Both the position numbers and the translations under genes were made by a program. A stretch of DNA of 64,000 bases, from IMG/VR virus record IMGVR_UViG_3300027708_003081. The stretch is one strand, 5' to 3'. Source of the DNA: a virus. Taxonomy: Duplodnaviria; Heunggongvirae; Uroviricota; Caudoviricetes. This document shows, piece by piece, positions 1 to 64,000 of this stretch. The notes beneath the pieces were generated by a model. That model was not told the DNA's origin and ran no database searches. It saw nothing but the letters and a program-made list of their open reading frames with translations. The first letter of the stretch is position 1. The number at the start of each line of letters is the position of its first letter.

Positions 1-110
1 TTTCTTCTTTCCAAAAATTTAAAAAAAGTTTGATAATCACCACCGAAGTATTCTAAAACACTATAATCGCCATCATTAAACCTTTCAACTATATCATCAA
101 TATTTCTCAT
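1..110 (-). CDS. Partial hypothetical protein (MRNIDDIVERFNDGDYSVLEYFGG...), runs off the window start
   Basis: ATG at 110-108 lies just after the same AATATAAAAAATTATG junction that precedes the upstream paralogues; the frame is open to position 1. Confidence 0.6.
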   Translation of the reverse strand, partial: MRNIDDIVERFNDGDYSVLEYFGGDYQTFFKFLERR

Positions 111-121
111 AATTTTTTATA

Positions 122-451
122 TTAAATGTTTTTCCACCTAAAAAAGTCATATGTTTCTCTAAAATCAGGTGTGATTCCCTCCAACTCTAAATGTTGTTCC
201 ACCCAGTCTTTTATAAGTTGTTTAGTTTCATCATAATCTAACGAAAACATATTTGATATATTACGCCAAATTGAGAATGGAACTCTCATCTCACCTGATT
301 TTTCCAATTCTAACATCACCTCATCATCTTTTTTCCAAAATTTAGAGTGCTTATATTTTGCCGATTCAACTTCATACATATCCCCAAATAAGTAATCCAA
401 ATACTTAAACTCTAATTTCCTCATTTGATTCTCTGTTATTAAAATCTTCAT
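122..451 (-). CDS. MKxxITENQ-family paralogue 1, with a C-terminal repeat-spacer-encoded tail
   Basis: ORF track; highly similar to 492-794, 835-1200, 1205-1534 and the N-terminal half of 49628-50431. Confidence 0.85.
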   Translation of the reverse strand: MKILITENQMRKLEFKYLDYLFGDMYEVESAKYKHSKFWKKDDEVMLELEKSGEMRVPFSIWRNISNMFSLDYDETKQLIKDWVEQHLELEGITPDFRETYDFFRWKNI

Positions 452-491
452 AATTTTTATATTAAACGTTGTTCCACCTATAAACGTAAAG

Positions 492-794
492 TTAAATTGG
501 TATTAAGGGTATAATTCCCTCCAATTCTAAATGTTGTTCCACCCATTCCTTTATAAGTTGTTGTACTTCATAAGAATCCAATGAAAACATATTTTTAATA
601 TCTTTCCAAATTCTATTTGAAACATACAACCTACCTGATTTTTCCAATTCTAACAATATCTCCTTATTATCTTTTATAAAATATCTTACATCAGGATATT
701 TTTTTGATTCCACTTCATACATATCCTCAAATAAGTAATCCAAATACTTAAACTCCAATCTTCTCATTTGATTTTCTGTTATTAAAAACTTCAT
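492..794 (-). CDS. MKxxITENQ-family paralogue 2
   Basis: ORF track; its stop codon lies inside the 29-nt spacer. Confidence 0.85.
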   Translation of the reverse strand: MKFLITENQMRRLEFKYLDYLFEDMYEVESKKYPDVRYFIKDNKEILLELEKSGRLYVSNRIWKDIKNMFSLDSYEVQQLIKEWVEQHLELEGIIPLIPI

Positions 795-834
795 AATTTT
801 TATATTAAACGTTGTTCCACCTATAAACGTAAAG

Positions 835-1200
835 TTAAATTGGTATTAAGGGTATAATTCCCACCAACCCTAAACGTTGTTCCATCAAAGTCATGCCAGT
901 CTTGATTAAGCTGTTGGGTGTGACCCCCACCAACCCTAAACGTTGTTCCATCCAGTCTTTTATAAGTTGTTGAGTTTCATAATAATTTAATGAAAACATA
1001 TTGGAAATATCACTCCAAATTGAACGTAAAACCCACAAATCACCTGATTTTTCCAATTCTAACATCACCTCATCATCTTTTTTCCAAAATTTAGAGTGCT
1101 TATATTTTGCCGATTCAACTTCATATATGTCATCAAATAAGTAATTCAAATACTTAAACTCCAATCTTCTCATTTGATTTTCTGTTATAATGTATTTCAT
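835..1200 (-). CDS. MKxxITENQ-family paralogue 3, with two repeat units
   Basis: ORF track; MEQRLGLVG(V/I)(T/I)P occurs twice, 22 aa apart. Confidence 0.85.
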   Translation of the reverse strand: MKYIITENQMRRLEFKYLNYLFDDIYEVESAKYKHSKFWKKDDEVMLELEKSGDLWVLRSIWSDISNMFSLNYYETQQLIKDWMEQRLGLVGVTPNSLIKTGMTLMEQRLGLVGIIPLIPI

Positions 1201-1204
1201 AATT

Positions 1205-1534
1205 TTAAATGTTGTTCCACCACCAGGATAATTTGGGTTCGGCAGGCGGTGGTGTGATTCCCCCCAATTCTAAATGTTGTTCCACCCATTCCTTTATAAG
1301 TTGTTGAGTTTCGCGATTTTCCAAAGAAAACATATTGGAAATATCATTCCAAATTGAATGTAAAACCCATAATCTGTCTAATTTTACCAATTCTAATACA
1401 ACCTTATCACCTTTCTTCCAAAATCTAGAATTAGGATAATGTTTTGACTTAACTTCATACATATCCCCAAATAAGTAATCCAAATACTTAAACTCCAATC
1501 TTCTCATTTGATTTTCTGTTATTAAAAACTTCAT
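1205..1534 (-). CDS. MKxxITENQ-family paralogue 4
   Basis: ORF track; TATTTATA motif just upstream (1539-1546, minus strand). Confidence 0.85.
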   Translation of the reverse strand: MKFLITENQMRRLEFKYLDYLFGDMYEVKSKHYPNSRFWKKGDKVVLELVKLDRLWVLHSIWNDISNMFSLENRETQQLIKEWVEQHLELGGITPPPAEPKLSWWWNNI

Positions 1535-1548
1535 AACATATAAATATA

Positions 1549-1575
1549 AAAAAAGGAGCGTTTTTCGCGCTCCTT
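1549..1575 (-). terminator. Rho-independent terminator
   Basis: Stem AAGGAGCG/CGCTCCTT (1553-1560 and 1568-1575) followed by a T-run on the minus strand. Confidence 0.7.
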
Positions 1576-1596
1576 CACCACATAAGTTTTTAAGTA

Positions 1597-1755
1597 TTAT
1601 TTTTGTGTTTTGTTAACGTTATAATACTTCTCAATTGTTTTTTTAATTGAAGATTTTACGTCCTCACTAATCACCCTATCCTGTTTAGGTGCAGGATTTG
1701 GTTGAGGGGGTGGAGGAGGTGGTGGATTTTGATTGCCTTTGCAGCCACAAGCCAT
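1597..1755 (-). CDS. Small MACGCK-type proline-rich protein, 52 aa (not in the ORF track)
   Basis: Translates as MACGCKGNQNPPPPPPPQPNPAPKQDRVISEDVKSSIKKTIEKYYNVNKTQK*; fills the gap between the endonuclease and the terminator. Confidence 0.75.
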   Translation of the reverse strand: MACGCKGNQNPPPPPPPQPNPAPKQDRVISEDVKSSIKKTIEKYYNVNKTQK

Positions 1756-1772
1756 AGTTTTAAATTTTAATT

Positions 1773-2363
1773 TTAGTTTATTATTTTGAATTTATGTTTG
1801 TAACAAGTTTTACGAATACATTTACTTTTTCCACCACAATTGACTTCTTTACCTCTTAAACTACTTGATAATTTCATTCTAATATTCCTTAAACTTGCTT
1901 TAGTAAATCCATTATCATATAAATAGTTTGCAGCCTCAAATAAAGTTTCAAATATATATTCTCTTTCAGTTTCTATATTTATTAATGCAAATTTTTCAAA
2001 ATTATTATTTTTCTTTAAATTATATTTTGAAAGTTGAATCTTGGTTTTGTCTGTTAATACATTTCTTCTACTATTACTAACAAGACATAAATTATATCCA
2101 AATTTCATATCGTTAGTTTTATTTTCTATAATATAATAATTTTCTTTTTCAACTAAATCTTTTTTATCGCACATTTCTATAATATCAAAAATAAAATTTT
2201 CTTTACCATCTCTATCATAAGAACTCTGAAGGAATTTATTATCGTGAATTTTTTTTTGTAACATCCAAAAATGTTTTTCTTTTCTTTTTTTAATATTCAC
2301 AGAACTTCCTATGTATATTTTATTATTTTTGGTGTTAGTTATTTTATATATTCCGCATCCCAT
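1773..2363 (-). mobile_element. Free-standing GIY-YIG homing endonuclease
   Basis: N-terminal GIYKITN...KIYIGSS motif followed by R...H, typical of phage Seg-like enzymes. Confidence 0.85.
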
Positions 2364-2426
2364 AATAATAAATATAGTACATTTGCAATTATATCAGGAT
2401 AAAACTATTTATTAAATAAAAAGAAT

Positions 2427-4199
2427 ATGAAATTTTCTAAAATTTTAATTGAAGGTAGAGTTGATGACTTTAAAACCAAATATACACAGAAGTATGGGGC
2501 ACAGAATGTAGAGAGAATTGTTAATATGGTAACACCCAAGTATTTGGAGTGGGTTGGTAGAAACTTTGATGCAGTTAATTTTGATGAGAATTACGGAAAA
2601 TTGGTTGCGGCATTAAATAATTTTGATAAAATCTCACATAACTTACCACAAACAGATATTAACCAGTATAAGAGTTTAGAACAACTTACAAGTGCAATAG
2701 AACAATATAATAACACAACAAGAAGAGAAGTTGAGAAACACGAAGGTGGTAATGTTGTTTTTAATGATAATAGATTTTATGTGGTTAACCCATTAACTCA
2801 CGAAGCGTCCTGTTATTATGGTAGAGGAACAAAGTGGTGTACGTCAGCAACAGGAGACGAACATTTTAGAAGATATAATACAGAAGGTAAGTTATTTTAT
2901 ATTATAGATAAGACAAAACAGAGTTCAGACCCATTTTATAAAATCGCCATCCTCAGAAATTTTGATGGGTCGGAGAGTTTTTGGGATGCAAAAGATGATT
3001 CCATACCACAAATATGGGGAATAATAGGGAAAGACGAATTTGATAAAGTTAGTGAAAGTATCAATCAATATTTGGAACAAGAGTTTGCTGAACAATTAAA
3101 AATATTCAGAGATAAGGAATTGGCAAAAAAAGAAAGAGAAAGGTTAGCAAGAATAGAATCCCAAAGAATATTAGACAGAAAAACCGCAGAGGCGAATGAA
3201 AGAAGATTAGATGGTGAGTGGGAACTGGGTCCTGATTGTCCTGATTTGGGATTAAAGGCACACGCTTTATTAGATTGGTTGGTTGATACAAGTGATGTTA
3301 GTGCTTTGACTAATGAAGATAGAATTGAAATACAAAGATTGAAAGATGAAATTGAAAGATTAAATGCCGAGTATGATGCCGGAGAAGACGCAGATACAGA
3401 TTTATTAGATGAAATAAGTGATTTGGAAGATGAATTAACAGAATTGGAAGAAAAGATAGATGTATATAACATTATTCCTGTTGGTGGACACTATGATTTA
3501 CAAAGTTTTGAAGTTATAAATAGTGCAGATTTAGATGGTAGAGAATATGCGGTTGGAGATGAAGATGAAATAAAAAGTAGTTGTTATGATTATGTTGAGA
3601 GTCTTATAGATGATATTGGTTACGAAGGATTCTCTAAAGGATTTGCAGAGGATTATATTAGTCAAGAACAAGTTAAGGACTTTGCATATGACTTTTATTA
3701 TGATGATGTTAGAAACAGTCCTGAAAGTTATTTTGATGAAAACCAAAGAGAATTATCAAGAGAACAAGAAGATAGAATTTTACAATACAATACAAGAAAA
3801 GAGAGAATTGGAATTATGATAAGTTCTCTTGAAGGTAGAATGTCTGATATGGAAGATGAGGATGAAATTAGCGAGTTAGAAGACAAGGTTAGTGAATTAA
3901 ATGATGAATTAGATGAGATAGATACTGAAATTGAAGATATTGAAAATGACCCAGAGGGTGAATATCCTGATGATTTAATAGAAGATAAAGCGGAAGAATT
4001 GGCAAAAGATGCGGCATACGACCCGATGGATTGGTTAAGAGAAATGGGTTTAGATATAGATAATTTTATTGATAAACGTGAGTTTATTGAAGGAGTTATT
4101 GACGCTGATGGTTACGGACACACATTAAGTAGTTATGATGGAAATGCTGATGAAGTTACAGTTGAAGGAACAACATATTGGATTATCAGGTTAAATTAA
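2427..4199 (+). CDS. Hypothetical phage protein with a YGRGTKWCTS motif and an acidic coiled-coil C-terminal half
   Basis: 590-aa ORF; ASCYYGRGTKWCT and LFYIIDK motifs; Asp/Glu-rich tail. Confidence 0.8.
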   Translation: MKFSKILIEGRVDDFKTKYTQKYGAQNVERIVNMVTPKYLEWVGRNFDAVNFDENYGKLVAALNNFDKISHNLPQTDINQYKSLEQLTSAIEQYNNTTRREVEKHEGGNVVFNDNRFYVVNPLTHEASCYYGRGTKWCTSATGDEHFRRYNTEGKLFYIIDKTKQSSDPFYKIAILRNFDGSESFWDAKDDSIPQIWGIIGKDEFDKVSESINQYLEQEFAEQLKIFRDKELAKKERERLARIESQRILDRKTAEANERRLDGEWELGPDCPDLGLKAHALLDWLVDTSDVSALTNEDRIEIQRLKDEIERLNAEYDAGEDADTDLLDEISDLEDELTELEEKIDVYNIIPVGGHYDLQSFEVINSADLDGREYAVGDEDEIKSSCYDYVESLIDDIGYEGFSKGFAEDYISQEQVKDFAYDFYYDDVRNSPESYFDENQRELSREQEDRILQYNTRKERIGIMISSLEGRMSDMEDEDEISELEDKVSELNDELDEIDTEIEDIENDPEGEYPDDLIEDKAEELAKDAAYDPMDWLREMGLDIDNFIDKREFIEGVIDADGYGHTLSSYDGNADEVTVEGTTYWIIRLN

Positions 4200-4235
4200 T
4201 ATTCACCATCATAGAAATATGTATTATATTTTGTT

Positions 4236-4985
4236 ATGGCAAGGAAAAAGAAAATATCATTTAAGCTCAATCCAGAATGGATGTTCAAAGAACCAATAGA
4301 TTTTGAATATAACAAATATACTCTGTTAGATTACCTTAAAAAATGCGGAACAAACTTTGATAGTTTCAGGATTTATCCTGATTTTGTTGAATTATCACTT
4401 CATATTGCAAATACGCAGTCCCTTATTAGAGAGAATATACTTTTATTAACAGACAAGAAGTTTGAGGCTTGTGATGATGAAATCCTCCTCAAAGAGTTGT
4501 ACCCCAAAAAACCAAGAGACATAAGTGATGAAGAGAAACCAGAGTTAGAAAAAACTTTAAGGTATTCAAACACAAAATTATTTGATGCATTTAATATTGC
4601 TAAATCAATATGGACTGTCGCCTATGATAATGTTATACTCTCATTAAAAAAGAATAAAGATAATGCGGTTGTTGGTTCAGGGTTTGTTGTTTTATTTAAT
4701 AAGTTTGAGAATAAGATTATTGTTTGGGAATACCAAATGAAAAAACCAAAGAAGGGAGAATTAAATTATAAGCCACAACTTAAAAAGATATACGAGGGAG
4801 ATGAAAATGAAGAAACCCTCACCTCAATTATTGAAACAAAATCAACTTGGAAAGAAGTTGAATTCCTTAAAAGATTACCGGTGTTTGAAGTTAAATTAAC
4901 ACAGGAACTTCCGTTGGAGGAGACAATCATCCCCATTCTTAAAAGAAAACTCCTTACATACGTTTTTAGTACCGCAAAAGTTTGA
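4236..4985 (+). CDS. Hypothetical protein
   Basis: 249-aa ORF with typical codon usage. Confidence 0.75.
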   Translation: MARKKKISFKLNPEWMFKEPIDFEYNKYTLLDYLKKCGTNFDSFRIYPDFVELSLHIANTQSLIRENILLLTDKKFEACDDEILLKELYPKKPRDISDEEKPELEKTLRYSNTKLFDAFNIAKSIWTVAYDNVILSLKKNKDNAVVGSGFVVLFNKFENKIIVWEYQMKKPKKGELNYKPQLKKIYEGDENEETLTSIIETKSTWKEVEFLKRLPVFEVKLTQELPLEETIIPILKRKLLTYVFSTAKV

Positions 4986-5015
4986 CTATAATTTTTATTT
5001 TTCCTAAATTTTGGT

Positions 5016-5228
5016 ATGGGATTTAATAAAGTAATTGTAGATGAAAAAATACTAATGAAGTATTTTGAAAAGAATAAACCTTTGAAGATGTTATTCAAAG
5101 CGGAGGCATTTATCTTTATGGATAAGATAAGCTCGGAGGCGTATGATTTATATACAAAAGGAATGTCTGATGAAGAAATAAAATTAACAATTAAAAACAT
5201 ACAAAATGAAGTGTCTAAAAGCAATTAA
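5016..5228 (+). CDS. Hypothetical protein
   Basis: 70-aa ORF, co-directional and tightly packed. Confidence 0.65.
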   Translation: MGFNKVIVDEKILMKYFEKNKPLKMLFKAEAFIFMDKISSEAYDLYTKGMSDEEIKLTIKNIQNEVSKSN

Positions 5229-5436
5229 GCCAACAAAGAATGTTGAGGTGGGTAAAGTCATTAGAATTGACGATAAAGAAGCCGATTTGAAAGTAAAGGA
5301 CGGGTATTGGAAATATGTATCCAAAACTGAATGGAAAAAATCAAAAGGTATTGAAAAATCTACAGAAGAAGTATCTGAACCACAAGAAACAAAAGTAGAG
5401 AATAAGAAATCTAAAAAGAATGCAAAAAATAATTAA
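5206..5436 (+). CDS. Small Lys-rich hypothetical protein
   Basis: 76-aa ORF overlapping the previous gene. Confidence 0.65.
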   Translation: MKCLKAIKPTKNVEVGKVIRIDDKEADLKVKDGYWKYVSKTEWKKSKGIEKSTEEVSEPQETKVENKKSKKNAKNN

Positions 5437-5537
5437 AAAATTAGACTGGATTTGGGATTATTATTTTGTATATTTTTTATACAACGGAAACAAGTTGGAT
5501 AGATATTACGAGTATATGAATAAAAAATGGAATAAAA

Positions 5538-5762
5538 ATGGAAAATAAAGAAATGGTTAATCACCCGAATCATTATGGGGGAGCCGACAACGCATATGAA
5601 GCGATTAAGATTATTGAAGCCCTTGAATTGGACTTCCACACAGGGAACGCACTCAAGTATCTTGTAAGGGCGGGAAAAAAAGACCCCGAAAAAGAACTTG
5701 AAGATTTAAAGAAAGCCGCTTGGTATCTCTACCGAAAAATAAAAAATATAGAAACTACGTAA
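5538..5762 (+). CDS. DUF3310 (SaV-like) phage protein
   Basis: VNHPNHYG...EAIKII...FHTGNALKYLVRAGKK...EDLKKAAWYL signature. Confidence 0.9.
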   Translation: MENKEMVNHPNHYGGADNAYEAIKIIEALELDFHTGNALKYLVRAGKKDPEKELEDLKKAAWYLYRKIKNIETT

Positions 5763-6616
5763 TGATAGAGACAAACAAAATAATAAATGGTAACTGTATT
5801 GATGTGATGAAAAATATGCCCGAAGGATGTATTGATTTAGTTGTCACGTCGCCTCCCTATGGTGTTGGAATCAAATATGACGTTCACGATGATGATATGG
5901 AATTCACCGAGTATCAGGAGTTCAGTAAAGACTGGCTCACACAAGCATACAGGATTCTTAAAGATGATGGTAGAATTGCTGTTAACATTCCGTATGAAAT
6001 TAACAGACAGGCGAAGGGTGGAAGAATCTTTATGGTTGCTGAAGTGTGGAAGATAATGCAAGAAATTGGTTTTGGTTTTTTTGGTATAATTGATTTAGAA
6101 GAAGATAGTCCCCACAGAAGTAAAACCACGGCTTGGGGTTCTTGGATGAGTCCGTCCAGCCCTTATGTGTATAACCCAAAAGAATGTGTTATTCTTGCTT
6201 ACAAGAAACAACATATTAAGAAAGTTAAGGGCGTCCCGCAGTGGGTCGGTGTTCCTACGGATATTGAAATGGAAGATGGAACAACCAAGAAAAAGATTGT
6301 TTATCAAGATGATGATAAAAAAGATTTTATGGAACTTGTATTCGGGCAGTGGAAGTATCTTAACGACAGTCGTCCTATGACGAAGGCAACATTTTCTATG
6401 GATATTCCAACCAAAGCAATTAAGATTCTTACTTATAAAGATGATATTGTCCTTGACCCGTTCTGTGGTAGTGGTACAAGTTGTGTTGCGGCAGAAATAT
6501 TAGATAGACGATGGTTGGGGATAGAATTAAGTGAAAACTATGCAAAAGTTGCAAGAGACAGGGTTCAGTTATTCATAGAGAAGAAAAAACAATTAGAAAT
6601 AGAAGGGTTAGTTTAA
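5762..6616 (+). CDS. Orphan N4-cytosine/N6-adenine DNA methyltransferase (beta class)
   Basis: Motif IV VTSPPY precedes motif I VLDPFCGSGT; the start is refined to the ATG overlapping the DUF3310 stop; no cognate restriction enzyme nearby. Confidence 0.9.
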   Translation: MIETNKIINGNCIDVMKNMPEGCIDLVVTSPPYGVGIKYDVHDDDMEFTEYQEFSKDWLTQAYRILKDDGRIAVNIPYEINRQAKGGRIFMVAEVWKIMQEIGFGFFGIIDLEEDSPHRSKTTAWGSWMSPSSPYVYNPKECVILAYKKQHIKKVKGVPQWVGVPTDIEMEDGTTKKKIVYQDDDKKDFMELVFGQWKYLNDSRPMTKATFSMDIPTKAIKILTYKDDIVLDPFCGSGTSCVAAEILDRRWLGIELSENYAKVARDRVQLFIEKKKQLEIEGLV

Positions 6617-6625
6617 CCCTTTTTT
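6603..6625 (+). terminator. Rho-independent terminator
   Basis: AAGGGTTA-GTT-TAACCCTT followed by a T-run. Confidence 0.65.
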
Positions 6626-6657
6626 CTTTTCTTTAATATTTATAAGAAAATGTTTTA

Positions 6658-7629
6658 ATGGCAACAATTCTAATAACAGAAAAACAATATTTGAATTTAG
6701 TAGATTTTGAAAAAGATATTATAAAGGAGGACTTTATTGAAAACGCACTTATGGTTGCGGGATTTGTTCCTGTGATTGGTGAAGTGGCAGATATTATATT
6801 GATATTGAGATATTTGTGGAAAGGAGAATATTTGTACGCAGGTTTAATGTTAATTGCTTTGATTCCTACTGTTGGTGATATCATCGCAAAACCAATAATA
6901 AGATTATTAAAAGGTGCTGGAATTGCAGGGAGAGGGGCGATGACTTCAACTAAAGCTTTGGCAAAATATTGTGCAGAACATCCTGATTTTGCTGCGAGAT
7001 ATGCAAAAATAGGAGGACATTTGACAGACCCACTAATTACTAAAACAATTAATGGTATTGAGAGAATACCAGGGATAGGTGAGAAAGCCGCTAATGGATT
7101 GAGAAAATCTATATCGGGACATCTTTCAGTTGTAAACAAATTAAAACCTATACAAGCGGCTAAGGCGGTTGGTAGAGAAGTTGCTGCTGGTGGTAAACTT
7201 AGTACAGGTCTTAAAAATTTCTTTAGGGATGAAAAGTTAGCTCAATATATTGCTAAAAAAGGTCAAGCACCAAGTAATTGGTTATCTAATTGGTGGAATG
7301 TTGTGATGCCGGCAAGAAGAGGACGTAGAAATATGGTAAAAAACTTTGTATTATCAAATAAATTATTAGATAAATTTGGTTTACCAAGTTTTGAAGCATT
7401 TGAAGATAAATTCAAAGAAGATGAAAATTTTAGAAAAGAATTGGCCAACGACCCGCAATTCTCACAAGTTGTTAATCAAACAACATCTCAAGATGATTTA
7501 AATCAAATTGAAGGAACCGGAACTGAATCAGACCAAACTGTAAGTGCTGGAACAACTCAAACATCAACACCGTCAATAGACCCATTCCAAGGATTGGTTA
7601 AAGGTTTATTATCTGGACAATTAGCTTAA
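6658..7629 (+). CDS. ILITExQ-leader protein with a pre-toxin TG (PT-TG)-like hydrophobic segment
   Basis: LMVAGFVPVIGEVADI...LIALIPTVGDIIAK resembles PT-TG helical-hairpin motifs; the C-terminus is unassigned. Confidence 0.55.
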   Translation: MATILITEKQYLNLVDFEKDIIKEDFIENALMVAGFVPVIGEVADIILILRYLWKGEYLYAGLMLIALIPTVGDIIAKPIIRLLKGAGIAGRGAMTSTKALAKYCAEHPDFAARYAKIGGHLTDPLITKTINGIERIPGIGEKAANGLRKSISGHLSVVNKLKPIQAAKAVGREVAAGGKLSTGLKNFFRDEKLAQYIAKKGQAPSNWLSNWWNVVMPARRGRRNMVKNFVLSNKLLDKFGLPSFEAFEDKFKEDENFRKELANDPQFSQVVNQTTSQDDLNQIEGTGTESDQTVSAGTTQTSTPSIDPFQGLVKGLLSGQLA

Positions 7630-7654
7630 TTGATATATTTATAATAAAATAATT

Positions 7655-8026
7655 ATGAAAGAAGAATTAACATTAAAACTCATTCAGATACAAACTCAAT
7701 TTAAGTTTTTGCATTGGCAAACATTTGGAGATGCTAAACATAAAGCATATGGTGAAATATATGATTTGTTAGGGGATAATATTGATACATTTGTTGAAGT
7801 TATGATGGGAAAACAAGGAAGAGTTGAGTTTGACCCAGAGTTCTCAATTATGTTTCAAGATATCAAAAATTTAAGTGTTCAAAACTTTTTGGATGGTATA
7901 ACAGAATTTTTGGTAGGAATGACGGAGCAGTTAGATAAAAAATATGATACTGATTTGTTAAACATTAGAGATGAAATGTTGGGAGACATTAATCAATTAA
8001 AATACAGATTAACTTTAAAATACTAA
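7655..8026 (+). CDS. Ferritin/Dps-like four-helix protein (DUF5856-like)
   Basis: LHWQT...HKAYGEIYD.L...D.FVE...IRDEM pattern. Confidence 0.75.
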   Translation: MKEELTLKLIQIQTQFKFLHWQTFGDAKHKAYGEIYDLLGDNIDTFVEVMMGKQGRVEFDPEFSIMFQDIKNLSVQNFLDGITEFLVGMTEQLDKKYDTDLLNIRDEMLGDINQLKYRLTLKY

Positions 8027-8031
8027 TATAA

Positions 8032-8379
8032 TTAAAAAATATATTCAACAGAATCTCCAGGTTTAATACCCAACCTTTCACAAGTACCACCACCCAATTC
8101 AAGAACAATATTTCCTTTACCAACATAAGAGTCACAGTCCTCCGTTTCACACGGGGGACATTTGTGATGAATTTTAGTTATCTTATTATTTTTAATCATT
8201 ATAATATCTAAATCTATCACACAATTCTTCATCCAAAAAGATTGAGACTGACCACCCATTAAAAATAGAAGTCCGTCAAAACCATTATCAAATTTCTTTC
8301 CCATCATACCTTTAGCTTGAGAAAATTTATCTGTAAGAGTTTTGACTTTGAAGATATTTTTGTTAACTTTAACTTTCAT
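8032..8379 (-). CDS. DUF192 (UPF0127) family protein
   Basis: KGMMG...GLLF...SFWMKNC.IDLDIIMI...VLELGGG. Confidence 0.85.
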   Translation of the reverse strand: MKVKVNKNIFKVKTLTDKFSQAKGMMGKKFDNGFDGLLFLMGGQSQSFWMKNCVIDLDIIMIKNNKITKIHHKCPPCETEDCDSYVGKGNIVLELGGGTCERLGIKPGDSVEYIF

Positions 8380-8392
8380 AATATATAAATAT

Positions 8393-8815
8393 ATGGATAC
8401 TAAAACATACGTAGGTGTCGTAGTTAAATGTAAAGATAAAGTTCTTCTTTGTAAAAGAAATGCTCAAGGTTCATTTCCTGGAATGTGGTCCATTCCCGCA
8501 GGGAAGGTTGAAGATGGTGAAGAAACGATGGATGCGGCAAAAAGAGAATTCTTTGAAGAAACGGCAATTGATATTGATAACAAGGAGTTAACATTTGTCG
8601 GTTTAATTCCAAGACATACAAGAGATGGAAAGAAGATTAAAGGAATGATGTATGTGTATCAATATGATGTTGAAGATGAAATTTACCCTGATTTGGATAA
8701 CGCAATTGATGGTTCTGAACACACGGAATGTGGATATTTTACTACAAATCAAGTGTCGCAAGAGAACTCGGGAGAGTATTTACATAAACTAATTCAAATT
8801 ATTTTAAAAAAATAG
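8393..8815 (+). CDS. NUDIX hydrolase
   Basis: Nudix box GKVEDGEETMDAAKREFFEET; start refined to the ATG at 8393. Confidence 0.9.
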   Translation: MDTKTYVGVVVKCKDKVLLCKRNAQGSFPGMWSIPAGKVEDGEETMDAAKREFFEETAIDIDNKELTFVGLIPRHTRDGKKIKGMMYVYQYDVEDEIYPDLDNAIDGSEHTECGYFTTNQVSQENSGEYLHKLIQIILKK

Positions 8816-8868
8816 TTGACAGTTTAAAATAAAAATTATATCTTTATAAAAATTTAAAAAAAACAATT

Positions 8869-9378
8869 ATGAAAAAAGTATTAGTTATTTTAGGAGTTAT
8901 TGCTTCTATCAACACTTTCGGTCAGACACCGGCAGTAAAAACAACAACAACATCTAAGTTCAATTACAGGGTGGGTATTGCAACAGGACTTCCAGTAGAT
9001 GTTAATGTTGAGGAAAGTAGATTAAAGACATCATCTACAATGGGTGAGGTGTCTTACAAAAACACAAAGTTATCTAAAAAAATCACATTAACCGCAAATG
9101 CAGGTTACTTAAGATTTACGTCAACAGACGGTACGGGATATGCAAAAATTCCTGTTATGGTTGGTGTTAGATATCCAATTAATGAGACTTTTTACTTCGG
9201 AGCAAGTGCAGGTCCATCTTTTTACAATAAAAAAGAAAATGGTACTACTGAATTAGTGTATTCACCATATGTCGGACTTCAAGTTAAAAAAATCTCTTGT
9301 GATTTCAGATATTTGAATTTCACACGTAAAGACTACGTTCAAAAGACAATTGGTTTGGTTTTTGGATACACCCTGTAA
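8869..9378 (+). CDS. Secreted outer-membrane beta-barrel protein (Bacteroidota-type)
   Basis: Signal peptide, alternating amphipathic strands, C-terminal IGLVFGYTL. Confidence 0.75.
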   Translation: MKKVLVILGVIASINTFGQTPAVKTTTTSKFNYRVGIATGLPVDVNVEESRLKTSSTMGEVSYKNTKLSKKITLTANAGYLRFTSTDGTGYAKIPVMVGVRYPINETFYFGASAGPSFYNKKENGTTELVYSPYVGLQVKKISCDFRYLNFTRKDYVQKTIGLVFGYTL

Positions 9379-9402
9379 TAAAGAAAAAAACGAAATCTAA
9401 AG

Positions 9403-9432
9403 GCGACAAACATTAAGTTTGTCGTTTTTTTT
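9403..9432 (+). terminator. Rho-independent terminator
   Basis: GCGACAAAC-ATTAA-GTTTGTCGT followed by a T-run. Confidence 0.7.
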
Positions 9433-9462
9433 GCTTATATGAGATATTTATCAGTAAAAGTT

Positions 9463-9951
9463 ATGAAAAAAACGTTATTATTATTTTTACTATTGACCGC
9501 GACAATAGTTTCATTCGCACAATTTAAATTACCATCAAACAGAAGTAGCGCGGGAGTTGAGATATTTGTACCAACAGGTAATTTATCTAAAACACATTTT
9601 CTTGGTTTGAGCGCAAATCTTCAAATGGAGATGAGAAATCCAAAAAATCCTGCGGGAATCTTGTTATTTTCAGGATATAATTATTGTCTCCCAAAATCAG
9701 GTTCAAAATCTTTTATTATGTTTCCTGCACTTGTTGGTGTTAAATATCATTTGACTAATTTAATTTCAACAGGAAGTATGATGGGAGTTAGTTTTGTTAA
9801 TAGAGGTGGAGGAATTAGGTATACCTACTCTATGTCTATGGGATTTGAAAATGAAGATTGGTCAACAGACATAAAATTCGGAGGTTCTACATTTCCCGGG
9901 CATGAAAATGACTATTCGGGATTTAGTGTAAGATTTGCTTACCGACTATAA
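9463..9951 (+). CDS. Second outer-membrane beta-barrel protein
   Basis: Signal peptide MKKTLLLFLLL...SFAQ; IPVMVG/FPALVG strand shared with 8869; C-terminal FSVRFAYRL. Confidence 0.7.
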   Translation: MKKTLLLFLLLTATIVSFAQFKLPSNRSSAGVEIFVPTGNLSKTHFLGLSANLQMEMRNPKNPAGILLFSGYNYCLPKSGSKSFIMFPALVGVKYHLTNLISTGSMMGVSFVNRGGGIRYTYSMSMGFENEDWSTDIKFGGSTFPGHENDYSGFSVRFAYRL

Positions 9952-10015
9952 AAAGAAATTAAACTCCGCTAACCGGGGTTTTTTATTTATAATAAATTAA
10001 AACAAAAAAACCAAA

Positions 10016-12007
10016 ATGAAAAAAATCACATTATTACTTTCGTTATTGTTTATGACGGTGTTATTCACGTCATTAAAAATAACAAGTAATCCAAATTGCC
10101 CAACAGGGTATTCAACGGCTCCATCACTAAATGGTACAACTGTAAGGAATTGTACAAGTTGTCACGGAGATTATTCATTAAACACGGCTGGTGGAGGAAT
10201 TACGGTAACAGGATTACCAACAACATTTACTCCAGGTACTGCATATCCTTTTAGTGTAAAGGTAACTCATTCAGCTGCGAACAGAACAGTATGGGGTGTT
10301 GCAATTAAAGCGGTGGATACATTAACTCATGCAGTTATTGGAACTTGGACTACAACAAATCCAAACACATCAATTAAAGGAACTCCAACAATTGCAAATG
10401 GTAATTATGAGTTGAGTCATGCAAATGCCGCAACATCAACCGCTACTAACACTTACACTTATTCTAATTTAACTTGGACAGCACCGGCGTTACCAACTGC
10501 GGTACAATCAAGAGTTAAGTTTTATGTTTCTGCGGTTGCTGGTAACAGTAGTGGTGATGAAGCTGGTGATTATGTTTACTCAACATCATTAACTTCAAAT
10601 CAGTATGTTGCTCCAACTCCTTGTACATTTACTTACGGACAATGGACAACTTGTTCTAATGGTACACAAACAAGAAGTTACACAACAAGTCCGGCAGGAT
10701 GTACAGGAACTCCACCCGCAGATTCAATTCAAAGAACTTGTTCAGTTCCTTGTACTTTCACATATGGTGCTTGGACAACTTGTTCTAATGGAACACAAAC
10801 AAGAAGTTATACAACATCACCAGCAGGTTGTACAGGTACACCTCCAACAGATAGTATAACAAGAACTTGTACGGTAGTTCCGCCCACATCATTACCAACA
10901 CCTGTAACAATCACAGGAACAATAAATCCTGGCGTTTGTGATACTATAAGAACATTTACTGTTCAAAACCAAAGTAATGTATTTTATGCTTGGGTAATTA
11001 GTGGTGTTGGAAATTACATTACTAATGGACAGGGAACAAATGTATTGACTGCGGTTGTTAAAGCGGGAGGAAGTGTTACAGTATCATTAAGTAATACTGC
11101 AGGTTCAATCCCGTCAACAAGTTTGGCGTTCACTAAAGCAGTTCCACCAACTCCAACGGCTATGAATGGTAGTTTGGCACCTTGCCCTAACAGTACATTT
11201 ACTTATTCATTAACAAATCCTTTACCAAGTGCAACACAAGTTGCTCCAAATGTATTTAGATGGACAACACCAGCATTTACTACAATAACTTCAGCAAATG
11301 CTGATAGTTCACAAATTACATTAAATTTTGGTGGTAGTTATGTTGGTGGTACATTATCGGCTAAAGGTGTTACAAACTGTGGTGCTGTAGGTAGTGCTAA
11401 ATCAATAGTTTTAGCGCCAACAAAGGCGGTGGATGTAGTTTCAAGTACAGGATTTTGGAATGGTTGTATTGGTAATTCAGTAAATTATTTTGTAGTTTCA
11501 CCAGTTACTTCAATCTCACCTGTTTCAGGATATAGATGGACAACACCAGCATTTACAAGTATAACTTCAGCAAACGCTGATAGTTCACAAATCACATTAC
11601 AATTTAACACAGGTTATAAGGGTGGTTCACTTAAAGTCCAAAGCTCAACAAGTTGTGGTTCTCTTGGAACTGCGGTTTCAAAAACTTTAACACATATTGG
11701 ATGCGCAGCGGGACAGAGAAATGGTATTGAAGAAGAAACTCTTGTAACTGATTTAGTAAGTTTATTTCCTAATCCAAATAATGGTGAATTTACAATTAAT
11801 ATTCAAACAGGAGATAAAATAACTCAAAAGGCTTTAATTCAAATAATTAATTTACAAGGAAATCTTTTAGACCAATATACTGTTGGTGTTAATGGTGGTG
11901 TTATTAGTAAAAAAATAACAAACACTTCATTAAAAACTGGTATGTATTTTATTACTTATATTATTGGTGATAAGAAGAAAACAATTAAGATGTATGTAAC
12001 TCAATAA
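10016..12007 (+). CDS. T9SS cargo protein: signal peptide, CxxCH/Reeler-like (choice-of-anchor V-like) domain, two TSP1-like repeats, PKD-like domains and a T9SS C-terminal sorting domain
   Basis: RNCTSCHG; duplicated CTFTYG(Q/A)WTTCSNGTQTR; duplicated RWTTPAFT.ITSANADSSQITL; C-terminal SLFPNPNNGEFTI...LKTGMYFI...KMYV. Confidence 0.85.
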   Translation: MKKITLLLSLLFMTVLFTSLKITSNPNCPTGYSTAPSLNGTTVRNCTSCHGDYSLNTAGGGITVTGLPTTFTPGTAYPFSVKVTHSAANRTVWGVAIKAVDTLTHAVIGTWTTTNPNTSIKGTPTIANGNYELSHANAATSTATNTYTYSNLTWTAPALPTAVQSRVKFYVSAVAGNSSGDEAGDYVYSTSLTSNQYVAPTPCTFTYGQWTTCSNGTQTRSYTTSPAGCTGTPPADSIQRTCSVPCTFTYGAWTTCSNGTQTRSYTTSPAGCTGTPPTDSITRTCTVVPPTSLPTPVTITGTINPGVCDTIRTFTVQNQSNVFYAWVISGVGNYITNGQGTNVLTAVVKAGGSVTVSLSNTAGSIPSTSLAFTKAVPPTPTAMNGSLAPCPNSTFTYSLTNPLPSATQVAPNVFRWTTPAFTTITSANADSSQITLNFGGSYVGGTLSAKGVTNCGAVGSAKSIVLAPTKAVDVVSSTGFWNGCIGNSVNYFVVSPVTSISPVSGYRWTTPAFTSITSANADSSQITLQFNTGYKGGSLKVQSSTSCGSLGTAVSKTLTHIGCAAGQRNGIEEETLVTDLVSLFPNPNNGEFTINIQTGDKITQKALIQIINLQGNLLDQYTVGVNGGVISKKITNTSLKTGMYFITYIIGDKKKTIKMYVTQ

Positions 12008-12024
12008 TAACTTCTTATATAGTA

Positions 12025-12058
12025 AAAAACCGGTATATGAAAATATATCGGTTTTTTT
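12025..12058 (+). terminator. Rho-independent terminator
   Basis: AACCGGTATAT-GAAA-ATATATCGGTT followed by a T-run. Confidence 0.7.
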
Positions 12059-12177
12059 TATTGACTTTTTTTAAAAAAATATGTATGTTTGTAGTCCTTT
12101 GGGAAATATGAAGATATTTATATTTCCTGGTCCTCACGGACAAACACCCCAAAACCCCAAAATAAGTTTCAAAAAGA

Positions 12178-12209
12178 TTTGATTAATTGAAAAGTTCTTC
12201 TTAACTTTG
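12178..12209 (+). promoter_or_regulatory. Bacteroidota sigma-A promoter, copy 1 of a roughly 55-nt repeat
   Basis: TTTG (12178-12181), 20 nt, TAACTTTG (12202-12209). Confidence 0.8.
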
Positions 12210-12288
12210 TGAAACAAATGAGATGAGAGTCTCACAAACCCCACAAGTAGTTTGAGAAAATTATAATAAATGTGGGGTTTATTTTGAA

Positions 12289-12299
12289 AGTTCTTTAAA
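12289..12299 (+). promoter_or_regulatory. boxA-like antitermination motif upstream of the tRNA
   Basis: AGTTCTTTAAA directly after a perfect 10-bp leader stem (12236-12245 with 12271-12280). Confidence 0.5.
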
Positions 12300-12309
12300 T
12301 AAATTATAC

Positions 12310-12381
12310 AGTGGCGTAGAGCAGTGGTAGCTCACTAGGCTCATAACCTAGGGGTCATTGGTTCGAATCCAATCGCCGCAA
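12310..12381 (+). tRNA. trnM: tRNA-Met (CAT), initiator-like, CCA not encoded
   Basis: Cloverleaf AGTGGCG / GAGC-AGTGGTA-GCTC / CTAGG-CTCATAA-CCTAG / ATTGG-TTCGAAT-CCAAT / CGCCGCA-A; the 1:72 pair is mismatched as in initiator tRNAs. Confidence 0.9.
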
Positions 12382-12403
12382 CAAAAAAAAGTTTTAAAAA
12401 AGA

Positions 12404-12435
12404 TTTGATAGAATGAAAACTTCTTCTTAACTTTG
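12404..12435 (+). promoter_or_regulatory. Bacteroidota sigma-A promoter, copy 2
   Basis: TTTG (12404-12407), 20 nt, TAACTTTG (12428-12435). Confidence 0.8.
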
Positions 12436-12440
12436 TGAAA

Positions 12441-12530
12441 CATTTCGGGGTAATTCTTCAGATTCCCTAAAAAGAATTGATTGGAAGAGCGGTATGGTGA
12501 TGTCGCTACTGGTGAATCAAACCGAAAAAA
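12441..12530 (+). ncRNA. Candidate structured small RNA of about 90 nt
   Basis: Lies between promoter copies 2 and 3; closing stem TTTCGG/CCGAAA with an internal AATTCTT/AAGAATT hairpin; no credible ORF. Confidence 0.35.
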
Positions 12531-12544
12531 AAGTTTCAAAAAGA

Positions 12545-12576
12545 TTTGATTAATTAAAAAGTTCTTCTTAACTTTG
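12545..12576 (+). promoter_or_regulatory. Bacteroidota sigma-A promoter, copy 3, upstream of the large RNA
   Basis: TTTG (12545-12548), 20 nt, TAACTTTG (12569-12576). Confidence 0.8.
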
Positions 12577-12720
12577 TGAAACAAATGAAGAAGATGGGGT
12601 TGTAAAGATTCCATTATTCTTTCCCTACCGAAAGGAGTTCAAAAATTAGAACAAAAATCGGTGATTACAAGTGGGGGGAATGAGTGGTTGTAAAGATTCC
12701 AGCATCTTCTTTAATTAGAT

Positions 12721-12731
12721 AGTTCTTTGAA
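12721..12731 (+). promoter_or_regulatory. boxA-like antitermination motif
   Basis: AGTTCTTTGAA directly after a leader domain closed by GAAGATG/CATCTTC. Confidence 0.55.
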
Positions 12732-12734
12732 TAA

Positions 12735-13605
12735 AAATATTATCCATTCAGGATGTTGATGATGAGACCTTCGGGTTGATTCTGAGATAACTGATAAAAG
12801 GTAATTGGCCGTATATGGTCATTAAATAAACCACGAAAGTGGCTTAAAGTGATTCACCTTGGTTTAGGTGGGTTGCGGCATCGGTAACGGTGCTTGAGTA
12901 TACAAGCGAGATATCGTTTAACCTTAGTACCCGAGGGTAACACTGTAGGGGAGTTGGTTAGATGGATTGGCGATGTGGGTCGTCAGTTTGAGGTGGGAAC
13001 ACCAATAAGAATAACTCGTAGAGTTAATGCAAAACATAGGGTTATCCGACTCTACTATTGCGTAACTCAGTATTAAAGTTGATTTAAAACCGAAAGGTAA
13101 GTTGGAGTACAGGTGGTGCTGTTACCAACCCTGACACGTCTCTACCAAGAGCGTCTCACTGAAGTTGACTTGAAATATGGAGGTAGGGATACTTCATAAG
13201 GGAGTTTAGTATTTGGTTGTTCAAAAGATAACTGAGCTAGCGACGGACCGCTTCCTTTTCCATCCACAAACCACTAAAACTTTGAATAAATTAATTCATA
13301 ATTAAATCAATCAAGGAAAAGTGTCCGTCAGTCGGAAATGAAAGATGACTACATAGTCGTGAGTTGTTCACGGCCACAAAGGTTCCCAAGACTAATGTGA
13401 TTTTTATGAAAGTCTTCTAGTCCCGCAAGGACTAATCAGGGTGGCAACCTTGAGGAGTGATGAGTAGTAAGAGAGTATTTTTCGACTTAAAGTGTGATTG
13501 ACTTTATCAATCGTCATTAAGATTTACTTTTCAAAAGAAAGTGGAAACGAAGGGAAACAATAATCCTTCTAAAGAATCTTACAAGATGGTGTATTCTCAA
13601 CCTTT
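12735..13605 (+). ncRNA. Large ornate non-coding RNA (GOLLD/ROOL-class candidate; boundaries approximate)
   Basis: About 870 nt, more G/C-rich than the flanks, with no credible ORF. Hairpins include ACC-TTCG-GGT, CCAC-GAAA-GTGG (12831-12842), GCATCG-GTAA-CGGTGC (12878-12893), ACC-GAAA-GGT (13089-13098), TAGTCC-CGCAA-GGACTA (13418-13434) and GATTGA-CTTTA-TCAATC (13496-13512). Long-range stem GACGGAC/GTCCGTC. Adjacent to a tRNA. Confidence 0.75.
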
Positions 13606-13614
13606 TTTTTATTT

Positions 13615-13641
13615 ACCTGTCACTTTTGACGGGTTTTTTTT
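13615..13641 (+). terminator. Rho-independent terminator closing the ncRNA unit
   Basis: ACCTGTCA-CTTT-TGACGGGT followed by a T-run. Confidence 0.75.
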
Positions 13642-13674
13642 ATGCCCTCACACTATTTATTATAAAATTATATT

Positions 13675-14481
13675 ATGTCTAAACAATTTATAAATGAAGT
13701 AAGTAGAATGAAAGACCTTTTTGGATATAAAAAGGGACAAGTAATATCTGAACAAGTAACTTCAAAACAAAAAGAAGCCATGAATGCAGGATGGGGTCCC
13801 GTTACTGATGAAATTGCAAAATCACTAAAAGTTGGTTCTGACGGTAAAATATTACCAAAGGAAGTAACTCAACCAAATTCATCTACAGACCCATTTGCGG
13901 CGTATCTATGTGTTAAAAAGTTAGGACCTATTAAAACAGAAAATAGAGATGGTAAAAGTATGAAATTTGTCCAATCGGTAGAGGACAATACCGATGTAAA
14001 TATTGGAGGATTTAATTATACTTTGTCAAGTATAAAATTCTTTGAGAATGGAGATGCGGTGATTGGAGGAAAGATAGTAAAAAAATTCAGTTGTGGTACT
14101 GGTCGTGAGATAATTATTGATGATGTTAAAATAACTCCAAAACTAATCACAAAACCAGTAGTTCAAATTCCAAAAGAATTAAAAGATTCTGAAGGTGTTA
14201 AAAAATTCCAAGATTGGATGGATACTAATCATTCTAATTGGGTTAAGGGTGGTAAAAATTTAAATAAAGGCGGTGGGTATGGTAAATTTGGTCCAAGTAC
14301 AAGTGCTGCTTGGAGTAAATATAAAAATGAATATTTAGGTGGTTCTAAAACAACAGATACAGGTTTTTCACCAATTAATAAAATGATGGCAGGAACTAAA
14401 GATTTTCCTGGTGCATTTAATACAGGTGGTATAGGTGTTTCTGATGAAGAAGATAAAGAATTATACACAACAAAAAATTAA
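13675..14481 (+). CDS. MSKQFINEVSRMK-leader protein with a peptidoglycan-binding-like C-terminal motif
   Basis: VKKFQDWM...GYGKFGPSTSAAW resembles PG_binding_1; the first ~27 aa are shared with the next gene. Confidence 0.65.
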   Translation: MSKQFINEVSRMKDLFGYKKGQVISEQVTSKQKEAMNAGWGPVTDEIAKSLKVGSDGKILPKEVTQPNSSTDPFAAYLCVKKLGPIKTENRDGKSMKFVQSVEDNTDVNIGGFNYTLSSIKFFENGDAVIGGKIVKKFSCGTGREIIIDDVKITPKLITKPVVQIPKELKDSEGVKKFQDWMDTNHSNWVKGGKNLNKGGGYGKFGPSTSAAWSKYKNEYLGGSKTTDTGFSPINKMMAGTKDFPGAFNTGGIGVSDEEDKELYTTKN

Positions 14482-14486
14482 TAATT

Positions 14487-15728
14487 ATGTCAAAACAATT
14501 TATAAATGAAGTAAGTAGAATGAAAAACCTCTTTGATTACAAAAGAGGTGTTGTCATTTCTGAACAAAAATTTTTGAACGAAGCTGAAATTCCATTTCCT
14601 GCGGGAGTATCCAAAGAAGCATATGATGAAATAATGGGTATTTCTGCAGAAAACAAAAAAACAGGGCGGGGTTCATACTTGTTTCCCACACAAGCTGCTG
14701 AAATAGACAAAAAATACGGTGCGGGAATTTTCAAAAAATTTACTGATGCTGGAGGGTACGATGTTTTAGCGGGAAAATCAACTTTTACAACAACGGAACC
14801 TGGAGCTAAAACTAACTCTACATACTCCACCACATGGAATCCCGCGGCGCAATACGGCATTAAAGGTACTAAAGTTGAAGAATATCCTGAATGTGTTAGA
14901 GCATTTGGAAATCCCATTTCAAATACGGCAAAAACAGTATATGGTATTGCTGGAACTGGTGAATATAAAGGATATTTTTTTTATTCTAATATAGGTGATA
15001 ACGTGGCTCCGAAAGGAAGAGTTCTAAAATCAGATGGTACTATGGGTGATTATACTTGTTTCAACGGGAAAATTGTTATAGATGGTAATTATGGTGCCGC
15101 TCCGGCAGGGGCTGCGGCGGCAAAACAACCGACACAGTGGACTAAAGAACCTGCAACTTTGGATGACGATAAGAACACACTAAAAAAACAAATGACAGGT
15201 GAAAAAGTAAAACAATTACAAACAGGATTAGATATTAAAAATAAAGGTGGTAAATCTTTAGCAACAGGAAAATTTTGGACACTAACTGATACAAAACTAA
15301 AACAATTATATCCTACTGAATATACAACACAAAAAGGTGTTACAAAAACTTTATTTGATAAGATTGTTAATCCAACATTAAAAGCATCAACAGCTGCGGC
15401 ACCTACAACAATACCTGTGACAGGAACAACACCTGCAGCAGGGGTAACACCGGCAACGGAAATAACCCCTACAATCATATCGGCACCACAAATTGCTGCT
15501 GCTGCAAAAACAACACCTGAGGAGTTTTATAATACTTTAAGGAAAAATGGATATATTCAGGGAGCGCCTGAGGAAGGTGATGGTAGGATTAAGTATAAAG
15601 CACCAAAAGGAGAAACTCCAAATCTTATGAAAGACCAACAAGATTTACTTACACAACAGATGAATACTTTTGGTTATGATTTTTACCGAAAAGGAAATGA
15701 TAATAGATTAGTTTATACTAAAAGATAA
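14487..15728 (+). CDS. Paralogous MSKQFINEVSRMK-leader protein with a PG-binding-like motif
   Basis: MTGEKVKQLQTGL...TGKFWTLTDTKLKQ; Ala/Thr/Pro linker. Confidence 0.65.
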   Translation: MSKQFINEVSRMKNLFDYKRGVVISEQKFLNEAEIPFPAGVSKEAYDEIMGISAENKKTGRGSYLFPTQAAEIDKKYGAGIFKKFTDAGGYDVLAGKSTFTTTEPGAKTNSTYSTTWNPAAQYGIKGTKVEEYPECVRAFGNPISNTAKTVYGIAGTGEYKGYFFYSNIGDNVAPKGRVLKSDGTMGDYTCFNGKIVIDGNYGAAPAGAAAAKQPTQWTKEPATLDDDKNTLKKQMTGEKVKQLQTGLDIKNKGGKSLATGKFWTLTDTKLKQLYPTEYTTQKGVTKTLFDKIVNPTLKASTAAAPTTIPVTGTTPAAGVTPATEITPTIISAPQIAAAAKTTPEEFYNTLRKNGYIQGAPEEGDGRIKYKAPKGETPNLMKDQQDLLTQQMNTFGYDFYRKGNDNRLVYTKR

Positions 15729-15733
15729 TATTT

Positions 15734-15759
15734 AAACCCACTTTTATAGTGGGTTTTTT
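15734..15759. terminator. Bidirectional terminator between convergent genes
   Basis: AAACCCACT/AGTGGGTTT stem. Confidence 0.65.
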
Positions 15760-16015
15760 AATCCCACGACTTTTTTAATGCGACAGGAGTATAAGTACCT
15801 TTCTCTTTCATCTCTTCAAAGTACTCTGATATCTTACGAGCAGTTTCTCTACCCTCTTCAAATATTAGGTTAATATATACGAATCTTGGAGTAATTTCGG
15901 ATAATTGAGATATGTCTAATTCTTTTAATAAGTGATTAATTAACATATTGGCATAATCTTTGGCATAATGTAAGTCTTCAAAGATTTGTCTTAAAATTTC
16001 AATATCTCTTTCCAT
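15758..16015 (-). CDS. Hypothetical protein
   Basis: ORF track; start refined to MERDIE. Confidence 0.6.
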   Translation of the reverse strand: MERDIEILRQIFEDLHYAKDYANMLINHLLKELDISQLSEITPRFVYINLIFEEGRETARKISEYFEEMKEKGTYTPVALKKSWD

Positions 16016-16140
16016 AGTAGTTTTTTTATCGGTTAACAAGTATACTAACAATCCCCCAGTTTTTCAAGTGGACAGTAATAAATAAATATTTTGTAATTCA
16101 AAAAAGTATTCCTACCTTTGTTTAAACAAAATTAAACTAT

Positions 16141-16674
16141 ATGTTTGACAAATTAATAGAATTTTTAATACAGTTTTTGGATGATGTTCTTCCTTTTAAA
16201 GTGATTAATGAGTGGGAGAAAGGGGTTTATTTGAGATTTGGTAAATATGTTAAAAACGTTGAACCGGGTATTGTGTTTAAGATACCATTTGCCGATAAGG
16301 TATGGCATTCACCTGTAATAACTCAAACAATTCACCTACAACCCCAAACTTTAACAACTCTTGATGAGAAGGATGTCGTATTAAAAGCAATTGTAAGATA
16401 TCACGTACAAGATGTTAAAAAATATCTATTAAATGTTATGCACGCATCTGACGTACTTGTTGATACCACTCAGGGAGTCATTAGAGACACCGTAGAGGGT
16501 TATAATTGGGAGGACTTGTACAATATAAGTCAGACATTAGAAGAACAAGTTCAGGGTATTGTTGAGGATTGGGGTATTAGAATAGAAAGAATTACATTAA
16601 CTGACTTGGGTATTGTTAAGACATATAGAATTATGTCAGATAATACAAAACCAACACAAATAATTCCAGAATAA
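16141..16674 (+). CDS. SPFH/Band 7 (stomatin/HflC-like) protein
   Basis: EKGVYLRFGK...PGIVFKIPF...QTLTTLD...ITLTDL; TAnnTTTG promoter at 16113-16120. Confidence 0.9.
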   Translation: MFDKLIEFLIQFLDDVLPFKVINEWEKGVYLRFGKYVKNVEPGIVFKIPFADKVWHSPVITQTIHLQPQTLTTLDEKDVVLKAIVRYHVQDVKKYLLNVMHASDVLVDTTQGVIRDTVEGYNWEDLYNISQTLEEQVQGIVEDWGIRIERITLTDLGIVKTYRIMSDNTKPTQIIPE

Positions 16675-16721
16675 TTTTGGTAATTCAAAAACTTTAATTA
16701 CCTTTGTTAAAACATTAAGAT

Positions 16722-17000
16722 ATGGAAATGAATCACAACATTAGAATTCAACACGAAAAGTTTGGTATTTTACTTGACGAGACATTTGTTAATCCGGTTC
16801 AGTTTAAACTATTTTTGAGATTAACTCAAAGCTGTGTTGAGATGAAACAGGATTTAACATTCTTTAACGGTACGGATTTCTTTATTCATATTCCTTATGA
16901 TAAATTGAAGGAGTGTATCATCAATACAAAAGTGGATACTTATACTTTAACAGACCATATTAGAAACAAATCAAAATTGGAGGCATTAGAAACATTATGA
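16722..17000 (+). CDS. Hypothetical protein
   Basis: ORF track; promoter TACCTTTG at 16699-16706. Confidence 0.7.
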   Translation: MEMNHNIRIQHEKFGILLDETFVNPVQFKLFLRLTQSCVEMKQDLTFFNGTDFFIHIPYDKLKECIINTKVDTYTLTDHIRNKSKLEALETL

Positions 17001-17281
17001 TTACATTTAAAGACATACTAAAAAAAGCTGAAACTCATCCTATGGGTGAGGGTAAAATGGTTAGATACGAAACACCCCAACTGATAATCTCTATTGTCGG
17101 TGGTAGACAGGGTTTATATGGGGATTTTAACGAGTCATTTGAGATGGCGATTATCGATAAAAAAACCGATGATTTTATTTCGGATAAATTATACTCCGAA
17201 TATTGTGATGGTAGCGGACAGATTATGCCGTATGTGACTCGGGAACAGATGTTGAAAGTCGTGAATGAGTTGGTGAAGTAA
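16997..17281 (+). CDS. Hypothetical phage protein
   Basis: ORF track; ATGA overlap with the previous gene. Confidence 0.7.
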   Translation: MITFKDILKKAETHPMGEGKMVRYETPQLIISIVGGRQGLYGDFNESFEMAIIDKKTDDFISDKLYSEYCDGSGQIMPYVTREQMLKVVNELVK

Positions 17282-17376
17282 TAGTTTCCTGGTAGTATAC
17301 TAATAAACCAGGTGGTGGAGAATTGACCCTAAATCGGTCAGTCCTGAAAAGTGAGAGGTTAATCCTCTCATTTTTT

Positions 17377-17862
17377 TTATTGATACCATATACCAAATCC
17401 ACACCTTGTGGAAATGTAATTATATGAGGCTGACCTAATCCAATCCATAAAGTCTTCCCACTCACTCATTCCACCCATATCAACGTTATTTGCCAATTCT
17501 TCAAGGGTTGTTTCATTACCATCTTCATCAATTATTTTATTCTCACCCCAACTATAATTTATGATTACGTCAGTTTCACTTTCTTCTAAATCTATCCAAA
17601 GACTATGAATTATTATATCAATCCAAGCATCTGGATAACCAGTTATTTCGGGTATTCTTATTTTAATGTCTGAATGAATACCTGATGATAATTTGCTTAA
17701 TGCTTTTTTGGCAAAATCAGTTGCACCTTCTTCACCAAGATTTTCAATTAAATCTGTTAAAAAATCCTCACCTTCATAATCTAATGCGTCAAATATCCTA
17801 TCTAAATTTGAGTTGGGATAACCTTCTTTTGCTAAAATCTTTAATACTTTTTTAAATTCCAT
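17377..17862 (-). CDS. Acidic hypothetical protein
   Basis: 161-aa ORF, co-transcribed with 17865-18800. Confidence 0.75.
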   Translation of the reverse strand: MEFKKVLKILAKEGYPNSNLDRIFDALDYEGEDFLTDLIENLGEEGATDFAKKALSKLSSGIHSDIKIRIPEITGYPDAWIDIIIHSLWIDLEESETDVIINYSWGENKIIDEDGNETTLEELANNVDMGGMSEWEDFMDWIRSASYNYISTRCGFGIWYQ

Positions 17863-17864
17863 AG

Positions 17865-18800
17865 TTATGTGTTAAAATAAAAATATTCATCTTCTTCGTA
17901 TAGTCCAAGTGAAAAATCTGCCTTCATATATAAACGAGGTTCAGTGGTGAAATAATAACAATAAACCTGTTCGGTTTCTAATTCAAAATCTTGTTCTCCG
18001 TGTTTTTCTTTTCTGCCCAAATTAATTATTTCTTTCCAAAAATCACCATAAGTATCATCCGTTGTAATTGGTTTTTCTGTATTTACGTTTAATTCACATA
18101 GGTTAAAAATATCTTTATTTGAAGTGCAAATATCATAAGTTACATAGTTAATTTCATCTGTGGGTTCTTCACCTCTACCATAGCAAGTATCACAAGTTGT
18201 AGTACCATCTCCACCACATTCGCCGCATGATTCTTCACCATCTCCACCACAATCACCGCAAGTTTTTTCGCCCTTACCTTCACAATCACCACAAGTGGCT
18301 TCACCGGAACCATTACATTCACCACAACTATCTCCTTCTTCATCCTCACCAGTACCATCACAGGTATCACAACTTACTTTACCATCACCATCACATTCCC
18401 AACATCCTACCTCACCTTTCCCACCACATTCACTACACGTAACGATTCCATCCCCACTACATTCATCACACGACTCATAACCATCACCGGCGCAGTTATT
18501 ACAAGTATCATAATAAGTTTCATTATCTGTTTCAAGAACCGATGCAAAAAATAAATTATTGATTATATTATCACCCAATTCAAATTTACCTGTCTTTAAT
18601 AATGAATAAATGTAATAAGAGGTTTTAATATAACCCATTCTATCGGTTTTAAATAATTCTCCAAAGTATTCCCTTTGTCCTTTACAAATTTCTTTAAAAC
18701 TTGAATAAACATTATTAGGTGTTAAATCTTTTACTTTAACAAGTGAAGCAACTCTTTTTGCAAGACTTCTCCATTTTCTATTTGAAATTTCTTCCGCCAT
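17865..18800 (-). CDS. Protein with ten DnaJ-type CxxCxGxG zinc-finger repeats
   Basis: [80 protein letters not shown]; no J-domain HPD motif. Confidence 0.85.
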
Positions 18801-18860
18801 AACTATAAATATCCTTTGATTTATAACTTTTTTTATTTAAGTTTGTGTAAAGATAAATAT

Positions 18861-19118
18861 ATGGCAATAAAACTATACATCACAGAAGAAGAAATAAATT
18901 CAAACAGAAACGACGCTGACTTGGGTCGGTTGATAAGAAAAAGATTTTGGAATTTAAAAGAAGAAAATGAATATTTAAAAGATGTTGAGTATGAACACTG
19001 TATGATATGTGGTAAATTATCACCATATACTATAAACACAAAAACAACGGATAGAATTGGTTTTGTGGAAGGACAGGGGCAAGGTTGTTATCAACCCAAT
19101 AAATGTGATAAGATATGA
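18861..19118 (+). CDS. Hypothetical protein with CxxC motifs
   Basis: Start refined downstream of the promoter TAAGTTTG (18838-18845). Confidence 0.7.
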   Translation: MAIKLYITEEEINSNRNDADLGRLIRKRFWNLKEENEYLKDVEYEHCMICGKLSPYTINTKTTDRIGFVEGQGQGCYQPNKCDKI

Positions 19119-19444
19119 ATGGAGTATTATATTATGATGAGATAGAAAAGATATGGTATGTTAATTGGTTATACAAATTAGAAACTATGCCAGGTGCGGC
19201 CCTTAGTGGCAGACATAAAGTATGTGCGGAGTCTGTTGTGAGTATAGAATTGAGAGGGCTTAGTTCAGGTGATAGTGTTCTTTATATTGAAGAAGAAGGA
19301 TATGCAAGGATTATTAATTCTGCTGATGATTTGAGTTTATATTCACAGATTGAACACCTTATTATCAAGTGGAATATTGATGGTACCAAAACTGCCGGAG
19401 ATTTAACAAGACAGATTATGAAACTTATTCAAAAACAAAAATAG
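19115..19444 (+). CDS. Hypothetical protein
   Basis: ORF track; ATGA overlap. Confidence 0.6.
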   Translation: MNGVLYYDEIEKIWYVNWLYKLETMPGAALSGRHKVCAESVVSIELRGLSSGDSVLYIEEEGYARIINSADDLSLYSQIEHLIIKWNIDGTKTAGDLTRQIMKLIQKQK

Positions 19445-19450
19445 ACCTAT

Positions 19451-19846
19451 ATGAAACATTTAATCCTTGCGGTATTGTTGTTAGCCGCGTGTTCAAAACC
19501 GAACATAACAACCTATGAAACAAAAGAAGTCTTTTATAAACTACAAGAAGTAGATAAAGACGGAAAAACAATTGAGAGTCCCATTCGCTCAACTAACGTA
19601 ACAATTACAAGTAGAGACGGAGATGACGAAGATGATGATGATGACCACAATCCTGTCCCAATTAAATTAGAGACATTTGTTGTTGTGAGATTAAATTCAA
19701 ATACCATTAAGGTGTATTGGGAAGCAACAAATGAAGATGGAGTAAGTCATTATAACATCTTAAAATCATTTGATAGTAAAGTTTGGGGTAGTTCAGTTAG
19801 ACTTGAAAAAGGGGATGGAAAATACACTTATATAGATAAATTTTAA
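19451..19846 (+). CDS. Lipoprotein with a PVxLxxF-type Ig-like module found in Bacteroidota secreted proteins
   Basis: Lipobox LLAAC; VPIKLETF...IKVYWEATNE...YNILKSFD. Confidence 0.65.
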   Translation: MKHLILAVLLLAACSKPNITTYETKEVFYKLQEVDKDGKTIESPIRSTNVTITSRDGDDEDDDDDHNPVPIKLETFVVVRLNSNTIKVYWEATNEDGVSHYNILKSFDSKVWGSSVRLEKGDGKYTYIDKF

Positions 19847-19849
19847 TAT

Positions 19850-20035
19850 ATGGAATTACCAACAGCAAATGAATTTCTTAAAAGAAATTCTTCAACAGAT
19901 AATGAAAAAATGTTAATAAAATTCGCCAAATTACACGTAGAAGCGGCATTAGAAGAGGCGTTTAAAGTATCGGCATTAGAAACTTGGGAGGGAGATATAG
20001 TAAAAAATTCATATCCGTTAGAAAAAATAAAATAA
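19850..20035 (+). CDS. Small hypothetical protein
   Basis: ORF track. Confidence 0.6.
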   Translation: MELPTANEFLKRNSSTDNEKMLIKFAKLHVEAALEEAFKVSALETWEGDIVKNSYPLEKIK

Positions 20036-20089
20036 ATTTGGCTGGTATTCTGGAAAGGTATATCTTTGTATTCTAAATCAATCAAACAT

Positions 20090-20869
20090 ATGTCTACAAC
20101 AACTACCACCACCGCAATCGCAACCACAAAAGATGTAATCATCTCAAGAGTTCGTAACTATCAAGGTTCAAACTCATTCGTTATTAAAATGAGAGACGCT
20201 TTGAAAAAATGGGGAAACCTTACCGACAATCAGTTAAACGCCGCTGAAAAGTGTCTTAACGCAGAAGTTAAAGTTGAGGTTAATATTGAAACTTTATCTG
20301 ATGATATGAAAAAAATTGCCAAGTATGAGGGTGAAAGTACCTTCGTAAAGGACATCAAGTCAAAACTTATGACTTATGGTACATTAACCGACAGACAGGT
20401 TCAAGCGGCAGTTAAACAAATTGGTAAGGAAGAGAACAAGGCAAAAACCTTGAAAATCAAAATACCAACACCGGGAGAGACAATTAAAATTGGTAGAAAG
20501 ATAGGACAACAACTTAAAGAGAAGTATGGTTTGAACTTTAACCCAATTCTTATTGATATCACAAAGGTGACTTCGATATCACCAAAGGCGGTTCAGTTCG
20601 TAGGAAAGATGACTATTAAACGTGGGGATGTTTGTATGTGTTGTGCCAAAACTTTAACAGATGAGTTCTCTATGTTAACAAAGATGGGTAAAATTTGTGC
20701 GGGACATATGAAAGTAGAATATATTACTGACGCAAGTCAGGCGGAAAGATTCCGTGAGGAATACTTGAAGAGAGTGGATGAGATTGGTGAGATGGAGTTT
20801 TGGGTACCGAAGAACCAAATTAAGAAATGGGGTTCGGTTACAGAGATGGCGATTGAAAGTTTGTTTTGA
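20090..20869 (+). CDS. Hypothetical protein with a duplicated S/T-FV...L..(W/Y)G.LTD.Q..AA module and a CxCC...C..H region
   Basis: Start refined after the promoter TATCTTTG (20061-20068); internal repeat visible in the translation. Confidence 0.75.
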   Translation: MSTTTTTTAIATTKDVIISRVRNYQGSNSFVIKMRDALKKWGNLTDNQLNAAEKCLNAEVKVEVNIETLSDDMKKIAKYEGESTFVKDIKSKLMTYGTLTDRQVQAAVKQIGKEENKAKTLKIKIPTPGETIKIGRKIGQQLKEKYGLNFNPILIDITKVTSISPKAVQFVGKMTIKRGDVCMCCAKTLTDEFSMLTKMGKICAGHMKVEYITDASQAERFREEYLKRVDEIGEMEFWVPKNQIKKWGSVTEMAIESLF

Positions 20870-21005
20870 TTTAGAAAAATCCCCCCATCACACAAAGGTG
20901 GGGGTTATTTTTAAAAAATTTTATTATGAATATATTAGATAAAGTGGGGACAATTGCATCAGTTATCGCAATCACTTTTTGTTTAACAACTTTAATTGTT
21001 ATTAT

Positions 21006-21344
21006 ATGGAACGTTTGATACCAAATAAGAAGTATGAAAATATGGTTTCAGAGATTATTGAGAACTTTGATTTTCAAAAGTGCAGAATTGTTATGACGCA
21101 TCTTAATTGGCAATGGCACGGAAGAGGAGTACCAACAATTGACGATATGAAAAAGATGGTTAGAGGACACTTTATAGAGGTTATTGGTGATTTACACAAT
21201 AAAGAAACTAATGTTAGGTATTATGAAAGATATACTGTCTCAAGCGGAGGATTTACTGCTTGGGGATACAAAAACAAGTATGGCAGTATTGATAGGTTGG
21301 GTTTAGAATTTATAGTTTCAGATTGGAATGTAGAACGAGAATAA
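21006..21344 (+). CDS. Hypothetical protein
   Basis: ORF track; start refined. Confidence 0.65.
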   Translation: MERLIPNKKYENMVSEIIENFDFQKCRIVMTHLNWQWHGRGVPTIDDMKKMVRGHFIEVIGDLHNKETNVRYYERYTVSSGGFTAWGYKNKYGSIDRLGLEFIVSDWNVERE

Positions 21345-21360
21345 CAGATATTTATTTGTT

Positions 21361-21762
21361 ATGAAAGTTTGTTTAAAAGGAGCCAAAAAGTTTTATTCAG
21401 AGTTAGAAATAAATGTTATTAAAAAGTTTATTGAATTTATTAATACCGACATTCCTTTGAATAAAGATGTTAGAATTGATTTTTTAAATAGGAAAACAGG
21501 AAAAATGACCACAGGTTCAAGACTAAGTCATAAGATTAAAGTTCTTACAAAGGATAGAATGTTAATTGATGTGTTAAGAACTTTGGTCCACGAATGGGTT
21601 CACGAATTTCAACATCAAAAATTGGGATTAAAAGATAACGACAAGATACAAGATATTGGTGGTCCAGAAGAAAATATGGCAAATGTCTTGGCAGGAATAA
21701 TTATGAAGAAATTTCAAAAAGAATATCCCGAGTTTAAAAAGGTTATTTATTCTGGGGAATGA
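21361..21762 (+). CDS. Zincin-like (HExxH) metallopeptidase-domain protein
   Basis: LRTLVHEWVHEFQH...EENMAN. Confidence 0.75.
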   Translation: MKVCLKGAKKFYSELEINVIKKFIEFINTDIPLNKDVRIDFLNRKTGKMTTGSRLSHKIKVLTKDRMLIDVLRTLVHEWVHEFQHQKLGLKDNDKIQDIGGPEENMANVLAGIIMKKFQKEYPEFKKVIYSGE

Positions 21763-22008
21763 TGTACTTTCAAAATAGAACTTATAAGATGGTAAAAGTT
21801 ATTCTGTTTATAATTTGTATTGTTCTTTTAACTGGATGTGACCCATACAGGAGGATAAGAAAGCACGTCCCAAGACGAGACATAAAAAGGGCTATGAAGT
21901 ATTCAACTTGGTATTAATTATGAGAAAACATATACAAAAAAATAAAGAGATAATAACACTTTTAATTGCTTATTTTGCGTTATTATCTCTTCTTATATTA
22001 TTAGGTAG

Positions 22009-23064
22009 TTAGATATCCAAAAACTTTCTCCAAACTTTCAAAGATTTAAAATAATATTTCTCAAATGAGAAATAATTTTTCATTATAAATTTACTTGGAT
22101 TTTTAGTAACCTCCTCAATTTTTGATGTAATCATAGGAATATTATTAGCACTTGCTTTTGAACCATTATACATCCAATCAGTATCATATCCAACAATTAT
22201 TGGTATTTCTGTATGAACAAAATCTGCGGTTACAATATTAAATGATTCGGTATAAGATACTTGAAGTCCTACGTCCATAGTCTTAATAACTTTTAAAAAG
22301 TCGTGGTGTTCCATCCACTTGTGTTCTACTAATTTGTGTCTTGTGTTTTTAAATAACTCTCTGATGTTCTTAATTACAGTCTCACCTCTTTGTTCAATCC
22401 TTGTTCCGTTAATATGGAAATGAAGTATCTTATCATTTTTATCTGCATATGATATTGCGGCAATTGCTTGAGCCATTTGATTTTTTAATGGACGAATCGC
22501 ACCGAAACAACCGATATTAATTATTGTTTTGTTTTTGCTACAACCAAACAATTTACAGAATCTTTCTTTTAAAGATTTAAAGAAGTATTCAGTATAACTG
22601 AAATTTCTTATTAATGGATAAAGGTTTGGCAAATAAACTGAATTAATACCAATACTATTAAAATCATTATTTGTATCTTCATTATTGAATGAAATAATTA
22701 CATTCTCAATTTGAGAATATTCTTTAATCCAATCAATTGCAATTCCTTCATTTGCTAAAAATGGAATTTTAGAATGGACTCTTACCACAAATGATACTTT
22801 GGGCCAAAGAGCAACCAATTCTTTTAATTTATATGGTGGAACCCAAATAGCTTCCAAGATACAAATGTCAGGACGGAAATGATGAATTTCTCTATCAATA
22901 CAATTTGCATCTACACATAATTTCAATTCACAAACAACGTTAATATTCTTTTCAAGAATTTTTTTAAGAAAACCTGCAGAGTTAGATAATCCTGCTTTAG
23001 AAGTAAATGCGCCCGCTGACTCATTATGCTTCTTCAACAAAATTAAAATTTTTGTTTTTTTCAT
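22009..23064 (-). CDS. Glycosyltransferase, GT-B fold (GT4-like)
   Basis: IGCFGAIRPLKNQ...DVGLQVSYTESFNIVTAD. Confidence 0.75.
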   Translation of the reverse strand: MKKTKILILLKKHNESAGAFTSKAGLSNSAGFLKKILEKNINVVCELKLCVDANCIDREIHHFRPDICILEAIWVPPYKLKELVALWPKVSFVVRVHSKIPFLANEGIAIDWIKEYSQIENVIISFNNEDTNNDFNSIGINSVYLPNLYPLIRNFSYTEYFFKSLKERFCKLFGCSKNKTIINIGCFGAIRPLKNQMAQAIAAISYADKNDKILHFHINGTRIEQRGETVIKNIRELFKNTRHKLVEHKWMEHHDFLKVIKTMDVGLQVSYTESFNIVTADFVHTEIPIIVGYDTDWMYNGSKASANNIPMITSKIEEVTKNPSKFIMKNYFSFEKYYFKSLKVWRKFLDI

Positions 23065-23249
23065 TTTAGTAGTATTTTATTAGATTATTTTTAGTCAGAT
23101 TAACAACTCCAGCCACCACAAACCATTATATTCATAAATAGTTTCAAAGTTACGTTGTGTTATTAAATTTAAAAGATTTTTTTTTTGAGAAAAAAAGGTA
23201 ATAGTTTACAAAATAAAAAATGCAACTACTTTTAAAAAAAAATAAAATT

Positions 23250-23609
23250 ATGACAAAACATTTAACTACAAAAAATTTTGGTTGGTTGATTACAGGCATC
23301 TTGATTTTTATGCTCGGACAATCAATTATTGGTAAATTAGACGGAGCGATGATTGAAAACTTTAAATTTATGCATCTTGAAAATTATATGATTGGAACAG
23401 GTGTATTAGAATTAATTGGTTTAATCTTGTTAGTAATTCCAAGAACATCAATCTACGGAGCAATTTTATTGAGCTGTATGATGAGTGGTGCGGTTGCACT
23501 TCATTTATCACTTATGGGTGGTAATATGGTTATGGCACCAATCACTATGGGAATACTCGCTTGGTTATCACACTGTCTTCGAACTTACCGATTACCTTTT
23601 GGAAAGTAA
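23250..23609 (+). CDS. DoxX-family membrane protein
   Basis: Four hydrophobic helices; GVLELIGLILLVIPRT...GAVALH. Confidence 0.8.
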   Translation: MTKHLTTKNFGWLITGILIFMLGQSIIGKLDGAMIENFKFMHLENYMIGTGVLELIGLILLVIPRTSIYGAILLSCMMSGAVALHLSLMGGNMVMAPITMGILAWLSHCLRTYRLPFGK

Positions 23610-23684
23610 AAAAACTTTACTAAAAAAAACCCTCACTAAAAAGTGGGGGTTTATTTTTTCTGTATATTTATAAAGTAAAAACTT

Positions 23685-26327
23685 ATGTCTGCTCCTCCTT
23701 GTTTAAAATATGTCATAACCAATATTGGTGATGTTGTCGGAACATTTACTTACAGAAGATGTGCCGACCTAAGATGGGAATCTCAGGAAACATTATTACC
23801 TGGGGAAATAAAAAATGTTTGGTTTATTGAAGGAACATATTCAACCGCTTTTGATACAATTATTAGAATAGGTGATGTTGAACTATTTCCGCCAACACCT
23901 TCAAATACAAGAACACCAACAAAAACGCCACCACCAACAAAAACTCCTACACCCACAAAAACCTCAACACCAACGAATACAAATACTCAAACACCAACAA
24001 AAACCTCAACACAAACTCCAACACAAACACCAACTAATACAAATACTCAAACACAAACACCAACTAATACAAATACTCAAACACAAACACCAACGAATAC
24101 GGAAACTCCAACACAAACACCAACACCTACTAATACTCAAACACCAACTCAAACGCCGACTAATACAGAAACACCAACACCTACTAATACTCAAACGCCG
24201 ACTAATACAGAAACACCAACACCTACTAATACTCAAACGCCGACTAATACAAATACCCAAACACCAACCCAAACATCAACAAACACACCTACTAATACAT
24301 CAACATCTACTCAAACACCAACAAAAACGTTGGGGATATCACCAACCCCTACCGCTACTAATACACCTACTAATACTCAAACGCCAACTAAAACCACAAC
24401 TAATACTCAAACGCCAACTAAAACCACAACTAATACACCAACAAATACTCAAACTCCAACTAATACACCAACAAATACTCAAACTCCAACAAAAACACAA
24501 ACTCCTACAAACACTACAACACCAACAGTAACTCCAACAACACCACAACAACAATTTAAAATGACTTTAACCAATAATACCTCATTACAAATTAGCAAAA
24601 TTATCTCAACTTCAAATCCATTTAGGATTGATTGGGGCGACGGAACTATAACTCCTTATGGTATAGGAACAATTCCTAATATAAATAAAACATATACAGG
24701 TACAACAGCATTTAATGGAACCGTAATAATTGAATCTTTACATTTAAGTACAATTTCTGATTTCATTACAAATGTTGCAACACCATCACAAACAGTTTCA
24801 GTAACATTTACAACAAATGAATTAAGTAATTTTTCTAATTTAATTAATTATTCAAATCCTTCCGCTTACTATTTTAAAATAACGGGTGATATAAGGTTCT
24901 TACCAAGAACATTAAAAACTTTTGACAGCTATGTTAATAATCTTACGGGAGATATTTCAAATTCACCTACAGGATTAACTATTTTTAATGTTAGAAAGGA
25001 TGAAAGTAGTTTAACAGGAAATGTTTCGGGACTATCGCGTTCGTTAACCGCTTGTACAATTCTTGGAAGTAGTTCATTACAAAAAATATCAGGAAATACA
25101 TCATCACTACCAAGACTATTAAAAAGTTTAGATATTGAAGGTGCAAACACTATAACAGGAAATGTTTTAGATTTACCTTCAGGATTAACAACCTTTACAA
25201 TATATGGTAATAATACATTATCTGGAAATGTTGCAGATATTCCGTCTGGAGTTACAACGGTAAATATTCAGGGTAATAGTCCAGGAGGAAATACAATAAG
25301 TGGAAATACCGCTGACATTAATAGAAATTTTGGTTATTTCTTTTTAGGTGGTCTTAATACTTTAACAGGTAATGTCGCGGATTTACCACAAACCGCGGCA
25401 ACAATTACTATTCTAGGATGGAATACAATAAGTGGTGATACAAACGATATACCAAAATATACATCAAATTTAACCATTTATAATTTTATTAGTACACCAC
25501 CTTTGGGAAGTGCGACTACTATAAGCGGATGGGTCGGTAATTTTTCACCAAATTTAAAAATTTTAGTTTTAGGAGGAAGATGTGAAATAACTGGTAATAC
25601 AAACAATATACCAAGAAATTTGACAAATTTAAGTATTCAAGGTATTAACACAATAAGTGGTGATTTATCAGGATTACCAACAGGACTAACATCATGCACT
25701 ATTGCTGGAAATAACACTGTAAGTGGTGATTTATCAGGATTACCAACAGGAATAACAACATGCAATATTAGTGGAAATAATACTATAAGCGGAAACACTT
25801 CAATTTTTAACACAGGATTTTTATCAGGAGCATCGTCATTAAGTATTCAAGGTTTTAACACAATAACGGGAGACATTTCAAATTTACCAAATAAAATAAA
25901 CTCCTCAGTTGTGGTAGGTGGTTTAAATACACTTAGTGGAGATATTGCAACATTAAAAACAACAGGCGCAACTCTATTTCAAATATTAGGAAATAATACT
26001 TTAACGGGTGATTTGAGTACAATTCCAAAAAGTTTTCAAAATATATATATATTAGGAAATAATACAATAACTGGATACACCGCAGGTCATATTTGGAATA
26101 GTAGTATGTCTCAACTACAAATTAATTCTTCATTACCCGGAGTAGGATTTACAAATACAGATATTGATAATATATTAAAGGACTTGTCGGCTTCAACAAC
26201 AGCTTGGGCTTCACCTAAAGTAATAACATTACAAGGTATTGATACACCAAAAAGAACATCGGCTAGTGATGCCGCAGTTGCTTATTTAACTGGTAGCCCA
26301 AGAAGTGTAACAATAACATTATTATAA
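23685..26327 (+). CDS. Large Thr/Pro-repeat protein with PKD (DWGDG) and GNxxSGxxxxLP LRR-like repeats
   Basis: 880 aa; N-terminal C.KYV.TN...Y.RC.D..W domain shared with 36984 and 46007. Confidence 0.85.
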   Translation: MSAPPCLKYVITNIGDVVGTFTYRRCADLRWESQETLLPGEIKNVWFIEGTYSTAFDTIIRIGDVELFPPTPSNTRTPTKTPPPTKTPTPTKTSTPTNTNTQTPTKTSTQTPTQTPTNTNTQTQTPTNTNTQTQTPTNTETPTQTPTPTNTQTPTQTPTNTETPTPTNTQTPTNTETPTPTNTQTPTNTNTQTPTQTSTNTPTNTSTSTQTPTKTLGISPTPTATNTPTNTQTPTKTTTNTQTPTKTTTNTPTNTQTPTNTPTNTQTPTKTQTPTNTTTPTVTPTTPQQQFKMTLTNNTSLQISKIISTSNPFRIDWGDGTITPYGIGTIPNINKTYTGTTAFNGTVIIESLHLSTISDFITNVATPSQTVSVTFTTNELSNFSNLINYSNPSAYYFKITGDIRFLPRTLKTFDSYVNNLTGDISNSPTGLTIFNVRKDESSLTGNVSGLSRSLTACTILGSSSLQKISGNTSSLPRLLKSLDIEGANTITGNVLDLPSGLTTFTIYGNNTLSGNVADIPSGVTTVNIQGNSPGGNTISGNTADINRNFGYFFLGGLNTLTGNVADLPQTAATITILGWNTISGDTNDIPKYTSNLTIYNFISTPPLGSATTISGWVGNFSPNLKILVLGGRCEITGNTNNIPRNLTNLSIQGINTISGDLSGLPTGLTSCTIAGNNTVSGDLSGLPTGITTCNISGNNTISGNTSIFNTGFLSGASSLSIQGFNTITGDISNLPNKINSSVVVGGLNTLSGDIATLKTTGATLFQILGNNTLTGDLSTIPKSFQNIYILGNNTITGYTAGHIWNSSMSQLQINSSLPGVGFTNTDIDNILKDLSASTTAWASPKVITLQGIDTPKRTSASDAAVAYLTGSPRSVTITLL

Positions 26328-26344
26328 AAATATTTAATTAATAA

Positions 26345-29300
26345 ATGGAATTCTTTATAAAGAAAAATGCGACGCTACCTGTTTTAAAGATGAAGGTGGT
26401 TGACGATGGAAAAGATGGACACAAAGAATTATTGAAACTTTTAGAAGTTTCAACCATTTATTTTACTATGATTGATACTGCGACGGGTATCAGTAAAATT
26501 ACTTCTGCAAAAGGTTATATTACATCAATAAATCTACCCGAAGGTTCAACACCTGAATATTATTTATGTTACAAATTTAAAACAAAAGATGCAAATAAAA
26601 TTGGTAGATATCAAGGTTCTTTCATTCTAAAGTATGGTTTAGATACTTTAATCTTACCAATAAGAGATGAGTTATATGTTAATGTTATTCAAAGTGTAAA
26701 TGATGAACCAATTCCAAATCTTTATGGTTTTAAAATTCCTGTTAAATATTTAACTGACCCAGATTTTAAGATAACACCACCTATTAGTGATAGTCCAGGT
26801 CCTTTTACATACATAAGTGCAGATAATAATATTGTTAGCATAGTAGGAGATATCGTTAAAATTAATGGTATTGGACAAACTACTGTTACTGCAATACAAC
26901 AACCGACAAGTGAGTTTGGAACCGCATCAATTATTGCAATATCTGTTGTAATATTGGCACCTACACCCTCTAATACAAGAACCCCGACTAAAACACCAAC
27001 AAGAACCCCTACAAATACACCAACAAATACTCAAACTTCAACAAATACTCCTACTAATACTTCAACACAAACACAAACACCTACTAATACTTCAACACAA
27101 ACACAAACACCAACACAAACGCCAACTAATACTTCAACACAAACACCAACACAAACGCCAACTAATACTTCAACACCAACACAAACTCAAACTCCTACTA
27201 ATACAGAAACACCAACACAAACTCAGACTCCTACTAATACAGAAACCCCAACACAAACTCAAACACCGACTAATACTGAAACGTCAACTCAGACACCAAC
27301 CAATACAGAAACATCAACTCAGACACCAACCAATACAACAACACCGACACCGACTGAAACCGCATTTCCGCCTGAAATTAGATACTTCCAAAGTTGTTGT
27401 CCACCAAATTTTTATATAAAAGTTTACGGTATTCCTTTTTACGAATTACCAACATTAAATGAAGTTTATTATGTTGATAGTACAGGATTTGTTGGTTGTG
27501 CAACTAATATTGATTTACCGGTAGGAACCCCTTACATAATAGGTGGTTACAATTCATTATTCTTACAAATTGATTGTACAGATTGTAATTCAATATTTAT
27601 TTGTCCTACACAGACACCAACTCAAACTCCTACACAGACACCAACACCAACTAATACAGAAACGCCAACTCAAACTCAGACACCAACTAATACAGAAACG
27701 CCAACTCAAACTCAGACACCAACTATTACTTCAACTGAAACGCCAACTCAAACACAGACACCAACAAATACAATAACTCAGACACCAACAAATACAATAA
27801 CTCAGACACCAACAAATACAATAACTCAAACACAAACTCAAACGTCAACCAATACACAAACTCCTACTAATACACCAACCAATACTGCAACACAAACTCA
27901 AACCTCTACAAATACTCAAACGCCAACTAATACTTCAACACAAACACAAACTCAAACACCAACTAATACTGAAACCCCAACTAATACCCCAACTCAAACA
28001 CCAACAAATACAATAACTCAAACGCCAACTAATACCGCAACCCAAACTCAAACACCAACAAATACAATAACTCAAACGCCAACTAATACCACAACTCAAA
28101 CACAAACTCAAACGCCAACTAATACAGAAACTCCAACAAATACCACAACTCAAACACCAACAAATACCACAACTCAAACACCAACAAATACCACAACTCA
28201 AACACAGACACAAACCCAAACGCCTACTAACACTTCAACTGAAACCCCAACTCAAACACAGACACAAACCCCAACTAATACCGAAACTTCGACGCAAACC
28301 CCAACGCAAACCGCAACTCAAACTCCAACAAATACTACAACTAATACCGCAACTCAAACACCTACAAATACTTCAACTCAAACTCCAACAAATACTTCAA
28401 CTTCAACTCAAACACCTACTAATACTATAACTCAAACCCCAACAAATACTTCAACACAAACGCAGACACAAACCCCAACTCAAACGCCTACTAATACCGT
28501 AACTCAAACTCCAACTAACACTACGACCCCAACAAACACACAAACTCAAACCCCAACCAATACAGAAACCCCAACAAACACACCAACTAACACTACAACA
28601 CAAACACCAACAGCAACATATTATCCACCTGAAATACGTTATTTCTCTGCTTGTTGTTATCCATATGATATTATAAAGGTTTATTCAATACCATTTGCCG
28701 TCGCAACAGGAATAACGGTAAATAATACCTATTATATTTCAGGAACAGGTACTTTTAATGGTTGTGCAACAAATATATCAAGTGTACCAGAACCAATTCC
28801 TGTTAGTGTTTATCCATATGATATATTAACAAGTTATGTTTCTGGACAAACTAATTGTTTTGATAATTTATGTGTAAATGTTGCACCACCTTGTCCCACA
28901 CATACACCAACTACTACACAAACACCAACAAATACCTCAACACAAACATCTACACAAACACCAACAAATACATCTACACAAACATCTACACAGACGCAAA
29001 CTCCAACTAAAACTCAAACACCAACAAATACATCTACACAAACATCTACGCAGACGCAAACCCCGACTAAAACCCCAACTCAAACGCCTACTAATACACA
29101 AACGTCAACTCAAACATCTACGCAGACGCAAACCCCGACTAAAACCCCAACTCAAACGCCTACTAATACACAAACGTCAACACAGACGCAAACTCCAACT
29201 AAAACATCTACACAAACACCAACTCAAACGCCTACTAATACACAAACGTCAACACAGACGCAAACTCCAACTAAAACATCAACTCAAACCCCAACAAATA

Positions 29301-32300
29301 CTCGAACAAATACACCAACAAATACTTCAACTCAAACCCCAACTAAAACATCTACACAAACACCAACAAATACTCCTACAAATACACCTACAAATACATC
29401 AACACCAACAAATACTCCTACAAATACAATAACACCTACTGTTACTAAAACACAAACTCCAACACGTTTACAAGGACAAATAACTTTTAGTGGTTGTTGT
29501 TCAGGTAAAACAATAAGATTGGGTGGAACTATACCTGGAGGCACATTCATTCTTGGAAATACATATTATCTTGAAGTTTCATTCTCATCATCAGGTGCTC
29601 CTGGATTTACAGGTTGTACAATTGCGGGACTTGGAAGTTCTGCAGAAATATATAATTATAATTTAGTAACAACTAAAATAGATTATGGTACAGGATGTAC
29701 AGATTGTACGAATGCTAATATTTGTCCAACACCAACACCAACCCCAACACCAACACCAACCCCAACTAATACTCCGACTAACACACAAACACGCACGCAA
29801 ACCCCTACCACTACTCAAACTCCAACACAAACTCAAACACAAACTCAAACACCTAGTTTGACTGCAAAAGAAACACCGTTAGCGACACAAACCCCCACCT
29901 CAACTCAAACTCCTACTACAACACAAACATCAACTCAAACACCTACTCAAACTCAAACACCAACTAAAACGCCAACCACAACTCAAACACCAACTAATAC
30001 ACCTACTAATACCACAACACAAACACCAACTAATACCACAACACAAACACCAACTAATACCACAACACAAACTCCGACAAATACCACAACACAAACTCCG
30101 ACAAATACCACAACACAAACTCCGACAAATACCACAACTCAAACGCCTACTAATACCACAACTCAAACTCCGACACAAACTCAAACGCCTACAAATACCC
30201 CAACAAATACTATAACTCAAACCCCTACTAATACTACAACACAAACATCTACACAAACACAAACACCAACTAATACAACAACACAAACACCAACACAAAC
30301 ATCTACACAAACACAAACATCTACACAAACACAAACGCCAACTAATACTACAACACCAACACCAACTCAAACCTATTTACCTCCAGTTATTTCATATTTT
30401 GAACTTTGTTGTCCACCTAATGATAATATAAAAGTTTTCAGTATACCACAATTATTAACACCTTCACCTGGTTCAATTTATTATATTGAAACTTTAACAT
30501 TTAGTGGATGTGGAATATGTTTACCTAGTTTACCAGAACCACCGTTCACATCAACACTACAATACCAAGGATTAACCTTAATATCTGGTAATTGTGATAC
30601 TTGTCTTACAAAATACACTTTAGTTTGTCCTACTGTTACCCCAACACCAACTATGACAAGTACACCAACTCAAACTCAAACACAAACTCCAACAAATACT
30701 TCAACACAAACTCCAACAAATACTTCAACACAAACACAAACACCTACAAATACAGAAACTCAAACACAAACACCAACTAATACAAGTACACAAACACCAA
30801 CTAATACAAGTACACAAACACCAACTAATACCGCAACTAATACTTCCACAAATACACCAACACAAAGTCAAACATCCACTCAAACACCAACTAATACAAG
30901 TACACAAACGCCAACTAATACAAGTACACAAACACCAACACAAAGTCAAACATCCACTCAAACACCAACTAATACAAGTACACAAACACCGACACAAACT
31001 GCAACTCAAACACAAACACCAACTAATACAAGTACACAAACACCAACTAATACAAGTACACAAACACCAACTAATACAAGTACACAAACACCAACTAATA
31101 CAAGTACACAAACACCAACTAATACAAGTACACAAACGCCAACACCAAGTCAAACTCAAACACAAACACCAACAAATACTCAAACACCAACAAATACTCA
31201 AACACCTACAACAACTCAAACACCAACCGCAACATATTATCCACCTGAGTTCCGTTACTTTTTAACTTGTTGTCCACCCGGCGAATATATAAGACTATAT
31301 TCAATACCATATTTTAATGCAACAGGTATAACATTTGGTAACACATATTATATTGAAAGTCCAGGTTTTAGTGGCTGCGCAACAAACGTAGGTGTAGTTG
31401 CAACATTTACTCCATATGCTTGGGGCTCAGCCAGTTTACAATCTGGAGGATGCCTTGGAAGTTTCTGTCAAAATAATGTACCACCTTGTCCAACTCAAAC
31501 ACCTACACAAACACCTACACAAACCGCAACTCAAACTCCTACTAATACTGCAACTAACACACAAACACCAACTCAAACACCTACACAAACACCTACACAA
31601 ACCGCAACTCAAACTCCAACAAATACTCAAACTCCTACTAATACTGCAACACAAACTAAAACGCAGACACCTACACAAACCGCAACACAAACACCAAGTC
31701 AAACATCTACTCAAACCCCGACTAATACCGCAACACAAACACCAAGTCAAACATCTACTCAAACCCCTACTAATACTGCAACACAAACTAAAACTCAAAC
31801 ACCGACTAATACCGCAACACAAACACCAACAAATACACAAACCCCAACAAAAACCGCAACACAAACTCCAACAAATACTGCAACACAAACTCCAACAAAT
31901 ACTGCAACACAAACACCTACTAATACTCAAACACCAACAAATACACAAACTCCAACTAATACAACAACTCAAACACCGACTCAAACAACACCTGTAATTG
32001 ATGTTTTAACTTTAAGATTTAATTCTACAGGAAACACATTATCTAGACTTAGCATTACACCTGCTATAAATAAAGTTATTGTTGATTGGGGTGATGGAAC
32101 AGTTATAACATATAATCTTGCTGGAAACTTTACACATACTTACGTAGGTACTGGTAATTTTACAGCAACTGTTAGTATATACGATGAGGCAGGAAGAATA
32201 AATTTATTTACGGTAGGTCAAAACTCAAGATTATATGACATATCAGGGCTTAATAAATTAACATCATTAACACAATTAGATTTAACAAGAAACATAATAA

Positions 32301-33307
32301 CAACATTTAATTTCGCTCTACCAACATCACCTTTGTTAAGAATAAATTTCCCTAATAATCAATTAACATCAACTGAAATTGATAATTCATTAATTTATTT
32401 AAATACTACTTTGGGTGTTGCACCAGCTCCACCACCATCATATTCGATTGATTTAAGAAATCAACCTGGTTGTTTAAGTCTTGGAGGACCTGGAGACACC
32501 GCAAGATTAAGTCTTGTATCAAAAGGGTGGGTTGTTAATTATACCGCTTGTTCTACACCAACTCCAACACCAACAAACACACAAACACCAACAAACACAC
32601 AAACTCCGACAAATACACAGACACCAACAAATACACAGACACCAACAAATACACCAACTAATACCAACACACCAAGTTCAACTCAACCACCGGCTTGTGA
32701 TATTACATCAACAATTGCAAATTTAAAATATCAAATATGTACAAATATTACAGGTTCTAATAGTGGATATAGTAAGATTTATGTAAATGGTAATCTATTG
32801 GTTAATACTAATAATCCGTCATCATCATCGGGTGGATATACATTAAATGCTGGTGACTCAGTTACATTTGAAGTTTTAACGGATGATACTAACGCACTTA
32901 AAGAAATATCAGTTTATAATGAAACAATCAGTACTTATTTGTATAATAATATTGGATATTATATTGGAGAAACTTATAATTTAACATTTACAGTAAGTTC
33001 TAATGGTGTTTATTCATTAAAACATTTGGATTTACCAAATTCGGTTGGAAATATTGACGTTGTTAACACATCATTATGTCCAAATAGAATTTTTACATAT
33101 TCTGTCGCTTCTTTACCACAATATTCAACAAATATTAATTGGACAATACCAAGTAATGGAACTTTGATAAGTGGACAGGGAAGTATAAGTATAACAGTTA
33201 GTTATCCAACAACTATTGTCGATGGGTTTGTTACTGCACAACCATATAGAGATTGTGCTTTGGGTTCAATTAAAAGTTCTGTAATTAGATTACCGAGTTG
33301 TCCCTAA
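26345..33307 (+). CDS. Giant 2320-aa mucin-like protein: BppU-like N-terminus, TQTPTN repeats, five Cys-rich YF..CC modules, PKD, LRR and a C-terminal PKD-like domain; probable virion fibre or adhesin
   Basis: MEFFIKKNATLPVLKM N-terminus; extensive TP/TQ repeats; DWGDG; LDLTRN LRR. Confidence 0.85.
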   Translation: MEFFIKKNATLPVLKMKVVDDGKDGHKELLKLLEVSTIYFTMIDTATGISKITSAKGYITSINLPEGSTPEYYLCYKFKTKDANKIGRYQGSFILKYGLDTLILPIRDELYVNVIQSVNDEPIPNLYGFKIPVKYLTDPDFKITPPISDSPGPFTYISADNNIVSIVGDIVKINGIGQTTVTAIQQPTSEFGTASIIAISVVILAPTPSNTRTPTKTPTRTPTNTPTNTQTSTNTPTNTSTQTQTPTNTSTQTQTPTQTPTNTSTQTPTQTPTNTSTPTQTQTPTNTETPTQTQTPTNTETPTQTQTPTNTETSTQTPTNTETSTQTPTNTTTPTPTETAFPPEIRYFQSCCPPNFYIKVYGIPFYELPTLNEVYYVDSTGFVGCATNIDLPVGTPYIIGGYNSLFLQIDCTDCNSIFICPTQTPTQTPTQTPTPTNTETPTQTQTPTNTETPTQTQTPTITSTETPTQTQTPTNTITQTPTNTITQTPTNTITQTQTQTSTNTQTPTNTPTNTATQTQTSTNTQTPTNTSTQTQTQTPTNTETPTNTPTQTPTNTITQTPTNTATQTQTPTNTITQTPTNTTTQTQTQTPTNTETPTNTTTQTPTNTTTQTPTNTTTQTQTQTQTPTNTSTETPTQTQTQTPTNTETSTQTPTQTATQTPTNTTTNTATQTPTNTSTQTPTNTSTSTQTPTNTITQTPTNTSTQTQTQTPTQTPTNTVTQTPTNTTTPTNTQTQTPTNTETPTNTPTNTTTQTPTATYYPPEIRYFSACCYPYDIIKVYSIPFAVATGITVNNTYYISGTGTFNGCATNISSVPEPIPVSVYPYDILTSYVSGQTNCFDNLCVNVAPPCPTHTPTTTQTPTNTSTQTSTQTPTNTSTQTSTQTQTPTKTQTPTNTSTQTSTQTQTPTKTPTQTPTNTQTSTQTSTQTQTPTKTPTQTPTNTQTSTQTQTPTKTSTQTPTQTPTNTQTSTQTQTPTKTSTQTPTNTRTNTPTNTSTQTPTKTSTQTPTNTPTNTPTNTSTPTNTPTNTITPTVTKTQTPTRLQGQITFSGCCSGKTIRLGGTIPGGTFILGNTYYLEVSFSSSGAPGFTGCTIAGLGSSAEIYNYNLVTTKIDYGTGCTDCTNANICPTPTPTPTPTPTPTNTPTNTQTRTQTPTTTQTPTQTQTQTQTPSLTAKETPLATQTPTSTQTPTTTQTSTQTPTQTQTPTKTPTTTQTPTNTPTNTTTQTPTNTTTQTPTNTTTQTPTNTTTQTPTNTTTQTPTNTTTQTPTNTTTQTPTQTQTPTNTPTNTITQTPTNTTTQTSTQTQTPTNTTTQTPTQTSTQTQTSTQTQTPTNTTTPTPTQTYLPPVISYFELCCPPNDNIKVFSIPQLLTPSPGSIYYIETLTFSGCGICLPSLPEPPFTSTLQYQGLTLISGNCDTCLTKYTLVCPTVTPTPTMTSTPTQTQTQTPTNTSTQTPTNTSTQTQTPTNTETQTQTPTNTSTQTPTNTSTQTPTNTATNTSTNTPTQSQTSTQTPTNTSTQTPTNTSTQTPTQSQTSTQTPTNTSTQTPTQTATQTQTPTNTSTQTPTNTSTQTPTNTSTQTPTNTSTQTPTNTSTQTPTPSQTQTQTPTNTQTPTNTQTPTTTQTPTATYYPPEFRYFLTCCPPGEYIRLYSIPYFNATGITFGNTYYIESPGFSGCATNVGVVATFTPYAWGSASLQSGGCLGSFCQNNVPPCPTQTPTQTPTQTATQTPTNTATNTQTPTQTPTQTPTQTATQTPTNTQTPTNTATQTKTQTPTQTATQTPSQTSTQTPTNTATQTPSQTSTQTPTNTATQTKTQTPTNTATQTPTNTQTPTKTATQTPTNTATQTPTNTATQTPTNTQTPTNTQTPTNTTTQTPTQTTPVIDVLTLRFNSTGNTLSRLSITPAINKVIVDWGDGTVITYNLAGNFTHTYVGTGNFTATVSIYDEAGRINLFTVGQNSRLYDISGLNKLTSLTQLDLTRNIITTFNFALPTSPLLRINFPNNQLTSTEIDNSLIYLNTTLGVAPAPPPSYSIDLRNQPGCLSLGGPGDTARLSLVSKGWVVNYTACSTPTPTPTNTQTPTNTQTPTNTQTPTNTQTPTNTPTNTNTPSSTQPPACDITSTIANLKYQICTNITGSNSGYSKIYVNGNLLVNTNNPSSSSGGYTLNAGDSVTFEVLTDDTNALKEISVYNETISTYLYNNIGYYIGETYNLTFTVSSNGVYSLKHLDLPNSVGNIDVVNTSLCPNRIFTYSVASLPQYSTNINWTIPSNGTLISGQGSISITVSYPTTIVDGFVTAQPYRDCALGSIKSSVIRLPSCP

Positions 33308-33325
33308 TAAAAAAAATATTAAAAT

Positions 33326-36300
33326 ATGGATACAGTAATATTATCAAGTACAAATTATAGTGGTTACACCGCAAATATAACATTTAACCCATTAATTGGC
33401 GGAACAATTGCGTTAGGTAATCATCAAATACCTTATTCATATACCTCGGATAATATATATGGGACATATGATTTATATTTTTCATCTTGGACAAAAACGT
33501 GTTCAACTTCAATATCACCTCAACTTGTCACAATAATTGCAAATACATCAACATTTAGTTTACAAGTTGCTGGTACAGTATCGCAGATAAATTGGGGGGA
33601 TGGCTCTCCGTTAGAAACTATAACTAACGGACAATTAACTCACAACTATTCAAATCCAGGGGTGTATAACATTTCATTTCTTCCTGTGAATTTAATTAAT
33701 TTGGTTATTGATGGTAATGGAATAACAAGCGTTAGCCAACTTCCAAATACTGTTAAAGTATTGGATATTTCAAATAATAACCTGAACTCATTATATATTG
33801 ATAATTTATTAAATATTACGTATTTAAATGTTACTAACAATAATTTAAGTACTGCTAATGTTTCAAATCTTATAAATTTAACTAATCTTTATTGTGATGG
33901 TAATAACATATCTTCAATAAATTTAACAAATTTAACAAATTTAATTGACTTAAATTTATCAAATAATGACTTAATAAGTTTAGATTTTACCAATCAGGAA
34001 AATTTAACAACATTACAATGTTCTAATAATAACATATCAACTTTAATTTTTGATAATACATTTACAATTACTTATGTTTTAAATTATATTGATATATCAC
34101 ATAATAATTTATCAAGTTTAGATTTTACTAACACTCAAATTGGCATATCTTATCTTGATTTTTCTTATAATAATGTAACATCATTTTACACTATTGCAAG
34201 TATAAGTACTCTTGACTGTAATAATAATAATTTAACAAATTTAGAGTTTGATAATAGTACAAGTTTATCATTTTTGAATTGTTCTAACAATCAATTGAGT
34301 ATATTAGATATAGGGTTTGCATATAATTTAATACAGGCAAATATATCTTATAATCAATTAGACACAACTAATATTAATAACATTTTAATTAACTTACAAA
34401 ATAATGGGTTGACTAATGGACAAGTACAGTTAAATAATCAAACACCTTCTGCGTGTCCATCGGGAGATGGAATATTGGCAGAATTTTATTTAATTGATGT
34501 ACAAGGTTGGACGGTGACTGTTGATGCCGGATGTAGTGGTGTATTAAGAATAACATTTAATACTTCATATGCTTATTGGTTTATTGCTGGTAGTGATATT
34601 TTTGATATGTATATTAATTGGGGTGACGGAAGTCCGACAGAACATTATATTACTAATTATCAGGAAATACCACATTCTTTTCTTACCTCACCGGCAACCG
34701 CAACAATAATTTTTGCTGATAATACACTAATTACACAAATAGATTTGTCAGCTGATTATGTAGATTCAGGTGCATATAATAATGTTACAAATATAACAGG
34801 TTTAGATATATTAACTAATTTGCAATATTTGAATTTATATGGAAATTTGTTTAGTACGTTTACATCAACATTACCAAGTTCGTTAATAGGTTTAAGTTTA
34901 AGTTCAAATCAATTAACATCATTTAATTCAACATTACCAAGTTCGTTAATAAGTTTAAGTTTAAGTTCAAATCAATTAACATCATTTAATTCAACATTAC
35001 CAAATTCATTAAGTTATTTATATTTAAATAATAATCAGTTAACCACATTTAATTCAACATTACCAAATTCAATAACAAATTTAAATTTAAGTTATAACCA
35101 ATTAACCACATTTAATTCAACATTACCAAATTCAATAACAAATTTAAATTTAAGTTATAACCAATTAACTCAAACCTCATTTAATAATGTTTTAATTAAT
35201 TTATCGGGAAATGGAACATCTAATGGAACGGTTAATTTATATTATCAAACGCCATCAGTTTGTCCAACAGGAAATGCAATTATTGCCAAAAATTATTTAA
35301 CAAATACTTTAAATTGGAATGTTCTAATTGATTTAGATTGTTATCCATATATTTTTGAAATATTATTTGATACAAATAATGGTTTAGGTATATATGGATT
35401 GATTGGTGGTATTCCTCGGGCATTAACGACTTCGGCTGTTGACTGGGGGGATGGAACAGAATACCAAACTTATACAAATAACAATAGCATTTTAGTACAT
35501 GATTACGAAAATTATGCGGGAATTAAAACAATTAGATTTGGATTAAATGACCCAACTTTATTTAATGTTGTGCAATTTATAGGTATTCCTGGTATAATTG
35601 GTGTTAACAATTTAAATTTGTTATCTTCTTTGAATGATATACAAATATATGATGGTACCTCGTTATCTCAATCATCGGTTAACTACATTTTAACCACTTT
35701 ATCGGGTATGTCATTTAGTAATGGTTATATTACTTTAAATAATCAAACACCATTAGCGTGTCCTTCGGGAGATGGTATATTGGCAAAAAATTATTTACTT
35801 GGTTTAAATAATACAATATTAACTGATGAATGTACAACATTAACAATAGATTTAGATGTACGGTATGCACCTGGGACTTCATTTGGTATGACAATTACAG
35901 GAGATACTTCTTTTGATTTATTATTTGATTGGAATGACGGCACTACAAGTACATATACAGGTAATAATATTATTGTAAATAAATCATATTCCACAATAGG
36001 TTCTCATAATGTTACAATTTCAGTGACAGGAAGTACTAATATAAAATATATTTACTTCATAAGTACTGATTCAATAACTAATTTAGGTCAATTTGATAAA
36101 CTCACTAATTTAAATTATTTATACGTTGCAGAACATAAATTGACTTCATTACCGACATTACCAAATTCAATTACTTATTTAAATCTTCAAAATAATAAAT
36201 TTAATAGTTTGGCAATTGAAAATGCAATAAATTCTTTCACAGGATATAGTTGGACAACACCAAGTATTGTTTTAAATCAACAACGATATCCTTATAATGG

Positions 36301-36931
36301 ATGTTTACAACTTCAAACACCAACTTATACAAATTATCAAACATTAATTGGAAACGGATGGGAAATATTTGTTGATTTCTGTCCATATATAAGTTTAATT
36401 GTTAATTATGTTTTTGGAAATAATCAAAATTGGAGTATTTCTTCAACAATAGGTAATTTTGATATGTATATTAATTGGGGTGACGGACAAATAAGTGGAT
36501 ATACGGGAGGTAATTCATATCAACCAATACACAATTATGATAGTTCAGGAGTGTACAATATTATATTTACATTTAACAATCCTAACCAAATAACAAATAT
36601 TTTATTAAGTGAGGGAGATATAACAGAAATATCAATCTCTAAATTTGTAAATTTATATGGTTTAAATTTGGGTATAAATTATTTAACAACATTATCTGGT
36701 TTTGGTTCTGAAAACCTTCAAGAATTATATGTTAATGGTAATCGGTTAACCACACCTGCGGTTAATGATATTTTAATAGAATTAAAAAATACAACGTCTT
36801 ATGGTGCAGGTACTGGAAGTCTTAGTAATCAAACACCACCGGCTTGTCCAACAGGAGATGGGCTATTAGCATTATATTATTTAACTAATGTCAACCAATG
36901 GATAATAACTACTGATACCGGATGTCCTTAA
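33326..36931 (+). CDS. LRR + PKD repeat protein (1201 aa)
   Basis: Many LxxLxLxxNxL repeats; five WGDG/WNDG PKD motifs; recurring NQTPxACPxGDG caps. Confidence 0.9.
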   Translation: MDTVILSSTNYSGYTANITFNPLIGGTIALGNHQIPYSYTSDNIYGTYDLYFSSWTKTCSTSISPQLVTIIANTSTFSLQVAGTVSQINWGDGSPLETITNGQLTHNYSNPGVYNISFLPVNLINLVIDGNGITSVSQLPNTVKVLDISNNNLNSLYIDNLLNITYLNVTNNNLSTANVSNLINLTNLYCDGNNISSINLTNLTNLIDLNLSNNDLISLDFTNQENLTTLQCSNNNISTLIFDNTFTITYVLNYIDISHNNLSSLDFTNTQIGISYLDFSYNNVTSFYTIASISTLDCNNNNLTNLEFDNSTSLSFLNCSNNQLSILDIGFAYNLIQANISYNQLDTTNINNILINLQNNGLTNGQVQLNNQTPSACPSGDGILAEFYLIDVQGWTVTVDAGCSGVLRITFNTSYAYWFIAGSDIFDMYINWGDGSPTEHYITNYQEIPHSFLTSPATATIIFADNTLITQIDLSADYVDSGAYNNVTNITGLDILTNLQYLNLYGNLFSTFTSTLPSSLIGLSLSSNQLTSFNSTLPSSLISLSLSSNQLTSFNSTLPNSLSYLYLNNNQLTTFNSTLPNSITNLNLSYNQLTTFNSTLPNSITNLNLSYNQLTQTSFNNVLINLSGNGTSNGTVNLYYQTPSVCPTGNAIIAKNYLTNTLNWNVLIDLDCYPYIFEILFDTNNGLGIYGLIGGIPRALTTSAVDWGDGTEYQTYTNNNSILVHDYENYAGIKTIRFGLNDPTLFNVVQFIGIPGIIGVNNLNLLSSLNDIQIYDGTSLSQSSVNYILTTLSGMSFSNGYITLNNQTPLACPSGDGILAKNYLLGLNNTILTDECTTLTIDLDVRYAPGTSFGMTITGDTSFDLLFDWNDGTTSTYTGNNIIVNKSYSTIGSHNVTISVTGSTNIKYIYFISTDSITNLGQFDKLTNLNYLYVAEHKLTSLPTLPNSITYLNLQNNKFNSLAIENAINSFTGYSWTTPSIVLNQQRYPYNGCLQLQTPTYTNYQTLIGNGWEIFVDFCPYISLIVNYVFGNNQNWSISSTIGNFDMYINWGDGQISGYTGGNSYQPIHNYDSSGVYNIIFTFNNPNQITNILLSEGDITEISISKFVNLYGLNLGINYLTTLSGFGSENLQELYVNGNRLTTPAVNDILIELKNTTSYGAGTGSLSNQTPPACPTGDGLLALYYLTNVNQWIITTDTGCP

Positions 36932-36983
36932 AATTATTTTTAACCATTTCACAACTCCAAGGTATTTATTACTAAAACCTTTT

Positions 36984-39900
36984 ATGGATTGTAAAAAGTA
37001 CGTAGTCACAAATACGAGTCAAGAAATAGTAACAATAAATTACAGACGTTGCGATGATTTAATGTGGGTTTACCAAGAAACTGTAAACCCAGGTCAAACT
37101 CAAAACGTTTTTTTTATTGAAGGAACATTCTCCACGCCAAGACCTGATTATCTTTCGATAACAAATGAAGGAAATTTTCCTCCAAAATCAGATATAATTT
37201 TAATTCAATTTTCATCAGCATACTTCCAAGGTTCAATTGGTGCAACTTACTTAATAGATGCCGGAGTAATATTAGATTTTGATTTAACTGTTACTTTTGT
37301 TGATATTATAGATACAACAAACGGTCCTGTATATATAAAAGCTACAGGTACAATACTAAAAGGTACTTCAAGTGTGTATGTTCAAACAACAGTTGAAGGT
37401 GATTACAATACCTTAACAGGAAAAAATTCAATCCAAATTGCAGAAGTTTCTGGTGACATTCCAGCATCATTAACAATCGCTCAAAGTCCATTAGCACCTA
37501 CGCCTGAAGTCTATACGTTTTATAAAGTTACTTCTTGTTGTGATGGTTCGACAGCATATGTTAATTTACCTGATACAACTCCTGTTGGAGGATTTACTCC
37601 TCTTGTTTTAGGTGGGACGTTAATTACTTGTTATAAAATTGAATCAGTTATTTCAGGTTATCCACCCCCAGGTTCGACGATTGTTCTTTGGTTAGCTCGT
37701 GTACCAGAGGCAACCTGCCAAGATTGTATTCAAAGAAATTTTACTCCTTGTCCAGGTAGAAATGTTATGTTTGAAGTAATATCTTGTTGTGATGGTAGAA
37801 GTGAGTTTGTTATACTACCTGATATAATAGATAGAACAAGAACATATATTTGTACAACAATCACAAACCCAAGGGCGGGATGTTATTATATAAGAGACCT
37901 TAATGATACAATGCCGGCAACACTTACTTGGAATTCTCAAAGTTATGATAATTGTGATGATTGTACTTCTTATTTACCTTGTGATGGAACATCACCAAAT
38001 TGTGGTTTAGCGGCAATTAAATTTGGATATGGATGTAGTGGTCGTACAGATACGGTTAAATATTTTGATTGTTGTGGTAATTTTGTTATTGATACAAATT
38101 GTAATGATTTTCCATACAAATATGTTTGTATTGATTATATATTAACTAGGGCTTATAGTTTTTCTGGTTTAATATTTAATAGTATCAATTGTCCAAACCC
38201 ACCAGTTTGTCCTCCACAACCACAATTTGGTTGTTATAGTGGATATACAATTAATCCTGGTCAAGGGTATTCTTACGTATCTTGTTGTGCTGATTTAACG
38301 GTAGACCCACCACAAATAACAAGTGGTAATGCGCCAACAGACCAACCTTTATTAGTATATGTTCTTGCTGAGTATCCATATACAAATATAAGTTTGAATG
38401 GACCTGTTTCATCAATACCCGATGTTTGTCCATCTGCAACACCAACTAGTACTCCAACTAAAACACCAACACCCACTAACACAAAAACGCCTACTAACAC
38501 TGCAACCAAAACATTAACACCTACTAAAACACCAACTAACACAAAAACACCAACTAACACAAAAACACCAACACCAACACCAACAGCAACTTTGGGTTGC
38601 GAAGTGGTCACAGTTCATTCTGAATGTGGGAACGTAATTGCAACACCAAATATTATAATAAACGGAAAACAGTCATTTACTTTCAATTTATCAAATTTTT
38701 ATGATTGTATAATATATTGGGATAATATTACAAATAGATGGATTGTTAGAAATAGTACATTAGGATTGGATGGTTCTTATTTACCGTTAAATACAACTTT
38801 ACCAATAGGTAATTTAAGTCAATGGATTAATATAAGTGGACCTGTAGAATGTATAACAGATGATACAAGTTTTTATACTGAATTAACTTCAAACGGACCT
38901 TGTCCAGAAACTCCAACTCCAACCCCAACAAAAACTCCAACAAAAACTCCAACTCAAACACCAACAAGAACTCAAACTGCAACACAAACACCCAGTCCCA
39001 CAAGTCCTGAAGTTATTTGTTTTACATATAATCTTCCTGATGGAATTCATACACAAACCGTTCCTTCTGCAGGATATTTTAATGGATTACCTTATTATCA
39101 AATTGTAACTCCGGGATTTCAAAATATTTTTGTTTATTCTGAAACACCAATTGGTATACAGTGGACAGTCACATATGGTACAATTGGCGCTGTACCGGAA
39201 GGATATTTACCGTGGAATAGTTCATCATCAACTTTTTATCCTTTAAGTACTAACGGTTGGGTAAACACATTAAATGATATTCAAATAATAAGTTCAGTTT
39301 TAGGTATTTGTCCAACATCTACCCCAACATCTACCCCAACATCTACCCCAACTAAAACATCAACACCTACCCCAACTAAAACATCAACACCACCAAATAC
39401 TCCGTCAAAAACACCAACAGGTACACCGGCATCAACTCAAACACCTACTCCAACAAAAACACAAACTCAAACGCCCACTAAAACATCTACTCCAACAAAT
39501 ACTACAACAAAAACACAAACTCCAACAAACACTACAACAAAAACGTCTACACAAACTCCAACAAAAACGTCTACACCTACTAAAACATCTACACAAACCC
39601 CTACTAATACTCCAACACAAACTAAAACGTCTACACAAACACCTACTAAAACATCTACACCTACAAAAACATCTACACCTACCAAAACACCGACTAACAC
39701 GCCAACAAAAACATCTACACCAACTAATACTCCAACTCAAACTCCAACTCATACTTTCTATCCACCAGAAATTAGGTATTTCTCAGGTTGTTGTTATCCT
39801 AATAATATTATACAAGTGCATAGTATTCCATTTATTGAATTACCAACATTAAATGAAGTTTATTATGTTGATAGTACTGCGTTTGTTGGTTGTGCAACTA

Positions 39901-42900
39901 ATGTTGATTTACCTGTCGGAGTTTCTCCAACATTAGTGGGGGCATATAATTCATTATTTCTTCAACTTGATTGTAATGACTGTGATGCAATATACCCTTG
40001 TCCAACACAAACACCTACCAATACTTCAACTCCAACACAAACACCTACCAATACTTCAACTCCAACACAAACACCTACCAATACTTCAACACAAACTAAA
40101 ACACAAACACAAACACCTACCAATACTTCAACACAAACTCAAACTCCTACTAATACCTCAACACCTACAAATACTGTAACCAAAACGCAAACTCAAACAT
40201 CAACTCAAACTCCAACAGTAACAAAAACAAACACAAGAACTCCTGTACCTACTAAAACATCAACTCCAACACCAACTAAAACTCCAACCCAAACTAAAAC
40301 TCCAACAAATACTTCTACTAATACACAAACTCCAACAAATAGTTCAACTCCAACAACAACACCAACACCAACATTATGTTGGAATTGTGACCAACAATAT
40401 ACTTGGAGTTATAGCGGAGAGTGCTACACGACAATTACTGGTAATACAACACCAGGATTTTTAAGTTATACATATCAAGGGTTTAGTCAATATGGGGCAA
40501 CAACAGGAGGTACTGTATTTTATGATAGTGGTTATTCTATAGGCGGTACAGGAACAATAGTTGGAACAAATAATCTATATCCGTATTGGTCAGGATTGGC
40601 AACAAGTTCAAGCGGACCTTGCAACGATAGTAATATTTTTGTACCTGGTGTTCCTGCAAATACGTGGGTAGGTAGTAGAGTGTGCATTCAAGGAAATTCT
40701 GGATTACCATACTATGTTGGTATTGGTCTTGGAGGTGCAAGAGAAATAAAAATAATAATAAATAATGTTGTTGTTTTAGATACAACTCAAGCACCACTCA
40801 CACACCCTGTAAATAAATGGTATGTATATCCTATAACTCTTCAAACGGGAAGTAACATTATTGAAATTTTAGGTATTAATACTGTGCCAGGATTTTTTGG
40901 TTTTGGTCTTCAAATTTATCAAAATACATTACAAGAATTAACGGGTACAAATCCTCCAAATGTTGTATTTAATTTTTATGATTATCACGTAAATAATACT
41001 TGGCTTAAAGCAGATTTAGTTAGAACTTTAAATGGAGCAATTATAAGTGATGGACCAACTTGTGGGTATGGATACAATTATTCAATATGTAATCACCAGT
41101 GTGAACAAATAATTTACTGTCCAGGACACACACCACTACCAACTCAAACACCAACAACTACACCAACTCAAACACCAACAACTACACCAACTCAAACTCA
41201 AACTCCAACACCAACAAATCTTATAAATACTGCTTATACTTTTCAAAAGTGTTGTGATGGAAGCTTTTTCACTTTACAAGGTATGCCTTTTATTATGATA
41301 AATCCTGTGACTTATTATGTTGTAGGATTGAATAATGACGGTAGTTTAGGGTTTGAAGGTTGTGCTCAAGTCGTTTTTGGACAATCAAATATAGTATATA
41401 ATTTTAGTTCAATTACTCAGACTGGTTTTGATTGTATAAGTTGTCAGAATGACCATCCTTGTCCAACTTTAACACCAACAGCCACTCCATCACAAACATC
41501 AACTCAAACTCCAACACCAAGTGTCACATCAACTAATACACCAACAAATACAACTACACCAACAAATACAACTACGCCAACAAATACTCAAACAAATACA
41601 AATACACCATCACAAACTCCGACTAATCCAATTATAGTTAATGAATGTAGTACATTACTATTGTCCCTTAATGGTACAGGAAATAATTCACTTTACAAAT
41701 ATGATGTGAATAATCTTTCAGTTTTAGTTTACTTAACTGATTTCCCACCAGATGAGGTTTCACAAGTTTTGGCTTCAACAAATGACAGATTATTGATTGC
41801 GAATTATTATCCCGCAGGAAATTTAACTCATTTTTATGAATATATAATAACTTTACCTCAATTTTCAATTAATTTTAACAGAGTAGTTGATGTTGATTTA
41901 AGTAATATGTCTAAAGGACTTTTTGCAATAACTAATGATATATTAGTAACAGTTTGGGAACCGCCAGCATACCCGGCTCAAAGAATCCAAATATATCGCT
42001 TTTTAACTAACAATCCTAGATGGAGAATTATTGGACCTTTAGGTACAAACAGAAAAGTTACTGGTGATATGATTGTAACAAATGGGGGACAAGAAATAAT
42101 TTTAAATAAAGATATAAATACTAATTTATATTATTTAAGCGTTTATGTTTATAATTCAAATATATTCCAATTTGAAGTAGAATTACCACAACAAGGAGAA
42201 ACAATATTCCAACAAAATGGAAGATTTTATATAATTTTCACAGGGGGAGATGTTTATAGTATAAACACAACATATCCTTATACTTTAGAATTAAGTGGTA
42301 ACTGTGAAAATAGTTCAATAATAGACGGTACACAAAGATATGGATGTTATACAGTTAATTTTACTCCACCACCTGTTGTTAGATATTTTAGTGGATGTTG
42401 TTACCCTTATGATACATTCTCGATAAACTCAATACCTGTTGAATCAGCACCAAACGTAGGAGAAATATACTATTTCCAAATTAATAATGGTTTCACAGGA
42501 TGTGCGACTTGTATTAATGAAGTATCAGTTCCAATCAGTTATAATTATTTTGGATTGAGTTCCAGTGGTCCATTCGCCAATTGTAATGAATGTTTAAACT
42601 TACAAGGAGCTTGTCCTACACACACACCAACAACAACTCCAACACAAACAACAACTCCAACTAATACATCAACCCAAACTCAAACACCGACAAATACAAG
42701 AACTCCAGTACCTACAAAAACATCAACACCAACACAGACACCTACAAACACATCTACACCTACAAATACGAATACTCCTACAAATACAACAACACCAACT
42801 AATACAGCAACTAATACACCCACAAATACCAATACACCTACAGTTACACAAACACGACAACTTTCAGCTTACTTCTCAGGATGTTGTAACGGATTTACAT

Positions 42901-43904
42901 TTGTTTTAAATAATATACCTGAGAACGACTATCCAATTTTAGGAAATATATATTATGTTGCGACATTAAGTTATAGTGGATGTGCAACTTGCGTAATTAA
43001 TCCTGGTGGTGTAGTAACATCTTACGATTATCAACAAACACTAATTGAATTTTACACTTGCTCAAGTTGTTTGACAGTAAAACCTTATGAAAATTGTCCA
43101 TCATTTACACCAACACCAACACCCACAAATACACCCACAAATACCAATACACCTACAGTAACAGTTACACCTTCACAAACTATTCCTTGTTTAACTGATA
43201 TTATAGTGGAGGCATTTTATATTGCTAACGCTACGGACCTTTTTATATTACCTAATGGATATGTACATCCTTGTACTAATACTATAGGTGTTCACGGTTG
43301 TAACTTGGCACTCCAATCAGTTTACGCGAACGGTGTATTTTTAGGACATATTAGAATAAATAATTCCAACGGCGCTTTATCAGGGACGCAGACATCGAAC
43401 GGGACTTATATTTGTGGTGACTATCATAACACATTACCTTGGGGTGGAAATTCAGCTTCAAGATATGAAAGAATTGTCATACCAAGTGCTCAAGTTAATA
43501 TGTTAGCAAGTATGAACGCGAATAGAACAATTGATTTTTCTTACATATTTACTATGAGCGAATATTCTGCGTGTTGTGGAACTCTTTGTTTACCTCATAG
43601 AGACCAAACTTGGTATAGAATTTCTTTAAATTCTGGTAGAGTTTTATTTAATGCGTGTCCTGCTTTGGGTCTAACCCAAACACTTGTTTATACAGTACAA
43701 GTTGGAAATGTGGAATGTGTGCCAGTATCGTCAACACCAACACCAACACCAACCGCAACAGTTGGATATATACCACCACCAACACCATCGACAACACAAA
43801 CACCAACACATACTCCAACACATACATCAACGCCTACTCAAACAGAAAGTCAAGGTATTGTACACGGAAGAACATTATTTATGAAAATGAGAAAAGGAAT
43901 TTAA
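36984..43904 (+). CDS. Giant 2306-aa Thr/Pro-repeat protein with multiple Cys-rich modules
   Basis: MDCKKYV N-terminal domain; SCC/GCC modules; TP repeats; a possible beta-propeller-like segment near 41640-42330. Confidence 0.85.
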   Translation: MDCKKYVVTNTSQEIVTINYRRCDDLMWVYQETVNPGQTQNVFFIEGTFSTPRPDYLSITNEGNFPPKSDIILIQFSSAYFQGSIGATYLIDAGVILDFDLTVTFVDIIDTTNGPVYIKATGTILKGTSSVYVQTTVEGDYNTLTGKNSIQIAEVSGDIPASLTIAQSPLAPTPEVYTFYKVTSCCDGSTAYVNLPDTTPVGGFTPLVLGGTLITCYKIESVISGYPPPGSTIVLWLARVPEATCQDCIQRNFTPCPGRNVMFEVISCCDGRSEFVILPDIIDRTRTYICTTITNPRAGCYYIRDLNDTMPATLTWNSQSYDNCDDCTSYLPCDGTSPNCGLAAIKFGYGCSGRTDTVKYFDCCGNFVIDTNCNDFPYKYVCIDYILTRAYSFSGLIFNSINCPNPPVCPPQPQFGCYSGYTINPGQGYSYVSCCADLTVDPPQITSGNAPTDQPLLVYVLAEYPYTNISLNGPVSSIPDVCPSATPTSTPTKTPTPTNTKTPTNTATKTLTPTKTPTNTKTPTNTKTPTPTPTATLGCEVVTVHSECGNVIATPNIIINGKQSFTFNLSNFYDCIIYWDNITNRWIVRNSTLGLDGSYLPLNTTLPIGNLSQWINISGPVECITDDTSFYTELTSNGPCPETPTPTPTKTPTKTPTQTPTRTQTATQTPSPTSPEVICFTYNLPDGIHTQTVPSAGYFNGLPYYQIVTPGFQNIFVYSETPIGIQWTVTYGTIGAVPEGYLPWNSSSSTFYPLSTNGWVNTLNDIQIISSVLGICPTSTPTSTPTSTPTKTSTPTPTKTSTPPNTPSKTPTGTPASTQTPTPTKTQTQTPTKTSTPTNTTTKTQTPTNTTTKTSTQTPTKTSTPTKTSTQTPTNTPTQTKTSTQTPTKTSTPTKTSTPTKTPTNTPTKTSTPTNTPTQTPTHTFYPPEIRYFSGCCYPNNIIQVHSIPFIELPTLNEVYYVDSTAFVGCATNVDLPVGVSPTLVGAYNSLFLQLDCNDCDAIYPCPTQTPTNTSTPTQTPTNTSTPTQTPTNTSTQTKTQTQTPTNTSTQTQTPTNTSTPTNTVTKTQTQTSTQTPTVTKTNTRTPVPTKTSTPTPTKTPTQTKTPTNTSTNTQTPTNSSTPTTTPTPTLCWNCDQQYTWSYSGECYTTITGNTTPGFLSYTYQGFSQYGATTGGTVFYDSGYSIGGTGTIVGTNNLYPYWSGLATSSSGPCNDSNIFVPGVPANTWVGSRVCIQGNSGLPYYVGIGLGGAREIKIIINNVVVLDTTQAPLTHPVNKWYVYPITLQTGSNIIEILGINTVPGFFGFGLQIYQNTLQELTGTNPPNVVFNFYDYHVNNTWLKADLVRTLNGAIISDGPTCGYGYNYSICNHQCEQIIYCPGHTPLPTQTPTTTPTQTPTTTPTQTQTPTPTNLINTAYTFQKCCDGSFFTLQGMPFIMINPVTYYVVGLNNDGSLGFEGCAQVVFGQSNIVYNFSSITQTGFDCISCQNDHPCPTLTPTATPSQTSTQTPTPSVTSTNTPTNTTTPTNTTTPTNTQTNTNTPSQTPTNPIIVNECSTLLLSLNGTGNNSLYKYDVNNLSVLVYLTDFPPDEVSQVLASTNDRLLIANYYPAGNLTHFYEYIITLPQFSINFNRVVDVDLSNMSKGLFAITNDILVTVWEPPAYPAQRIQIYRFLTNNPRWRIIGPLGTNRKVTGDMIVTNGGQEIILNKDINTNLYYLSVYVYNSNIFQFEVELPQQGETIFQQNGRFYIIFTGGDVYSINTTYPYTLELSGNCENSSIIDGTQRYGCYTVNFTPPPVVRYFSGCCYPYDTFSINSIPVESAPNVGEIYYFQINNGFTGCATCINEVSVPISYNYFGLSSSGPFANCNECLNLQGACPTHTPTTTPTQTTTPTNTSTQTQTPTNTRTPVPTKTSTPTQTPTNTSTPTNTNTPTNTTTPTNTATNTPTNTNTPTVTQTRQLSAYFSGCCNGFTFVLNNIPENDYPILGNIYYVATLSYSGCATCVINPGGVVTSYDYQQTLIEFYTCSSCLTVKPYENCPSFTPTPTPTNTPTNTNTPTVTVTPSQTIPCLTDIIVEAFYIANATDLFILPNGYVHPCTNTIGVHGCNLALQSVYANGVFLGHIRINNSNGALSGTQTSNGTYICGDYHNTLPWGGNSASRYERIVIPSAQVNMLASMNANRTIDFSYIFTMSEYSACCGTLCLPHRDQTWYRISLNSGRVLFNACPALGLTQTLVYTVQVGNVECVPVSSTPTPTPTATVGYIPPPTPSTTQTPTHTPTHTSTPTQTESQGIVHGRTLFMKMRKGI

Positions 43905-43948
43905 AAAAAAATGTTAATATAAAATTAATTCAAAAAAAAATAAAAAAA

Positions 43949-45922
43949 ATGTCAATAGAAAATATTAAATCTCATCTTTTAGAGTTATTCCAAAATACAC
44001 CAGATAATGTTGGTGTAATGTATGGTAAAAAAAGTAAAAATGGGAATTTTACGGGTGAAAACTGCGTAGTGTTCACAGTTGTAAAAAAACTACCTATAGA
44101 ACAATTATTAGAAAATGAAATTTTACCAACATACGTTGAGTTTGATGGTGTAAGATATGAAACTGACGTTTTAGAAGTTGGTGAACACTATCTTTTTGAC
44201 TGTCAAGATTTAATGAATTTAGGTTGTTACAGTTGGAATGGTAATATAATGCCGACCACTGTACCACCTTGGTGTTGCCAAGTACCTGGTGTTCCGGCAA
44301 ACAGAAACATCATAAGACCTTTACAACAAGGTATTAGTGTTACAAGCATAAATACGTCAACTCCAACTGTTGGAGTAGGAACTTTGGGGTTTTTTGCGGT
44401 AGACAAACTTACCAAATGTTTGGTAGGAGTTTCAAATAATCACGTTTTAATTGATAATGCTTATTATACAACTCAAAGAAGAGATATTACAATTATAGAA
44501 AATGAATATTCTGACGATGTTATTCAAACGTTTGATTGGGATGCGATAAACTTTGGTTCCGCACCTCCAAAAATAGGAAGTGTGTTAAGATATGTGCCAA
44601 TAAAAAAACAAGGTATAAATTATGTTGATGGTGCATTAACAACAATTTTTTCTGGTTCTGTTGCAACAGGTTTGAATAACACAACACCAAAATCTTGGTT
44701 TTTCTATGGTTTATCAGGATTGACTAACCAAGTTTTAGAAGCACCGATGGAATGGGCTACGACACAAGAAATAGACAATTTAATGGTTAATCCCCCGTCC
44801 CAAGTTTGGAGTGTTGGTAGAACGACAGGTGTTAAACAAGGCCCCTGTGGATTACAAATATTAGGGGTTGGCGATAGCAGTTACGTGAGAGGTTATCCGG
44901 ATGCGGGTCAAACACAAATAATTGCCTATGCGGATTTAATACGTTTTTCAAGATTGAATAATGAAACTTGTACATTCCCAATTGGGCCTGGAGATTCGGG
45001 TTCCGCACTTATTGCGGTAATTGGAGGTAAACCCAAAATAATCGGATTATGTTTTGCTGGTAGTATATATAATGGGCTTGCATGCAGAATAGATAGAGTT
45101 GCGGAAGAATTAGATATTGAAAGATGGGACGGAGTCAATCAAAACTTTTTTGACCCAAATCAGCAGGATATTTTTACAGTTATAGGACCCTCGCAAGATA
45201 AAACTTTAGTTTGTTCAGGTCAAACATATTGGCAGGTAGGTAATACTGATTTGGATTTACCTTGTAATGAACAAGGTTTATTTTTTCAAATTGATACAAT
45301 GTCCGCATTTACTTTTAACTTAAGAGTTGGTAGTATGACTTCAATTTTTGATATGACAATATATTGGGGTGACGGAACATCAACAACATATGTAGGTGCT
45401 CCAGGGTATAACGTGTCTCAATTAGTATCCACATTGGGTATTTATTCAATACAAGTTGTATTTAGTAATTACAGAGTGGTAACGTCTTTAAATGCTGGAT
45501 TTGTATCAGGAGTAGCTCCAACAACATATCGATTCCCAATAATAAATGTTTATAATCTCAACTTATTAACAAATCTCGTAACACTATCAATAAGTTTTTG
45601 TAAACTTTCTTCACCGGAAACTTTAATTCCTCAGATATCCTCAACCGTTACACAAATTTTATTATATAACAATAGTTTTACTAGTTTTACAAGTACTCAA
45701 TTTTTACCTGTAGGTCTCACATATCTTAATTTACAAAACAATCCGCTTACACAAACAGGAGTAAATAATACTTTGATTTATTTAGATAACATACCATTTA
45801 ACGCTTTACCACCAAAAACAATAAATTTGACGAGTTCAATACCAACTGCAATACCATCTGGTTCAGGATTAGCAGCAAAAACTAATTTGAGTTTTGAATC
45901 TTGGATTGTATTTACTCTTTAA
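43949..45922 (+). CDS. Trypsin-like (Nal1-type) serine protease fused to PKD and LRR domains
   Basis: Catalytic triad motifs VSNNHVL, YVDGAL and GPGDSGSAL; start refined to MSIENIK; the longer 43655 start overlaps the upstream gene. Confidence 0.8.
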   Translation: MSIENIKSHLLELFQNTPDNVGVMYGKKSKNGNFTGENCVVFTVVKKLPIEQLLENEILPTYVEFDGVRYETDVLEVGEHYLFDCQDLMNLGCYSWNGNIMPTTVPPWCCQVPGVPANRNIIRPLQQGISVTSINTSTPTVGVGTLGFFAVDKLTKCLVGVSNNHVLIDNAYYTTQRRDITIIENEYSDDVIQTFDWDAINFGSAPPKIGSVLRYVPIKKQGINYVDGALTTIFSGSVATGLNNTTPKSWFFYGLSGLTNQVLEAPMEWATTQEIDNLMVNPPSQVWSVGRTTGVKQGPCGLQILGVGDSSYVRGYPDAGQTQIIAYADLIRFSRLNNETCTFPIGPGDSGSALIAVIGGKPKIIGLCFAGSIYNGLACRIDRVAEELDIERWDGVNQNFFDPNQQDIFTVIGPSQDKTLVCSGQTYWQVGNTDLDLPCNEQGLFFQIDTMSAFTFNLRVGSMTSIFDMTIYWGDGTSTTYVGAPGYNVSQLVSTLGIYSIQVVFSNYRVVTSLNAGFVSGVAPTTYRFPIINVYNLNLLTNLVTLSISFCKLSSPETLIPQISSTVTQILLYNNSFTSFTSTQFLPVGLTYLNLQNNPLTQTGVNNTLIYLDNIPFNALPPKTINLTSSIPTAIPSGSGLAAKTNLSFESWIVFTL

Positions 45923-46006
45923 CATATGAACCATAAAAACGAAAGACATTATATAAAGATTATTGGTTTGTTAATTCAGATTAAAGTATTTATATAAAAG
46001 TTAAAG

Positions 46007-48199
46007 ATGGATTGTAAAAAATATGTAATAAAAAACACAGGAAACAAAATTACCACGTTTAATTATAGAAGATGTGACGATGGAATGTGGGAATATCAAG
46101 AAACTTTAAATCCTGGTGAAACCAAGAATGTTTTTTTTATTGATGGAACATTTTCAACTGCATTTAATGACGTAATATCAATATCAAACGAAGGCAAATT
46201 TCCACCTAATTCAGATGTTATTTCAGTCGCATTTGGTTCTCAATATGAATCAGGTTCAATTTATGCAACTTACGTTGTTAAAACATCACAACCTGTTGCC
46301 GATGATACTTTAGTAACATTTACAGATACTTTATATGTTAAGACAGGTACACCAATAATTAATAATGTTTCATTATTAATTTATAAAGGTTTATCAAGTA
46401 ATTCAACAAGGGTTTTTGTTCCTGATGCGGATTATAATAATTTAACAGGAACAAATTTAATATCTAATCAGGTTTATTCTTCAAGTACTCCAACAAATAA
46501 TGTGTTCTCAACTTCTCAAACTGCGGTTGCGGTGACAAGTGCAGTGTATGAGGTTTCTAGATGTTGCAGTTTGGGTATAACAGGACAAATTAAATTACCT
46601 ACAACAGTAATCGTTGGACAGGCAGTACTTGCAACTGACGGGTTTGTTTATCAAATAAATGCTGTTTCAACGTCAACACAACCAAATCTTGTTTGGTCGG
46701 GACAAGTACCATTCCCAAGTTGTTCTTCAAGTTATGCAACATATCCTTGTGTTGGAGGTACTGTAAGTTATTATTTTAATGATTGTTGTGATAAATCAAA
46801 AAGTTATTTAGTGACAGGAATGCCTGATAGATTCCCAACGGGAGATATTGCTTATCAAATAACAACATTACAAGGTATAACATTTTGTGGTAGGAATTTT
46901 GGAACTATACCAATTGCAGGTGCTGTAACGGTAACATATTATTCTCATATTGCACCACCAACAGGAGTCATTAATTGTGAATGGTGTATTCGCGATTGTT
47001 TTAGTCCTACACCAACACCAACAAATACAAAAACACCAACACCAACAAAAACTCAAACACCAACAAAAACTCAAACACCAACACCAACAAAAACACCAAC
47101 ACCAACACCAACAAAAACTCAAACACCAACAAAAACTCAAACACCAACACCAACACCAACAAAAACTCAAACTCCAACAAATACAAAAACACCTACACCA
47201 ACAAAAACTCAAACTCCAACAAATACAAAAACACCTACACAAACACCTACACAAACACCAACAAAAACTCAAACTCCAACAAATACAAAAACACCTACAC
47301 AAACACCTACACAAACACAAACACCTACAGTTACTCCAACATTGTGTTGTGATTGTTTAGGAGTTAAATTTATTGTTACTGCAACAACAGGAAATTTAAT
47401 CAATCTTAGTGTTGGTGGGTCTAGTAATTTTAATATGATAGTTAGTTGGGGTGACGGAAATACACAAACATATACTAATAATAGTACTTACTCTATATCA
47501 CATACTTATTCAACAAATGGAATTTACACAGTACAGATAGGTTTTAGTAATTGTAGTTTAATTACTAGTTTTACTTTAACTGGTAGACCTGATAATAAAA
47601 TTCCTTTTAATACTATAGAAGGTATAGAATCTTTAAGTAATCTGTATACCTTACTTATTCAACACACTAATTTAAATAATTTTAACCCACCATCCGCATT
47701 ATCAACAGTTTTACATTCATTAGATTTAAGTAAAAATTTATTAACAACATTTAATCCAACACAACCATTACCAAACAATCTTTATTTTTTAAGACTCAAT
47801 AATAATCAAATAACAATATTTGAGCCAACACTACAACTACCACAAGTTTTATTTCTTTTAGATTTAAGTTCAAACTTAATAACATCATTTAATCCTTCTC
47901 AACCATTGTTAGATAATTTAACTACCTTGAATTTAAGTAATAATTTATTAACCTCATTCAATCCAACACAACCATTACCAACAACATTAGACACCATTAA
48001 TTTATATTATAATAACTTAAACACTTCAAATGTTAATACGGCTTTATATAATTTAAGTAATATTACGTGGACATCTACTCCACCAAGTTTATTAGATATA
48101 AGACAAAATCCTGCTGCACCACCATCAGTTGGACCACCAAATGGAATTCAAGCTAAAACAAATTTACAAGCTGTAGGGTGGACAGTTACAACCGATTAA
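46007..48199 (+). CDS. Thr/Pro-repeat + PKD + LRR protein (730 aa)
   Basis: MDCKKYV N-terminus; TKTQTP repeats; SWGDG; LDLSxNxLTxFNP LRRs. Confidence 0.85.
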
Positions 48200-48200
48200 T

Positions 48201-48503
48201 ATGAACCAGAAAGACGAAAGACATTATATAAAGATTATAGAAAACATCATAGGAACTTATGCCGATTCTTATAATGAATCGGATACTCAAATCAATATTC
48301 AAGATAAGGACGACAAAACTATCTTATGTTATGTTAAAGGTCAAAAGGAACTTTATATAGATACAAGTATCATTCAAACTTGTAAAGATGTCTTACCTTG
48401 GGAGGCGATGGAATATGTAAAACCCGCAGCAAAAAAATATTTTCATAATCAAATTGAAGGGGAAAATCAAATAAGAACGGTATCAGTTGCAAATATAGTT
48501 TAA
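48201..48503 (+). CDS. Hypothetical protein
   Basis: ORF track; its first ~38 nt are duplicated at 45926. Confidence 0.7.
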   Translation: MNQKDERHYIKIIENIIGTYADSYNESDTQINIQDKDDKTILCYVKGQKELYIDTSIIQTCKDVLPWEAMEYVKPAAKKYFHNQIEGENQIRTVSVANIV

Positions 48504-48869
48504 TTACCACTGCGGGTTAAAATCTTCCGCCTCAACATCGTCGCAGTAAAGATATATTTTTAATCCTGTAATTTCTTCTAATCTATAATCCATAGAGTCA
48601 AGTGTATCGGCGGGTTCAAATTCACGAGCAATTTTTTTACCATCAAGTATTACTTTAACATTAATTTTGTAGTAATCTGTAATTTCACTTTGCCAAACAT
48701 CCAAAACAATTATTTTTTTAATTGCATTAACTTCATCCCCACCAAGTGAGCTATGCATCCAAGGAGCCGGCTCATCAGTTTCTTCAAAATGCTTTTTCAT
48801 TTCTACCAAAATTTCATTTGATAGTTTTTGAACTAATCTCTTAAATCTATTTTTTTGTTCTTCATTCAT
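48504..48869 (-). CDS. Hypothetical protein
   Basis: ORF track; TATTTATA motif upstream (48894-48901, minus strand). Confidence 0.7.
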   Translation of the reverse strand: MNEEQKNRFKRLVQKLSNEILVEMKKHFEETDEPAPWMHSSLGGDEVNAIKKIIVLDVWQSEITDYYKINVKVILDGKKIAREFEPADTLDSMDYRLEEITGLKIYLYCDDVEAEDFNPQW

Positions 48870-48982
48870 AATTAAAATTTTATGCTCACTCTTTATAAAT
48901 ATAGTAAAAAAAACTATATATTATGTTTTATTTAGTTACAAAATTATTTCCCAAATTCAAAAAATAGTTGTATATTTGTCCT

Positions 48983-49549
48983 ATGAAAGTAGATAGACAA
49001 GATATAAAATGGTTTTTGGACAACATCACTCGTAAAGCCGAAAGGGACAAGGTGGAAGTTACCAATCAGTATTTGGCTGATGAACTCTCAAATTATATGG
49101 AGGTAAATCCAGGTTGTGTTAATATGGATGAGAGCAACCGCAAAGGTAGGTATTATTATTCTACCGTAGGGTATGGTGTGTTTAGTTTACTTGGAGAGAG
49201 ATACAGAATGGGTAGGGTTGAGATATTTGATAGACAGAACGATAGTGGTTATCAGGTAGATGAAGGTGTGTATTGTATGCCATTTGAAGCTGCAAACCAA
49301 TTTGAGCAGTTCATACAGAATATAGAAACTGACTTACCAATCAATATAGAGATGGGAACTATGGGACAATGTAGAGCTGCGGCTGCTGAAGAACTTGGAA
49401 TACCCGAAGATAAGTTAAATGATAATGAAACCCAAAAAGCGTATTATAAAAAGAAGAATGATGAATACGCTCAATCTCTTGGGTATAAGGATTTTGACGA
49501 CCAACTTGCTAATAGCAGTTTGGGTGATTTAAGAATAAAAAAAGATTAA
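48983..49549 (+). CDS. Hypothetical protein
   Basis: Start refined after the promoter TATATTTG (48971-48978). Confidence 0.75.
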   Translation: MKVDRQDIKWFLDNITRKAERDKVEVTNQYLADELSNYMEVNPGCVNMDESNRKGRYYYSTVGYGVFSLLGERYRMGRVEIFDRQNDSGYQVDEGVYCMPFEAANQFEQFIQNIETDLPINIEMGTMGQCRAAAAEELGIPEDKLNDNETQKAYYKKKNDEYAQSLGYKDFDDQLANSSLGDLRIKKD

Positions 49550-49627
49550 TATGTTAATAAATTTTTTGATTATTATGGGAGTTCTTGTTATATTTGCAAT
49601 TATTGATTTAATTAAATTTAAGAAAAA

Positions 49628-50431
49628 ATGAAAGATAGATTAAGAAAAGTTCAGTTTAAGTATTTGGATTACTTGTTTGAGAATATATGTTGGGTTAAAT
49701 CAAAAAATTATCCTAATTCTACCTTCTTCAAAAAAGATGATAAGGTGATATTGGAATTGGAAAATTCTGGTACATTATGGGTTTTATATTCAGTTTGGAA
49801 TAGTATTTCTGATACATTTTCTATTCAATACGAAGAAACTCAACAACTTATAAAGGAATGGATGGAAGCACAATTAAAATTGGGGGAAGTTGCACCGAGT
49901 CGTGATGCGGAAGAATATTGCATCGAGGTGGAATCTCAATTAAAACAGGTGGAAATTACGCCCACGAATTGTTTATATAGTAAAAAATCTTGGATAGAAG
50001 CACAATTAAAATCTGCGGAAGTTACACCACATACCAGTATTACAAATCAATTGATGAGGGTGCAAGAAGAATTAAACTCGGTGGAAGTTACACCACATTC
50101 ATTGTTTTTATTTTCGGGCTCTGATATGGAAGAAGAATTAAAATCGCAGGAAATTACACCTGTTGGGCGGTGGCTAAGGATTTCATACGAGACGGAAAAA
50201 GAATTAAAATCGGAGGAAGTGACACCAAGAAACGCCATAGCACCACCATATAGTTGGACAAACTTAAAATCAGAGGAAATAAAACCTACAATATCAACTT
50301 CTTATCGGTTAGAAGAAAAATTAAAATCAGAGGAAATAAAACCTGTTAAATTTTATGAAACCGAATTACAGTTTTTGGAAGAACAATTAAAACAGGAGAT
50401 ATTAAAATTTAATAAGAATGAAAAAAAATAA
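49628..50431 (+). CDS. Fifth paralogue of the 122-1534 family, with a nine-unit repeat-spacer C-terminal tail
   Basis: FKYLDYLF...LELE.SG.LWV...ETQQLIKEW core; ExxLKSxE(V/I)TP every 22 aa; host-type promoter at 49565-49596. Confidence 0.85.
   Translation: MKDRLRKVQFKYLDYLFENICWVKSKNYPNSTFFKKDDKVILELENSGTLWVLYSVWNSISDTFSIQYEETQQLIKEWMEAQLKLGEVAPSRDAEEYCIEVESQLKQVEITPTNCLYSKKSWIEAQLKSAEVTPHTSITNQLMRVQEELNSVEVTPHSLFLFSGSDMEEELKSQEITPVGRWLRISYETEKELKSEEVTPRNAIAPPYSWTNLKSEEIKPTISTSYRLEEKLKSEEIKPVKFYETELQFLEEQLKQEILKFNKNEKK
49861..50396 (+). CRISPR. In-frame, degenerate CRISPR-like array (36-nt repeat with mostly 30-nt unique spacers)
   Basis: Repeats start at 49861, 49927, 49993, 50059, 50125, 50191, 50251, 50308 and 50374 (partial). 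Spacer lengths are 30, 30, 30, 30, 30, 24, 21 and 30 nt. The first repeat is GATGGAAGCACAATTAAAATTGGGGGAAGTTGCACC. Confidence 0.5.
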
Positions 50432-50537
50432 TTGGGATATTGGGTTGGTATATTTTTTATTATTCGCGGCGGCATCCATATTTTTTGGTGCAACCGTTCA
50501 AGTCATATATGAATTTTTAACTCGTAAATAAAAAGTT

Positions 50538-50771
50538 ATGGAAGAAAAAATTTTGATTTGTGAGTATAGTGGATTACCTTTGTTATCAAGTTATAATTTA
50601 AAAAAAAGAAATATGGAAAATTTACAGATTAAAATTACAATCACCGATGGTGAAAAAGAAGTTAAAACTACAATTAATGCGCATGACTATAAAACTACTA
50701 AAGAACTACACGGAGTTAGTATGTTGGATGTTTTAGTTGATTTGTTATTACAAGACATAACAAAAAAATAA
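50538..50771 (+). CDS. Hypothetical protein
   Basis: ORF track. Confidence 0.6.
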   Translation: MEEKILICEYSGLPLLSSYNLKKRNMENLQIKITITDGEKEVKTTINAHDYKTTKELHGVSMLDVLVDLLLQDITKK

Positions 50772-50779
50772 AATAATAT

Positions 50780-51913
50780 ATGGAAAATGTTAACAGTTGC
50801 GCTTATGTCGCAAAGATAGATGAAATAAAAGAAATCGTTGGTGCAGATAAAATAGAACAAGCCCGCATCGGTGGATGGAATTGCATCATCCAAAAGGGAG
50901 AATATAATGTTGGTGATTTGGTTGTTGTTGCAACCACCGATGCGGTTATACCCGAGAGTTTATCTGACGCAATGAACGTAACCAACTATCTCCGTAAGGG
51001 ACAGAGGGTTAGGACTGTAAAGTTAAGAGGTGTGTATAGTGAGTGTTTGATTATTCCATTCAGTTATGTTCCTACTCGTACTAAAGGTGTATATTACGAA
51101 GGGGACGATGTGATGGAAATTTTAAAGATTTTCAAGTATGAACCACCAGTTAAACAAATAACTCTTGGTTCAGGTAGAACAATAAGATATTCGGAAAACC
51201 CGAACTTCTTGGTATATTATAAGTTCCCAAATCAAAAGAACGTTCCTGAAATGTTTAATGAGGAAGATGACGTTCAAATAACAAGGAAGATACACGGAAC
51301 CAATGCGAGATACGGAATCGTTAAGAAGACCAAATTATCTTTATGGGATAAAGTTAAGAAGTTTTTTAGAGTTGCGGATAAATGGATAGATTATGAATTT
51401 GTGGTAGGTTCCCATAATGTTGAGAAAGGTTCTGACTCACAAGGATTTTATGAAACAAATGTTTGGTATGAAATCGCGGACAAATATAACATAAAAGAAA
51501 AGTTATGGAATTTTGTTAAACTTAATTCATTAGAAGACACTGGTTCGGGTATAACATTATATGGTGAAATCTATGGTGCGGGAATACAGAAAGGATATGA
51601 TTATGGTTTGGAAGAGATAAAGTTTGTGGGGTTTGATATAATAATAGATGGTAAATATTTGGATACACTCAATACTAAATTGATATTAACCGACTTTTTA
51701 AGATTACCACACGTAGAAGAATTATATGTCGGTAAATGGAGTAAAGAACTTCAGGATATGTTTGTGGTTAATAATTTCATACCGGGAACCAAGGTACCAC
51801 ACGAAGGTATAGTAGTTAAAAGTACAAGTGGTGAACGTTCCAAAATCTCAAAAGTGATTAACAATGATTATCTTTTGTATGGTGAGAAAAACGAAATAGG
51901 TGATTCACATTAA
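50780..51913 (+). CDS. ATP-dependent RNA ligase, DRB0094/Rnl2-like, with an N-terminal tRNA-binding OB-like domain
   Basis: Motif I KIHGTN, EIYG, FDI, EGIVVK and terminal KVIN; N-terminal I.GADKIE...V.K. Confidence 0.9.
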   Translation: MENVNSCAYVAKIDEIKEIVGADKIEQARIGGWNCIIQKGEYNVGDLVVVATTDAVIPESLSDAMNVTNYLRKGQRVRTVKLRGVYSECLIIPFSYVPTRTKGVYYEGDDVMEILKIFKYEPPVKQITLGSGRTIRYSENPNFLVYYKFPNQKNVPEMFNEEDDVQITRKIHGTNARYGIVKKTKLSLWDKVKKFFRVADKWIDYEFVVGSHNVEKGSDSQGFYETNVWYEIADKYNIKEKLWNFVKLNSLEDTGSGITLYGEIYGAGIQKGYDYGLEEIKFVGFDIIIDGKYLDTLNTKLILTDFLRLPHVEELYVGKWSKELQDMFVVNNFIPGTKVPHEGIVVKSTSGERSKISKVINNDYLLYGEKNEIGDSH

Positions 51914-51964
51914 AATATTGTAATTTATATTAGTTTTTTTCTATTAGTTATATATTTATATTAT

Positions 51965-52129
51965 ATGGGAAGATTAAAAAAATATTCTACGGAGGAGGAA
52001 AAAAAAGAAGTCCAAAAAAAATGGGCTAAAGAATATTATTATCGTAACAAAGAAAAAATAAATAAAAAAGCTATGGAAAAATACTATGAATTACAAAAAA
52101 ATTTACAATCAAATAGTCAAGAGGGCTAA
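51965..52129 (+). CDS. Small basic protein (54 aa) preceding the homing endonuclease
   Basis: MGRLKKYSTEEEKKEVQKKWAKEYYYRNKEKINKKAMEKY...; TATTTATA at 51953-51960. Confidence 0.6.
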   Translation: MGRLKKYSTEEEKKEVQKKWAKEYYYRNKEKINKKAMEKYYELQKNLQSNSQEG

Positions 52130-52847
52130 AAGTGAAAACAGATGTAAAAACAATGGGACTTATTATGAATTACATCATATAAAACCTAAATGTTTAGGTG
52201 GTAAAAATAATAAACAAAATTTAGTTTTATTAACCGCAAAAGAACATTTCTTATGTCATAAATTATTAGTTAATATAAACCCAAAAGAAAAAAGTTTAAT
52301 TTTTGCTTTGTGGATGATGTCTAACGGAAGTAATATACTCCGTAACAAGTATTTAAACATCTCGTCAAGGGAGTATGAATATTCGCGTAATTTATATTCC
52401 GAATCAAGAAAAGGATTTACGTATTCTGATGAAAGTAAAAAGAAAATGAGTGAATCACAGAAAAATAAAATTGGTTATAAAAATTCATTTTATGGTGGAA
52501 AACATTCCGAAGAAACAAAAAAGAAAATGTCTGAAAGGGCTAAAAATCGTATAGTTTCCGAAGAAACAAAAAAGAAAATGTCAGTAGTAAGAAAAGGTAA
52601 AAAACATTCAGAACAAGCAAAAATAAATATGTCAAATGCGATGAAAGGAGTTAAAAAAACTCAATCACAAATTGATAAGATTAAAAATAGTAGATTAGGT
52701 AAAAAAAATTCGGAGGAAAGTAAACTAAAAGTATCCGAAAAACTAAAAGGAATTGTCAGGCCAATTTTTACAGAAGAACACAGAAAAAAAATAAGTGAAT
52801 CATTAAAAAAATATCATAAAAAAAATAATATTGGAGATTCTCACTGA
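52086..52847 (+). mobile_element. Free-standing HNH homing endonuclease with NUMOD3 DNA-binding repeats
   Basis: ELHHIKPKCLGG...NLVLLTAKEHFLCH; repeated HSEETKKKMS motifs. Confidence 0.9.
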
Positions 52848-52878
52848 TTTTATTATCTTTGTTCTCTAAATAAATCAT

Positions 52879-53043
52879 ATGAATACAATTAATTTCAACC
52901 AACCAACTTACCAAAGATTTAAAAGCGAATACCAAAAGGCAGTTAATTCCAAAAAACAAATTTTCATATTTGACGGTAATGAACTTCTAACTGATTACGC
53001 GAAATATGTGATTGAATATCTTAAACCAACATTTGAAAATTAA
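52879..53043 (+). CDS. Small hypothetical protein (54 aa)
   Basis: MNTINFNQPTYQRFKSEYQKAV...FDGNELLTDYAKYVIEYL*. Confidence 0.6.
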   Translation: MNTINFNQPTYQRFKSEYQKAVNSKKQIFIFDGNELLTDYAKYVIEYLKPTFEN

Positions 53044-53137
53044 GTTATGATAAATGATAGTGTTTTGATTGGGGTTATATCCGTGTGTGGATTCCTGATG
53101 GCGTGGGAACTAAAAAGAAAAAATAAAAAAAAGTAAT

Positions 53138-53407
53138 ATGTTAAAAGAAACTATTCCAGGAGTTAGTGAAGAACTTATGAGTAATAAGGACAAATACGAT
53201 AGTGCGGTATTCGGAGATGTTACTGCCAAAGTTAAGGAACTTATGAAAAACAATATGAAACTTCCCCTCAAAGAGAAATCGGAAAGAAATAAGGATAAAG
53301 AACATTTGGAGTTCATATATGCAAGACTGATACACGTTTATCAGGAGCAAGAGAATATTGATTTTATGATAAAATTTAAAAAAATAATAGATGGTTATGA
53401 AAGGTAA
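53138..53407 (+). CDS. Hypothetical protein
   Basis: ORF track. Confidence 0.6.
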   Translation: MLKETIPGVSEELMSNKDKYDSAVFGDVTAKVKELMKNNMKLPLKEKSERNKDKEHLEFIYARLIHVYQEQENIDFMIKFKKIIDGYER

Positions 53408-53624
53408 ATTACAAAAAAACAGCGAAGGACAATGGATTATTTGGCATAAAAAAGATTTTGATATGTGCGCCACAGATGGGGGAGATATTCCAGTACACGA
53501 ACAACATAGTTTTTGGTTAAGAATGTTTGGTGAGATTGGAAAGGAAATGACTTATATTATTGAAAATGGAGAAGCAAAATTAAAAGCCGATGGCCCTGAT
53601 ACTCACGAATATACACAAGATTAA
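53391..53624 (+). CDS. Hypothetical protein
   Basis: ORF track; MKGKLQK start resembles the next gene. Confidence 0.6.
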   Translation: MVMKGKLQKNSEGQWIIWHKKDFDMCATDGGDIPVHEQHSFWLRMFGEIGKEMTYIIENGEAKLKADGPDTHEYTQD

Positions 53625-53625
53625 T

Positions 53626-53979
53626 ATGAAAGGAACATTATTAAAAGAAAATAACATTTATTGGATAGTAGAACATTGGGAGGGACTCAAAGTCAAAGAG
53701 TATTCATTACATCCTGATGATGCGATTTATTGTCTTGATAGTGATAAGTTAAAAGAAGTGGAGTTTGAAATAGTAAATGAGTATATTGATGAACACACCA
53801 ATCAAGTTCAAACATATGCTAAACTGATTCCAAAGAATGAAGGCGTGCCTAATTTTGATACTTGGAATGAAATATTTGCCGAGATTGAAGGTTCGTTGCA
53901 CGTCCCATTACCATTAAGAGTAAAGAATTGGTTAAGAAATAAGTTTAATCCACCCACCCAAAAGTCAAGCGAAATTTGA
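53626..53979 (+). CDS. Hypothetical protein
   Basis: Start refined to MKGTLLK. Confidence 0.6.
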   Translation: MKGTLLKENNIYWIVEHWEGLKVKEYSLHPDDAIYCLDSDKLKEVEFEIVNEYIDEHTNQVQTYAKLIPKNEGVPNFDTWNEIFAEIEGSLHVPLPLRVKNWLRNKFNPPTQKSSEI

Positions 53980-54010
53980 CTATATCAAGAAAATATTATA
54001 AGTTTGTAAT

Positions 54011-54628
54011 ATGAAAAAAATATGGATAGCCATAGGTTTAATTATGGCAATAAACACAAGTTGGGCTCAGGTGTCCGTGGATGACGATAACTTTGCAGTA
54101 TTTGTAAAAGCACAAAACGAATCGAAAAGGGAAATTGATAGTTTAAACAATATAGAATTATTAAGTAGGATTGCTAAATTTGATAGTGTTAATGTTGTTG
54201 TTGCACAACCAAAACCTGTAGAAAAACCAAAAGTAATTGAGACGCCAAAGGTAATTAAAAAAGAAACACCAAAACCTATTGTTAAAGTAGAACCTGTCGT
54301 TGAAGTTGAGAAACCAAAACCAATACGAGAACCCTTTAACAAATATTATATAGAGGACAATTATTACATCGGAGGAACATCAGTATTTTCGGAGAATTAT
54401 TTGGTCGGAATTAAATTTGAGAGTTCTTTAAGGGAAAAATCATATGTGTTATTTAAGATAGTTAAAAAAAATGTTGCATTAAATAATTCAAACAGGACTA
54501 ATGATTATTTCACGGGAACATACTTTATTCCGATTAGTTGGTGGAATGATAATTTTGTTGCCAGTTCATTAACTTATGAGCAAATAGAATATATTAAAGA
54601 TAACTTCCAAATGAAGTATAAAAATTAA
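54011..54628 (+). CDS. Secreted hypothetical protein with a Pro/Lys/Val linker
   Basis: Signal peptide ending SWAQ; promoter TAAGTTTG at 53999-54006. Confidence 0.7.
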   Translation: MKKIWIAIGLIMAINTSWAQVSVDDDNFAVFVKAQNESKREIDSLNNIELLSRIAKFDSVNVVVAQPKPVEKPKVIETPKVIKKETPKPIVKVEPVVEVEKPKPIREPFNKYYIEDNYYIGGTSVFSENYLVGIKFESSLREKSYVLFKIVKKNVALNNSNRTNDYFTGTYFIPISWWNDNFVASSLTYEQIEYIKDNFQMKYKN

Positions 54629-54655
54629 AAAAGTGTAAAATAAAACATTAAAAAT

Positions 54656-54862
54656 ATGCAAAACAAATATATACAATTAAATTCAGCCGCGGGTGATTTA
54701 AAACATCATATTAACCCAATTATGATATGTAATATTACAGAATATGATAATTTTTCAATTGTCTATACAATTGGGGGACAAGTTATTAACGTAAAAGAAA
54801 GTCCTGAAGAAATTAAAAAATTAGTTGAAGATGCGGAGAAATTTACGTTAATTACAAAATAA
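54656..54862 (+). CDS. Small FlbD/SwrD-like-motif protein
   Basis: INP..I..I...VKESPEEI pattern. Confidence 0.45.
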   Translation: MQNKYIQLNSAAGDLKHHINPIMICNITEYDNFSIVYTIGGQVINVKESPEEIKKLVEDAEKFTLITK

Positions 54863-54879
54863 TTTCTTATCTTTGTGTT

Positions 54880-55392
54880 ATGAGTAAAGCAACCCTGTTT
54901 TTAGATATTGACGGAGTATTGGCAACCAACAAGCAGTATATGATGAACCGAAAGAAATTTCAGGACAAAAACCCCCTTGCCAAAGATATAAAAATACCAT
55001 ATCCATTTGACCCCAAGTGTGTTAAAGTGTTTAATGAAATCTTGGATGCCACAGGTGCAGATATTGTATTAAGTTCAGATTGGAGAGAACATTTTAGTTT
55101 GGAAGATATTGATAAAATATTCAAGTTTAATGGTGTTAATAAGTCACCTGTTGATATTACAGTAAGTGAACTTGCATCATTTGGTAATCAAACTATGAAT
55201 AGGGCTTTTCAAATAGGAGAATACGTAACTAGAAACAATATTACCAACTATGTTGTTATTGATGATTTGAATGTTGGTAAGTATATGTCTATAACTAATG
55301 AAGAAGATAAGTTTTTCTTAACCGAGAATTTTGAAGGGATTAAAAAAGTTGGACTCAAAGATAAAATTATTAAAAAATTAAATAATGGGTAA
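54880..55392 (+). CDS. HAD-superfamily phosphatase (Swiss Army Knife RNA-repair-like HAD)
   Basis: FLDIDGVL, VLSSDWR and YVVIDD motifs. Confidence 0.8.
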   Translation: MSKATLFLDIDGVLATNKQYMMNRKKFQDKNPLAKDIKIPYPFDPKCVKVFNEILDATGADIVLSSDWREHFSLEDIDKIFKFNGVNKSPVDITVSELASFGNQTMNRAFQIGEYVTRNNITNYVVIDDLNVGKYMSITNEEDKFFLTENFEGIKKVGLKDKIIKKLNNG

Positions 55393-55780
55393 GAAAAAAC
55401 CTGATTTGGTTGTTTGGAGTGAAGAGAAAGGGTATTACCCAAGAGAATTAACTTATGGTTCAAATCTTGGAGCTCCAGCAATAAAGCTTGATGATGTTGA
55501 TGGATGGAAGAAAAGTCAGGCGATGGATGCAAATAAAGAATTTGCCGCAAGATACGAAGAACTGAAAGAACAATTTGATAAGATGTTGGAGGAGGTGTAT
55601 TGGAATGATGAGGTTTACCGTTCAAAATACACCTTCATTCCAATAATTGGTGAGACGTATCACTTGTATAGGAGAGAAAATGGGACAACCTTTCTTTCAA
55701 TTATAACACCATCAAGTTGGGGTATGGAACATATTGGAAGTTTTAAATTAGATTCAAATAAAAAATGGAATAAAATATGA
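55385..55780 (+). CDS. DUF2452-like Bacteroidota protein
   Basis: YGSNLGAPAI...VY.SKY.F.PIIGETYHLY...FLSII.P..W. Confidence 0.7.
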   Translation: MGKKKPDLVVWSEEKGYYPRELTYGSNLGAPAIKLDDVDGWKKSQAMDANKEFAARYEELKEQFDKMLEEVYWNDEVYRSKYTFIPIIGETYHLYRRENGTTFLSIITPSSWGMEHIGSFKLDSNKKWNKI

Positions 55781-55947
55781 AAAAGTTATTATTTTTACTA
55801 GTAATCGTTAGTCTTGTTAGTTGTGATACATCATATCAAACAACTTCAAATCAAACAATAACAACCTACAAATTCAAAAAGAATGGTGTTAAATACCAAG
55901 CCACAAGAACCTACATCTATAAAATAGACACACTAAAAAACAATTAA
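55777..55947 (+). CDS. Small lipoprotein (56 aa)
   Basis: MKKLLFLLVIVSLVSC lipobox; ATGA overlap. Confidence 0.6.
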   Translation: MKKLLFLLVIVSLVSCDTSYQTTSNQTITTYKFKKNGVKYQATRTYIYKIDTLKNN

Positions 55948-55950
55948 TAT

Positions 55951-56199
55951 ATGAATATAGGATTCATACCACACGGAACAATTTCAAAGAAGAAAAGAAT
56001 CTTTTGGGAAGGACAATTCTTTGCTTTTGTTAGAAATTTCAAGGACGGAATAACATTCTTCAAATTTAGACTTAATTTGGATTTGTATAAGGATGACCAT
56101 TCACCAGCATTTCAATTGGAACTTACCATCCTTAATTGTTATAACCACATTTGGATATATCAAAATAATCCTGATTATGAAGAGGATTTTGAAGACTAA
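55951..56199 (+). CDS. Hypothetical protein
   Basis: ORF track. Confidence 0.6.
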   Translation: MNIGFIPHGTISKKKRIFWEGQFFAFVRNFKDGITFFKFRLNLDLYKDDHSPAFQLELTILNCYNHIWIYQNNPDYEEDFED

Positions 56200-56215
56200 C
56201 TAATATTTATTTTAT

Positions 56216-56752
56216 GTGATAAAATACATAAAAGACATATTAACACCTATTAAACCCCACCAAAGGTTGCTCGCACTTGTTTTTATTTTACTGGCTTCAA
56301 TTATCACAACTCTCGGTGTTCAACTTATAAAAGAAAAAAATTCAAGAGATGTAAATTGCGAAGAGAGAAGTAAATTAAAGGATAGCCAAATCAAAGAACT
56401 TTATTTATCACAAGATAGTTTACAGGATTTAATATTATCAACAAAAAGCGAATTTAATCAAAAATTGATACAGAATAGTGATTTTTATTCCAAAAAAATA
56501 GATTCTTTAATTGATTACATTAAAGCAAGAAAAACTGTTATGATGGTAAAAGTAGAGAAAAAAAATAATATGTTAACTTATGATGATATTAGAAAAATTG
56601 ATACTTCAAATATAATGGCGGATATGATTTGTGAAGATACAATTAAACCTATTTTACATAAAATACCCACTCAATTTACCGCAGAAGATTTACACATTAT
56701 TAATTATTTACAAGGATTGAAAAAAAATATTCAATCAAACATCCAATTTTAA
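56216..56752 (+). CDS. Membrane-anchored coiled-coil protein
   Basis: One TM segment (LLALVFILLASIITTLGV) followed by a helical region. Confidence 0.65.
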   Translation: MIKYIKDILTPIKPHQRLLALVFILLASIITTLGVQLIKEKNSRDVNCEERSKLKDSQIKELYLSQDSLQDLILSTKSEFNQKLIQNSDFYSKKIDSLIDYIKARKTVMMVKVEKKNNMLTYDDIRKIDTSNIMADMICEDTIKPILHKIPTQFTAEDLHIINYLQGLKKNIQSNIQF

Positions 56753-56776
56753 TTTTAATTTCCTTATCTTTGTCCT

Positions 56777-58048
56777 ATGTTAATGGAAAAAGTCAAGTCG
56801 GCACCAAAATCTGCGGGTTGTTATATCTTCAAAGATGATAAGGAACAGATTATATATGTGGGTATGTCCAAATACCTACCAAGACGTGTAAACTCCTATT
56901 TCAAAAAAACTCAAGAAGGTAAGACAAAACTCCTTGTTGAGAATATCAAAGATGTTGAGTTTAGAACCACACCCACCGAACAGGATGCAATCGCTCTTGA
57001 AGAAGAACTAATCAAATTATATAAGCCAAGGTTTAACATCAAAGGTAAGGATGATAAGACTCGTAATTGGTCTATCACCATAACAGATAATCCTGTTCCC
57101 CGTCTTCAAATGGTTAGAGAAAAACCCGAAGATAGACCCTCTATGGACTTCACAAATGGGTTAAAGTGTCAGGAGGTATACAATCTACTTCACGATGTTT
57201 TCCCCCTTCGTTCTTGCTCTTATGAGCTCACAACAATAGCAATCAAGGATGGTAAGTTCAAACCTTGTTTGGAGTATCATTTGGGTAGATGTATGGCTCC
57301 TTGTGTTAATGTTGATGTTATATTCCAAAACTTCAAAAACATAATGTTAATCAAAAAGTTATTTGAGTTGAACTTTTCTTTTGTTAGAAAGGAATTAACA
57401 AGGGAGATGAACGCCTTATCACAGAATATGGAGTTTGAGAAAGCCAATACTTATTTACACAGATTGAACGCTCTTAATCAACTTGAAACTGCGGTTGAAC
57501 CTGTTCGTGTTAGACAGATTGGTAAAGTAGCTGCGGATATACAAAACACATTAGGGTTAAAGAATCTTCCTGTTATTATTGAGGCGTTTGATAATTCACA
57601 TCATCAGGGTGATTGTAATGTTTCTGCATCGGTTAGGTTTGTTAATCAAGTTCCTGATAAGAGTGAATACAGAAAGTTTAATATCAAATCATTCTCGGGT
57701 GCTAATGACTACGCATCTTTTGGTGAGGTATTACACAGAAGATTCAAACGCTTGCTTGATGAGAAGAAACAACTACCACACCTTGTTGTTATTGATGGTG
57801 GGGTTGGACAACTTAATGTTGCAATCAAAGTATTTGGTGCTCTTCATATCACAGACAAAGTTGATTTAATCTCCATATCCAAAGATGATAAACACAAGTC
57901 ATCTACCATTCATCTCACGGATGGTTCAAGAAAATCTATTATGGATAGTATGAACTATTCCGTTCTTGCAAAGATACAGGATGAGGTTCACAGGTTCGCA
58001 ATAAAATTCCACAGAGAAAAGTATTCTAAAAAGTTACTAAATAAGTGA
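56777..58048 (+). CDS. uvrC: UvrC-like excinuclease lacking the C-terminal HhH2 domain
   Basis: GIY-YIG (GCYIF...IIYVG), Cys-rich region, UVR domain (MEFEKA), RNase H-like IEAFDNSH...DY..F.EV..RR...LVVIDGG.GQL...DEVHRFA; the ORF ends right after this. Confidence 0.9.
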   Translation: MLMEKVKSAPKSAGCYIFKDDKEQIIYVGMSKYLPRRVNSYFKKTQEGKTKLLVENIKDVEFRTTPTEQDAIALEEELIKLYKPRFNIKGKDDKTRNWSITITDNPVPRLQMVREKPEDRPSMDFTNGLKCQEVYNLLHDVFPLRSCSYELTTIAIKDGKFKPCLEYHLGRCMAPCVNVDVIFQNFKNIMLIKKLFELNFSFVRKELTREMNALSQNMEFEKANTYLHRLNALNQLETAVEPVRVRQIGKVAADIQNTLGLKNLPVIIEAFDNSHHQGDCNVSASVRFVNQVPDKSEYRKFNIKSFSGANDYASFGEVLHRRFKRLLDEKKQLPHLVVIDGGVGQLNVAIKVFGALHITDKVDLISISKDDKHKSSTIHLTDGSRKSIMDSMNYSVLAKIQDEVHRFAIKFHREKYSKKLLNK

Positions 58049-58069
58049 TATTTATAATAAAACTTTATA

Positions 58070-58402
58070 ATGAAAAAAATTACAAGATTAACTGAATCTG
58101 ATTTAACAAGATTGGTTAAAAAAATTATTAGTGAGGGAAAAAACGACATAAAAATCCCAAAAAAATATAAAGGATTACATTCTGAAGTTGGTTCATCAAC
58201 ATCAGCGAATGAAATTATTAGTATGTGGAATGAATATGTATTTCCTGATGTTATGGGTGATGCATCTAAACTATCTGAATACGAAGATGGAAAGTTCCAC
58301 AATAAGAAAGGTAAATCTTTTTCTGTAAATGTGATTCTTGATGAAATAAATTATTCTCTCGTCGGTGATGAAGATGATGAAGATGAGGATGATGAAGATT
58401 AA
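58070..58402 (+). CDS. MKKITRLTESDL-leader phage protein
   Basis: ORF track; TATTTATA at 58049-58056; acidic tail. Confidence 0.8.
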   Translation: MKKITRLTESDLTRLVKKIISEGKNDIKIPKKYKGLHSEVGSSTSANEIISMWNEYVFPDVMGDASKLSEYEDGKFHNKKGKSFSVNVILDEINYSLVGDEDDEDEDDED

Positions 58403-58421
58403 AAATAATTAAACAATTAAT

Positions 58422-58445
58422 TCCCTCCCCAAAAGGAGGGATTTT
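58422..58445 (+). terminator. Probable terminator
   Basis: CCCTCC/GGAGGG stem followed by ATTTT. Confidence 0.5.
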
Positions 58446-58459
58446 GATATTTATATAAG

Positions 58460-58798
58460 ATGAAATTTATAATAACAGAATCACAATCAAAATTATTATG
58501 TGAGTCAGACCCTATGTTATGGGTTAAAAGAAGACTTAATAAAGAAACTCTTAAAGAATATATTGATGATGCGGAAATGGAATACCCAACATTATGTAGT
58601 GATTTTCATTATGAATATGAATATATGGATGCGGTTATAAATGATGCGGTAAGTTACTTTTTATCAACACACGAAGAAATGTTTGATGATTATAGATATG
58701 AAGAGATTAATGAAATAGTTACTGGTATGTGTTATGATTGGTTTGGAGATGAGCTCAAAGAAATATATAAAATGACTTGTGAGGAGTATAACAAATAA
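58460..58798 (+). CDS. MKFIITESQ-family protein
   Basis: ORF track; TATTTATA at 58448-58455. Confidence 0.8.
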   Translation: MKFIITESQSKLLCESDPMLWVKRRLNKETLKEYIDDAEMEYPTLCSDFHYEYEYMDAVINDAVSYFLSTHEEMFDDYRYEEINEIVTGMCYDWFGDELKEIYKMTCEEYNK

Positions 58799-58807
58799 TT
58801 ATATAAG

Positions 58808-60418
58808 ATGAAATTTATAATTACAGAAGAACAAAATATAAGATTACAAATTTTACGTAGACTTGATGAGATATGGGGGATAATTAGAAACTCATATCCT
58901 TTTATATACCCTTGTGATTATCACGGACTGGGTCATTTTGCTATTGCATTAAAGGCGGAATTTTCTTATATAGATTCGGAGGGATTTTTTAGGGATAATG
59001 CAAATGAAATTTGGGATGTTGTTTCCAAAATATATGCAAAGAAAATAAAAGAGCGTTATGATGAATCCAATTGTGATGGTGAACCTGTTATTGAAGAAAG
59101 TGATAGTCACGAGCAAAAAAAATGGAAAAGATTTGAGATGTTTATGAGACGCAGAGGAGAACAAATCAGAGATATAATCTCACAACATTCTCACGCTTAC
59201 CAGTATGATATTGAAAGATACGATGAGGATGTGTTAATTAGCACGATGTTTGATTTAGTTATTGGTGATTTTTGTGATATTAATAAAATAGATTATGAAG
59301 ATAAAGAATATGATTGGGTTTATTTTTATATCAAAGATAATTACACAGATTACATAAAAAAAGTGTTAGGTTTTTTAGATAAAGATACAATAACAGAAGA
59401 AGAGGGAAAGGAAAATAAGTTTAAAAAAGATAAGTGGTGCAAATATATTGAAGAGATTGTCTTGAATATGAAGATTTATAAGCTATGCGGTGTTCAAGTT
59501 AGGGCTATGGATAATACCTTTGGAGATGATGAATCTTTTAGACATTATCTTGTAATTCTTGAGACTCATACGAGAGGCACCGAATTTGAAACTAAAGTAA
59601 GATTACACATAAATGATTTTCTACCCCATCTTGATGTGATTGTTATTACACTACCTTGTGATACCAAAGTTAAAATTACGGAAGATATTGATAGAAAAAA
59701 ACAATTAAATAAGCTTTTTAGAAGGATAAATCCTAATGACTTACTTTATCATTTGGATTTAATAATATATGATGAGATAGAATGGCATTTGAGAGATAAA
59801 AATGTTATACCACTTGAAAAATTGGGTGAAACAGAGTTTGTTTATTTAGTTATAGAACACCTTTGGGAATACATTTATGATACTTTTGTTGAATCAAGTG
59901 TTACATATAGAGATGATGAAATCTTGGAAATAAAGGGTGGAATCCAATCGTTATTTGGTGATAGAATAAGAAATGTGTATCACAAGGCGATTGAAAAGAA
60001 AAGTTTAACAGAATCAAGTTCACTTTCAAAAAAACTAACTGATGTAATACAAAATAAAGGAATTGGAGATGCACTTGATATTGTTGGGGGTTATGATGAC
60101 TTGGTTAGAATAGTTGGTGAAGGTACAATAACAAGGGAAATAGAGGAAAATTTTATTAGAGATATTGTTTTAGAACACGGAGGAATATCAGTTCACGATT
60201 TGAATGAAGACCCAATTGTTTATAAGGAAAGTGATGGTGATGTTTGGGAAATTTATTATCTTGGAATTAGAAGAGTTTCCATAACTATTTGGTATGACGC
60301 AGGTTATGGAGATAGAAACGATATTAGCGTATCATACGAAAGTCTGTCCAACAAGCATATTCACGAAATATTTATTATGTTAGTTGAACATTACATAAAA
60401 GGATTTAATTTGCCGTGA
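58808..60418 (+). CDS. Five-module MKFIITE-family fusion or polyprotein
   Basis: Modules of about 100 aa separated by VIEES, ITEEE, ITEDI and LTESS. Confidence 0.8.
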   Translation: MKFIITEEQNIRLQILRRLDEIWGIIRNSYPFIYPCDYHGLGHFAIALKAEFSYIDSEGFFRDNANEIWDVVSKIYAKKIKERYDESNCDGEPVIEESDSHEQKKWKRFEMFMRRRGEQIRDIISQHSHAYQYDIERYDEDVLISTMFDLVIGDFCDINKIDYEDKEYDWVYFYIKDNYTDYIKKVLGFLDKDTITEEEGKENKFKKDKWCKYIEEIVLNMKIYKLCGVQVRAMDNTFGDDESFRHYLVILETHTRGTEFETKVRLHINDFLPHLDVIVITLPCDTKVKITEDIDRKKQLNKLFRRINPNDLLYHLDLIIYDEIEWHLRDKNVIPLEKLGETEFVYLVIEHLWEYIYDTFVESSVTYRDDEILEIKGGIQSLFGDRIRNVYHKAIEKKSLTESSSLSKKLTDVIQNKGIGDALDIVGGYDDLVRIVGEGTITREIEENFIRDIVLEHGGISVHDLNEDPIVYKESDGDVWEIYYLGIRRVSITIWYDAGYGDRNDISVSYESLSNKHIHEIFIMLVEHYIKGFNLP

Positions 60419-61017
60419 GTATAAAAAACACCATAAGAAGAATTTTAAAAGAAGAGACAGAAGGGATACAACCATTCTTAACCAGTGTCGTATCTAAATA
60501 TCCTGAAATTGAACCATATATTGATAATCTCAAATCATTTATTGAAAATTCAAATTGTAAGAAGATAGAAGTTTCCCAATTTAAACATCCTGCAATGGGA
60601 TTGGCATTACATAATGGGATTGTCTTCAATAATATAATTTTTAGGTATCCATTATCATCTTTTTTATTTGTTGTGGCTCACGAAATTGCTCACCAATATC
60701 AATATAAAAAATATGGTGATGATAAAATGTATGAATGTTATTTGGGCGAGATAAGTGTTGAAGAGGCTGCCGAAACGATGAAAGAAATAGAGATAATTGC
60801 TGATGAGTTTGCAACAAGAAAAGTGAGAGAATTTATTAAATTGGGGGTAATAGATAAAGAAGATACTCCATTTTTAAATGCGGTTTATCGTGACGTACCT
60901 ATATCACATTTTGAGGATTTAATATCTAAAACAAGAAATGATTTGAAACGAAAAAAAGCAAAGAACTTTGAAGGTATTACTAATTATTTTTATAATATGT
61001 TAAAAGTTAAACCATAA
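60415..61017 (+). CDS. IRRILKEE-leader zincin-like metallopeptidase
   Basis: FVVAHEIAHQYQ...EIIADEFA. Confidence 0.75.
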   Translation: MSIKNTIRRILKEETEGIQPFLTSVVSKYPEIEPYIDNLKSFIENSNCKKIEVSQFKHPAMGLALHNGIVFNNIIFRYPLSSFLFVVAHEIAHQYQYKKYGDDKMYECYLGEISVEEAAETMKEIEIIADEFATRKVREFIKLGVIDKEDTPFLNAVYRDVPISHFEDLISKTRNDLKRKKAKNFEGITNYFYNMLKVKP

Positions 61018-62279
61018 TGAACCTAAAACATACCATAAAAAGAATATTAAAGGAAGAGAGAGATTATACTAATCTAATCACTAAATTATTGGATACAATT
61101 ATTGTTCCACAATATGGTAATGTGTGTAAAGTTGAAGTGGTGGCTCCTTGGGACAGGGAAACAATATCAGGAGGTAAATATAATGATTATAAAGTGTCGG
61201 TATATTTTATTGGTGGATATGGTAGTAAGAACTGGCCGAGAACACAAGCGGTAATAGGGAAGGAAGAAAAAGTAATGGATGAAATTTGGCTTGTGGTATA
61301 CAATATGTTTGGAGTAAATGTTGATTTATATACAAAATATGTTGAAAAGTGCGAAGATACTGAAATGATAAAGGAAAGCGACGATAGAACCAAATCTCTT
61401 CTCAACAAAGTATTAAGAAGGGTTAATAATTTGGATAGTATTGTTGATGAAGCAATTGATTGGTGTGTTAGTCATATAAGTCATAGTGTATTGAAAAAAG
61501 CGGGAATTCAGTGGTTTGTAGATAAAGTTATTTTTAATGTTTATATTGATTATGTATCACAAGAATTTGAATATTGGGGTGAAGAAGGTGAGCTTGAAGA
61601 ACCTGAAATAAGAATAACAAAAGAAGAAGAAGAAAACATAATGAAATTTTTGGAAAGATATTACTACGACAAAATTAAAAAAAGATATATTGATGAATTT
61701 GGTGATGAAGAACAAATAACAGAAGAATCTACGGTTCCTCCATCATTAAGAAGAAGAGTTAATTTTGGTGACGACGATAGCGTATTTAACCAACTTAAAA
61801 AACAAGCACTTAGTTCATACAGATATAGTAAAGAATCAAACAATTTAGCTGGTTTGCCTAGTAGGGCTTGTCATTATACCGCATATGTTTTTATTGATGA
61901 AGTACCTGAACTATACGAAATGCCTGATGATGAAAAACAAAAGTTGGTAGATGAATTGGCAGAGTTTTTTCGTGAAAGATACGGAAAACAGCTCAAAGAA
62001 TTCATAGATAATTTTTTTGAGTTAGATAATAATATTTTAGGTGATTCTTACATATTTTGGAAGCATGCAGATAGACACGGAGGAAATGGTTTTTCAGACA
62101 AATTTGAATCTTGGAATGATTTATTAAGAAATTTCGCATCTTGGTTTCCCGATTTAGATTGGAAGGAAGTTAAGAAAAAATTAGATGGTATGGAGGGAAA
62201 ACCACTACTTATTAAAAAACCTGGTGATAAGAATAACAATATGGGATATTACTTCTCACTAATTAAAAGAAAAGTTTAA
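61017..62279 (+). CDS. Multi-module IKRILKEE-leader protein
   Basis: Internal MIKES and QITEES linkers. Confidence 0.8.
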   Translation: MNLKHTIKRILKEERDYTNLITKLLDTIIVPQYGNVCKVEVVAPWDRETISGGKYNDYKVSVYFIGGYGSKNWPRTQAVIGKEEKVMDEIWLVVYNMFGVNVDLYTKYVEKCEDTEMIKESDDRTKSLLNKVLRRVNNLDSIVDEAIDWCVSHISHSVLKKAGIQWFVDKVIFNVYIDYVSQEFEYWGEEGELEEPEIRITKEEEENIMKFLERYYYDKIKKRYIDEFGDEEQITEESTVPPSLRRRVNFGDDDSVFNQLKKQALSSYRYSKESNNLAGLPSRACHYTAYVFIDEVPELYEMPDDEKQKLVDELAEFFRERYGKQLKEFIDNFFELDNNILGDSYIFWKHADRHGGNGFSDKFESWNDLLRNFASWFPDLDWKEVKKKLDGMEGKPLLIKKPGDKNNNMGYYFSLIKRKV

Positions 62280-62746
62280 TGAATTTAAGAGAAACCATAA
62301 GAAAAGTATTAAGAGAAGACAAAGCTCATTCAGAGGAAGTTTTAGCAAAGATGATTAATAAACTCATCTTAAAGAAAAGTGATTATCCGTGGGTTGAAAA
62401 ACTTTATTCTGTTGAATTAAAAGAAGAAGAAGAGTTTCATAGAGGAATGATGCGTAACACTTGGGGTGCAAGAATACTCATAGAAATCAAACCTGAATAC
62501 TTTGCAAACTTAAGTAAGAATTGGGGAAACTATACATCAAAAGAAGATATGTTTATATATTACGGAATGGAGATTGATAAACGTTTTGTAGATAATAATT
62601 ATAAAGGACAACCATATGAACTATCAACAGAAATTGAAAATTTATCACAAAGAATAGGATTTGAACCACATTATAGTTTATTCAACATATATTATGTAGT
62701 GCCTCCAACAGAAGAAGAATTAAACAACAAACCAACTTACATATAA
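62279..62746 (+). CDS. IRKVLRE-leader protein
   Basis: ORF track. Confidence 0.75.
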   Translation: MNLRETIRKVLREDKAHSEEVLAKMINKLILKKSDYPWVEKLYSVELKEEEEFHRGMMRNTWGARILIEIKPEYFANLSKNWGNYTSKEDMFIYYGMEIDKRFVDNNYKGQPYELSTEIENLSQRIGFEPHYSLFNIYYVVPPTEEELNNKPTYI

Positions 62747-63085
62747 TTATCTAAAAACCCAATCCCATTTTTTATTACCTTTCTCTCTAATGTTTATGTT
62801 AAAATAATGTTTAACAAAATCCATAAATAAATCTTCACCAAATACATCAAAAAGAAATTCTAATCCTTGATTAACTTCCCATTTGGAATCTTCAAATCTA
62901 TCTCTATCATCAAATTCTTTAAACCAAGGCTCACCATCAGCATCTTTATATGATGTTGTTTTTTTGTGAATTTGAATCATACTTTTTTCAAGAGGAAATT
63001 CAAGTTGGGGAAGCCTTTCAAGCATAAGATTTTTCATTATTTTATATAATCTTAAATGTTGTTCTTCTGTTATAATGTATTTCAT
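62747..63085 (-). CDS. MKYIITEEQ-family protein
   Basis: ORF track. Confidence 0.8.
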   Translation of the reverse strand: MKYIITEEQHLRLYKIMKNLMLERLPQLEFPLEKSMIQIHKKTTSYKDADGEPWFKEFDDRDRFEDSKWEVNQGLEFLFDVFGEDLFMDFVKHYFNINIREKGNKKWDWVFR

Positions 63086-63381
63086 TTTCCTTTATGACTT
63101 TTTATTATGCTCTCAAGTTTATCCCTCCAATTTTTTTCCAAATATACTTCAAGAAAATCTGTTAATTTACCATAATCCTCACCATCAATATAAATGTCGT
63201 CGGCAAATCTAAAAAAATATAATTCGGCAACATCTGGTACAAGATATTTAATCATATAATCAACATCAATATTAGAAAAGTGCCATCTATCAAACATCTC
63301 AAGAGAACTTTTAATTAACTTATCAATAATAGATAATCTTCTTAAATAATGTAGTTGCGTTTCAGTTATGATGTATTTCAT
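63082..63381 (-). CDS. MKYIITETQ-family protein
   Basis: Start refined to the MKYIITETQ ATG. Confidence 0.8.
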   Translation of the reverse strand: MKYIITETQLHYLRRLSIIDKLIKSSLEMFDRWHFSNIDVDYMIKYLVPDVAELYFFRFADDIYIDGEDYGKLTDFLEVYLEKNWRDKLESIIKSHKGK

Positions 63382-63386
63382 AGTTA

Positions 63387-63671
63387 TTATTTTTGGTTTT
63401 CTCCACAATTGGAGATATAGTTATCGGCCATATAATCACTATATATATCTGTAACCATATCCCAAATTACATCTTCATCAACACCTTCAAACCAATCAAG
63501 GGTTAGTGTTTCAAACATTTCAACTTTCATTGCCATCATATATTCTGATAAAGAATCATAATCGCAAGGATAATAAAAAGGGAATAAGTTTTTAATCAAA
63601 TCTTTAAGTTCAGGTAATCTTCTTCTTACCATTAATCTATCTCTTTGTGTTTCAGTTATAATGTATTTCAT
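63387..63671 (-). CDS. MKYIITETQ-family protein, homologous to module 1 of 58808-60418
   Basis: RRL..L...I.N..PF.YPCDY is shared. Confidence 0.8.
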   Translation of the reverse strand: MKYIITETQRDRLMVRRRLPELKDLIKNLFPFYYPCDYDSLSEYMMAMKVEMFETLTLDWFEGVDEDVIWDMVTDIYSDYMADNYISNCGENQK

Positions 63672-63672
63672 A

Positions 63673-63999
63673 TTAACAATTTTTATTTGCTCTAATGCTA
63701 TGTCCCACATAAAATTTCATAGGGGAAAACATTTCTTCCAATTCTTGTTTTATTTCCACAATTGTTCCCACAACTTTTTTTACAATACTCATCTCACCTC
63801 CAGTATTAGCGGTTTCTGCATACCACTCGGCGGAAAAGAAAACGTGAACATACATCTTATCTTCATCTTCATCATCCATCACCTCAATCTTACAAACACC
63901 AGGATATTTCATAGATATAACATATTTTCTAACTAATTTCTTATATCTATCAAACTGCGATTCAGTTATAATATCCTCATCATCATCATCATCATCTTC
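63673..63999 (-). CDS. Partial multi-module protein (5' end beyond the window); the last module begins at an internal DIITESQ
   Basis: The frame is open from 63999: EDDDDDDEDIITESQFDRYKKLVRKYVISMKYPGVCKIEV... Confidence 0.75.
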   Translation of the reverse strand, partial: EDDDDDDEDIITESQFDRYKKLVRKYVISMKYPGVCKIEVMDDEDEDKMYVHVFFSAEWYAETANTGGEMSIVKKVVGTIVEIKQELEEMFSPMKFYVGHSIRANKNC

Positions 64000-64000
64000 A

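Follow-up and report, generated by a model that had tools for sequence, protein, structure and literature searches.

In an uncultured giant phage from lake water, four small genes that lie side by side each terminate, at the 3' side, in a tiny CRISPR-type repeat-spacer array. They occupy positions 122-1534 on the minus strand of the window, a term used here for the whole stretch of 64,000 nucleotides that was analysed. The question raised by this locus is how such arrays came to be built into phage genes, to which known repeats they are related, and what they may do for the phage that carries them.

Repeat-spacer units at the ends of four tandem genes

The four paralogues follow one another in tandem from 1534 to 122. 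At the end of each stands a 36-nt repeat, followed by an unrelated spacer of 29-30 nt and by a truncated repeat; gene 3 has one repeat-spacer unit more than genes 1, 2 and 4 (Table 1). The coordinates and sequences proved to be as the initial annotation had given them, and terminator prediction placed no terminator inside the four-gene block. The terminal repeat of gene 4 reads WNNI followed by a stop codon and abuts the ATG of gene 3. As had been described, the half repeat is one frame off in genes 4 and 1 (WNNI and WKNI, respectively, before the stop) and lies past the stop codon in genes 3 and 2. The 15-mer of the half repeat occurs nine times at <=1 mismatch in the four-gene block, the shuffled-sequence expectation for the whole window being 0.6 matches at <=2 mismatches. 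Identity among the four paralogues amounts to 78-87% in the gene bodies, 75-94% in the repeats and 87-100% in the half repeats, while the spacers are 7-38% identical, which is the random level.

The two spacers at 822-850 and 479-507 agree at 29/29 positions, as previously noted. The extra unit of gene 3 had been taken for a fresh acquisition at the leader-proximal side; it does lie on the side of the gene, yet the second repeat is chimeric, so that recombination between arrays explains the additional unit equally well.

Table 1. Features of the four-gene locus and of the second locus of the same family
Feature	Position	Strand	Description
Intrinsic terminator	1552..1576	-	Immediately upstream of gene 4
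Gene 4	1205..1534	-	First gene of the operon; ORF, 109 aa; small alpha/beta domain
Gene 4 repeat, 36 nt	1251..1286	-	Last 12 codons of gene 4; encodes VEQHLELGGITP
Gene 4 spacer, 29 nt	1222..1250	-	Unique; 55% G+C vs 32% for the phage
Gene 4 truncated terminal repeat	1201..1221 (15-nt half repeat 1221-1207)	-	First 15 nt identical to the repeat, ~21 nt similar
Gene 3	835..1200	-	ORF, 121 aa; two-spacer array
Gene 3 repeat 1, 36 nt	917..952	-	
Gene 3 proximal spacer, 30 nt	887..916	-	Same as the sole spacer of the 96%-identical orthologue L002
Gene 3 repeat 2, 36 nt	851..886	-	Chimera: positions 1-27 similar to its own repeat 1, 28-36 to the gene 2 repeat
Gene 3 distal spacer, 29 nt	822..850	-	Identical to the gene 2 spacer; holds the stop codon
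Gene 3 truncated terminal repeat, 15 nt	807..821	-	Past the stop
Gene 2	492..794	-	ORF, 100 aa
Gene 2 repeat, 36 nt	508..543	-	
Gene 2 spacer, 29 nt	479..507	-	Stop inside; present also in L024 and L022
Gene 2 truncated terminal repeat, 15 nt	464..478	-	Past the stop
Gene 1	122..451	-	Last gene of the array; ORF, 109 aa
Gene 1 repeat, 36 nt	168..203	-	
Gene 1 spacer, 29 nt	139..167	-	Common to L025 and L048
Gene 1 truncated terminal repeat, 15 nt	124..138	-	Degenerate; reads WKNI and stop
Second locus, same family	49628..50431	+	267-aa ORF: same head domain and about nine translated repeat-spacer units

Relatives of the genes, of the arrays and of the repeat

The genes belong to a family that comprises about 820 protein clusters from freshwater jumbo phages, in which the array is fused to the gene throughout and the protein motif W-x-E-x-x-L-x-L-x-G-[IV]-T-P is conserved, the first repeat being coding. 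Gene 4 has 76 close homologues and an AlphaFold model of pLDDT 87, and the closest structural matches to the family are virus-only protein clusters. Searches of the AlphaFold DB clusters and of the ESM Atlas gave only uncharacterised, mostly viral proteins, fold searches of the PDB (Foldseek, VIA-align wide) gave no clear match for the family protein, and Pfam, PHROGs and PADLOC gave none for the four paralogues; the GenBank phage collection gave no DNA match to the window. A phage protein bears a T9SS sorting domain, which fits Bacteroidota as the phylum of the host. The locus occurs in pieces, with breaks at the repeats, in three public DNA runs, and the assembled contigs of one lake metatranscriptome cover the gene bodies.

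The more distant homologues (29-37% identical) are particularly informative as to the nature of the arrays, which start in them directly after the same ...QQLIKEW codons and comprise multiple frame-breaking spacers of 28-31 nt, repeats with GTTG...CAAC ends and a truncated terminal repeat. The array of L051 contains frame breaks and stops and has five spacers, 30-31 nt in length; L049 has two spacers, and in L073 the gene-plus-array module occurs twice in tandem, with 5 spacers in one copy and 3 in the other (28-31 nt). The gene bodies of L049 and L051 are 96.4% identical and their downstream flanks 93% identical, with zero spacers in common. L034 and L059 are 98.2% identical and have four successive spacers in common behind a proximal spacer that is different in each, and gene 3 of the window and L002, 96% identical, have the same repeat and spacer and differ by one unit. 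Eight unrelated spacers, all exactly 30 nt long and free of stops, accompany seven identical repeats in L032. Spacer length varies little: among 53 spacers, 30 are 30 nt in length, 11 are 29 nt and 10 are 31 nt, with one each of 28 and 32 nt, and their G+C content is 0.36 compared to 0.311 for the phages (z about 3.8). Synonymous-site conservation upstream of the repeat (invariant CTT Leu, QQLIKEW) was also considered, and it is indistinguishable from the codon bias of the family.

The alignment of orthologues proposed in the initial annotation thus shows entire spacers being replaced and units being gained on the side of the gene, with no gradual drift, and its suggestion that the gene body takes the position of a leader is supported. 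New units lie beside the gene and old ones far from it. The arrays of the relatives, the turnover of whole spacers, the gene-side gain and the truncated last repeat together identify these elements as arrays of the CRISPR type, in which the 3' end of the gene itself constitutes the leader and first repeat. Twenty-six proteins read the second repeat in frame +1, 12 in frame 0 and 1 in frame +2, and 27 do not read it at all. Its conservation is therefore at the level of nucleic acid, as had been claimed for the half repeat.

The type VI-B repeat that the initial annotation had quoted for comparison is letter-perfect in Bergeyella zoohelcum ATCC 43767, where the verified array adjoins a gene for a 1224-aa Cas13b. 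The phage repeat matches the VI-B repeat of B. zoohelcum and Capnocytophaga at 7/8 positions of the 5' end, 8/8 of the TTGGAGGG block and 8/9 of the 3' end, and since the codon phase of this block in the phage repeat differs from that in the VI-B comparison, the resemblance is not that of a shared peptide. Phage repeats agree with six natural Flavobacteriales VI-B repeats at 20-25 of 36 positions, the natural repeats agree with each other at 16-28, and the 99th percentile for shuffled sequences is 18. By these counts the phage repeat is as near to verified VI-B repeats as the latter are mutually, which upholds the view of the units as CRISPR-type and VI-B-related, and the repeat family is read here as descending from, or copying, the type VI-B (Cas13b) repeats of Bacteroidota. 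When 185,579 species genomes were scanned for the pattern, arrays were hit only in Bergeyella and Capnocytophaga, and no cellular array bearing the repeat of the phage itself emerged; on positions 1-2000 Rfam matched neither CRISPR-DR nor any other family.

The folding of the repeat is a different matter. The proposed inner CAAC/GTTG hairpin could form 3-4 bp, yet the RNA fold of the window repeat is no better than that of shuffled sequences (z about 0), whereas in Bergeyella the repeat folds with an inner stem of 7 bp (z -2); among the phage variants tested, only that of L062 has a good hairpin. The GGTG/CACC ends, which had been interpreted as compensatory, are not kept across the family, since GATG...CACC and GGCG...CACC variants exist. 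In terms of what defines a type VI-B array, direct repeats of ~36 nt with unique ~30-nt spacers, a VI-B-related repeat sequence, polarised leader-proximal gain and a degenerate terminal repeat are thus all present, and a hairpin of the Cas13b-binding type is absent from the window repeat.

Possible build-up and use of the arrays

Profile searches detected neither Cas13b nor Cas1 in ten related phage fragments, which are 5-64% complete, and the Cas13b positive control worked; Pfam searches assigned no Cas family to the eleven largest ORFs of the window, itself part of a roughly 258-kb genome. The protospacers and the shared PAM or PFS anticipated by the initial annotation were found in none of the collections searched, namely ~900 kb of related phage DNA (ten whole related records, for 53 spacers), IMG/VR (five scans, for five spacer cores), 400 Flavobacteriales genomes (for the spacers of the four-gene locus) and 401 Bacteroidia genomes (for the G+C-rich spacer of gene 4). 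In all of these searches, and in those of the window and of all loci, the only matches were the arrays themselves or A+T-rich chance matches. An antisense match of 18/19 between a spacer of L032 and cas13b of Bergeyella and Capnocytophaga falls to 22/30 on extension, and the corresponding stretch is missing from other cas13b genes, so that it was rejected as chance.

The anatomy of the units, the relationship of their repeat to VI-B repeats, the turnover of whole spacers, gene-side new units, truncated terminal repeats and recombination between repeats are demonstrated. We consider it rather probable that each gene represents a module in which the gene of a small phage protein is joined to a mini-array of the CRISPR type, with cas genes not found nearby, and which is filled by an integrase, most likely that of the host. 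The 3' coding sequence of the gene would stand in for the leader, its last 12 codons forming the first repeat, and new units would be inserted at the gene-proximal repeat by Cas1-Cas2 acting in trans, most likely that of a host type II-C system. Flavobacterium columnare has the acquisition motif TTTANNNNN. In this species, the VI-B array, which lacks cas1, is filled in trans by the II-C Cas1-Cas2, contains many self-derived spacers and is transcribed from the leader into the array (PMC8092290). Older units in the phage would be lost through recombination between the full and the truncated repeat, and such a cycle of gain and loss would keep the arrays at one spacer and cause the half repeat to copy its own full repeat, which it indeed tracks (1.16 vs 2.9 mismatches).

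As to a benefit, the reading that we favour, though tentatively, is that the modules imitate the array of the host and so act as decoys for either Cas13b or the integrase. At the level of RNA, the gene tail and first repeat would constitute a guide-repeat unit of the sort able to occupy Cas13b. The leader and first repeat of VI-B arrays give rise to an extraneous crRNA which, when overexpressed, sequesters Cas13b and reduces defence about 1000-fold, and binding by Cas13b requires the repeat hairpin (PMC13187072); the window repeat has none, which counts against this branch. At the level of DNA, replicating phage genomes would present numerous sites that resemble a leader with its repeat, and these could divert integrations from the host array.

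The second locus (Table 1) bears on a further possibility. Among 11 orthologues of this locus the gene-proximal units are unique and the distal ones common, and in the locus and 10 orthologues the array remains open over 97-206 codons, the other two frames containing 11-25 and 3-10 stops. Being translated matters at this locus, and a model of pure mimicry would not predict the open frames. A CRISPR integrase, probably that of the host, may write captured DNA into the ORFs of this gene family, the array then being both a record and a generator of peptides, an idea that we regard as rather unlikely; if true, it would mean adaptive protein diversification derived from CRISPR adaptation, with the four-gene locus as its minimal, one-cassette form and 49628-50431 as its expanded form. 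The main rival to mimicry is that the arrays are there for the sake of translation, the integrase putting captured 30-nt pieces into the 3' end and the phage gaining changing C-terminal peptide cassettes on a fast-evolving protein in this manner; it is judged unlikely. The stop-free frames of the second locus are in keeping with it, as are the uniform, stop-free spacers of L032 and the ratio of non-synonymous to synonymous codon changes in the paralogue bodies (~3:1), which is like that of arms-race proteins. Cassettes common to the second-locus orthologues show 49 synonymous vs 81 non-synonymous codon differences, by rough estimate a larger synonymous share than unconstrained sequence would have. 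Against it, 27 spacers contain a stop among the four-gene locus and its 76 homologues, the second repeat falls in any of three frames, and the arrays of L051 and L073 cannot be read through. A small membrane-protein gene begins directly past the stop of the second-locus ORF, and the open frames could instead serve to avoid polarity on this gene. Stops in the spacers come at about the chance rate for an A+T-rich 10-codon stretch, so that the tail is not under selection in the four-gene locus; the diversification of C-termini suggested in the initial annotation finds no support from selection there, and translation of the spacers appears to be incidental.

Module and mimic, as proposed above, should also be weighed against an ordinary coding tandem repeat, or "false CRISPR", in which a 22-codon repeat at the end of a protein would have arisen by slippage and unequal crossing-over, with fast-evolving linkers and no integrase. 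Tandem repeats within genes are a known source of false CRISPRs (PMC5294841), the first repeat is coding with a protein motif kept family-wide, cassettes of the AIAPP..W type reappear, with point changes, both inside single arrays and from array to array, and gene 3 bears the mark of repeat recombination. Such an origin is nonetheless very unlikely, given that the spacers between identical repeats are unrelated both here (7-38%) and in L032, that their lengths, 28-32 nt, do not keep to multiples of three, that the second repeat is kept in all frames and beyond stops, that 96%-identical orthologues lack common spacers, and that the resemblance to VI-B falls in a different codon phase. The locus presents neither the single frame nor the diverged-copy segments of a coding tandem repeat.

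The arrays might also be working guide arrays, supplying phage crRNAs to the Cas13b of the host or to an effector of the phage's own, encoded beyond the sampled DNA, for use against competing phages or host transcripts. The direction of transcription and the orientation of the repeat match the VI-B guide-repeat layout, and gene 3, L051 and L073 have spacers followed by full repeats. This use is highly improbable, however, since three of the four genes have only a 15-21-nt stump of repeat after the spacer, the repeats are without a hairpin, searches of ~900 kb of related phage DNA and, for five spacer cores, of IMG/VR brought up no target, and activation of Cas13 would shut down the cell on which the phage depends. 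A spacer with only a truncated repeat behind it can yield no guide in the VI-B layout, and the guide RNA products originally envisaged are thereby barred for all spacers of this locus except that of gene 3 at 887-916. Also discarded were a multi-core RiPP precursor (frames break in L051 and L073, and no modifying enzyme was present among the neighbours examined), integron attC sites (core sites in the wrong order), DGR-type mutagenesis (spacers unrelated, not altered solely at A positions), translational bypassing, and the adjacent GIY-YIG gene as a homing endonuclease with the locus as its target, for which no link was seen.

Comparison with known systems

The phage arrays share with the type VI-B arrays of Bacteroidota (Bergeyella zoohelcum, F. 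columnare; PMC8092290, bioRxiv 10.1101/092577) the 36-nt repeats and ~30-nt spacers, a related 5' end, the TTGGAGGG block and the ..ATCACA(A/C)C 3' end, as well as transcription from the leader side, leader-proximal new units and the lack of cas1 and cas2 of their own. They differ from them in being located on a phage and in that the leader and first repeat are coding, the inner stem is missing, no cas13b was found, and most arrays comprise a single spacer, after which a stump of the repeat adjoins the next gene. The extraneous VI-B crRNA (PMC13187072) has the same guide-repeat layout as the gene tail with its first repeat; hosts, however, silence theirs through a leader-repeat hairpin, and the fold of the phage repeat argues against binding by Cas13b.

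Cas-less units on viral genomes are also known as mini-arrays or solitary repeat units (Racr anti-CRISPRs; PMC10651486, PMC11656645), which, as here, could plausibly serve to imitate the repeats of the host. Type VI is the one CRISPR type for which phage-borne units of this kind are not reported (PMC10651486). The Racr examples lie between genes, do not code for protein and are at least 90% identical to host repeats, whereas the units described here lie inside ORFs, the first repeat being the last 12 codons, and are bound to one gene family and duplicated along with the gene. The Cas-less arrays of huge phages (PMC7162821) offer a similar jumbo-phage setting, where adaptation genes are absent and effectors often too, but those arrays are free-standing and non-coding. 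False-CRISPR tandem repeats (PMC5294841) have in common with the present arrays periodic repeats in an ORF, and differ from them in the unrelated spacers, the spacer lengths that are not multiples of three and the out-of-frame conservation of the second repeat.

No paper describing a gene-embedded layout of CRISPR mini-arrays was found, and since the published search tool masks ORFs, arrays of this kind would have been missed. The family provides direct test cases for how a foreign integrase recognises VI-B arrays that lack cas1, for whether phages are able to disarm Cas13b or spacer acquisition through mimicry, and for whether CRISPR adaptation could be put to the writing of protein sequence.

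Paralogous genes with repeat-spacer ends and their phage setting

Four tandem paralogues on the minus strand fill the initial 1.6 kb of the window (locus A), with an intrinsic terminator directly upstream of the block and none found inside it. The 3' end of each paralogue comprises a 36-nt repeat, a 29-30-nt segment and a half repeat, a second copy of the repeat's initial 15 nt, which directly precedes the ATG of the following gene; between genes 4 and 3, resemblance to the repeat extends over about 21 nt. Gene 3 contains two full repeats and two spacers, of which the distal spacer is that of gene 2, and the second of its repeats is chimeric, combining the first with the repeat of gene 2. Identity among the paralogues is 78-87% in the bodies, 75-94% in the repeats, 87-100% in the half repeats and 7-38%, the random level, in the spacers. 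The layout described in the initial annotation is borne out as stated.

Features of the window (positions in nucleotides)
Feature	Position	Strand	Description
Gene 4	1534-1205	minus	tandem paralogue
Gene 3	1200-835	minus	tandem paralogue
Gene 2	794-492	minus	tandem paralogue
Gene 1	451-122	minus	tandem paralogue
Terminator	1576-1552		intrinsic
Small ORF	1597-1755	minus	conserved; start MxCGCKGNQN, then 7-8 prolines in a run
GIY-YIG gene	1773-2363	minus	homing endonuclease; adjoins the four-gene block
T9SS protein	10016-12007	plus	PKD-like domains, T9SS C-terminal sorting domain
Large ORF	26345-33307	plus	2320 aa
Large ORF	36984-43904	plus	2306 aa
Second locus	49628-50431	plus	267-aa ORF; same head domain, about 9 translated repeat-spacer units
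KIHGTN gene	50780-51913	plus	downstream of the translated array
UvrC-like gene	56777-58048	plus	phage-encoded; GIY-YIG and UvrC RNase H endonuclease domains

The locus A gene product is modelled with confidence as an alpha/beta domain (pLDDT 87), and the final helix of this domain extends into the part encoded by the repeat's first five codons. No solved structure related to this domain was found, its fold neighbours being virus-only clusters (ESM Atlas) and two uncharacterised proteins (AlphaFold clusters). A profile search places 820 clusters at 50% identity in the family, 131 of them at E <= 1e-10. In the paralogue bodies (122-1534), about three non-synonymous codon changes occur per synonymous one, suggesting that selection on the head domain is relaxed or diversifying. 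Contigs from three DNA runs connect position 35 to 1606 and omit the whole block, the intervening letters being unread and the shorter side only 33 letters long; this join may represent a variant that lacks the four genes or carries other content there.

The window has a low G+C content (32%). Contigs of 50-258 kb from IMG/VR and from lake metagenomes are its nearest relatives, and the public runs containing locus A are metagenomes of fresh water and lakes. Searched against Pfam and PHROG, the genes of the window revealed a GIY-YIG homing endonuclease, for which no connection with the repeats was found, LRR and PKD domains in the large proteins, and a T9SS sorting domain in one protein, the last of these pointing to a Bacteroidota host. 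The small MxCGCKGNQN ORF recurs in the comparison sequence L003 (2782-2940) and is syntenic, lying upstream of the paralogue block in this related phage too. The two large ORFs gave no Pfam match, and a generic repeat scan picked up internal repeats in their region with a period of about 66 nt.

Turnover and construction of the arrays

Genes 29-37% identical to those of locus A bear true arrays, placed at precisely the same point. Among the comparison sequences, L051 has five frame-breaking spacers of 30-31 nt, with stops, L049 has two spacers, and in L073 the gene and its array occur as two tandem modules, with five and three spacers (28-31 nt), each of these arrays carrying a truncated terminal repeat. 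Alignment of orthologous loci, proposed initially as a check for gene-proximal spacer gain, reveals change by whole units. Between L049 and L051, identity is 96.4% for the gene and 93% for the flank downstream of it, with zero spacers in common; gene 3 and L002, at 96% identity, have the same repeat and spacer, with one additional distal unit in the window; the proximal spacer is different in L034 and L059 (98.2% identical), and the following four are the same in both. In the second locus and its ten orthologues, the units near the gene are unique and the distal units common. Spacer lengths are confined to 28-32 nt (51 of 53 at 29-31). The reading frame of the second repeat varies among 76 close homologues: it is +1 in 26, 0 in 12 and +2 in 1, and in 27 the repeat comes after a stop. 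Each half repeat reproduces the variants of its own full repeat. Taken together, these features are the marks of CRISPR arrays that grow by polar insertion and are trimmed through recombination between repeats, and not of a drifting protein repeat.

Array anatomy, kinship, polarity, turnover and inter-repeat recombination are established; new units would be inserted by a Cas1-Cas2 integrase acting in trans. The type VI-B array of F. columnare, which is without cas1/cas2, is filled by II-C machinery; it takes up many spacers that are self-derived, and reading proceeds from its leader side (PMC8092290). Proximal gain, together with loss through crossing-over between full repeat and stump, would hold locus A at one spacer, and through this cycle each stump would come to copy the full repeat to which it belongs. 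The G+C content of the spacers (0.36, versus 0.311 in the phages; z ~3.8) hints at an outside origin. No source was found for 53 spacers in ~900 kb of related phage DNA, for five spacer cores in IMG/VR, for the locus A spacers in 400 Flavobacteriales genomes, or for the G+C-rich spacer in 401 Bacteroidia genomes.

Kinship of the repeat with type VI-B repeats

The Cas13b repeat cited in the initial annotation occurs exactly in Bergeyella zoohelcum, adjoining Cas13b, and also in two Capnocytophaga species, with 30-nt spacers. The phage repeat matches it at 7/8 positions of the 5' end, 8/8 of the middle block TTGGAGGG and 8/9 of the 3' end; the middle block falls in a different codon phase, and the likeness thus lies at the nucleic-acid level, not in a common peptide. 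The suspected relationship to Bacteroidota VI-B repeats is also found with six natural repeats from Flavobacteriales cas13b loci, against which the phage repeats score 20-25/36, the natural repeats scoring 16-28 among themselves and the 99th percentile of shuffled repeats being 18. More distant family members have the canonical GTTG...CAAC ends. The proposed inner hairpin fared less well: a VI-B-like RNA fold is absent from the window repeat, which folds no better than shuffled sequence, and its 5' half has no partner for the GGAGGG stem. In natural VI-B arrays (L010 and L067, both Bergeyella, and L066), many units have a repeat split by an insert of ~52 nt, giving a spacing of 81-83 nt; we take these to be the known 'long repeats' of VI-B loci.

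Possible function and relation to known systems

The guide-repeat layout of type VI-B requires a full repeat downstream of the spacer, and by this layout the spacers in three of the four locus A genes cannot become guides. The only unit that is always present is the gene tail with the first repeat, the phage counterpart of the extraneous crRNA of VI-B, which on overexpression sequesters Cas13b (PMC13187072); mimicry is thus the preferred account of how the modules may act. The missing hairpin argues against RNA binding, and a decoy that acts on the integrase at the DNA level gains some weight from this.

The chief alternative to mimicry is that the translated tail is itself the purpose of the arrays. 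It is favoured by the second locus and its orthologues, where the array stays open for 97-206 codons, and by L032, whose eight 30-nt spacers are in frame and free of stops. Stops in the locus A spacers, however, occur at about the chance rate, and translation there looks incidental. In the second locus, the cassettes HTSITNQLMR, RNAIAPPYSW and VGRWL..SYE recur in other phages in different orders, and the 267-aa ORF is followed by a small membrane-protein gene. The KIHGTN gene (3323-4561 in L032), whose motif is read as that of a predicted Rnl2-type RNA ligase, keeps its synteny with the translated array across orthologous loci.

Viral mini-arrays, solitary repeat units and Cas-less arrays of huge phages are already known (PMC11656645, PMC10651486, PMC7162821). 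A survey of viral repeat units found all types except VI, and ORFs were masked before its search (PMC10651486), whereas the arrays of locus A are fused to a coding gene; a literature search for such fusions found no paper. The repeats of VI-B systems form an RNA hairpin, unlike the window repeat, and no Cas13b was found in ten related phage fragments (5-64% complete). For these reasons the arrays described here are kept out of VI-B and are filed as phage-borne CRISPR arrays of a new form, of which locus A is a clean one-spacer example.

Follow-up and report, generated by a model that had tools for sequence, protein, structure and literature searches.

The window analysed here, a 64,000-nt stretch of DNA from a virus of the class Caudoviricetes (IMG/VR record IMGVR_UViG_3300027708_003081), contains an intergenic block at 12008-13674, setting aside from the window's ORF list an 88-aa minus-strand ORF that overlaps a tRNA gene. 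Part of this block (12615-13674, 1060 nt) is the window's longest stretch without an ORF of at least 80 aa, and G+C content reaches 0.40 over 12806-13605 compared with 0.32 for the window as a whole; the initial annotation, made from the letters alone, had described the region accurately in both respects as ORF-free and G/C-enriched. Tetraloop-type hairpins, another feature that it had named, were also located, each on a 4-bp stem: TTCG at 12766, GAAA at 12831, GTAA at 12880, GGAA at 12992 and GGGA at 13182. The tRNA, promoter, leader, GOLLD and terminator features described below lie on the plus strand. A tRNA-Met gene (anticodon CAU) occupies 12310-12382, as identified by ARAGORN and by the Rfam tRNA model (62.6 bits). 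Upstream, the block is bounded by a plus-strand gene (10016-12007) encoding PKD-like domains and a Por_Secre_tail C-terminal sorting domain (type IX secretion system); downstream lies an ORF (13675-14481) on the same strand as the RNA gene described here and separated from it by 70 nt. A PHROGs search assigned no function to the flanking genes, and a tblastn search with the upstream ORF against phages returned zero matches.

GOLLD RNAs are among the largest orphan RNAs of bacteria or phages, and their cage structure has been solved only recently. A cmscan search against all 4227 Rfam families identified the segment 13197-13603 as the conserved 3' domain of GOLLD, the ring domain (RF02032; 324.9 bits, E 2.6e-92, against a gathering score of 150 bits). 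The match spans model positions 1-416 of 416 and is not truncated, only four non-canonical pairs are marked in the alignment, and the long-range or pseudoknot pairing in the model's structure line is present, with AGUCGGAAA pairing with UUUUCGACU. At the gathering score, GOLLD and tRNA are the sole Rfam matches in the whole window. For ROOL there was no match at the gathering score anywhere in the window and none at E <= 1 in 11900-13800, and a permissive scan of the same interval gave no match to group I or group II introns, RNase P, tmRNA or other large Rfam RNAs. Three weak sRNA/leader matches at 11981-12155 make up the other E <= 1 matches in that interval. The initial annotation had proposed a GOLLD/ROOL-like RNA or a new class, to be checked with Rfam models: the GOLLD half of the proposal holds, with a match to the full model, while ROOL falls away with its absence from the matches and a new class is excluded. 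The search thus confirmed the RNA and removed its novelty, and the known non-GOLLD elements that might have accounted for the stretch instead, group I and II introns among them, were looked for in Rfam and none appeared.

The Rfam GOLLD model describes the conserved 3' domain only, the 5' domain being less conserved (Kretsch et al. 2025, PMC12286853). The rest of the RNA was compared with GOLLD env-38, an 833-nt RNA from the marine metagenome scaffold JCVI_SCAF_1096627009515 that is found downstream of a tRNA-Met gene and forms a homo-14-mer by cryo-EM (PDB 9MEE; PMC12286853). The env-38 construct begins ATGGCCGCTATGGTCGTCAAATAAATACGAAAGTAGGATAAAGTGG (Supplementary Table 4, PMC12286853) and the window reads TTGGCCGTATATGGTCATTAAATAAACCACGAAAGTGGCTTAAAGTGA from 12805, so that position 1 of env-38 corresponds to about 12806; the RNA core is accordingly placed at 12806-13605, which gives a length from P1 to the last hairpin of about 800 nt as against 833 nt. 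Over the first ~330 nt the two share the same order of blocks (CTGCGG-hairpin-GAGCTTGAGTA..CAAG, GAGGGTAACAC, TTGAG..GGAA..AATAAGAATAAC and a GAAA-capped hairpin), a collinearity that was read by eye and is not a computed identity. This collinearity, together with nhmmer matches in more than 90 loci and dense compensatory changes, delimits the GOLLD 5' domain, the cap domain of env-38, at 12806-13196. The two RNAs belong to the same Rfam family and have the same two domains, the 5' domain starting GGCCG..TATGGTC..AAATAAA..CGAAAG..ATAAAGTG; they also share an A/U-rich internal linker, a GC-type kissing-loop dinucleotide and a position directly downstream of tRNA-Met. They differ in that the window copy resides in a freshwater Bacteroidota phage whereas env-38 comes from a marine scaffold, in the GAAA-capped hairpin at 13090-13100, which is shorter in the window copy, and in a ~70-nt 5' extension of the window copy that precedes P1 and so lies upstream of the construct's first base. 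Two hairpins lie in this extension (12735-12805), a small ATCC/GGAT one and one capped by UUCG; about half of the relatives conserve the extension, whose fold is no better than that of shuffled sequences. An exact-match search of IMG/VR with the start of env-38 found nothing, nor did one with a 42-mer from the GOLLD RNA of the window.

A degenerate pattern for the 3' domain pulled at least 119 loci from IMG/VR. Among the matches listed, nhmmer with window positions 12250-13660 matched 106 of the 119 loci, more than 90 of them above 150 bits; full-length homologs were present in more than 90 of the 119 at E < 1e-50, and 88 aligned across both domains. For structure prediction we used 60 copies with mutual identities below 90%, which share 53-72% identity with the window and measure 861-918 nt over the span matching 12735-13615. 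RNAalifold predicted 190 pairs in this set, of which 157 show compensatory change (one or more sequences with both sides altered), with a covariation term of -52.3 kcal/mol; the compensatory changes extend across both domains, and the 3'-domain helices of GOLLD were recovered independently of the Rfam model. Covariation among homologs, which had been named as a test of the RNA, is therefore present.

The same alignment clarifies a long-range helix that had been proposed as GACGGAC..TTCCTT with AAGGAA..GTCCGTC. Its outer part stands: GACGGAC (13242-13248) and GTCCGTC (13323-13329) form a 7-bp helix that closes the variable linker, with 99.8% of cells paired and compensatory changes in six of the seven pairs among the 60 sequences. 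Its inner part does not: the pairing of TTCCTT with AAGGAA was rejected, as only 61% of cells are paired and both-sided changes occur in only a few sequences and in two of six pairs. The partner of TTCCTT is rather 13198-13204, in agreement with the Rfam model (99.8% paired and four of seven pairs compensatory in the 60 homologs). Within the RNA, conservation is lowest in the enclosed linker (13258-13312), which is 41-68 nt long and 74% A+T in the 60 relatives; some GOLLD linkers contain a tRNA, but ARAGORN finds none in this one; its low conservation and A/U-richness match the linker of env-38, which is disordered and faces the cage interior (PMC12286853). A hairpin at 13420-13432 with the loop C-GC-AAG is probably L21a of env-38, judging by its position. 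In env-38 subunits touch through a symmetric kissing contact made by the L21a loop, and a switch between GC and CG was taken as evidence for this bridge, B8 (PMC12286853); among the 60 relatives of the window copy the central dinucleotide is GC in about three quarters and CG in about one quarter. Read in this way, the conservation of contacts between subunits, the GC/CG loop switch among them, would argue for selection on oligomerisation itself.

The surroundings of the RNA differ in how far they are conserved. Among the matches listed, the genes directly flanking the RNA block stand beside GOLLD in only 0-1 of the 119 loci, the downstream ORF being kept in one of them and there partially. Genes for a DNA methylase, DUF5856, DUF192 and NUDIX proteins, located 4-7 kb upstream in the window, recur in 17-23 loci with 56-87% identity (again among the matches listed), and this recurrence reflects the kinship of the phages, not a dedicated protein partner. 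No conserved protein gene that might hint at a partner was found directly beside GOLLD in the 119 loci, as far as the matches listed extend, an absence that fits the RNA-only assembly described for the GOLLD family. The vicinity of tRNA genes, which the initial annotation had mentioned as common for GOLLD and ROOL, is a constant feature: in the window the core begins 424 nt downstream of tRNA-Met, and 466 tRNA genes lie in the at least 119 related loci.

Several lines of evidence bear on the host. To our knowledge type IX secretion does not occur outside Bacteroidota, and the Por_Secre_tail sorting domain in the adjacent gene, along with the type of promoter described below, supports a Bacteroidota host. 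Several relatives are situated on IMG/VR viral contigs of 260-345 kb (among the matches listed). The suggestion of a Bacteroidota phage thus gains support from the sorting domain, from the enrichment of TTG-N20-TAnnTTTG in the window and from the jumbo-phage contigs on which the closest relatives reside, among the matches listed. A blastn search against GenBank phages gave a sole match at the level of GOLLD, covering 35% of the query at 68.8% identity and located in an uncultured phage of 635 kb; the remaining matches are to tRNA-Met. When 185,579 prokaryote genomes were searched with a 5'-domain pattern, five matches were obtained, roughly as many as chance would give and all outside Bacteroidota, so that the search assigned no prophage host; owing to this chance-level occurrence, this form of GOLLD appears to live in lytic or uncultured phages, not in common prophages. 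We conclude, with a probability of about 0.9, that 12806-13605 is an env-38-type GOLLD RNA gene of an uncultured freshwater phage with a Bacteroidota host. The env-38-type 'lake' GOLLD is, on this evidence, carried by Bacteroidota phages, many of them jumbo phages.

Promoters of Bacteroidota have the consensus TTG at -33 and TAnnTTTG at -7. The pattern TTG-N20-TAnnTTTG occurs at nine sites in the window compared with 2.8 expected, and four of the nine lie within 12061-12576. In this interval a ~55-nt block containing TTGAT-N-TAACTTTG is present three times. The first copy (12179-12209), an exact match to TTG-N20-TAnnTTTG, precedes the tRNA-Met unit, whose leader (12216-12309) folds at -22.4 kcal/mol (z -3.3) and carries, after a 10-bp hairpin and 11 nt before the tRNA, the boxA-like word GTTCTTTAAA (12290-12299). 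The second copy (12405-12435) is followed by a ~90-nt stretch (12436-12535) without boxA, to which no product is assigned and whose content is not conserved in the relatives; the fold of 12442-12535 is no better than that of shuffles (z -0.9). The third copy (12546-12576), which is of the Bacteroidota -33 TTG / -7 TAnnTTTG type and is the likely GOLLD promoter, corresponds in the alignment to the conserved cTTGaca-N19-TAACTTTGTAAAAC (also written cTTGaca-N19-TAACTTTG) that precedes GOLLD in the relatives. To judge from the sequence, transcription of GOLLD most likely starts at this promoter, with a predicted start near 12582. A dedicated promoter, as initially annotated, does exist and is conserved, but its site is 12546-12576, not about 12716-12743; similarly, the extent first given to the RNA, 12735-13605, includes the core at 12806-13605, but transcription probably starts upstream of 12735.

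In the relatives the promoter is followed by a small hairpin, TCGGAAATGTCCG, then by a boxA-like word (GTTCTTTGA in the relatives, GTTCTTTGAA in the window) and then by the RNA. We counted these elements in 74 unique loci, among the matches listed, that have at least 250 nt of upstream sequence. The word GTTCTT[TA][AG]A is present in all 74, at 18-222 nt (median 72) before the core, against a background of 0.12 per kb; the promoter pattern is present in 62 of the 74 and lies upstream of the boxA-like word in 61, at a median of 28 nt. In the window the place of the small hairpin is taken by a ~130-nt insertion, a leader stem domain (12583-12716), which is 83-98% gaps in the relatives, contains the direct repeat GGTTGTAAAGATTCCA twice and folds at -38.6 kcal/mol (z -2.7); the boxA-like word follows at 12722-12731. 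In the related loci the word also precedes 47 of the 466 tRNA genes (among the matches listed), and many arrays have it 11-30 nt ahead of their first tRNA. At the 3' end, a T-run (13603-13612) is followed by a canonical intrinsic terminator (13615-13644; hairpin stem 13615-13634 plus T8), and homology with the relatives stops at 13604-13613 or at 13639-13645; the dedicated terminator first proposed from the letters is thus real. A comparison by eye of 12732-12805 with 13600-13675, made in search of a leader-trailer processing stem, gave A/T-rich partial matches only.

The stretch is present in 20 public runs, of which six are lake metatranscriptomes, and one DNA run and three RNA runs (X4, X6 and X8) were compared over 9000-17000. 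In the DNA run, the depth of exact contigs stays even throughout the region, at 28-39. In the RNA runs, where the data are assembled contigs that carry no strand and no exact ends and where k-mers shared with co-occurring variants may inflate depth, exact-match contigs over GOLLD reach depths of 375, 130 and 171 (X4), 1421 (X6) and 516 (X8), compared with 2-13 overall over the flanking genes (8.7 in a 1825-nt contig and 8.4 in a 1246-nt contig in X6; 2.2-7.8 in X4; 3.3-7.8 in X8). The flanking-gene contigs show that the phage is present in the RNA runs at low depth, and the ratio of GOLLD to flank, 20 to 160 in three studies, means that the signal is not DNA carry-over. A transcript, for which a check had been proposed, is therefore present in three lake metatranscriptomes, and env-38-type GOLLD ranks among the most abundant phage transcripts in such libraries. 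Over the leader, RNA depth is 2.8 and 7.5 at 12370-12596 and 0-7.5 in the stem domain; cover is absent or low in parts of 12597-12751, a stretch for which contigs cannot demonstrate absence. RNA contigs begin in the 5' extension at 12761. The GOLLD RNA is made and accumulates, and the leader, as far as assembled contigs tell, does not. In one RNA run an adapter junction at 12752 gives a weak hint of a 5' end; further junctions occur at 12596, 13248, 10519 and 16752.

The layout of the leader recalls that of ribosomal RNA operons. The boxA consensus of rrn operons is UGCUCUUUAACA in E. coli and AUGAUCUUUGAAA in B. subtilis, and in the latter a small hairpin of the leader immediately precedes boxA, to which NusB binds (PMC13753749). 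The word in the GOLLD leader matches the boxA core UCUUU[GA]A and is one to three bases off the B. subtilis and E. coli words. As in rrn leaders, a promoter, a hairpin and a U-rich word, UCUUUGAA, precede a long untranslated structured RNA; this layout of promoter-proximal hairpin and boxA-like word is present in the window and in 74 of 74 loci, and in the window the word stands before the neighbouring tRNA gene as well. The version seen here differs from the rrn antiterminator in being phage-borne and in preceding a non-ribosomal RNA, and the binding of Nus factors to it is putative; on rrn operons the hairpin (or boxB) and boxA serve a complex of NusB-S10, NusA, NusG and SuhB. Because the word resembles rrn boxA and follows a hairpin, the leader can be read as an rRNA-type antitermination signal, a reading to which motif similarity and position give about an even chance. 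We found no paper that links GOLLD to antitermination or to Bacteroidetes.

A wider proposal, which we put somewhat below an even chance, is that in the lake-phage clade of GOLLD the RNA is produced like rRNA: a host promoter, a hairpin and boxA would load a Nus antitermination and chaperone complex, and the leader would be discarded. On the reading of the GOLLD gene that we prefer, host RNA polymerase would start at the Bacteroidota-type promoter at 12546-12576 and read through the stem domain and the boxA-like word, which may recruit antitermination factors of the NusB/S10 type, as on rRNA operons; these factors would protect the long untranslated transcript and possibly aid its folding. Transcription would end at 13603-13644 and the leader would then be removed or decay, while the ~0.8-kb RNA would assemble without protein into a closed homo-oligomeric cage with the A/U-rich linker turned inward. 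An rRNA-style hairpin-boxA leader behind a host-type promoter bears on how a large untranslated RNA escapes termination and folds. If the wider proposal is correct, GOLLD would be a 'stable RNA' of the phage, relying on the host's machinery for rRNA transcription to fold co-transcriptionally and to assemble into a cage, and it would belong functionally with the phage tRNAs, as part of a takeover of translation. As to function, we suggest with low confidence that the cage acts on the translation apparatus together with the co-located phage tRNAs, and that what it holds or sequesters is tRNA, ribosomes or a host factor that binds RNA.

Two alternatives concern the nature of the stretch itself. 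A class of large ornate RNA that is new and separate from both GOLLD and ROOL could be argued for from the Rfam match being limited to 13197-13603, with the 5' 390-470 nt lacking an Rfam match of their own; the model, however, comprises the conserved 3' domain only, the 5' region of the family is known to be less conserved, and the 5' half of the window RNA is collinear with the 5' domain of env-38 and forms, in the 60 relatives, a single unit of 875-918 nt with the 3' domain, with which it co-occurs and co-varies. With the score against the full GOLLD model and the collinearity with env-38, this reading is rejected, its probability being negligible. Nearly as improbable is the view that the stretch has no independent RNA gene and is a structured 5' leader, or cis-regulatory element, of the downstream gene at 13675-14481. 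The shared strand and the gap of only 70 nt would suit such an arrangement, but the T-run and the canonical terminator intervene between the RNA and the ORF, exact-match contigs within the ORF have a depth of about 8-13, the summed depth of the RNA libraries drops to 0-13 in bins from 13806 on, within the ORF, and the ORF accompanies GOLLD, partially, in one of the 119 loci (matches listed). The window RNA is a further copy of the already known GOLLD family and nothing categorically new; what is useful in it is the evidence of expression, the host assignment, the invariant boxA-type leader and the lack of a conserved adjacent protein gene.

Two further alternatives concern how the RNA is made and what it does. 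The word GTTCTTTGAA might be an RNA-processing site or a phage-specific transcription signal, not a boxA for Nus factors, an alternative that we regard as rather doubtful. RNA depth jumps just downstream of the word, from the bin 12471-12737 to the bin 12738-13004, as if the transcript were cleaved nearby, and the position of the word before the first tRNA of many arrays is one where RNase P and RNase E act; against this, the UCUUU[GA]A core of the word agrees with the boxA consensus in two distant phyla, the word follows a hairpin directly behind a promoter, as in rrn leaders, and its variable distance of 18-222 nt to the GOLLD core would be unusual if it marked a mature end. As regards function, the main rival to a role in translation is that GOLLD is active as a decoy or sponge titrating a host factor and not as a self-contained, empty cage. 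Candidate targets would be the ribosomes themselves, a ribosome-associated factor or a defence nuclease directed against tRNA. An abundance that is very high relative to phage mRNAs would suit a decoy, as would the fact that GOLLD is constantly linked with islands of phage tRNAs (466 tRNA genes across at least 119 GOLLD loci), the lack of a conserved protein partner encoded beside GOLLD, and the ribosome binding in pull-downs that is cited in a passage of Kretsch et al. 2025 (PMC12286853). A host partner is not among the findings, though, and the conserved intersubunit contacts with their GC/CG switch favour selected oligomerisation, so that we consider a decoy unlikely; the decoy and cage readings are not mutually exclusive.

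The cage itself is predicted for the window copy by analogy with the solved relatives, the env-38 14-mer and a streptococcal 12-mer. The latter, from a Streptococcus agalactiae prophage, is about 700 nt long and forms a 12-mer at full length and a 10-mer as the 3' domain (PDB 9L0R and 9LMF; PMC12990946). The window copy has in common with it the conserved 3' domain and the principle of self-assembly; the streptococcal form is without helices P9, P11a-c and P21b and part of P7 and P10, whereas the window copy is of the longer lake/marine type. ROOL is likewise a large, phage-borne, cage-forming RNA (an 8-mer) near tRNA genes, but it is unrelated to the window RNA in sequence and fold, and it is absent from the E <= 1 matches in 11900-13800. 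Within GOLLD, variants differ in oligomeric state, with 10-, 12- and 14-mers described (PMC12990946).

The DNA around GOLLD, a giant phage RNA, carries genes that recur among the 119 listed IMG/VR loci bearing this RNA (L001-L119). A set comprising a DNA methylase (N6_N4_Mtase), DUF5856, DUF192 and NUDIX genes, located at window positions 5720-8815, has counterparts near GOLLD, no more than a few kb away, in 17-23 of these 119 loci, with identities of 56-87%, and this recurring set is a marker of a clade of related phages. Many contigs with the listed loci are 260-345 kb long and are therefore jumbo phages. Weak homologs of the RNA ligase encoded at 50780-51913 (PHA02142 OB-fold and RNA_ligase domains) are present in four further GOLLD loci among those listed; the phage of the window, which encodes this ligase, also carries a tRNA and GOLLD. 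The product of another phage gene, at 10016-12007, is 663 aa long and combines PKD-like domains with a C-terminal sorting domain for type IX secretion (PF18962), the latter being a host-type signal of secreted or surface proteins on a phage; tblastn found no homolog of this protein in GenBank phages.

The 119 listed GOLLD loci contain 466 tRNA genes, the commonest being tRNA-Met (62). Bacterial initiator tRNAs are marked by an unpaired 1:72 position. By eye, acceptor position 1 of the tRNA-Met in the window (12310-12382) seems to be unpaired, with A1 opposite A72.

Of the three copies of the promoter block, the second is followed by a stretch of about 90 nt (copy and stretch together at 12405-12535), at the end of which an A-run lies immediately 5' of the third copy. 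This stretch lacks the boxA word (a motif resembling rrn boxA), gave no tRNA or Rfam match, and does not fold above shuffled sequences (z -0.9). In the closest relatives among the matches listed (L016, L026 and L061), the slot 3' of promoter copy 2 holds other sequence with a boxA-like word at its head (..TTGAACCTGTCCCATTAAGAGTGGGGGGTATTAGAATC..). Immediately 3' of the upstream gene's terminator comes a fourth promoter-like site, looser than the three copies (TTGACT..TATGTTTG; 12061-12170 with the stretch after it), and some 80 nt (tagtcctttggg..ccccaaaacccc) extend between it and promoter copy 1. Further downstream, the stem domain of the GOLLD leader has on each side one copy of an exact 16-nt direct repeat, GGTTGTAAAGATTCCA (12598-12613 and 12686-12701); L056, L016 and L045 have words similar to it in their own leaders.

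What the first reader, a model, noticed from the sequence alone, without database searches (positions are those of the whole stretch)
49628..50431. A translated CRISPR-like array: nine 36-nt repeats with unique spacers form the protein C-terminus
Seen: after the same core domain as the 122-1534 genes, repeats recur with an exact 66-nt period six times, then at 60, 57 and 66 nt. All spacer lengths are multiples of three and free of in-frame stops. They encode unrelated peptides (SRDAEEYCIE, TNCLYSKKSW, HTSITNQLMR, HSLFLFSGSD, VGRWLRISYE and others), and several look more G/C-rich than the genome. The gene-proximal repeat is closest to the family consensus and later repeats drift progressively, like trailer-end decay in CRISPR arrays. 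Inference: iterative capture of 30-nt foreign fragments at a fixed site in a coding gene, filtered for an open frame. This would be a spacer-acquisition-driven peptide display or diversification system, or a guide/decoy array hidden in an ORF under an early host-type promoter.
Basis: partly seen in the sequence, partly recalled or inferred. Interest (0 to 1): 0.9.

Follow-up and report, generated by a model that had tools for sequence, protein, structure and literature searches.

The report
In-frame repeat-spacer array in phage gene
The tail of this jumbo-phage protein is encoded by a genuine DNA repeat-spacer array (36-nt repeats, 30-nt unrelated inserts) that varies at its gene-proximal end as a CRISPR array does, yet is kept open and translated; I found no description of this combination.

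Summary
ORF 49628-50431 (267 aa) has a folded ~85-aa N-domain followed by nine 36-nt repeats separated by unrelated ~30-nt segments.

Related metagenome loci show the periodicity is a property of the DNA, not only of the protein:
- The repeat block is offset one base from the codon phase.
- Some arrays have seven DNA-identical repeats around unrelated 30-nt spacers.
- Repeats persist after in-frame stops, or are read in another frame.
- Single-unit paralogues (122-1534) end in a half repeat whose sequence tracks their own repeat.

Novel units concentrate at the gene-proximal end, shared units keep their order, and one population lacks exactly 66 nt. The most proximal spacer has a 31-nt exact twin in a non-repeat context in two lake metagenomes.

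The array is also translated. Frame 0 is strongly depleted of stops, shared cassettes give pN/pS ~0.18, and RNA-library contigs cover the gene.

Not supported:
- The spacers are not all unique; most are a repertoire shared between phages.
- No foreign origin was shown.
- No Cas, reverse transcriptase or integrase gene was found.
- No host genome carries this repeat.

Best reading (about 0.55): unit-wise, ruler-like insertion at the DNA level, filtered for an open frame. The agent is unknown.

The parts
49628..50431 (+). ORF of 267 aa: N-domain plus translated repeat-spacer tail
   Evidence: An identical protein occurs on other contigs. RNA-library contigs are identical over 49622-49885 and 50060-50393.
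49628..49860 (+). Conserved N-domain (helix, four strands, two helices). The last helix runs into repeat 1.
   Evidence: AF2 pLDDT is 81-90 over residues 1-80. The paralogue model has pLDDT 87. There is no PDB fold match; only viral hypothetical clusters match. The superfamily has 771 representatives.
49861..49896 (+). Repeat 1 (36 nt in DNA phase, one base ahead of the codon phase)
49897..49926 (+). Spacer 1 (SRDAEEYCIE), a singleton type. A 31-nt identical stretch lies in a second, non-repeat context in runs X2 and X5.
49927..50226 (+). Repeats 2-6 (49927, 49993, 50059, 50125, 50191; 36 nt each), alternating with spacers 2-5 (49963, 50029, 50095, 50161; 30 nt each)
   Evidence: Spacers 3-5 are shared with other phages. 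A relative lacks exactly 66 nt, 50017-50082.
50227..50409 (+). Older, degenerate distal units: S6 50227-50256, 5'-truncated R7 50257-50286, S7 50287-50307, R8 50308-50343, S8 50344-50373, degenerate terminal repeat 50374-50409
   Evidence: These cassette types (RNAIAPPYSW, TISTSYRL, VKFYETELQF) are the most widely shared.
122..1534 (-). Four tandem single- or double-unit paralogues. Each has N-domain + 36-nt repeat (1251-1286, 917-952, 851-886, 508-543, 168-203) + 29-30-nt spacer + 17-nt half repeat (1205-1221, 805-821, 462-478, 122-138).
   Evidence: The half repeat is read out of frame as RWNNI/RWKNI in two genes and lies after the stop codon in the other two.
50417..50531 (+). Conserved 37-aa one-TM peptide gene that overlaps the end of the array ORF (a syntenic neighbour, not part of the array)

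Best explanation
The 3' 570 nt of the gene is a true repeat-spacer array at the DNA level. It has 36-nt direct repeats, offset one base from the codon phase. These are separated by unrelated ~30-nt inserts, and the array ends in degenerate repeats.

In this family of freshwater jumbo-phage genes, units are added next to the N-domain. The process duplicates the repeat and inserts a fragment of about 30 nt (29-32), without regard to reading frame or stop codons. Units are later lost whole by recombination between repeats. Because one unit is 66 nt, an insertion keeps the frame. Selection then retains arrays that stay open, so the array is translated as a string of short helices with variable linkers behind a folded N-domain. 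Old units persist under purifying selection as peptides.

**Shown**
- The architecture is DNA-level and independent of frame.
- Novelty is polar, and units are lost whole.
- The open frame is under selection.
- The locus is present in an RNA library.

**Inferred**
- Units arise by insertion rather than by divergence.
- Fragments are captured from other genes. This rests on one case.
- The agent is unknown. The most likely candidate is a CRISPR-adaptation-type integrase, such as host Cas1-Cas2 acting on a CRISPR-repeat-like site (a 'neo-CRISPR'). I give that about 0.3.

The function of the protein is unknown.
For: 1. In L028, seven repeats are identical over 35-36 nt, except one A/G difference in the fifth copy. 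Their 30-nt spacers are unrelated. The conserved block starts one base before a codon and ends at the second base of Pro.
2. Arrays continue through stops. In L026 (same neighbours as the window), identical repeats flank spacers that read RY**LHHNLP and AFRI*KRFVK. In L005, TAG is followed by an identical repeat.
3. In L010, a full repeat is read in two frames within one ORF (WLGEIYNLGGLTP and WERSIILGDSHL) after a 29-nt spacer.
4. Half repeats lie out of frame or after the stop. The copy census is 56 in the canonical frame, 9 in another frame and 14 after a stop. The half repeat co-varies with its own repeat: Q with N in 19 of 20, E/K with K in 9 of 9, Fisher p 1e-6. L013 has CGA in both, and the gene at 835-1200 has CGT in all three copies.
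5. Spacer lengths are 30 nt (52), 29 (10) and 33/24/21 (few). The 29-nt ones are terminal.
6. Novelty is polar, and shared units are collinear in 96% of comparisons.
7. Gene pairs exist with 96-97% identical N-domain DNA but unrelated spacers.
8. Spacer amino-acid composition fits random translation (r 0.83) better than the phage proteome (r 0.41). Base frequencies are flat across codon positions.
9. Contigs in X2 and X5 branch exactly at the edges of spacer 1 into another, ORF-like context.
10. A relative has an exact 66-nt deletion.
11. Evidence for translation: the frame-0 stop deficit, pN/pS of 0.18 and RNA-library contigs.
Against: - No cas1, reverse transcriptase or integrase was found in the window's neighbourhoods or in 468 kb of related phage records. 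Those records are only 5-64% complete.
- The repeat matches no Rfam CRISPR-DR family. It was not found in representative genomes of 185,579 species.
- It is only ~65% identical to Flavobacteriales 36-nt CRISPR repeats and lacks their GTTG...CAAC ends.
- Four exact IMG/VR scans with single spacers, one array searched against GenBank phages and 400 Flavobacterium genomes, one against related phage records, and all 87 spacers against the fetched loci gave no external match.
- The single protospacer-like case rests on the ends of Logan contigs. I could not retrieve those contigs.
- Much of the pattern could arise another way. Fusion of tandem single-unit paralogues by recombination between a half repeat and the next gene's repeat would also add units proximally and import unfiltered spacers.
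- Repeat/half-repeat co-variation is not corrected for phylogeny.
Confidence: 0.55

Rival explanations
1. This is an ordinary modular repeat protein. An old pool of cassette alleles is shuffled between paralogues and co-infecting phages by homologous recombination in the 36-nt repeats. Nearby homing endonucleases may promote this. Arrays grow when the half repeat of an upstream single-unit gene recombines with the first repeat of the next gene. No new sequence is captured.
For: - [Repeat + spacer] modules are swapped behind nearly identical N-domains.
- Paralogues lie in tandem with conserved junctions.
- The gene at 835-1200 looks like such a fusion, because its second unit equals that of the next gene.
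- Cassette families diverge by point mutation, for example the xAIPPxxW types.
- Shared cassettes give pN/pS of 0.18.
- GIY-YIG and HNH-NUMOD3 endonuclease genes lie nearby.
- The repeats encode an amphipathic helix segment.
Against: - It does not explain where unrelated 30-nt segments of fixed length come from.
- It does not explain their random-like composition.
- It does not explain the 29-32-nt spread irrespective of frame.
- It does not explain the repeat block being out of codon phase.
- It does not explain the 31-nt twin of spacer 1 in a non-repeat context.
Confidence: 0.27
2. The array works as RNA. Repeat-spacer units in the mRNA are processed or bound by a host Cas effector, for example type VI-B Cas13b or II-C of Bacteroidota. 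They act as decoys (Racr-like) or as guides against rivals. Translation only protects or accompanies the transcript. This reading is compatible with the best explanation for how the array arose.
For: - The 36-nt repeat and 30-nt spacer geometry equals that of Flavobacteriales arrays found.
- Three repeat subfamilies are ~65% identical to those repeats, which places them in the top 0.15-0.5% of random phage 36-mers.
- Each spacer is inherited with its downstream repeat variant, which is the order in a Cas13b crRNA (from my own knowledge).
- The phage carries Bacteroidota features (earlier notes).
- The region is present in a metatranscriptome.
Against: - Repeat ends are GGTG/GATG...CACC, not GTTG...CAAC.
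- No near-identical host repeat exists in 185,579 species' genomes.
- There is no Rfam hit.
- Synonymous changes accumulate about five times faster than non-synonymous ones in shared spacers. That points to selection on peptides, not on guide sequence.
- No targets were found.
Confidence: 0.1
3. The gene encodes a multi-core peptide precursor (RiPP-like, as in cyanobactin PatE): a conserved leader domain and recognition sequences that flank hypervariable ~10-aa cores, which are excised or modified.
For: - The layout is constant-variable-constant, with a strictly conserved 'TP' before each variable 10-mer and 1-13 cassettes per gene.
- Many tandem paralogues carry different cores.
Against: - No protease or modifying enzyme lies in the conserved neighbourhood.
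- Cores contain stops or are followed by frame-shifted repeats.
- The 'follower' motif WNNI is merely the repeat read out of frame.
- Core composition is random-like with no positional pattern.
Confidence: 0.03
4. The variable segments are produced by targeted hypermutation (a diversity-generating retroelement or similar) of one ancestral segment.
For: Sharp boundaries between invariant flanks and variable 30-nt segments.
Against: - No reverse transcriptase was found in related records.
- No template copy was found in 415 kb of loci.
- The segments differ at all positions and in G+C content (0.21-0.55), not at adenines only.
- Each type is stable across phages.
Confidence: 0.01

Closest known systems
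CRISPR arrays, including virus-borne orphan mini-arrays (Medvedeva et al. 2019, PMC6858448) and solitary repeat units / RNA anti-CRISPRs (Camara-Wilpert et al. 2023, PMC10651486)
   Same: - 36-nt direct repeats and ~30-nt unique spacers of near-constant length.
- Identical repeats at one end and degenerate repeats at the other.
- Polar novelty, collinear shared units and whole-unit deletions.
- Minimal form of repeat-spacer-truncated repeat.
- Carried by a virus without cas genes nearby.
   Different: - It lies inside an ORF, continuous with a folded protein domain that sits where a leader would be.
- Frame 0 is selected to stay open, and old spacers evolve as peptides.
- The repeat matches no known or host CRISPR repeat.
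- No targets are known.
Neo-CRISPR formation by off-target Cas1-Cas2 integration (Nivala et al. 2018, recalled from my own knowledge; the term appears in 10.1101/148544)
   Same: Integration at a repeat-like non-CRISPR site duplicates the target and inserts a fixed-length fragment. That would create repeat-spacer-repeat inside a gene.
   Different: That was shown only in E. coli experiments. Here the event would be recurrent and heritable in a lytic phage gene family, and no integrase has been identified.
Tandem-repeat proteins mis-called as CRISPRs ('false-CRISPRs', Zhang & Ye 2017, PMC5294841), and spurious proteins translated from CRISPR arrays (PMC7673337, title and abstract only)
   Same: A repeat-spacer-like periodicity that coincides with an ORF.
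   Different: - False-CRISPRs are defined by lack of spacer diversity; here the spacers are unrelated.
- Spurious translations are not conserved or selected; here frame 0 is enriched for open spacers and pN/pS is 0.18.
Multi-cassette RiPP precursors such as cyanobactin PatE (from my own knowledge)
   Same: Conserved flanks at the DNA level around hypervariable short cassettes, with a variable number of cassettes.
   Different: There are no maturation enzymes. The flanks are conserved irrespective of reading frame, and cassettes can carry stops.

Membership tests
CRISPR array | Near-identical direct repeats of 23-47 nt at regular spacing | tested here: met
   The repeats are 36 nt. They are identical in L028, L026 and the proximal part of L005, and 61-87% identical within the window's older array.
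CRISPR array | Spacers mutually unrelated and of near-constant length | tested here: met
   52 of 87 distinct spacers are 30 nt (range 20-39). No positional pattern or similarity was seen between types.
CRISPR array | Associated cas genes (adjacent or elsewhere in the genome) | tested here: inconclusive
   None lie within ~10 kb of the array in the three loci with gene tables, nor among the ten window neighbours scanned against Pfam. Cas1 is absent from five related phage records, but these are 5-64% complete. The other ~194 kb of this genome and the host could not be searched.
CRISPR array | Spacers derive from protospacers in other DNA | tested here: inconclusive
   There is one candidate: spacer 1 has a 31-nt twin in another context in two runs. 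All other searches were negative.
CRISPR array | Non-coding, preceded by an AT-rich non-coding leader | tested here: not met
   The array is in frame with a conserved protein domain. Stops are depleted in frame 0 (8 of 87 spacers against 41-42 in the other frames), and pN/pS is 0.18.
CRISPR array | Polar (leader-end) acquisition with conserved trailer-end spacers | tested here: met
   Singleton types make up 31% and 20% of positions 1 and 2, against 2-8% later. Order is 96% concordant, and proximal repeats are identical. This is indirect evidence from comparison, not an observed event.
Virus-borne mini-CRISPR array / Racr solitary repeat | Repeat (near-)identical to a CRISPR repeat of the host | tested here: not met
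   No match was found in 185,579 species' genomes with two degenerate patterns or in Rfam. The best similarity to Flavobacteriales 36-nt repeats is ~65%. The host is unknown.
Solenoid / tandem-repeat protein | Units homologous over their whole length and folding into a regular repeat structure | tested here: not met
   Only 12 of the 22 residues are alignable. AF2 gives isolated helices with loops below pLDDT 50 and pTM 0.38. The same repeat DNA is read in two frames. The alignment was shallow, so a regular fold is not excluded.
RiPP multi-core precursor | Co-located maturation enzymes; cores always in frame between recognition sequences | tested here: not met
   The neighbours are an RNA ligase, homing endonucleases and proteins without Pfam hits. 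Cores carry stops or frameshifts.
Diversity-generating retroelement target | Reverse transcriptase plus a template repeat; adenine-specific changes | tested here: not met
   No RVT_1 hit was found in related records and no template copy in the loci. The variation is not adenine-specific.

The most novel reading that the evidence does not exclude
A phage gene family uses CRISPR-type, ruler-based spacer integration as a generator of protein diversity. Fragments of ~30 nt from other genes are inserted at a fixed site next to a conserved domain. They are screened for an open frame and then kept as new peptide modules. This would be an acquisition-driven, heritable peptide-display or diversification system. 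It would also be a natural example of arrays being born inside genes.
Probability: 0.22. Interest if true: 0.97.

Novelty: new variant of a known kind. Interest (0 to 1): 0.85.

Why it matters
If the units really arise by insertion, three things follow.
- This would be the first natural case of a repeat-spacer array that is built and maintained inside a translated gene. It would link the integration chemistry of CRISPR adaptation, or an unknown analogue, to protein evolution.
- It would give a testable natural model for how CRISPR arrays can be born at repeat-like sites.
- It would reveal a new layer of phage-host or phage-phage conflict in freshwater Bacteroidota jumbo phages.

Under the more ordinary recombination reading, the family is still unusual, because its conserved repeat is kept as DNA regardless of reading frame. 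There is a practical point too. Gene callers and CRISPR finders will each mis-file these loci, as 'hypothetical protein' or as 'false CRISPR'.

Tried and rejected
**Family and homology searches**
- Pfam and PHROGs scans of the five window proteins gave nothing significant.
- GenBank phages gave no hit by DNA or by protein.
- No whole genome is held for this window.

**Fold searches on the N-domain**
- Foldseek against PDB gave no match. VIA-wide gave a best Z of 4.6. AFDB, BFVD and Atlas returned only uncharacterised viral proteins.

**CRISPR-repeat searches**
- Rfam returned no CRISPR-DR family, at E up to 1 on three loci and at gathering threshold on the window.
- A degenerate repeat pattern against all species' genomes gave 0 hits. 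A two-core pattern gave 5 chance hits.

**Protospacer searches (all at chance level or empty)**
- Local loci, 415 kb.
- GenBank phages.
- Four exact 22-24-mers in IMG/VR.
- 400 Flavobacterium genomes.
- Five related phage records.
- The reverse test, host-array spacers against the phage loci, also gave nothing.
- The second context of spacer 1 was not found in the loci, in IMG/VR or in earlier notes.

**Other negatives**
- Cas1 and RVT_1 were not found in related records.
- An exact string for a Cas13b repeat recalled from memory is in no held paper. I replaced it with real arrays.
- The promoter scan was not above shuffles.
- RNA contig ends at repeats cannot be read as processing sites, because Logan contigs break at repeats.
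- The literature searches found no description of translated repeat-spacer arrays.

**Rejected**
- DGR, RiPP precursor and solenoid readings, for the reasons given under the rival explanations.

Full report
**What is there**

ORF 49628-50431 (+) encodes 267 aa. Residues 1-85 form a domain shared with four tandem genes on the minus strand at 122-1534, at 45-51% identity. AlphaFold models this domain confidently as helix, four strands and two helices: pLDDT is 81-90 here and 87 for a 109-aa paralogue. It has no solved-structure relative; Foldseek gave nothing and the best VIA Z was 4.6. It matches only uncharacterised viral proteins. A profile search finds 771 representatives at 50% clustering, most of them 100-130 aa.

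Behind the domain lie nine repeats. Six sit at exact 66-nt spacing, followed by steps of 60, 57 and 66 nt, with unrelated segments between them.

The window belongs to a ~258-kb contig. Relatives are freshwater metagenome contigs of 36-320 kb. They share the same local gene order: a 190-aa protein, the array gene, a 37-aa membrane peptide and an RNA ligase.

**The periodicity belongs to the DNA**

I fetched 40 related loci and mapped repeat copies with a nucleotide profile.

- *Identical repeats, unrelated spacers.* In L028, seven repeats are identical over 35-36 nt, except one A/G difference in the fifth copy, while the seven 30-nt segments between them are unrelated. The conserved block begins one base before a codon and ends at the second base of the Pro codon, so its edges ignore codon boundaries.
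- *Arrays run through stops.* L026 is the orthologous locus of a close relative. There, two proximal spacers read RY**LHHNLP and AFRI*KRFVK between identical repeats, followed by conserved distal units. In L005 a TAG ends spacer 1 and an identical repeat follows.
- *One repeat, two frames.* In a distant subfamily (L010, 34% identity), a 29-nt spacer shifts the frame. The next full repeat is then translated as WERSIILGDSHL instead of WLGEIYNLGGLTP, within the same ORF.
- *Half repeats.* The single-unit genes, including those at 122-1534, end with repeat, a 29-30-nt spacer and a 17-nt half repeat. The half repeat is read out of frame, which yields the 'conserved' C-terminus RWNNI, or it lies after the stop codon. 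Among copies assigned to a family gene, 56 are in the canonical frame, 9 in another frame and 14 after a stop.
- *Co-variation.* The half repeat tracks its own repeat. Repeat codon Q pairs with N in 19 of 20 genes, and E/K with K in 9 of 9 (Fisher p 1e-6, not corrected for phylogeny). A rare CGA in L013 and CGT in the gene at 835-1200 occur in every copy within the gene.
- *Spacer lengths.* They are 30 nt (52 of 87), 29 (10, terminal) and a few of 21-39.

**How arrays differ between phages**

Sixty-seven multi-unit homologues carry about 100 cassette types. Many are shared: HTSITNQLMR occurs in 10, LDAGSNYLPF in 24 and the RNAIAPP type in 44. Types seen in only one array make up 31% and 20% of positions 1 and 2 next to the N-domain, against 2-8% further on (Spearman p 8e-13). 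The relative order of shared types is concordant in 905 of 946 comparisons.

Gene pairs with 96-97% identical N-domain DNA can carry unrelated spacers, so gradual divergence cannot explain the differences. In run X8, a relative lacks exactly 66 nt and has other unit-level rearrangements.

**Origin of the spacers**

Spacer amino-acid composition follows random translation of their base composition (r 0.83), not the phage proteome (r 0.41). Base frequencies are flat across codon positions, and there is no positional residue pattern. G+C is 0.38, somewhat above own-genome 30-mers filtered for an open frame (0.346, p 0.008).

In two DNA runs from different years, contigs branch exactly at 49896 and 49926. 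Beyond these points they continue into unrelated, phage-like AT-rich sequence. So 31 nt, equal to spacer 1 in DNA phase plus one base, sit in a second context. The composite reads VGQIVCFPKASRDAEEYCIEQLNDYKKQI in the same frame as the array. I could not retrieve that locus. I therefore treat it as a single, indirect protospacer-like case.

All other spacer searches were negative.

**It is translated**

Only 8 of 87 distinct spacers have a stop in frame 0. The counts are 42 and 41 in the other forward frames and 31-36 in the reverse frames. About 45% of random own-genome 30-mers would carry a stop. Shared cassettes give pS 0.33 and pN 0.06, from a small set of non-independent pairs. Contigs from a lake metatranscriptome are identical to 49622-49885 and 50060-50393. 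DNA carry-over in that library cannot be excluded.

AlphaFold sees the tail as short helices that span the end of each spacer and the repeat, separated by low-confidence loops. It does not predict a solenoid.

**Relation to CRISPR**

The geometry (36 + 30 nt) equals that of real arrays I found in Flavobacteriales genomes. Three repeat subfamilies are about 65% identical to those repeats, which places them in the top 0.15-0.5% of random phage 36-mers. This is a lead, not membership, for four reasons.
- The ends are not GTTG...CAAC.
- Rfam gives no hit.
- No genome of 185,579 species carries the repeat.
- No Cas1 or reverse transcriptase is present in 468 kb of incomplete related records or in the neighbourhoods.

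The array fails the 'non-coding with leader' criterion outright.

**Verdict**

I hold with high confidence that this is a frame-independent DNA repeat-spacer architecture, embedded in and selected as coding sequence.

I hold with moderate confidence (about 0.55) that it grows by ruler-like insertion of new ~30-nt fragments at the gene-proximal end. The main rival (0.27) is recombination-only shuffling, with fusion of tandem single-unit paralogues. That would reproduce the polarity and the unfiltered proximal units. It would not explain the origin, fixed length, out-of-phase edges or random-like composition of the spacers, nor the twin of spacer 1.

The agent and the function of the protein remain unknown. 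I found no paper that describes such arrays.

An earlier first-stage note of this scan (e1-5398675) reported the same architecture in the tandem genes at 122-1534 of this window. It gave me the half-repeat lead, which I verified.

Noticed in passing
window 13197-13603 (+), with tRNA-Met at 12310-12382: Rfam places a GOLLD RNA here (324.9 bits against a gathering score of 150), next to a phage tRNA-Met. This settles an earlier first-stage note that guessed 'GOLLD/ROOL-like or new'.
   Followed up: partly
window 49552-49632 and 50417-50531 (+): Two tiny one-TM peptide genes flank the array gene: MLINFLIIMGVLVIF... (26 aa) and MKKNNWDIGLVYFLLFAAAS... (37 aa). The second overlaps the end of the array ORF and is conserved in relatives (L002, L003, L026).
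   Followed up: no
window 50780-51913 (+) and orthologous loci L001-L004, L026: An RNA ligase (PHA02142 OB-fold + RNA_ligase domains) is the conserved downstream neighbour of the array gene in every relative seen. Any functional link is untested.
   Followed up: no
window 1773-2363 (-) and 52086-52847 (+): A GIY-YIG (SegE-like) and an HNH-NUMOD3 homing endonuclease gene each lie beside one of the two family loci. They could promote local gene conversion.
   Followed up: no
L005 10295-10303: In this relative, the TAG that ends spacer 1 is followed directly by the ATG of the next repeat (TAGATG). The rest of the array could then be made as a separate protein by re-initiation.
   Followed up: no
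window 23685-48199 (+): A run of very large ORFs (880-2320 aa) with long Pro/Thr-rich linkers encoded by ACN-rich repeats and leucine-rich-repeat-like ends. They produce most of the 274 tandem-repeat rows.
   Followed up: no
L010 9002-11600: A distant subfamily has a longer N-domain and its own repeat. In one case it is fused behind a superoxide-dismutase-like segment in a 408-aa ORF. I did not examine the fusion.
   Followed up: no
window 49949-50095 (-): The terminator scan flags three short hairpins on the minus strand inside repeats 2-4 (GGTG...CACC-type stems), against 0.5 expected. The stem is not conserved in other repeats, so I did not interpret it.
   Followed up: partly
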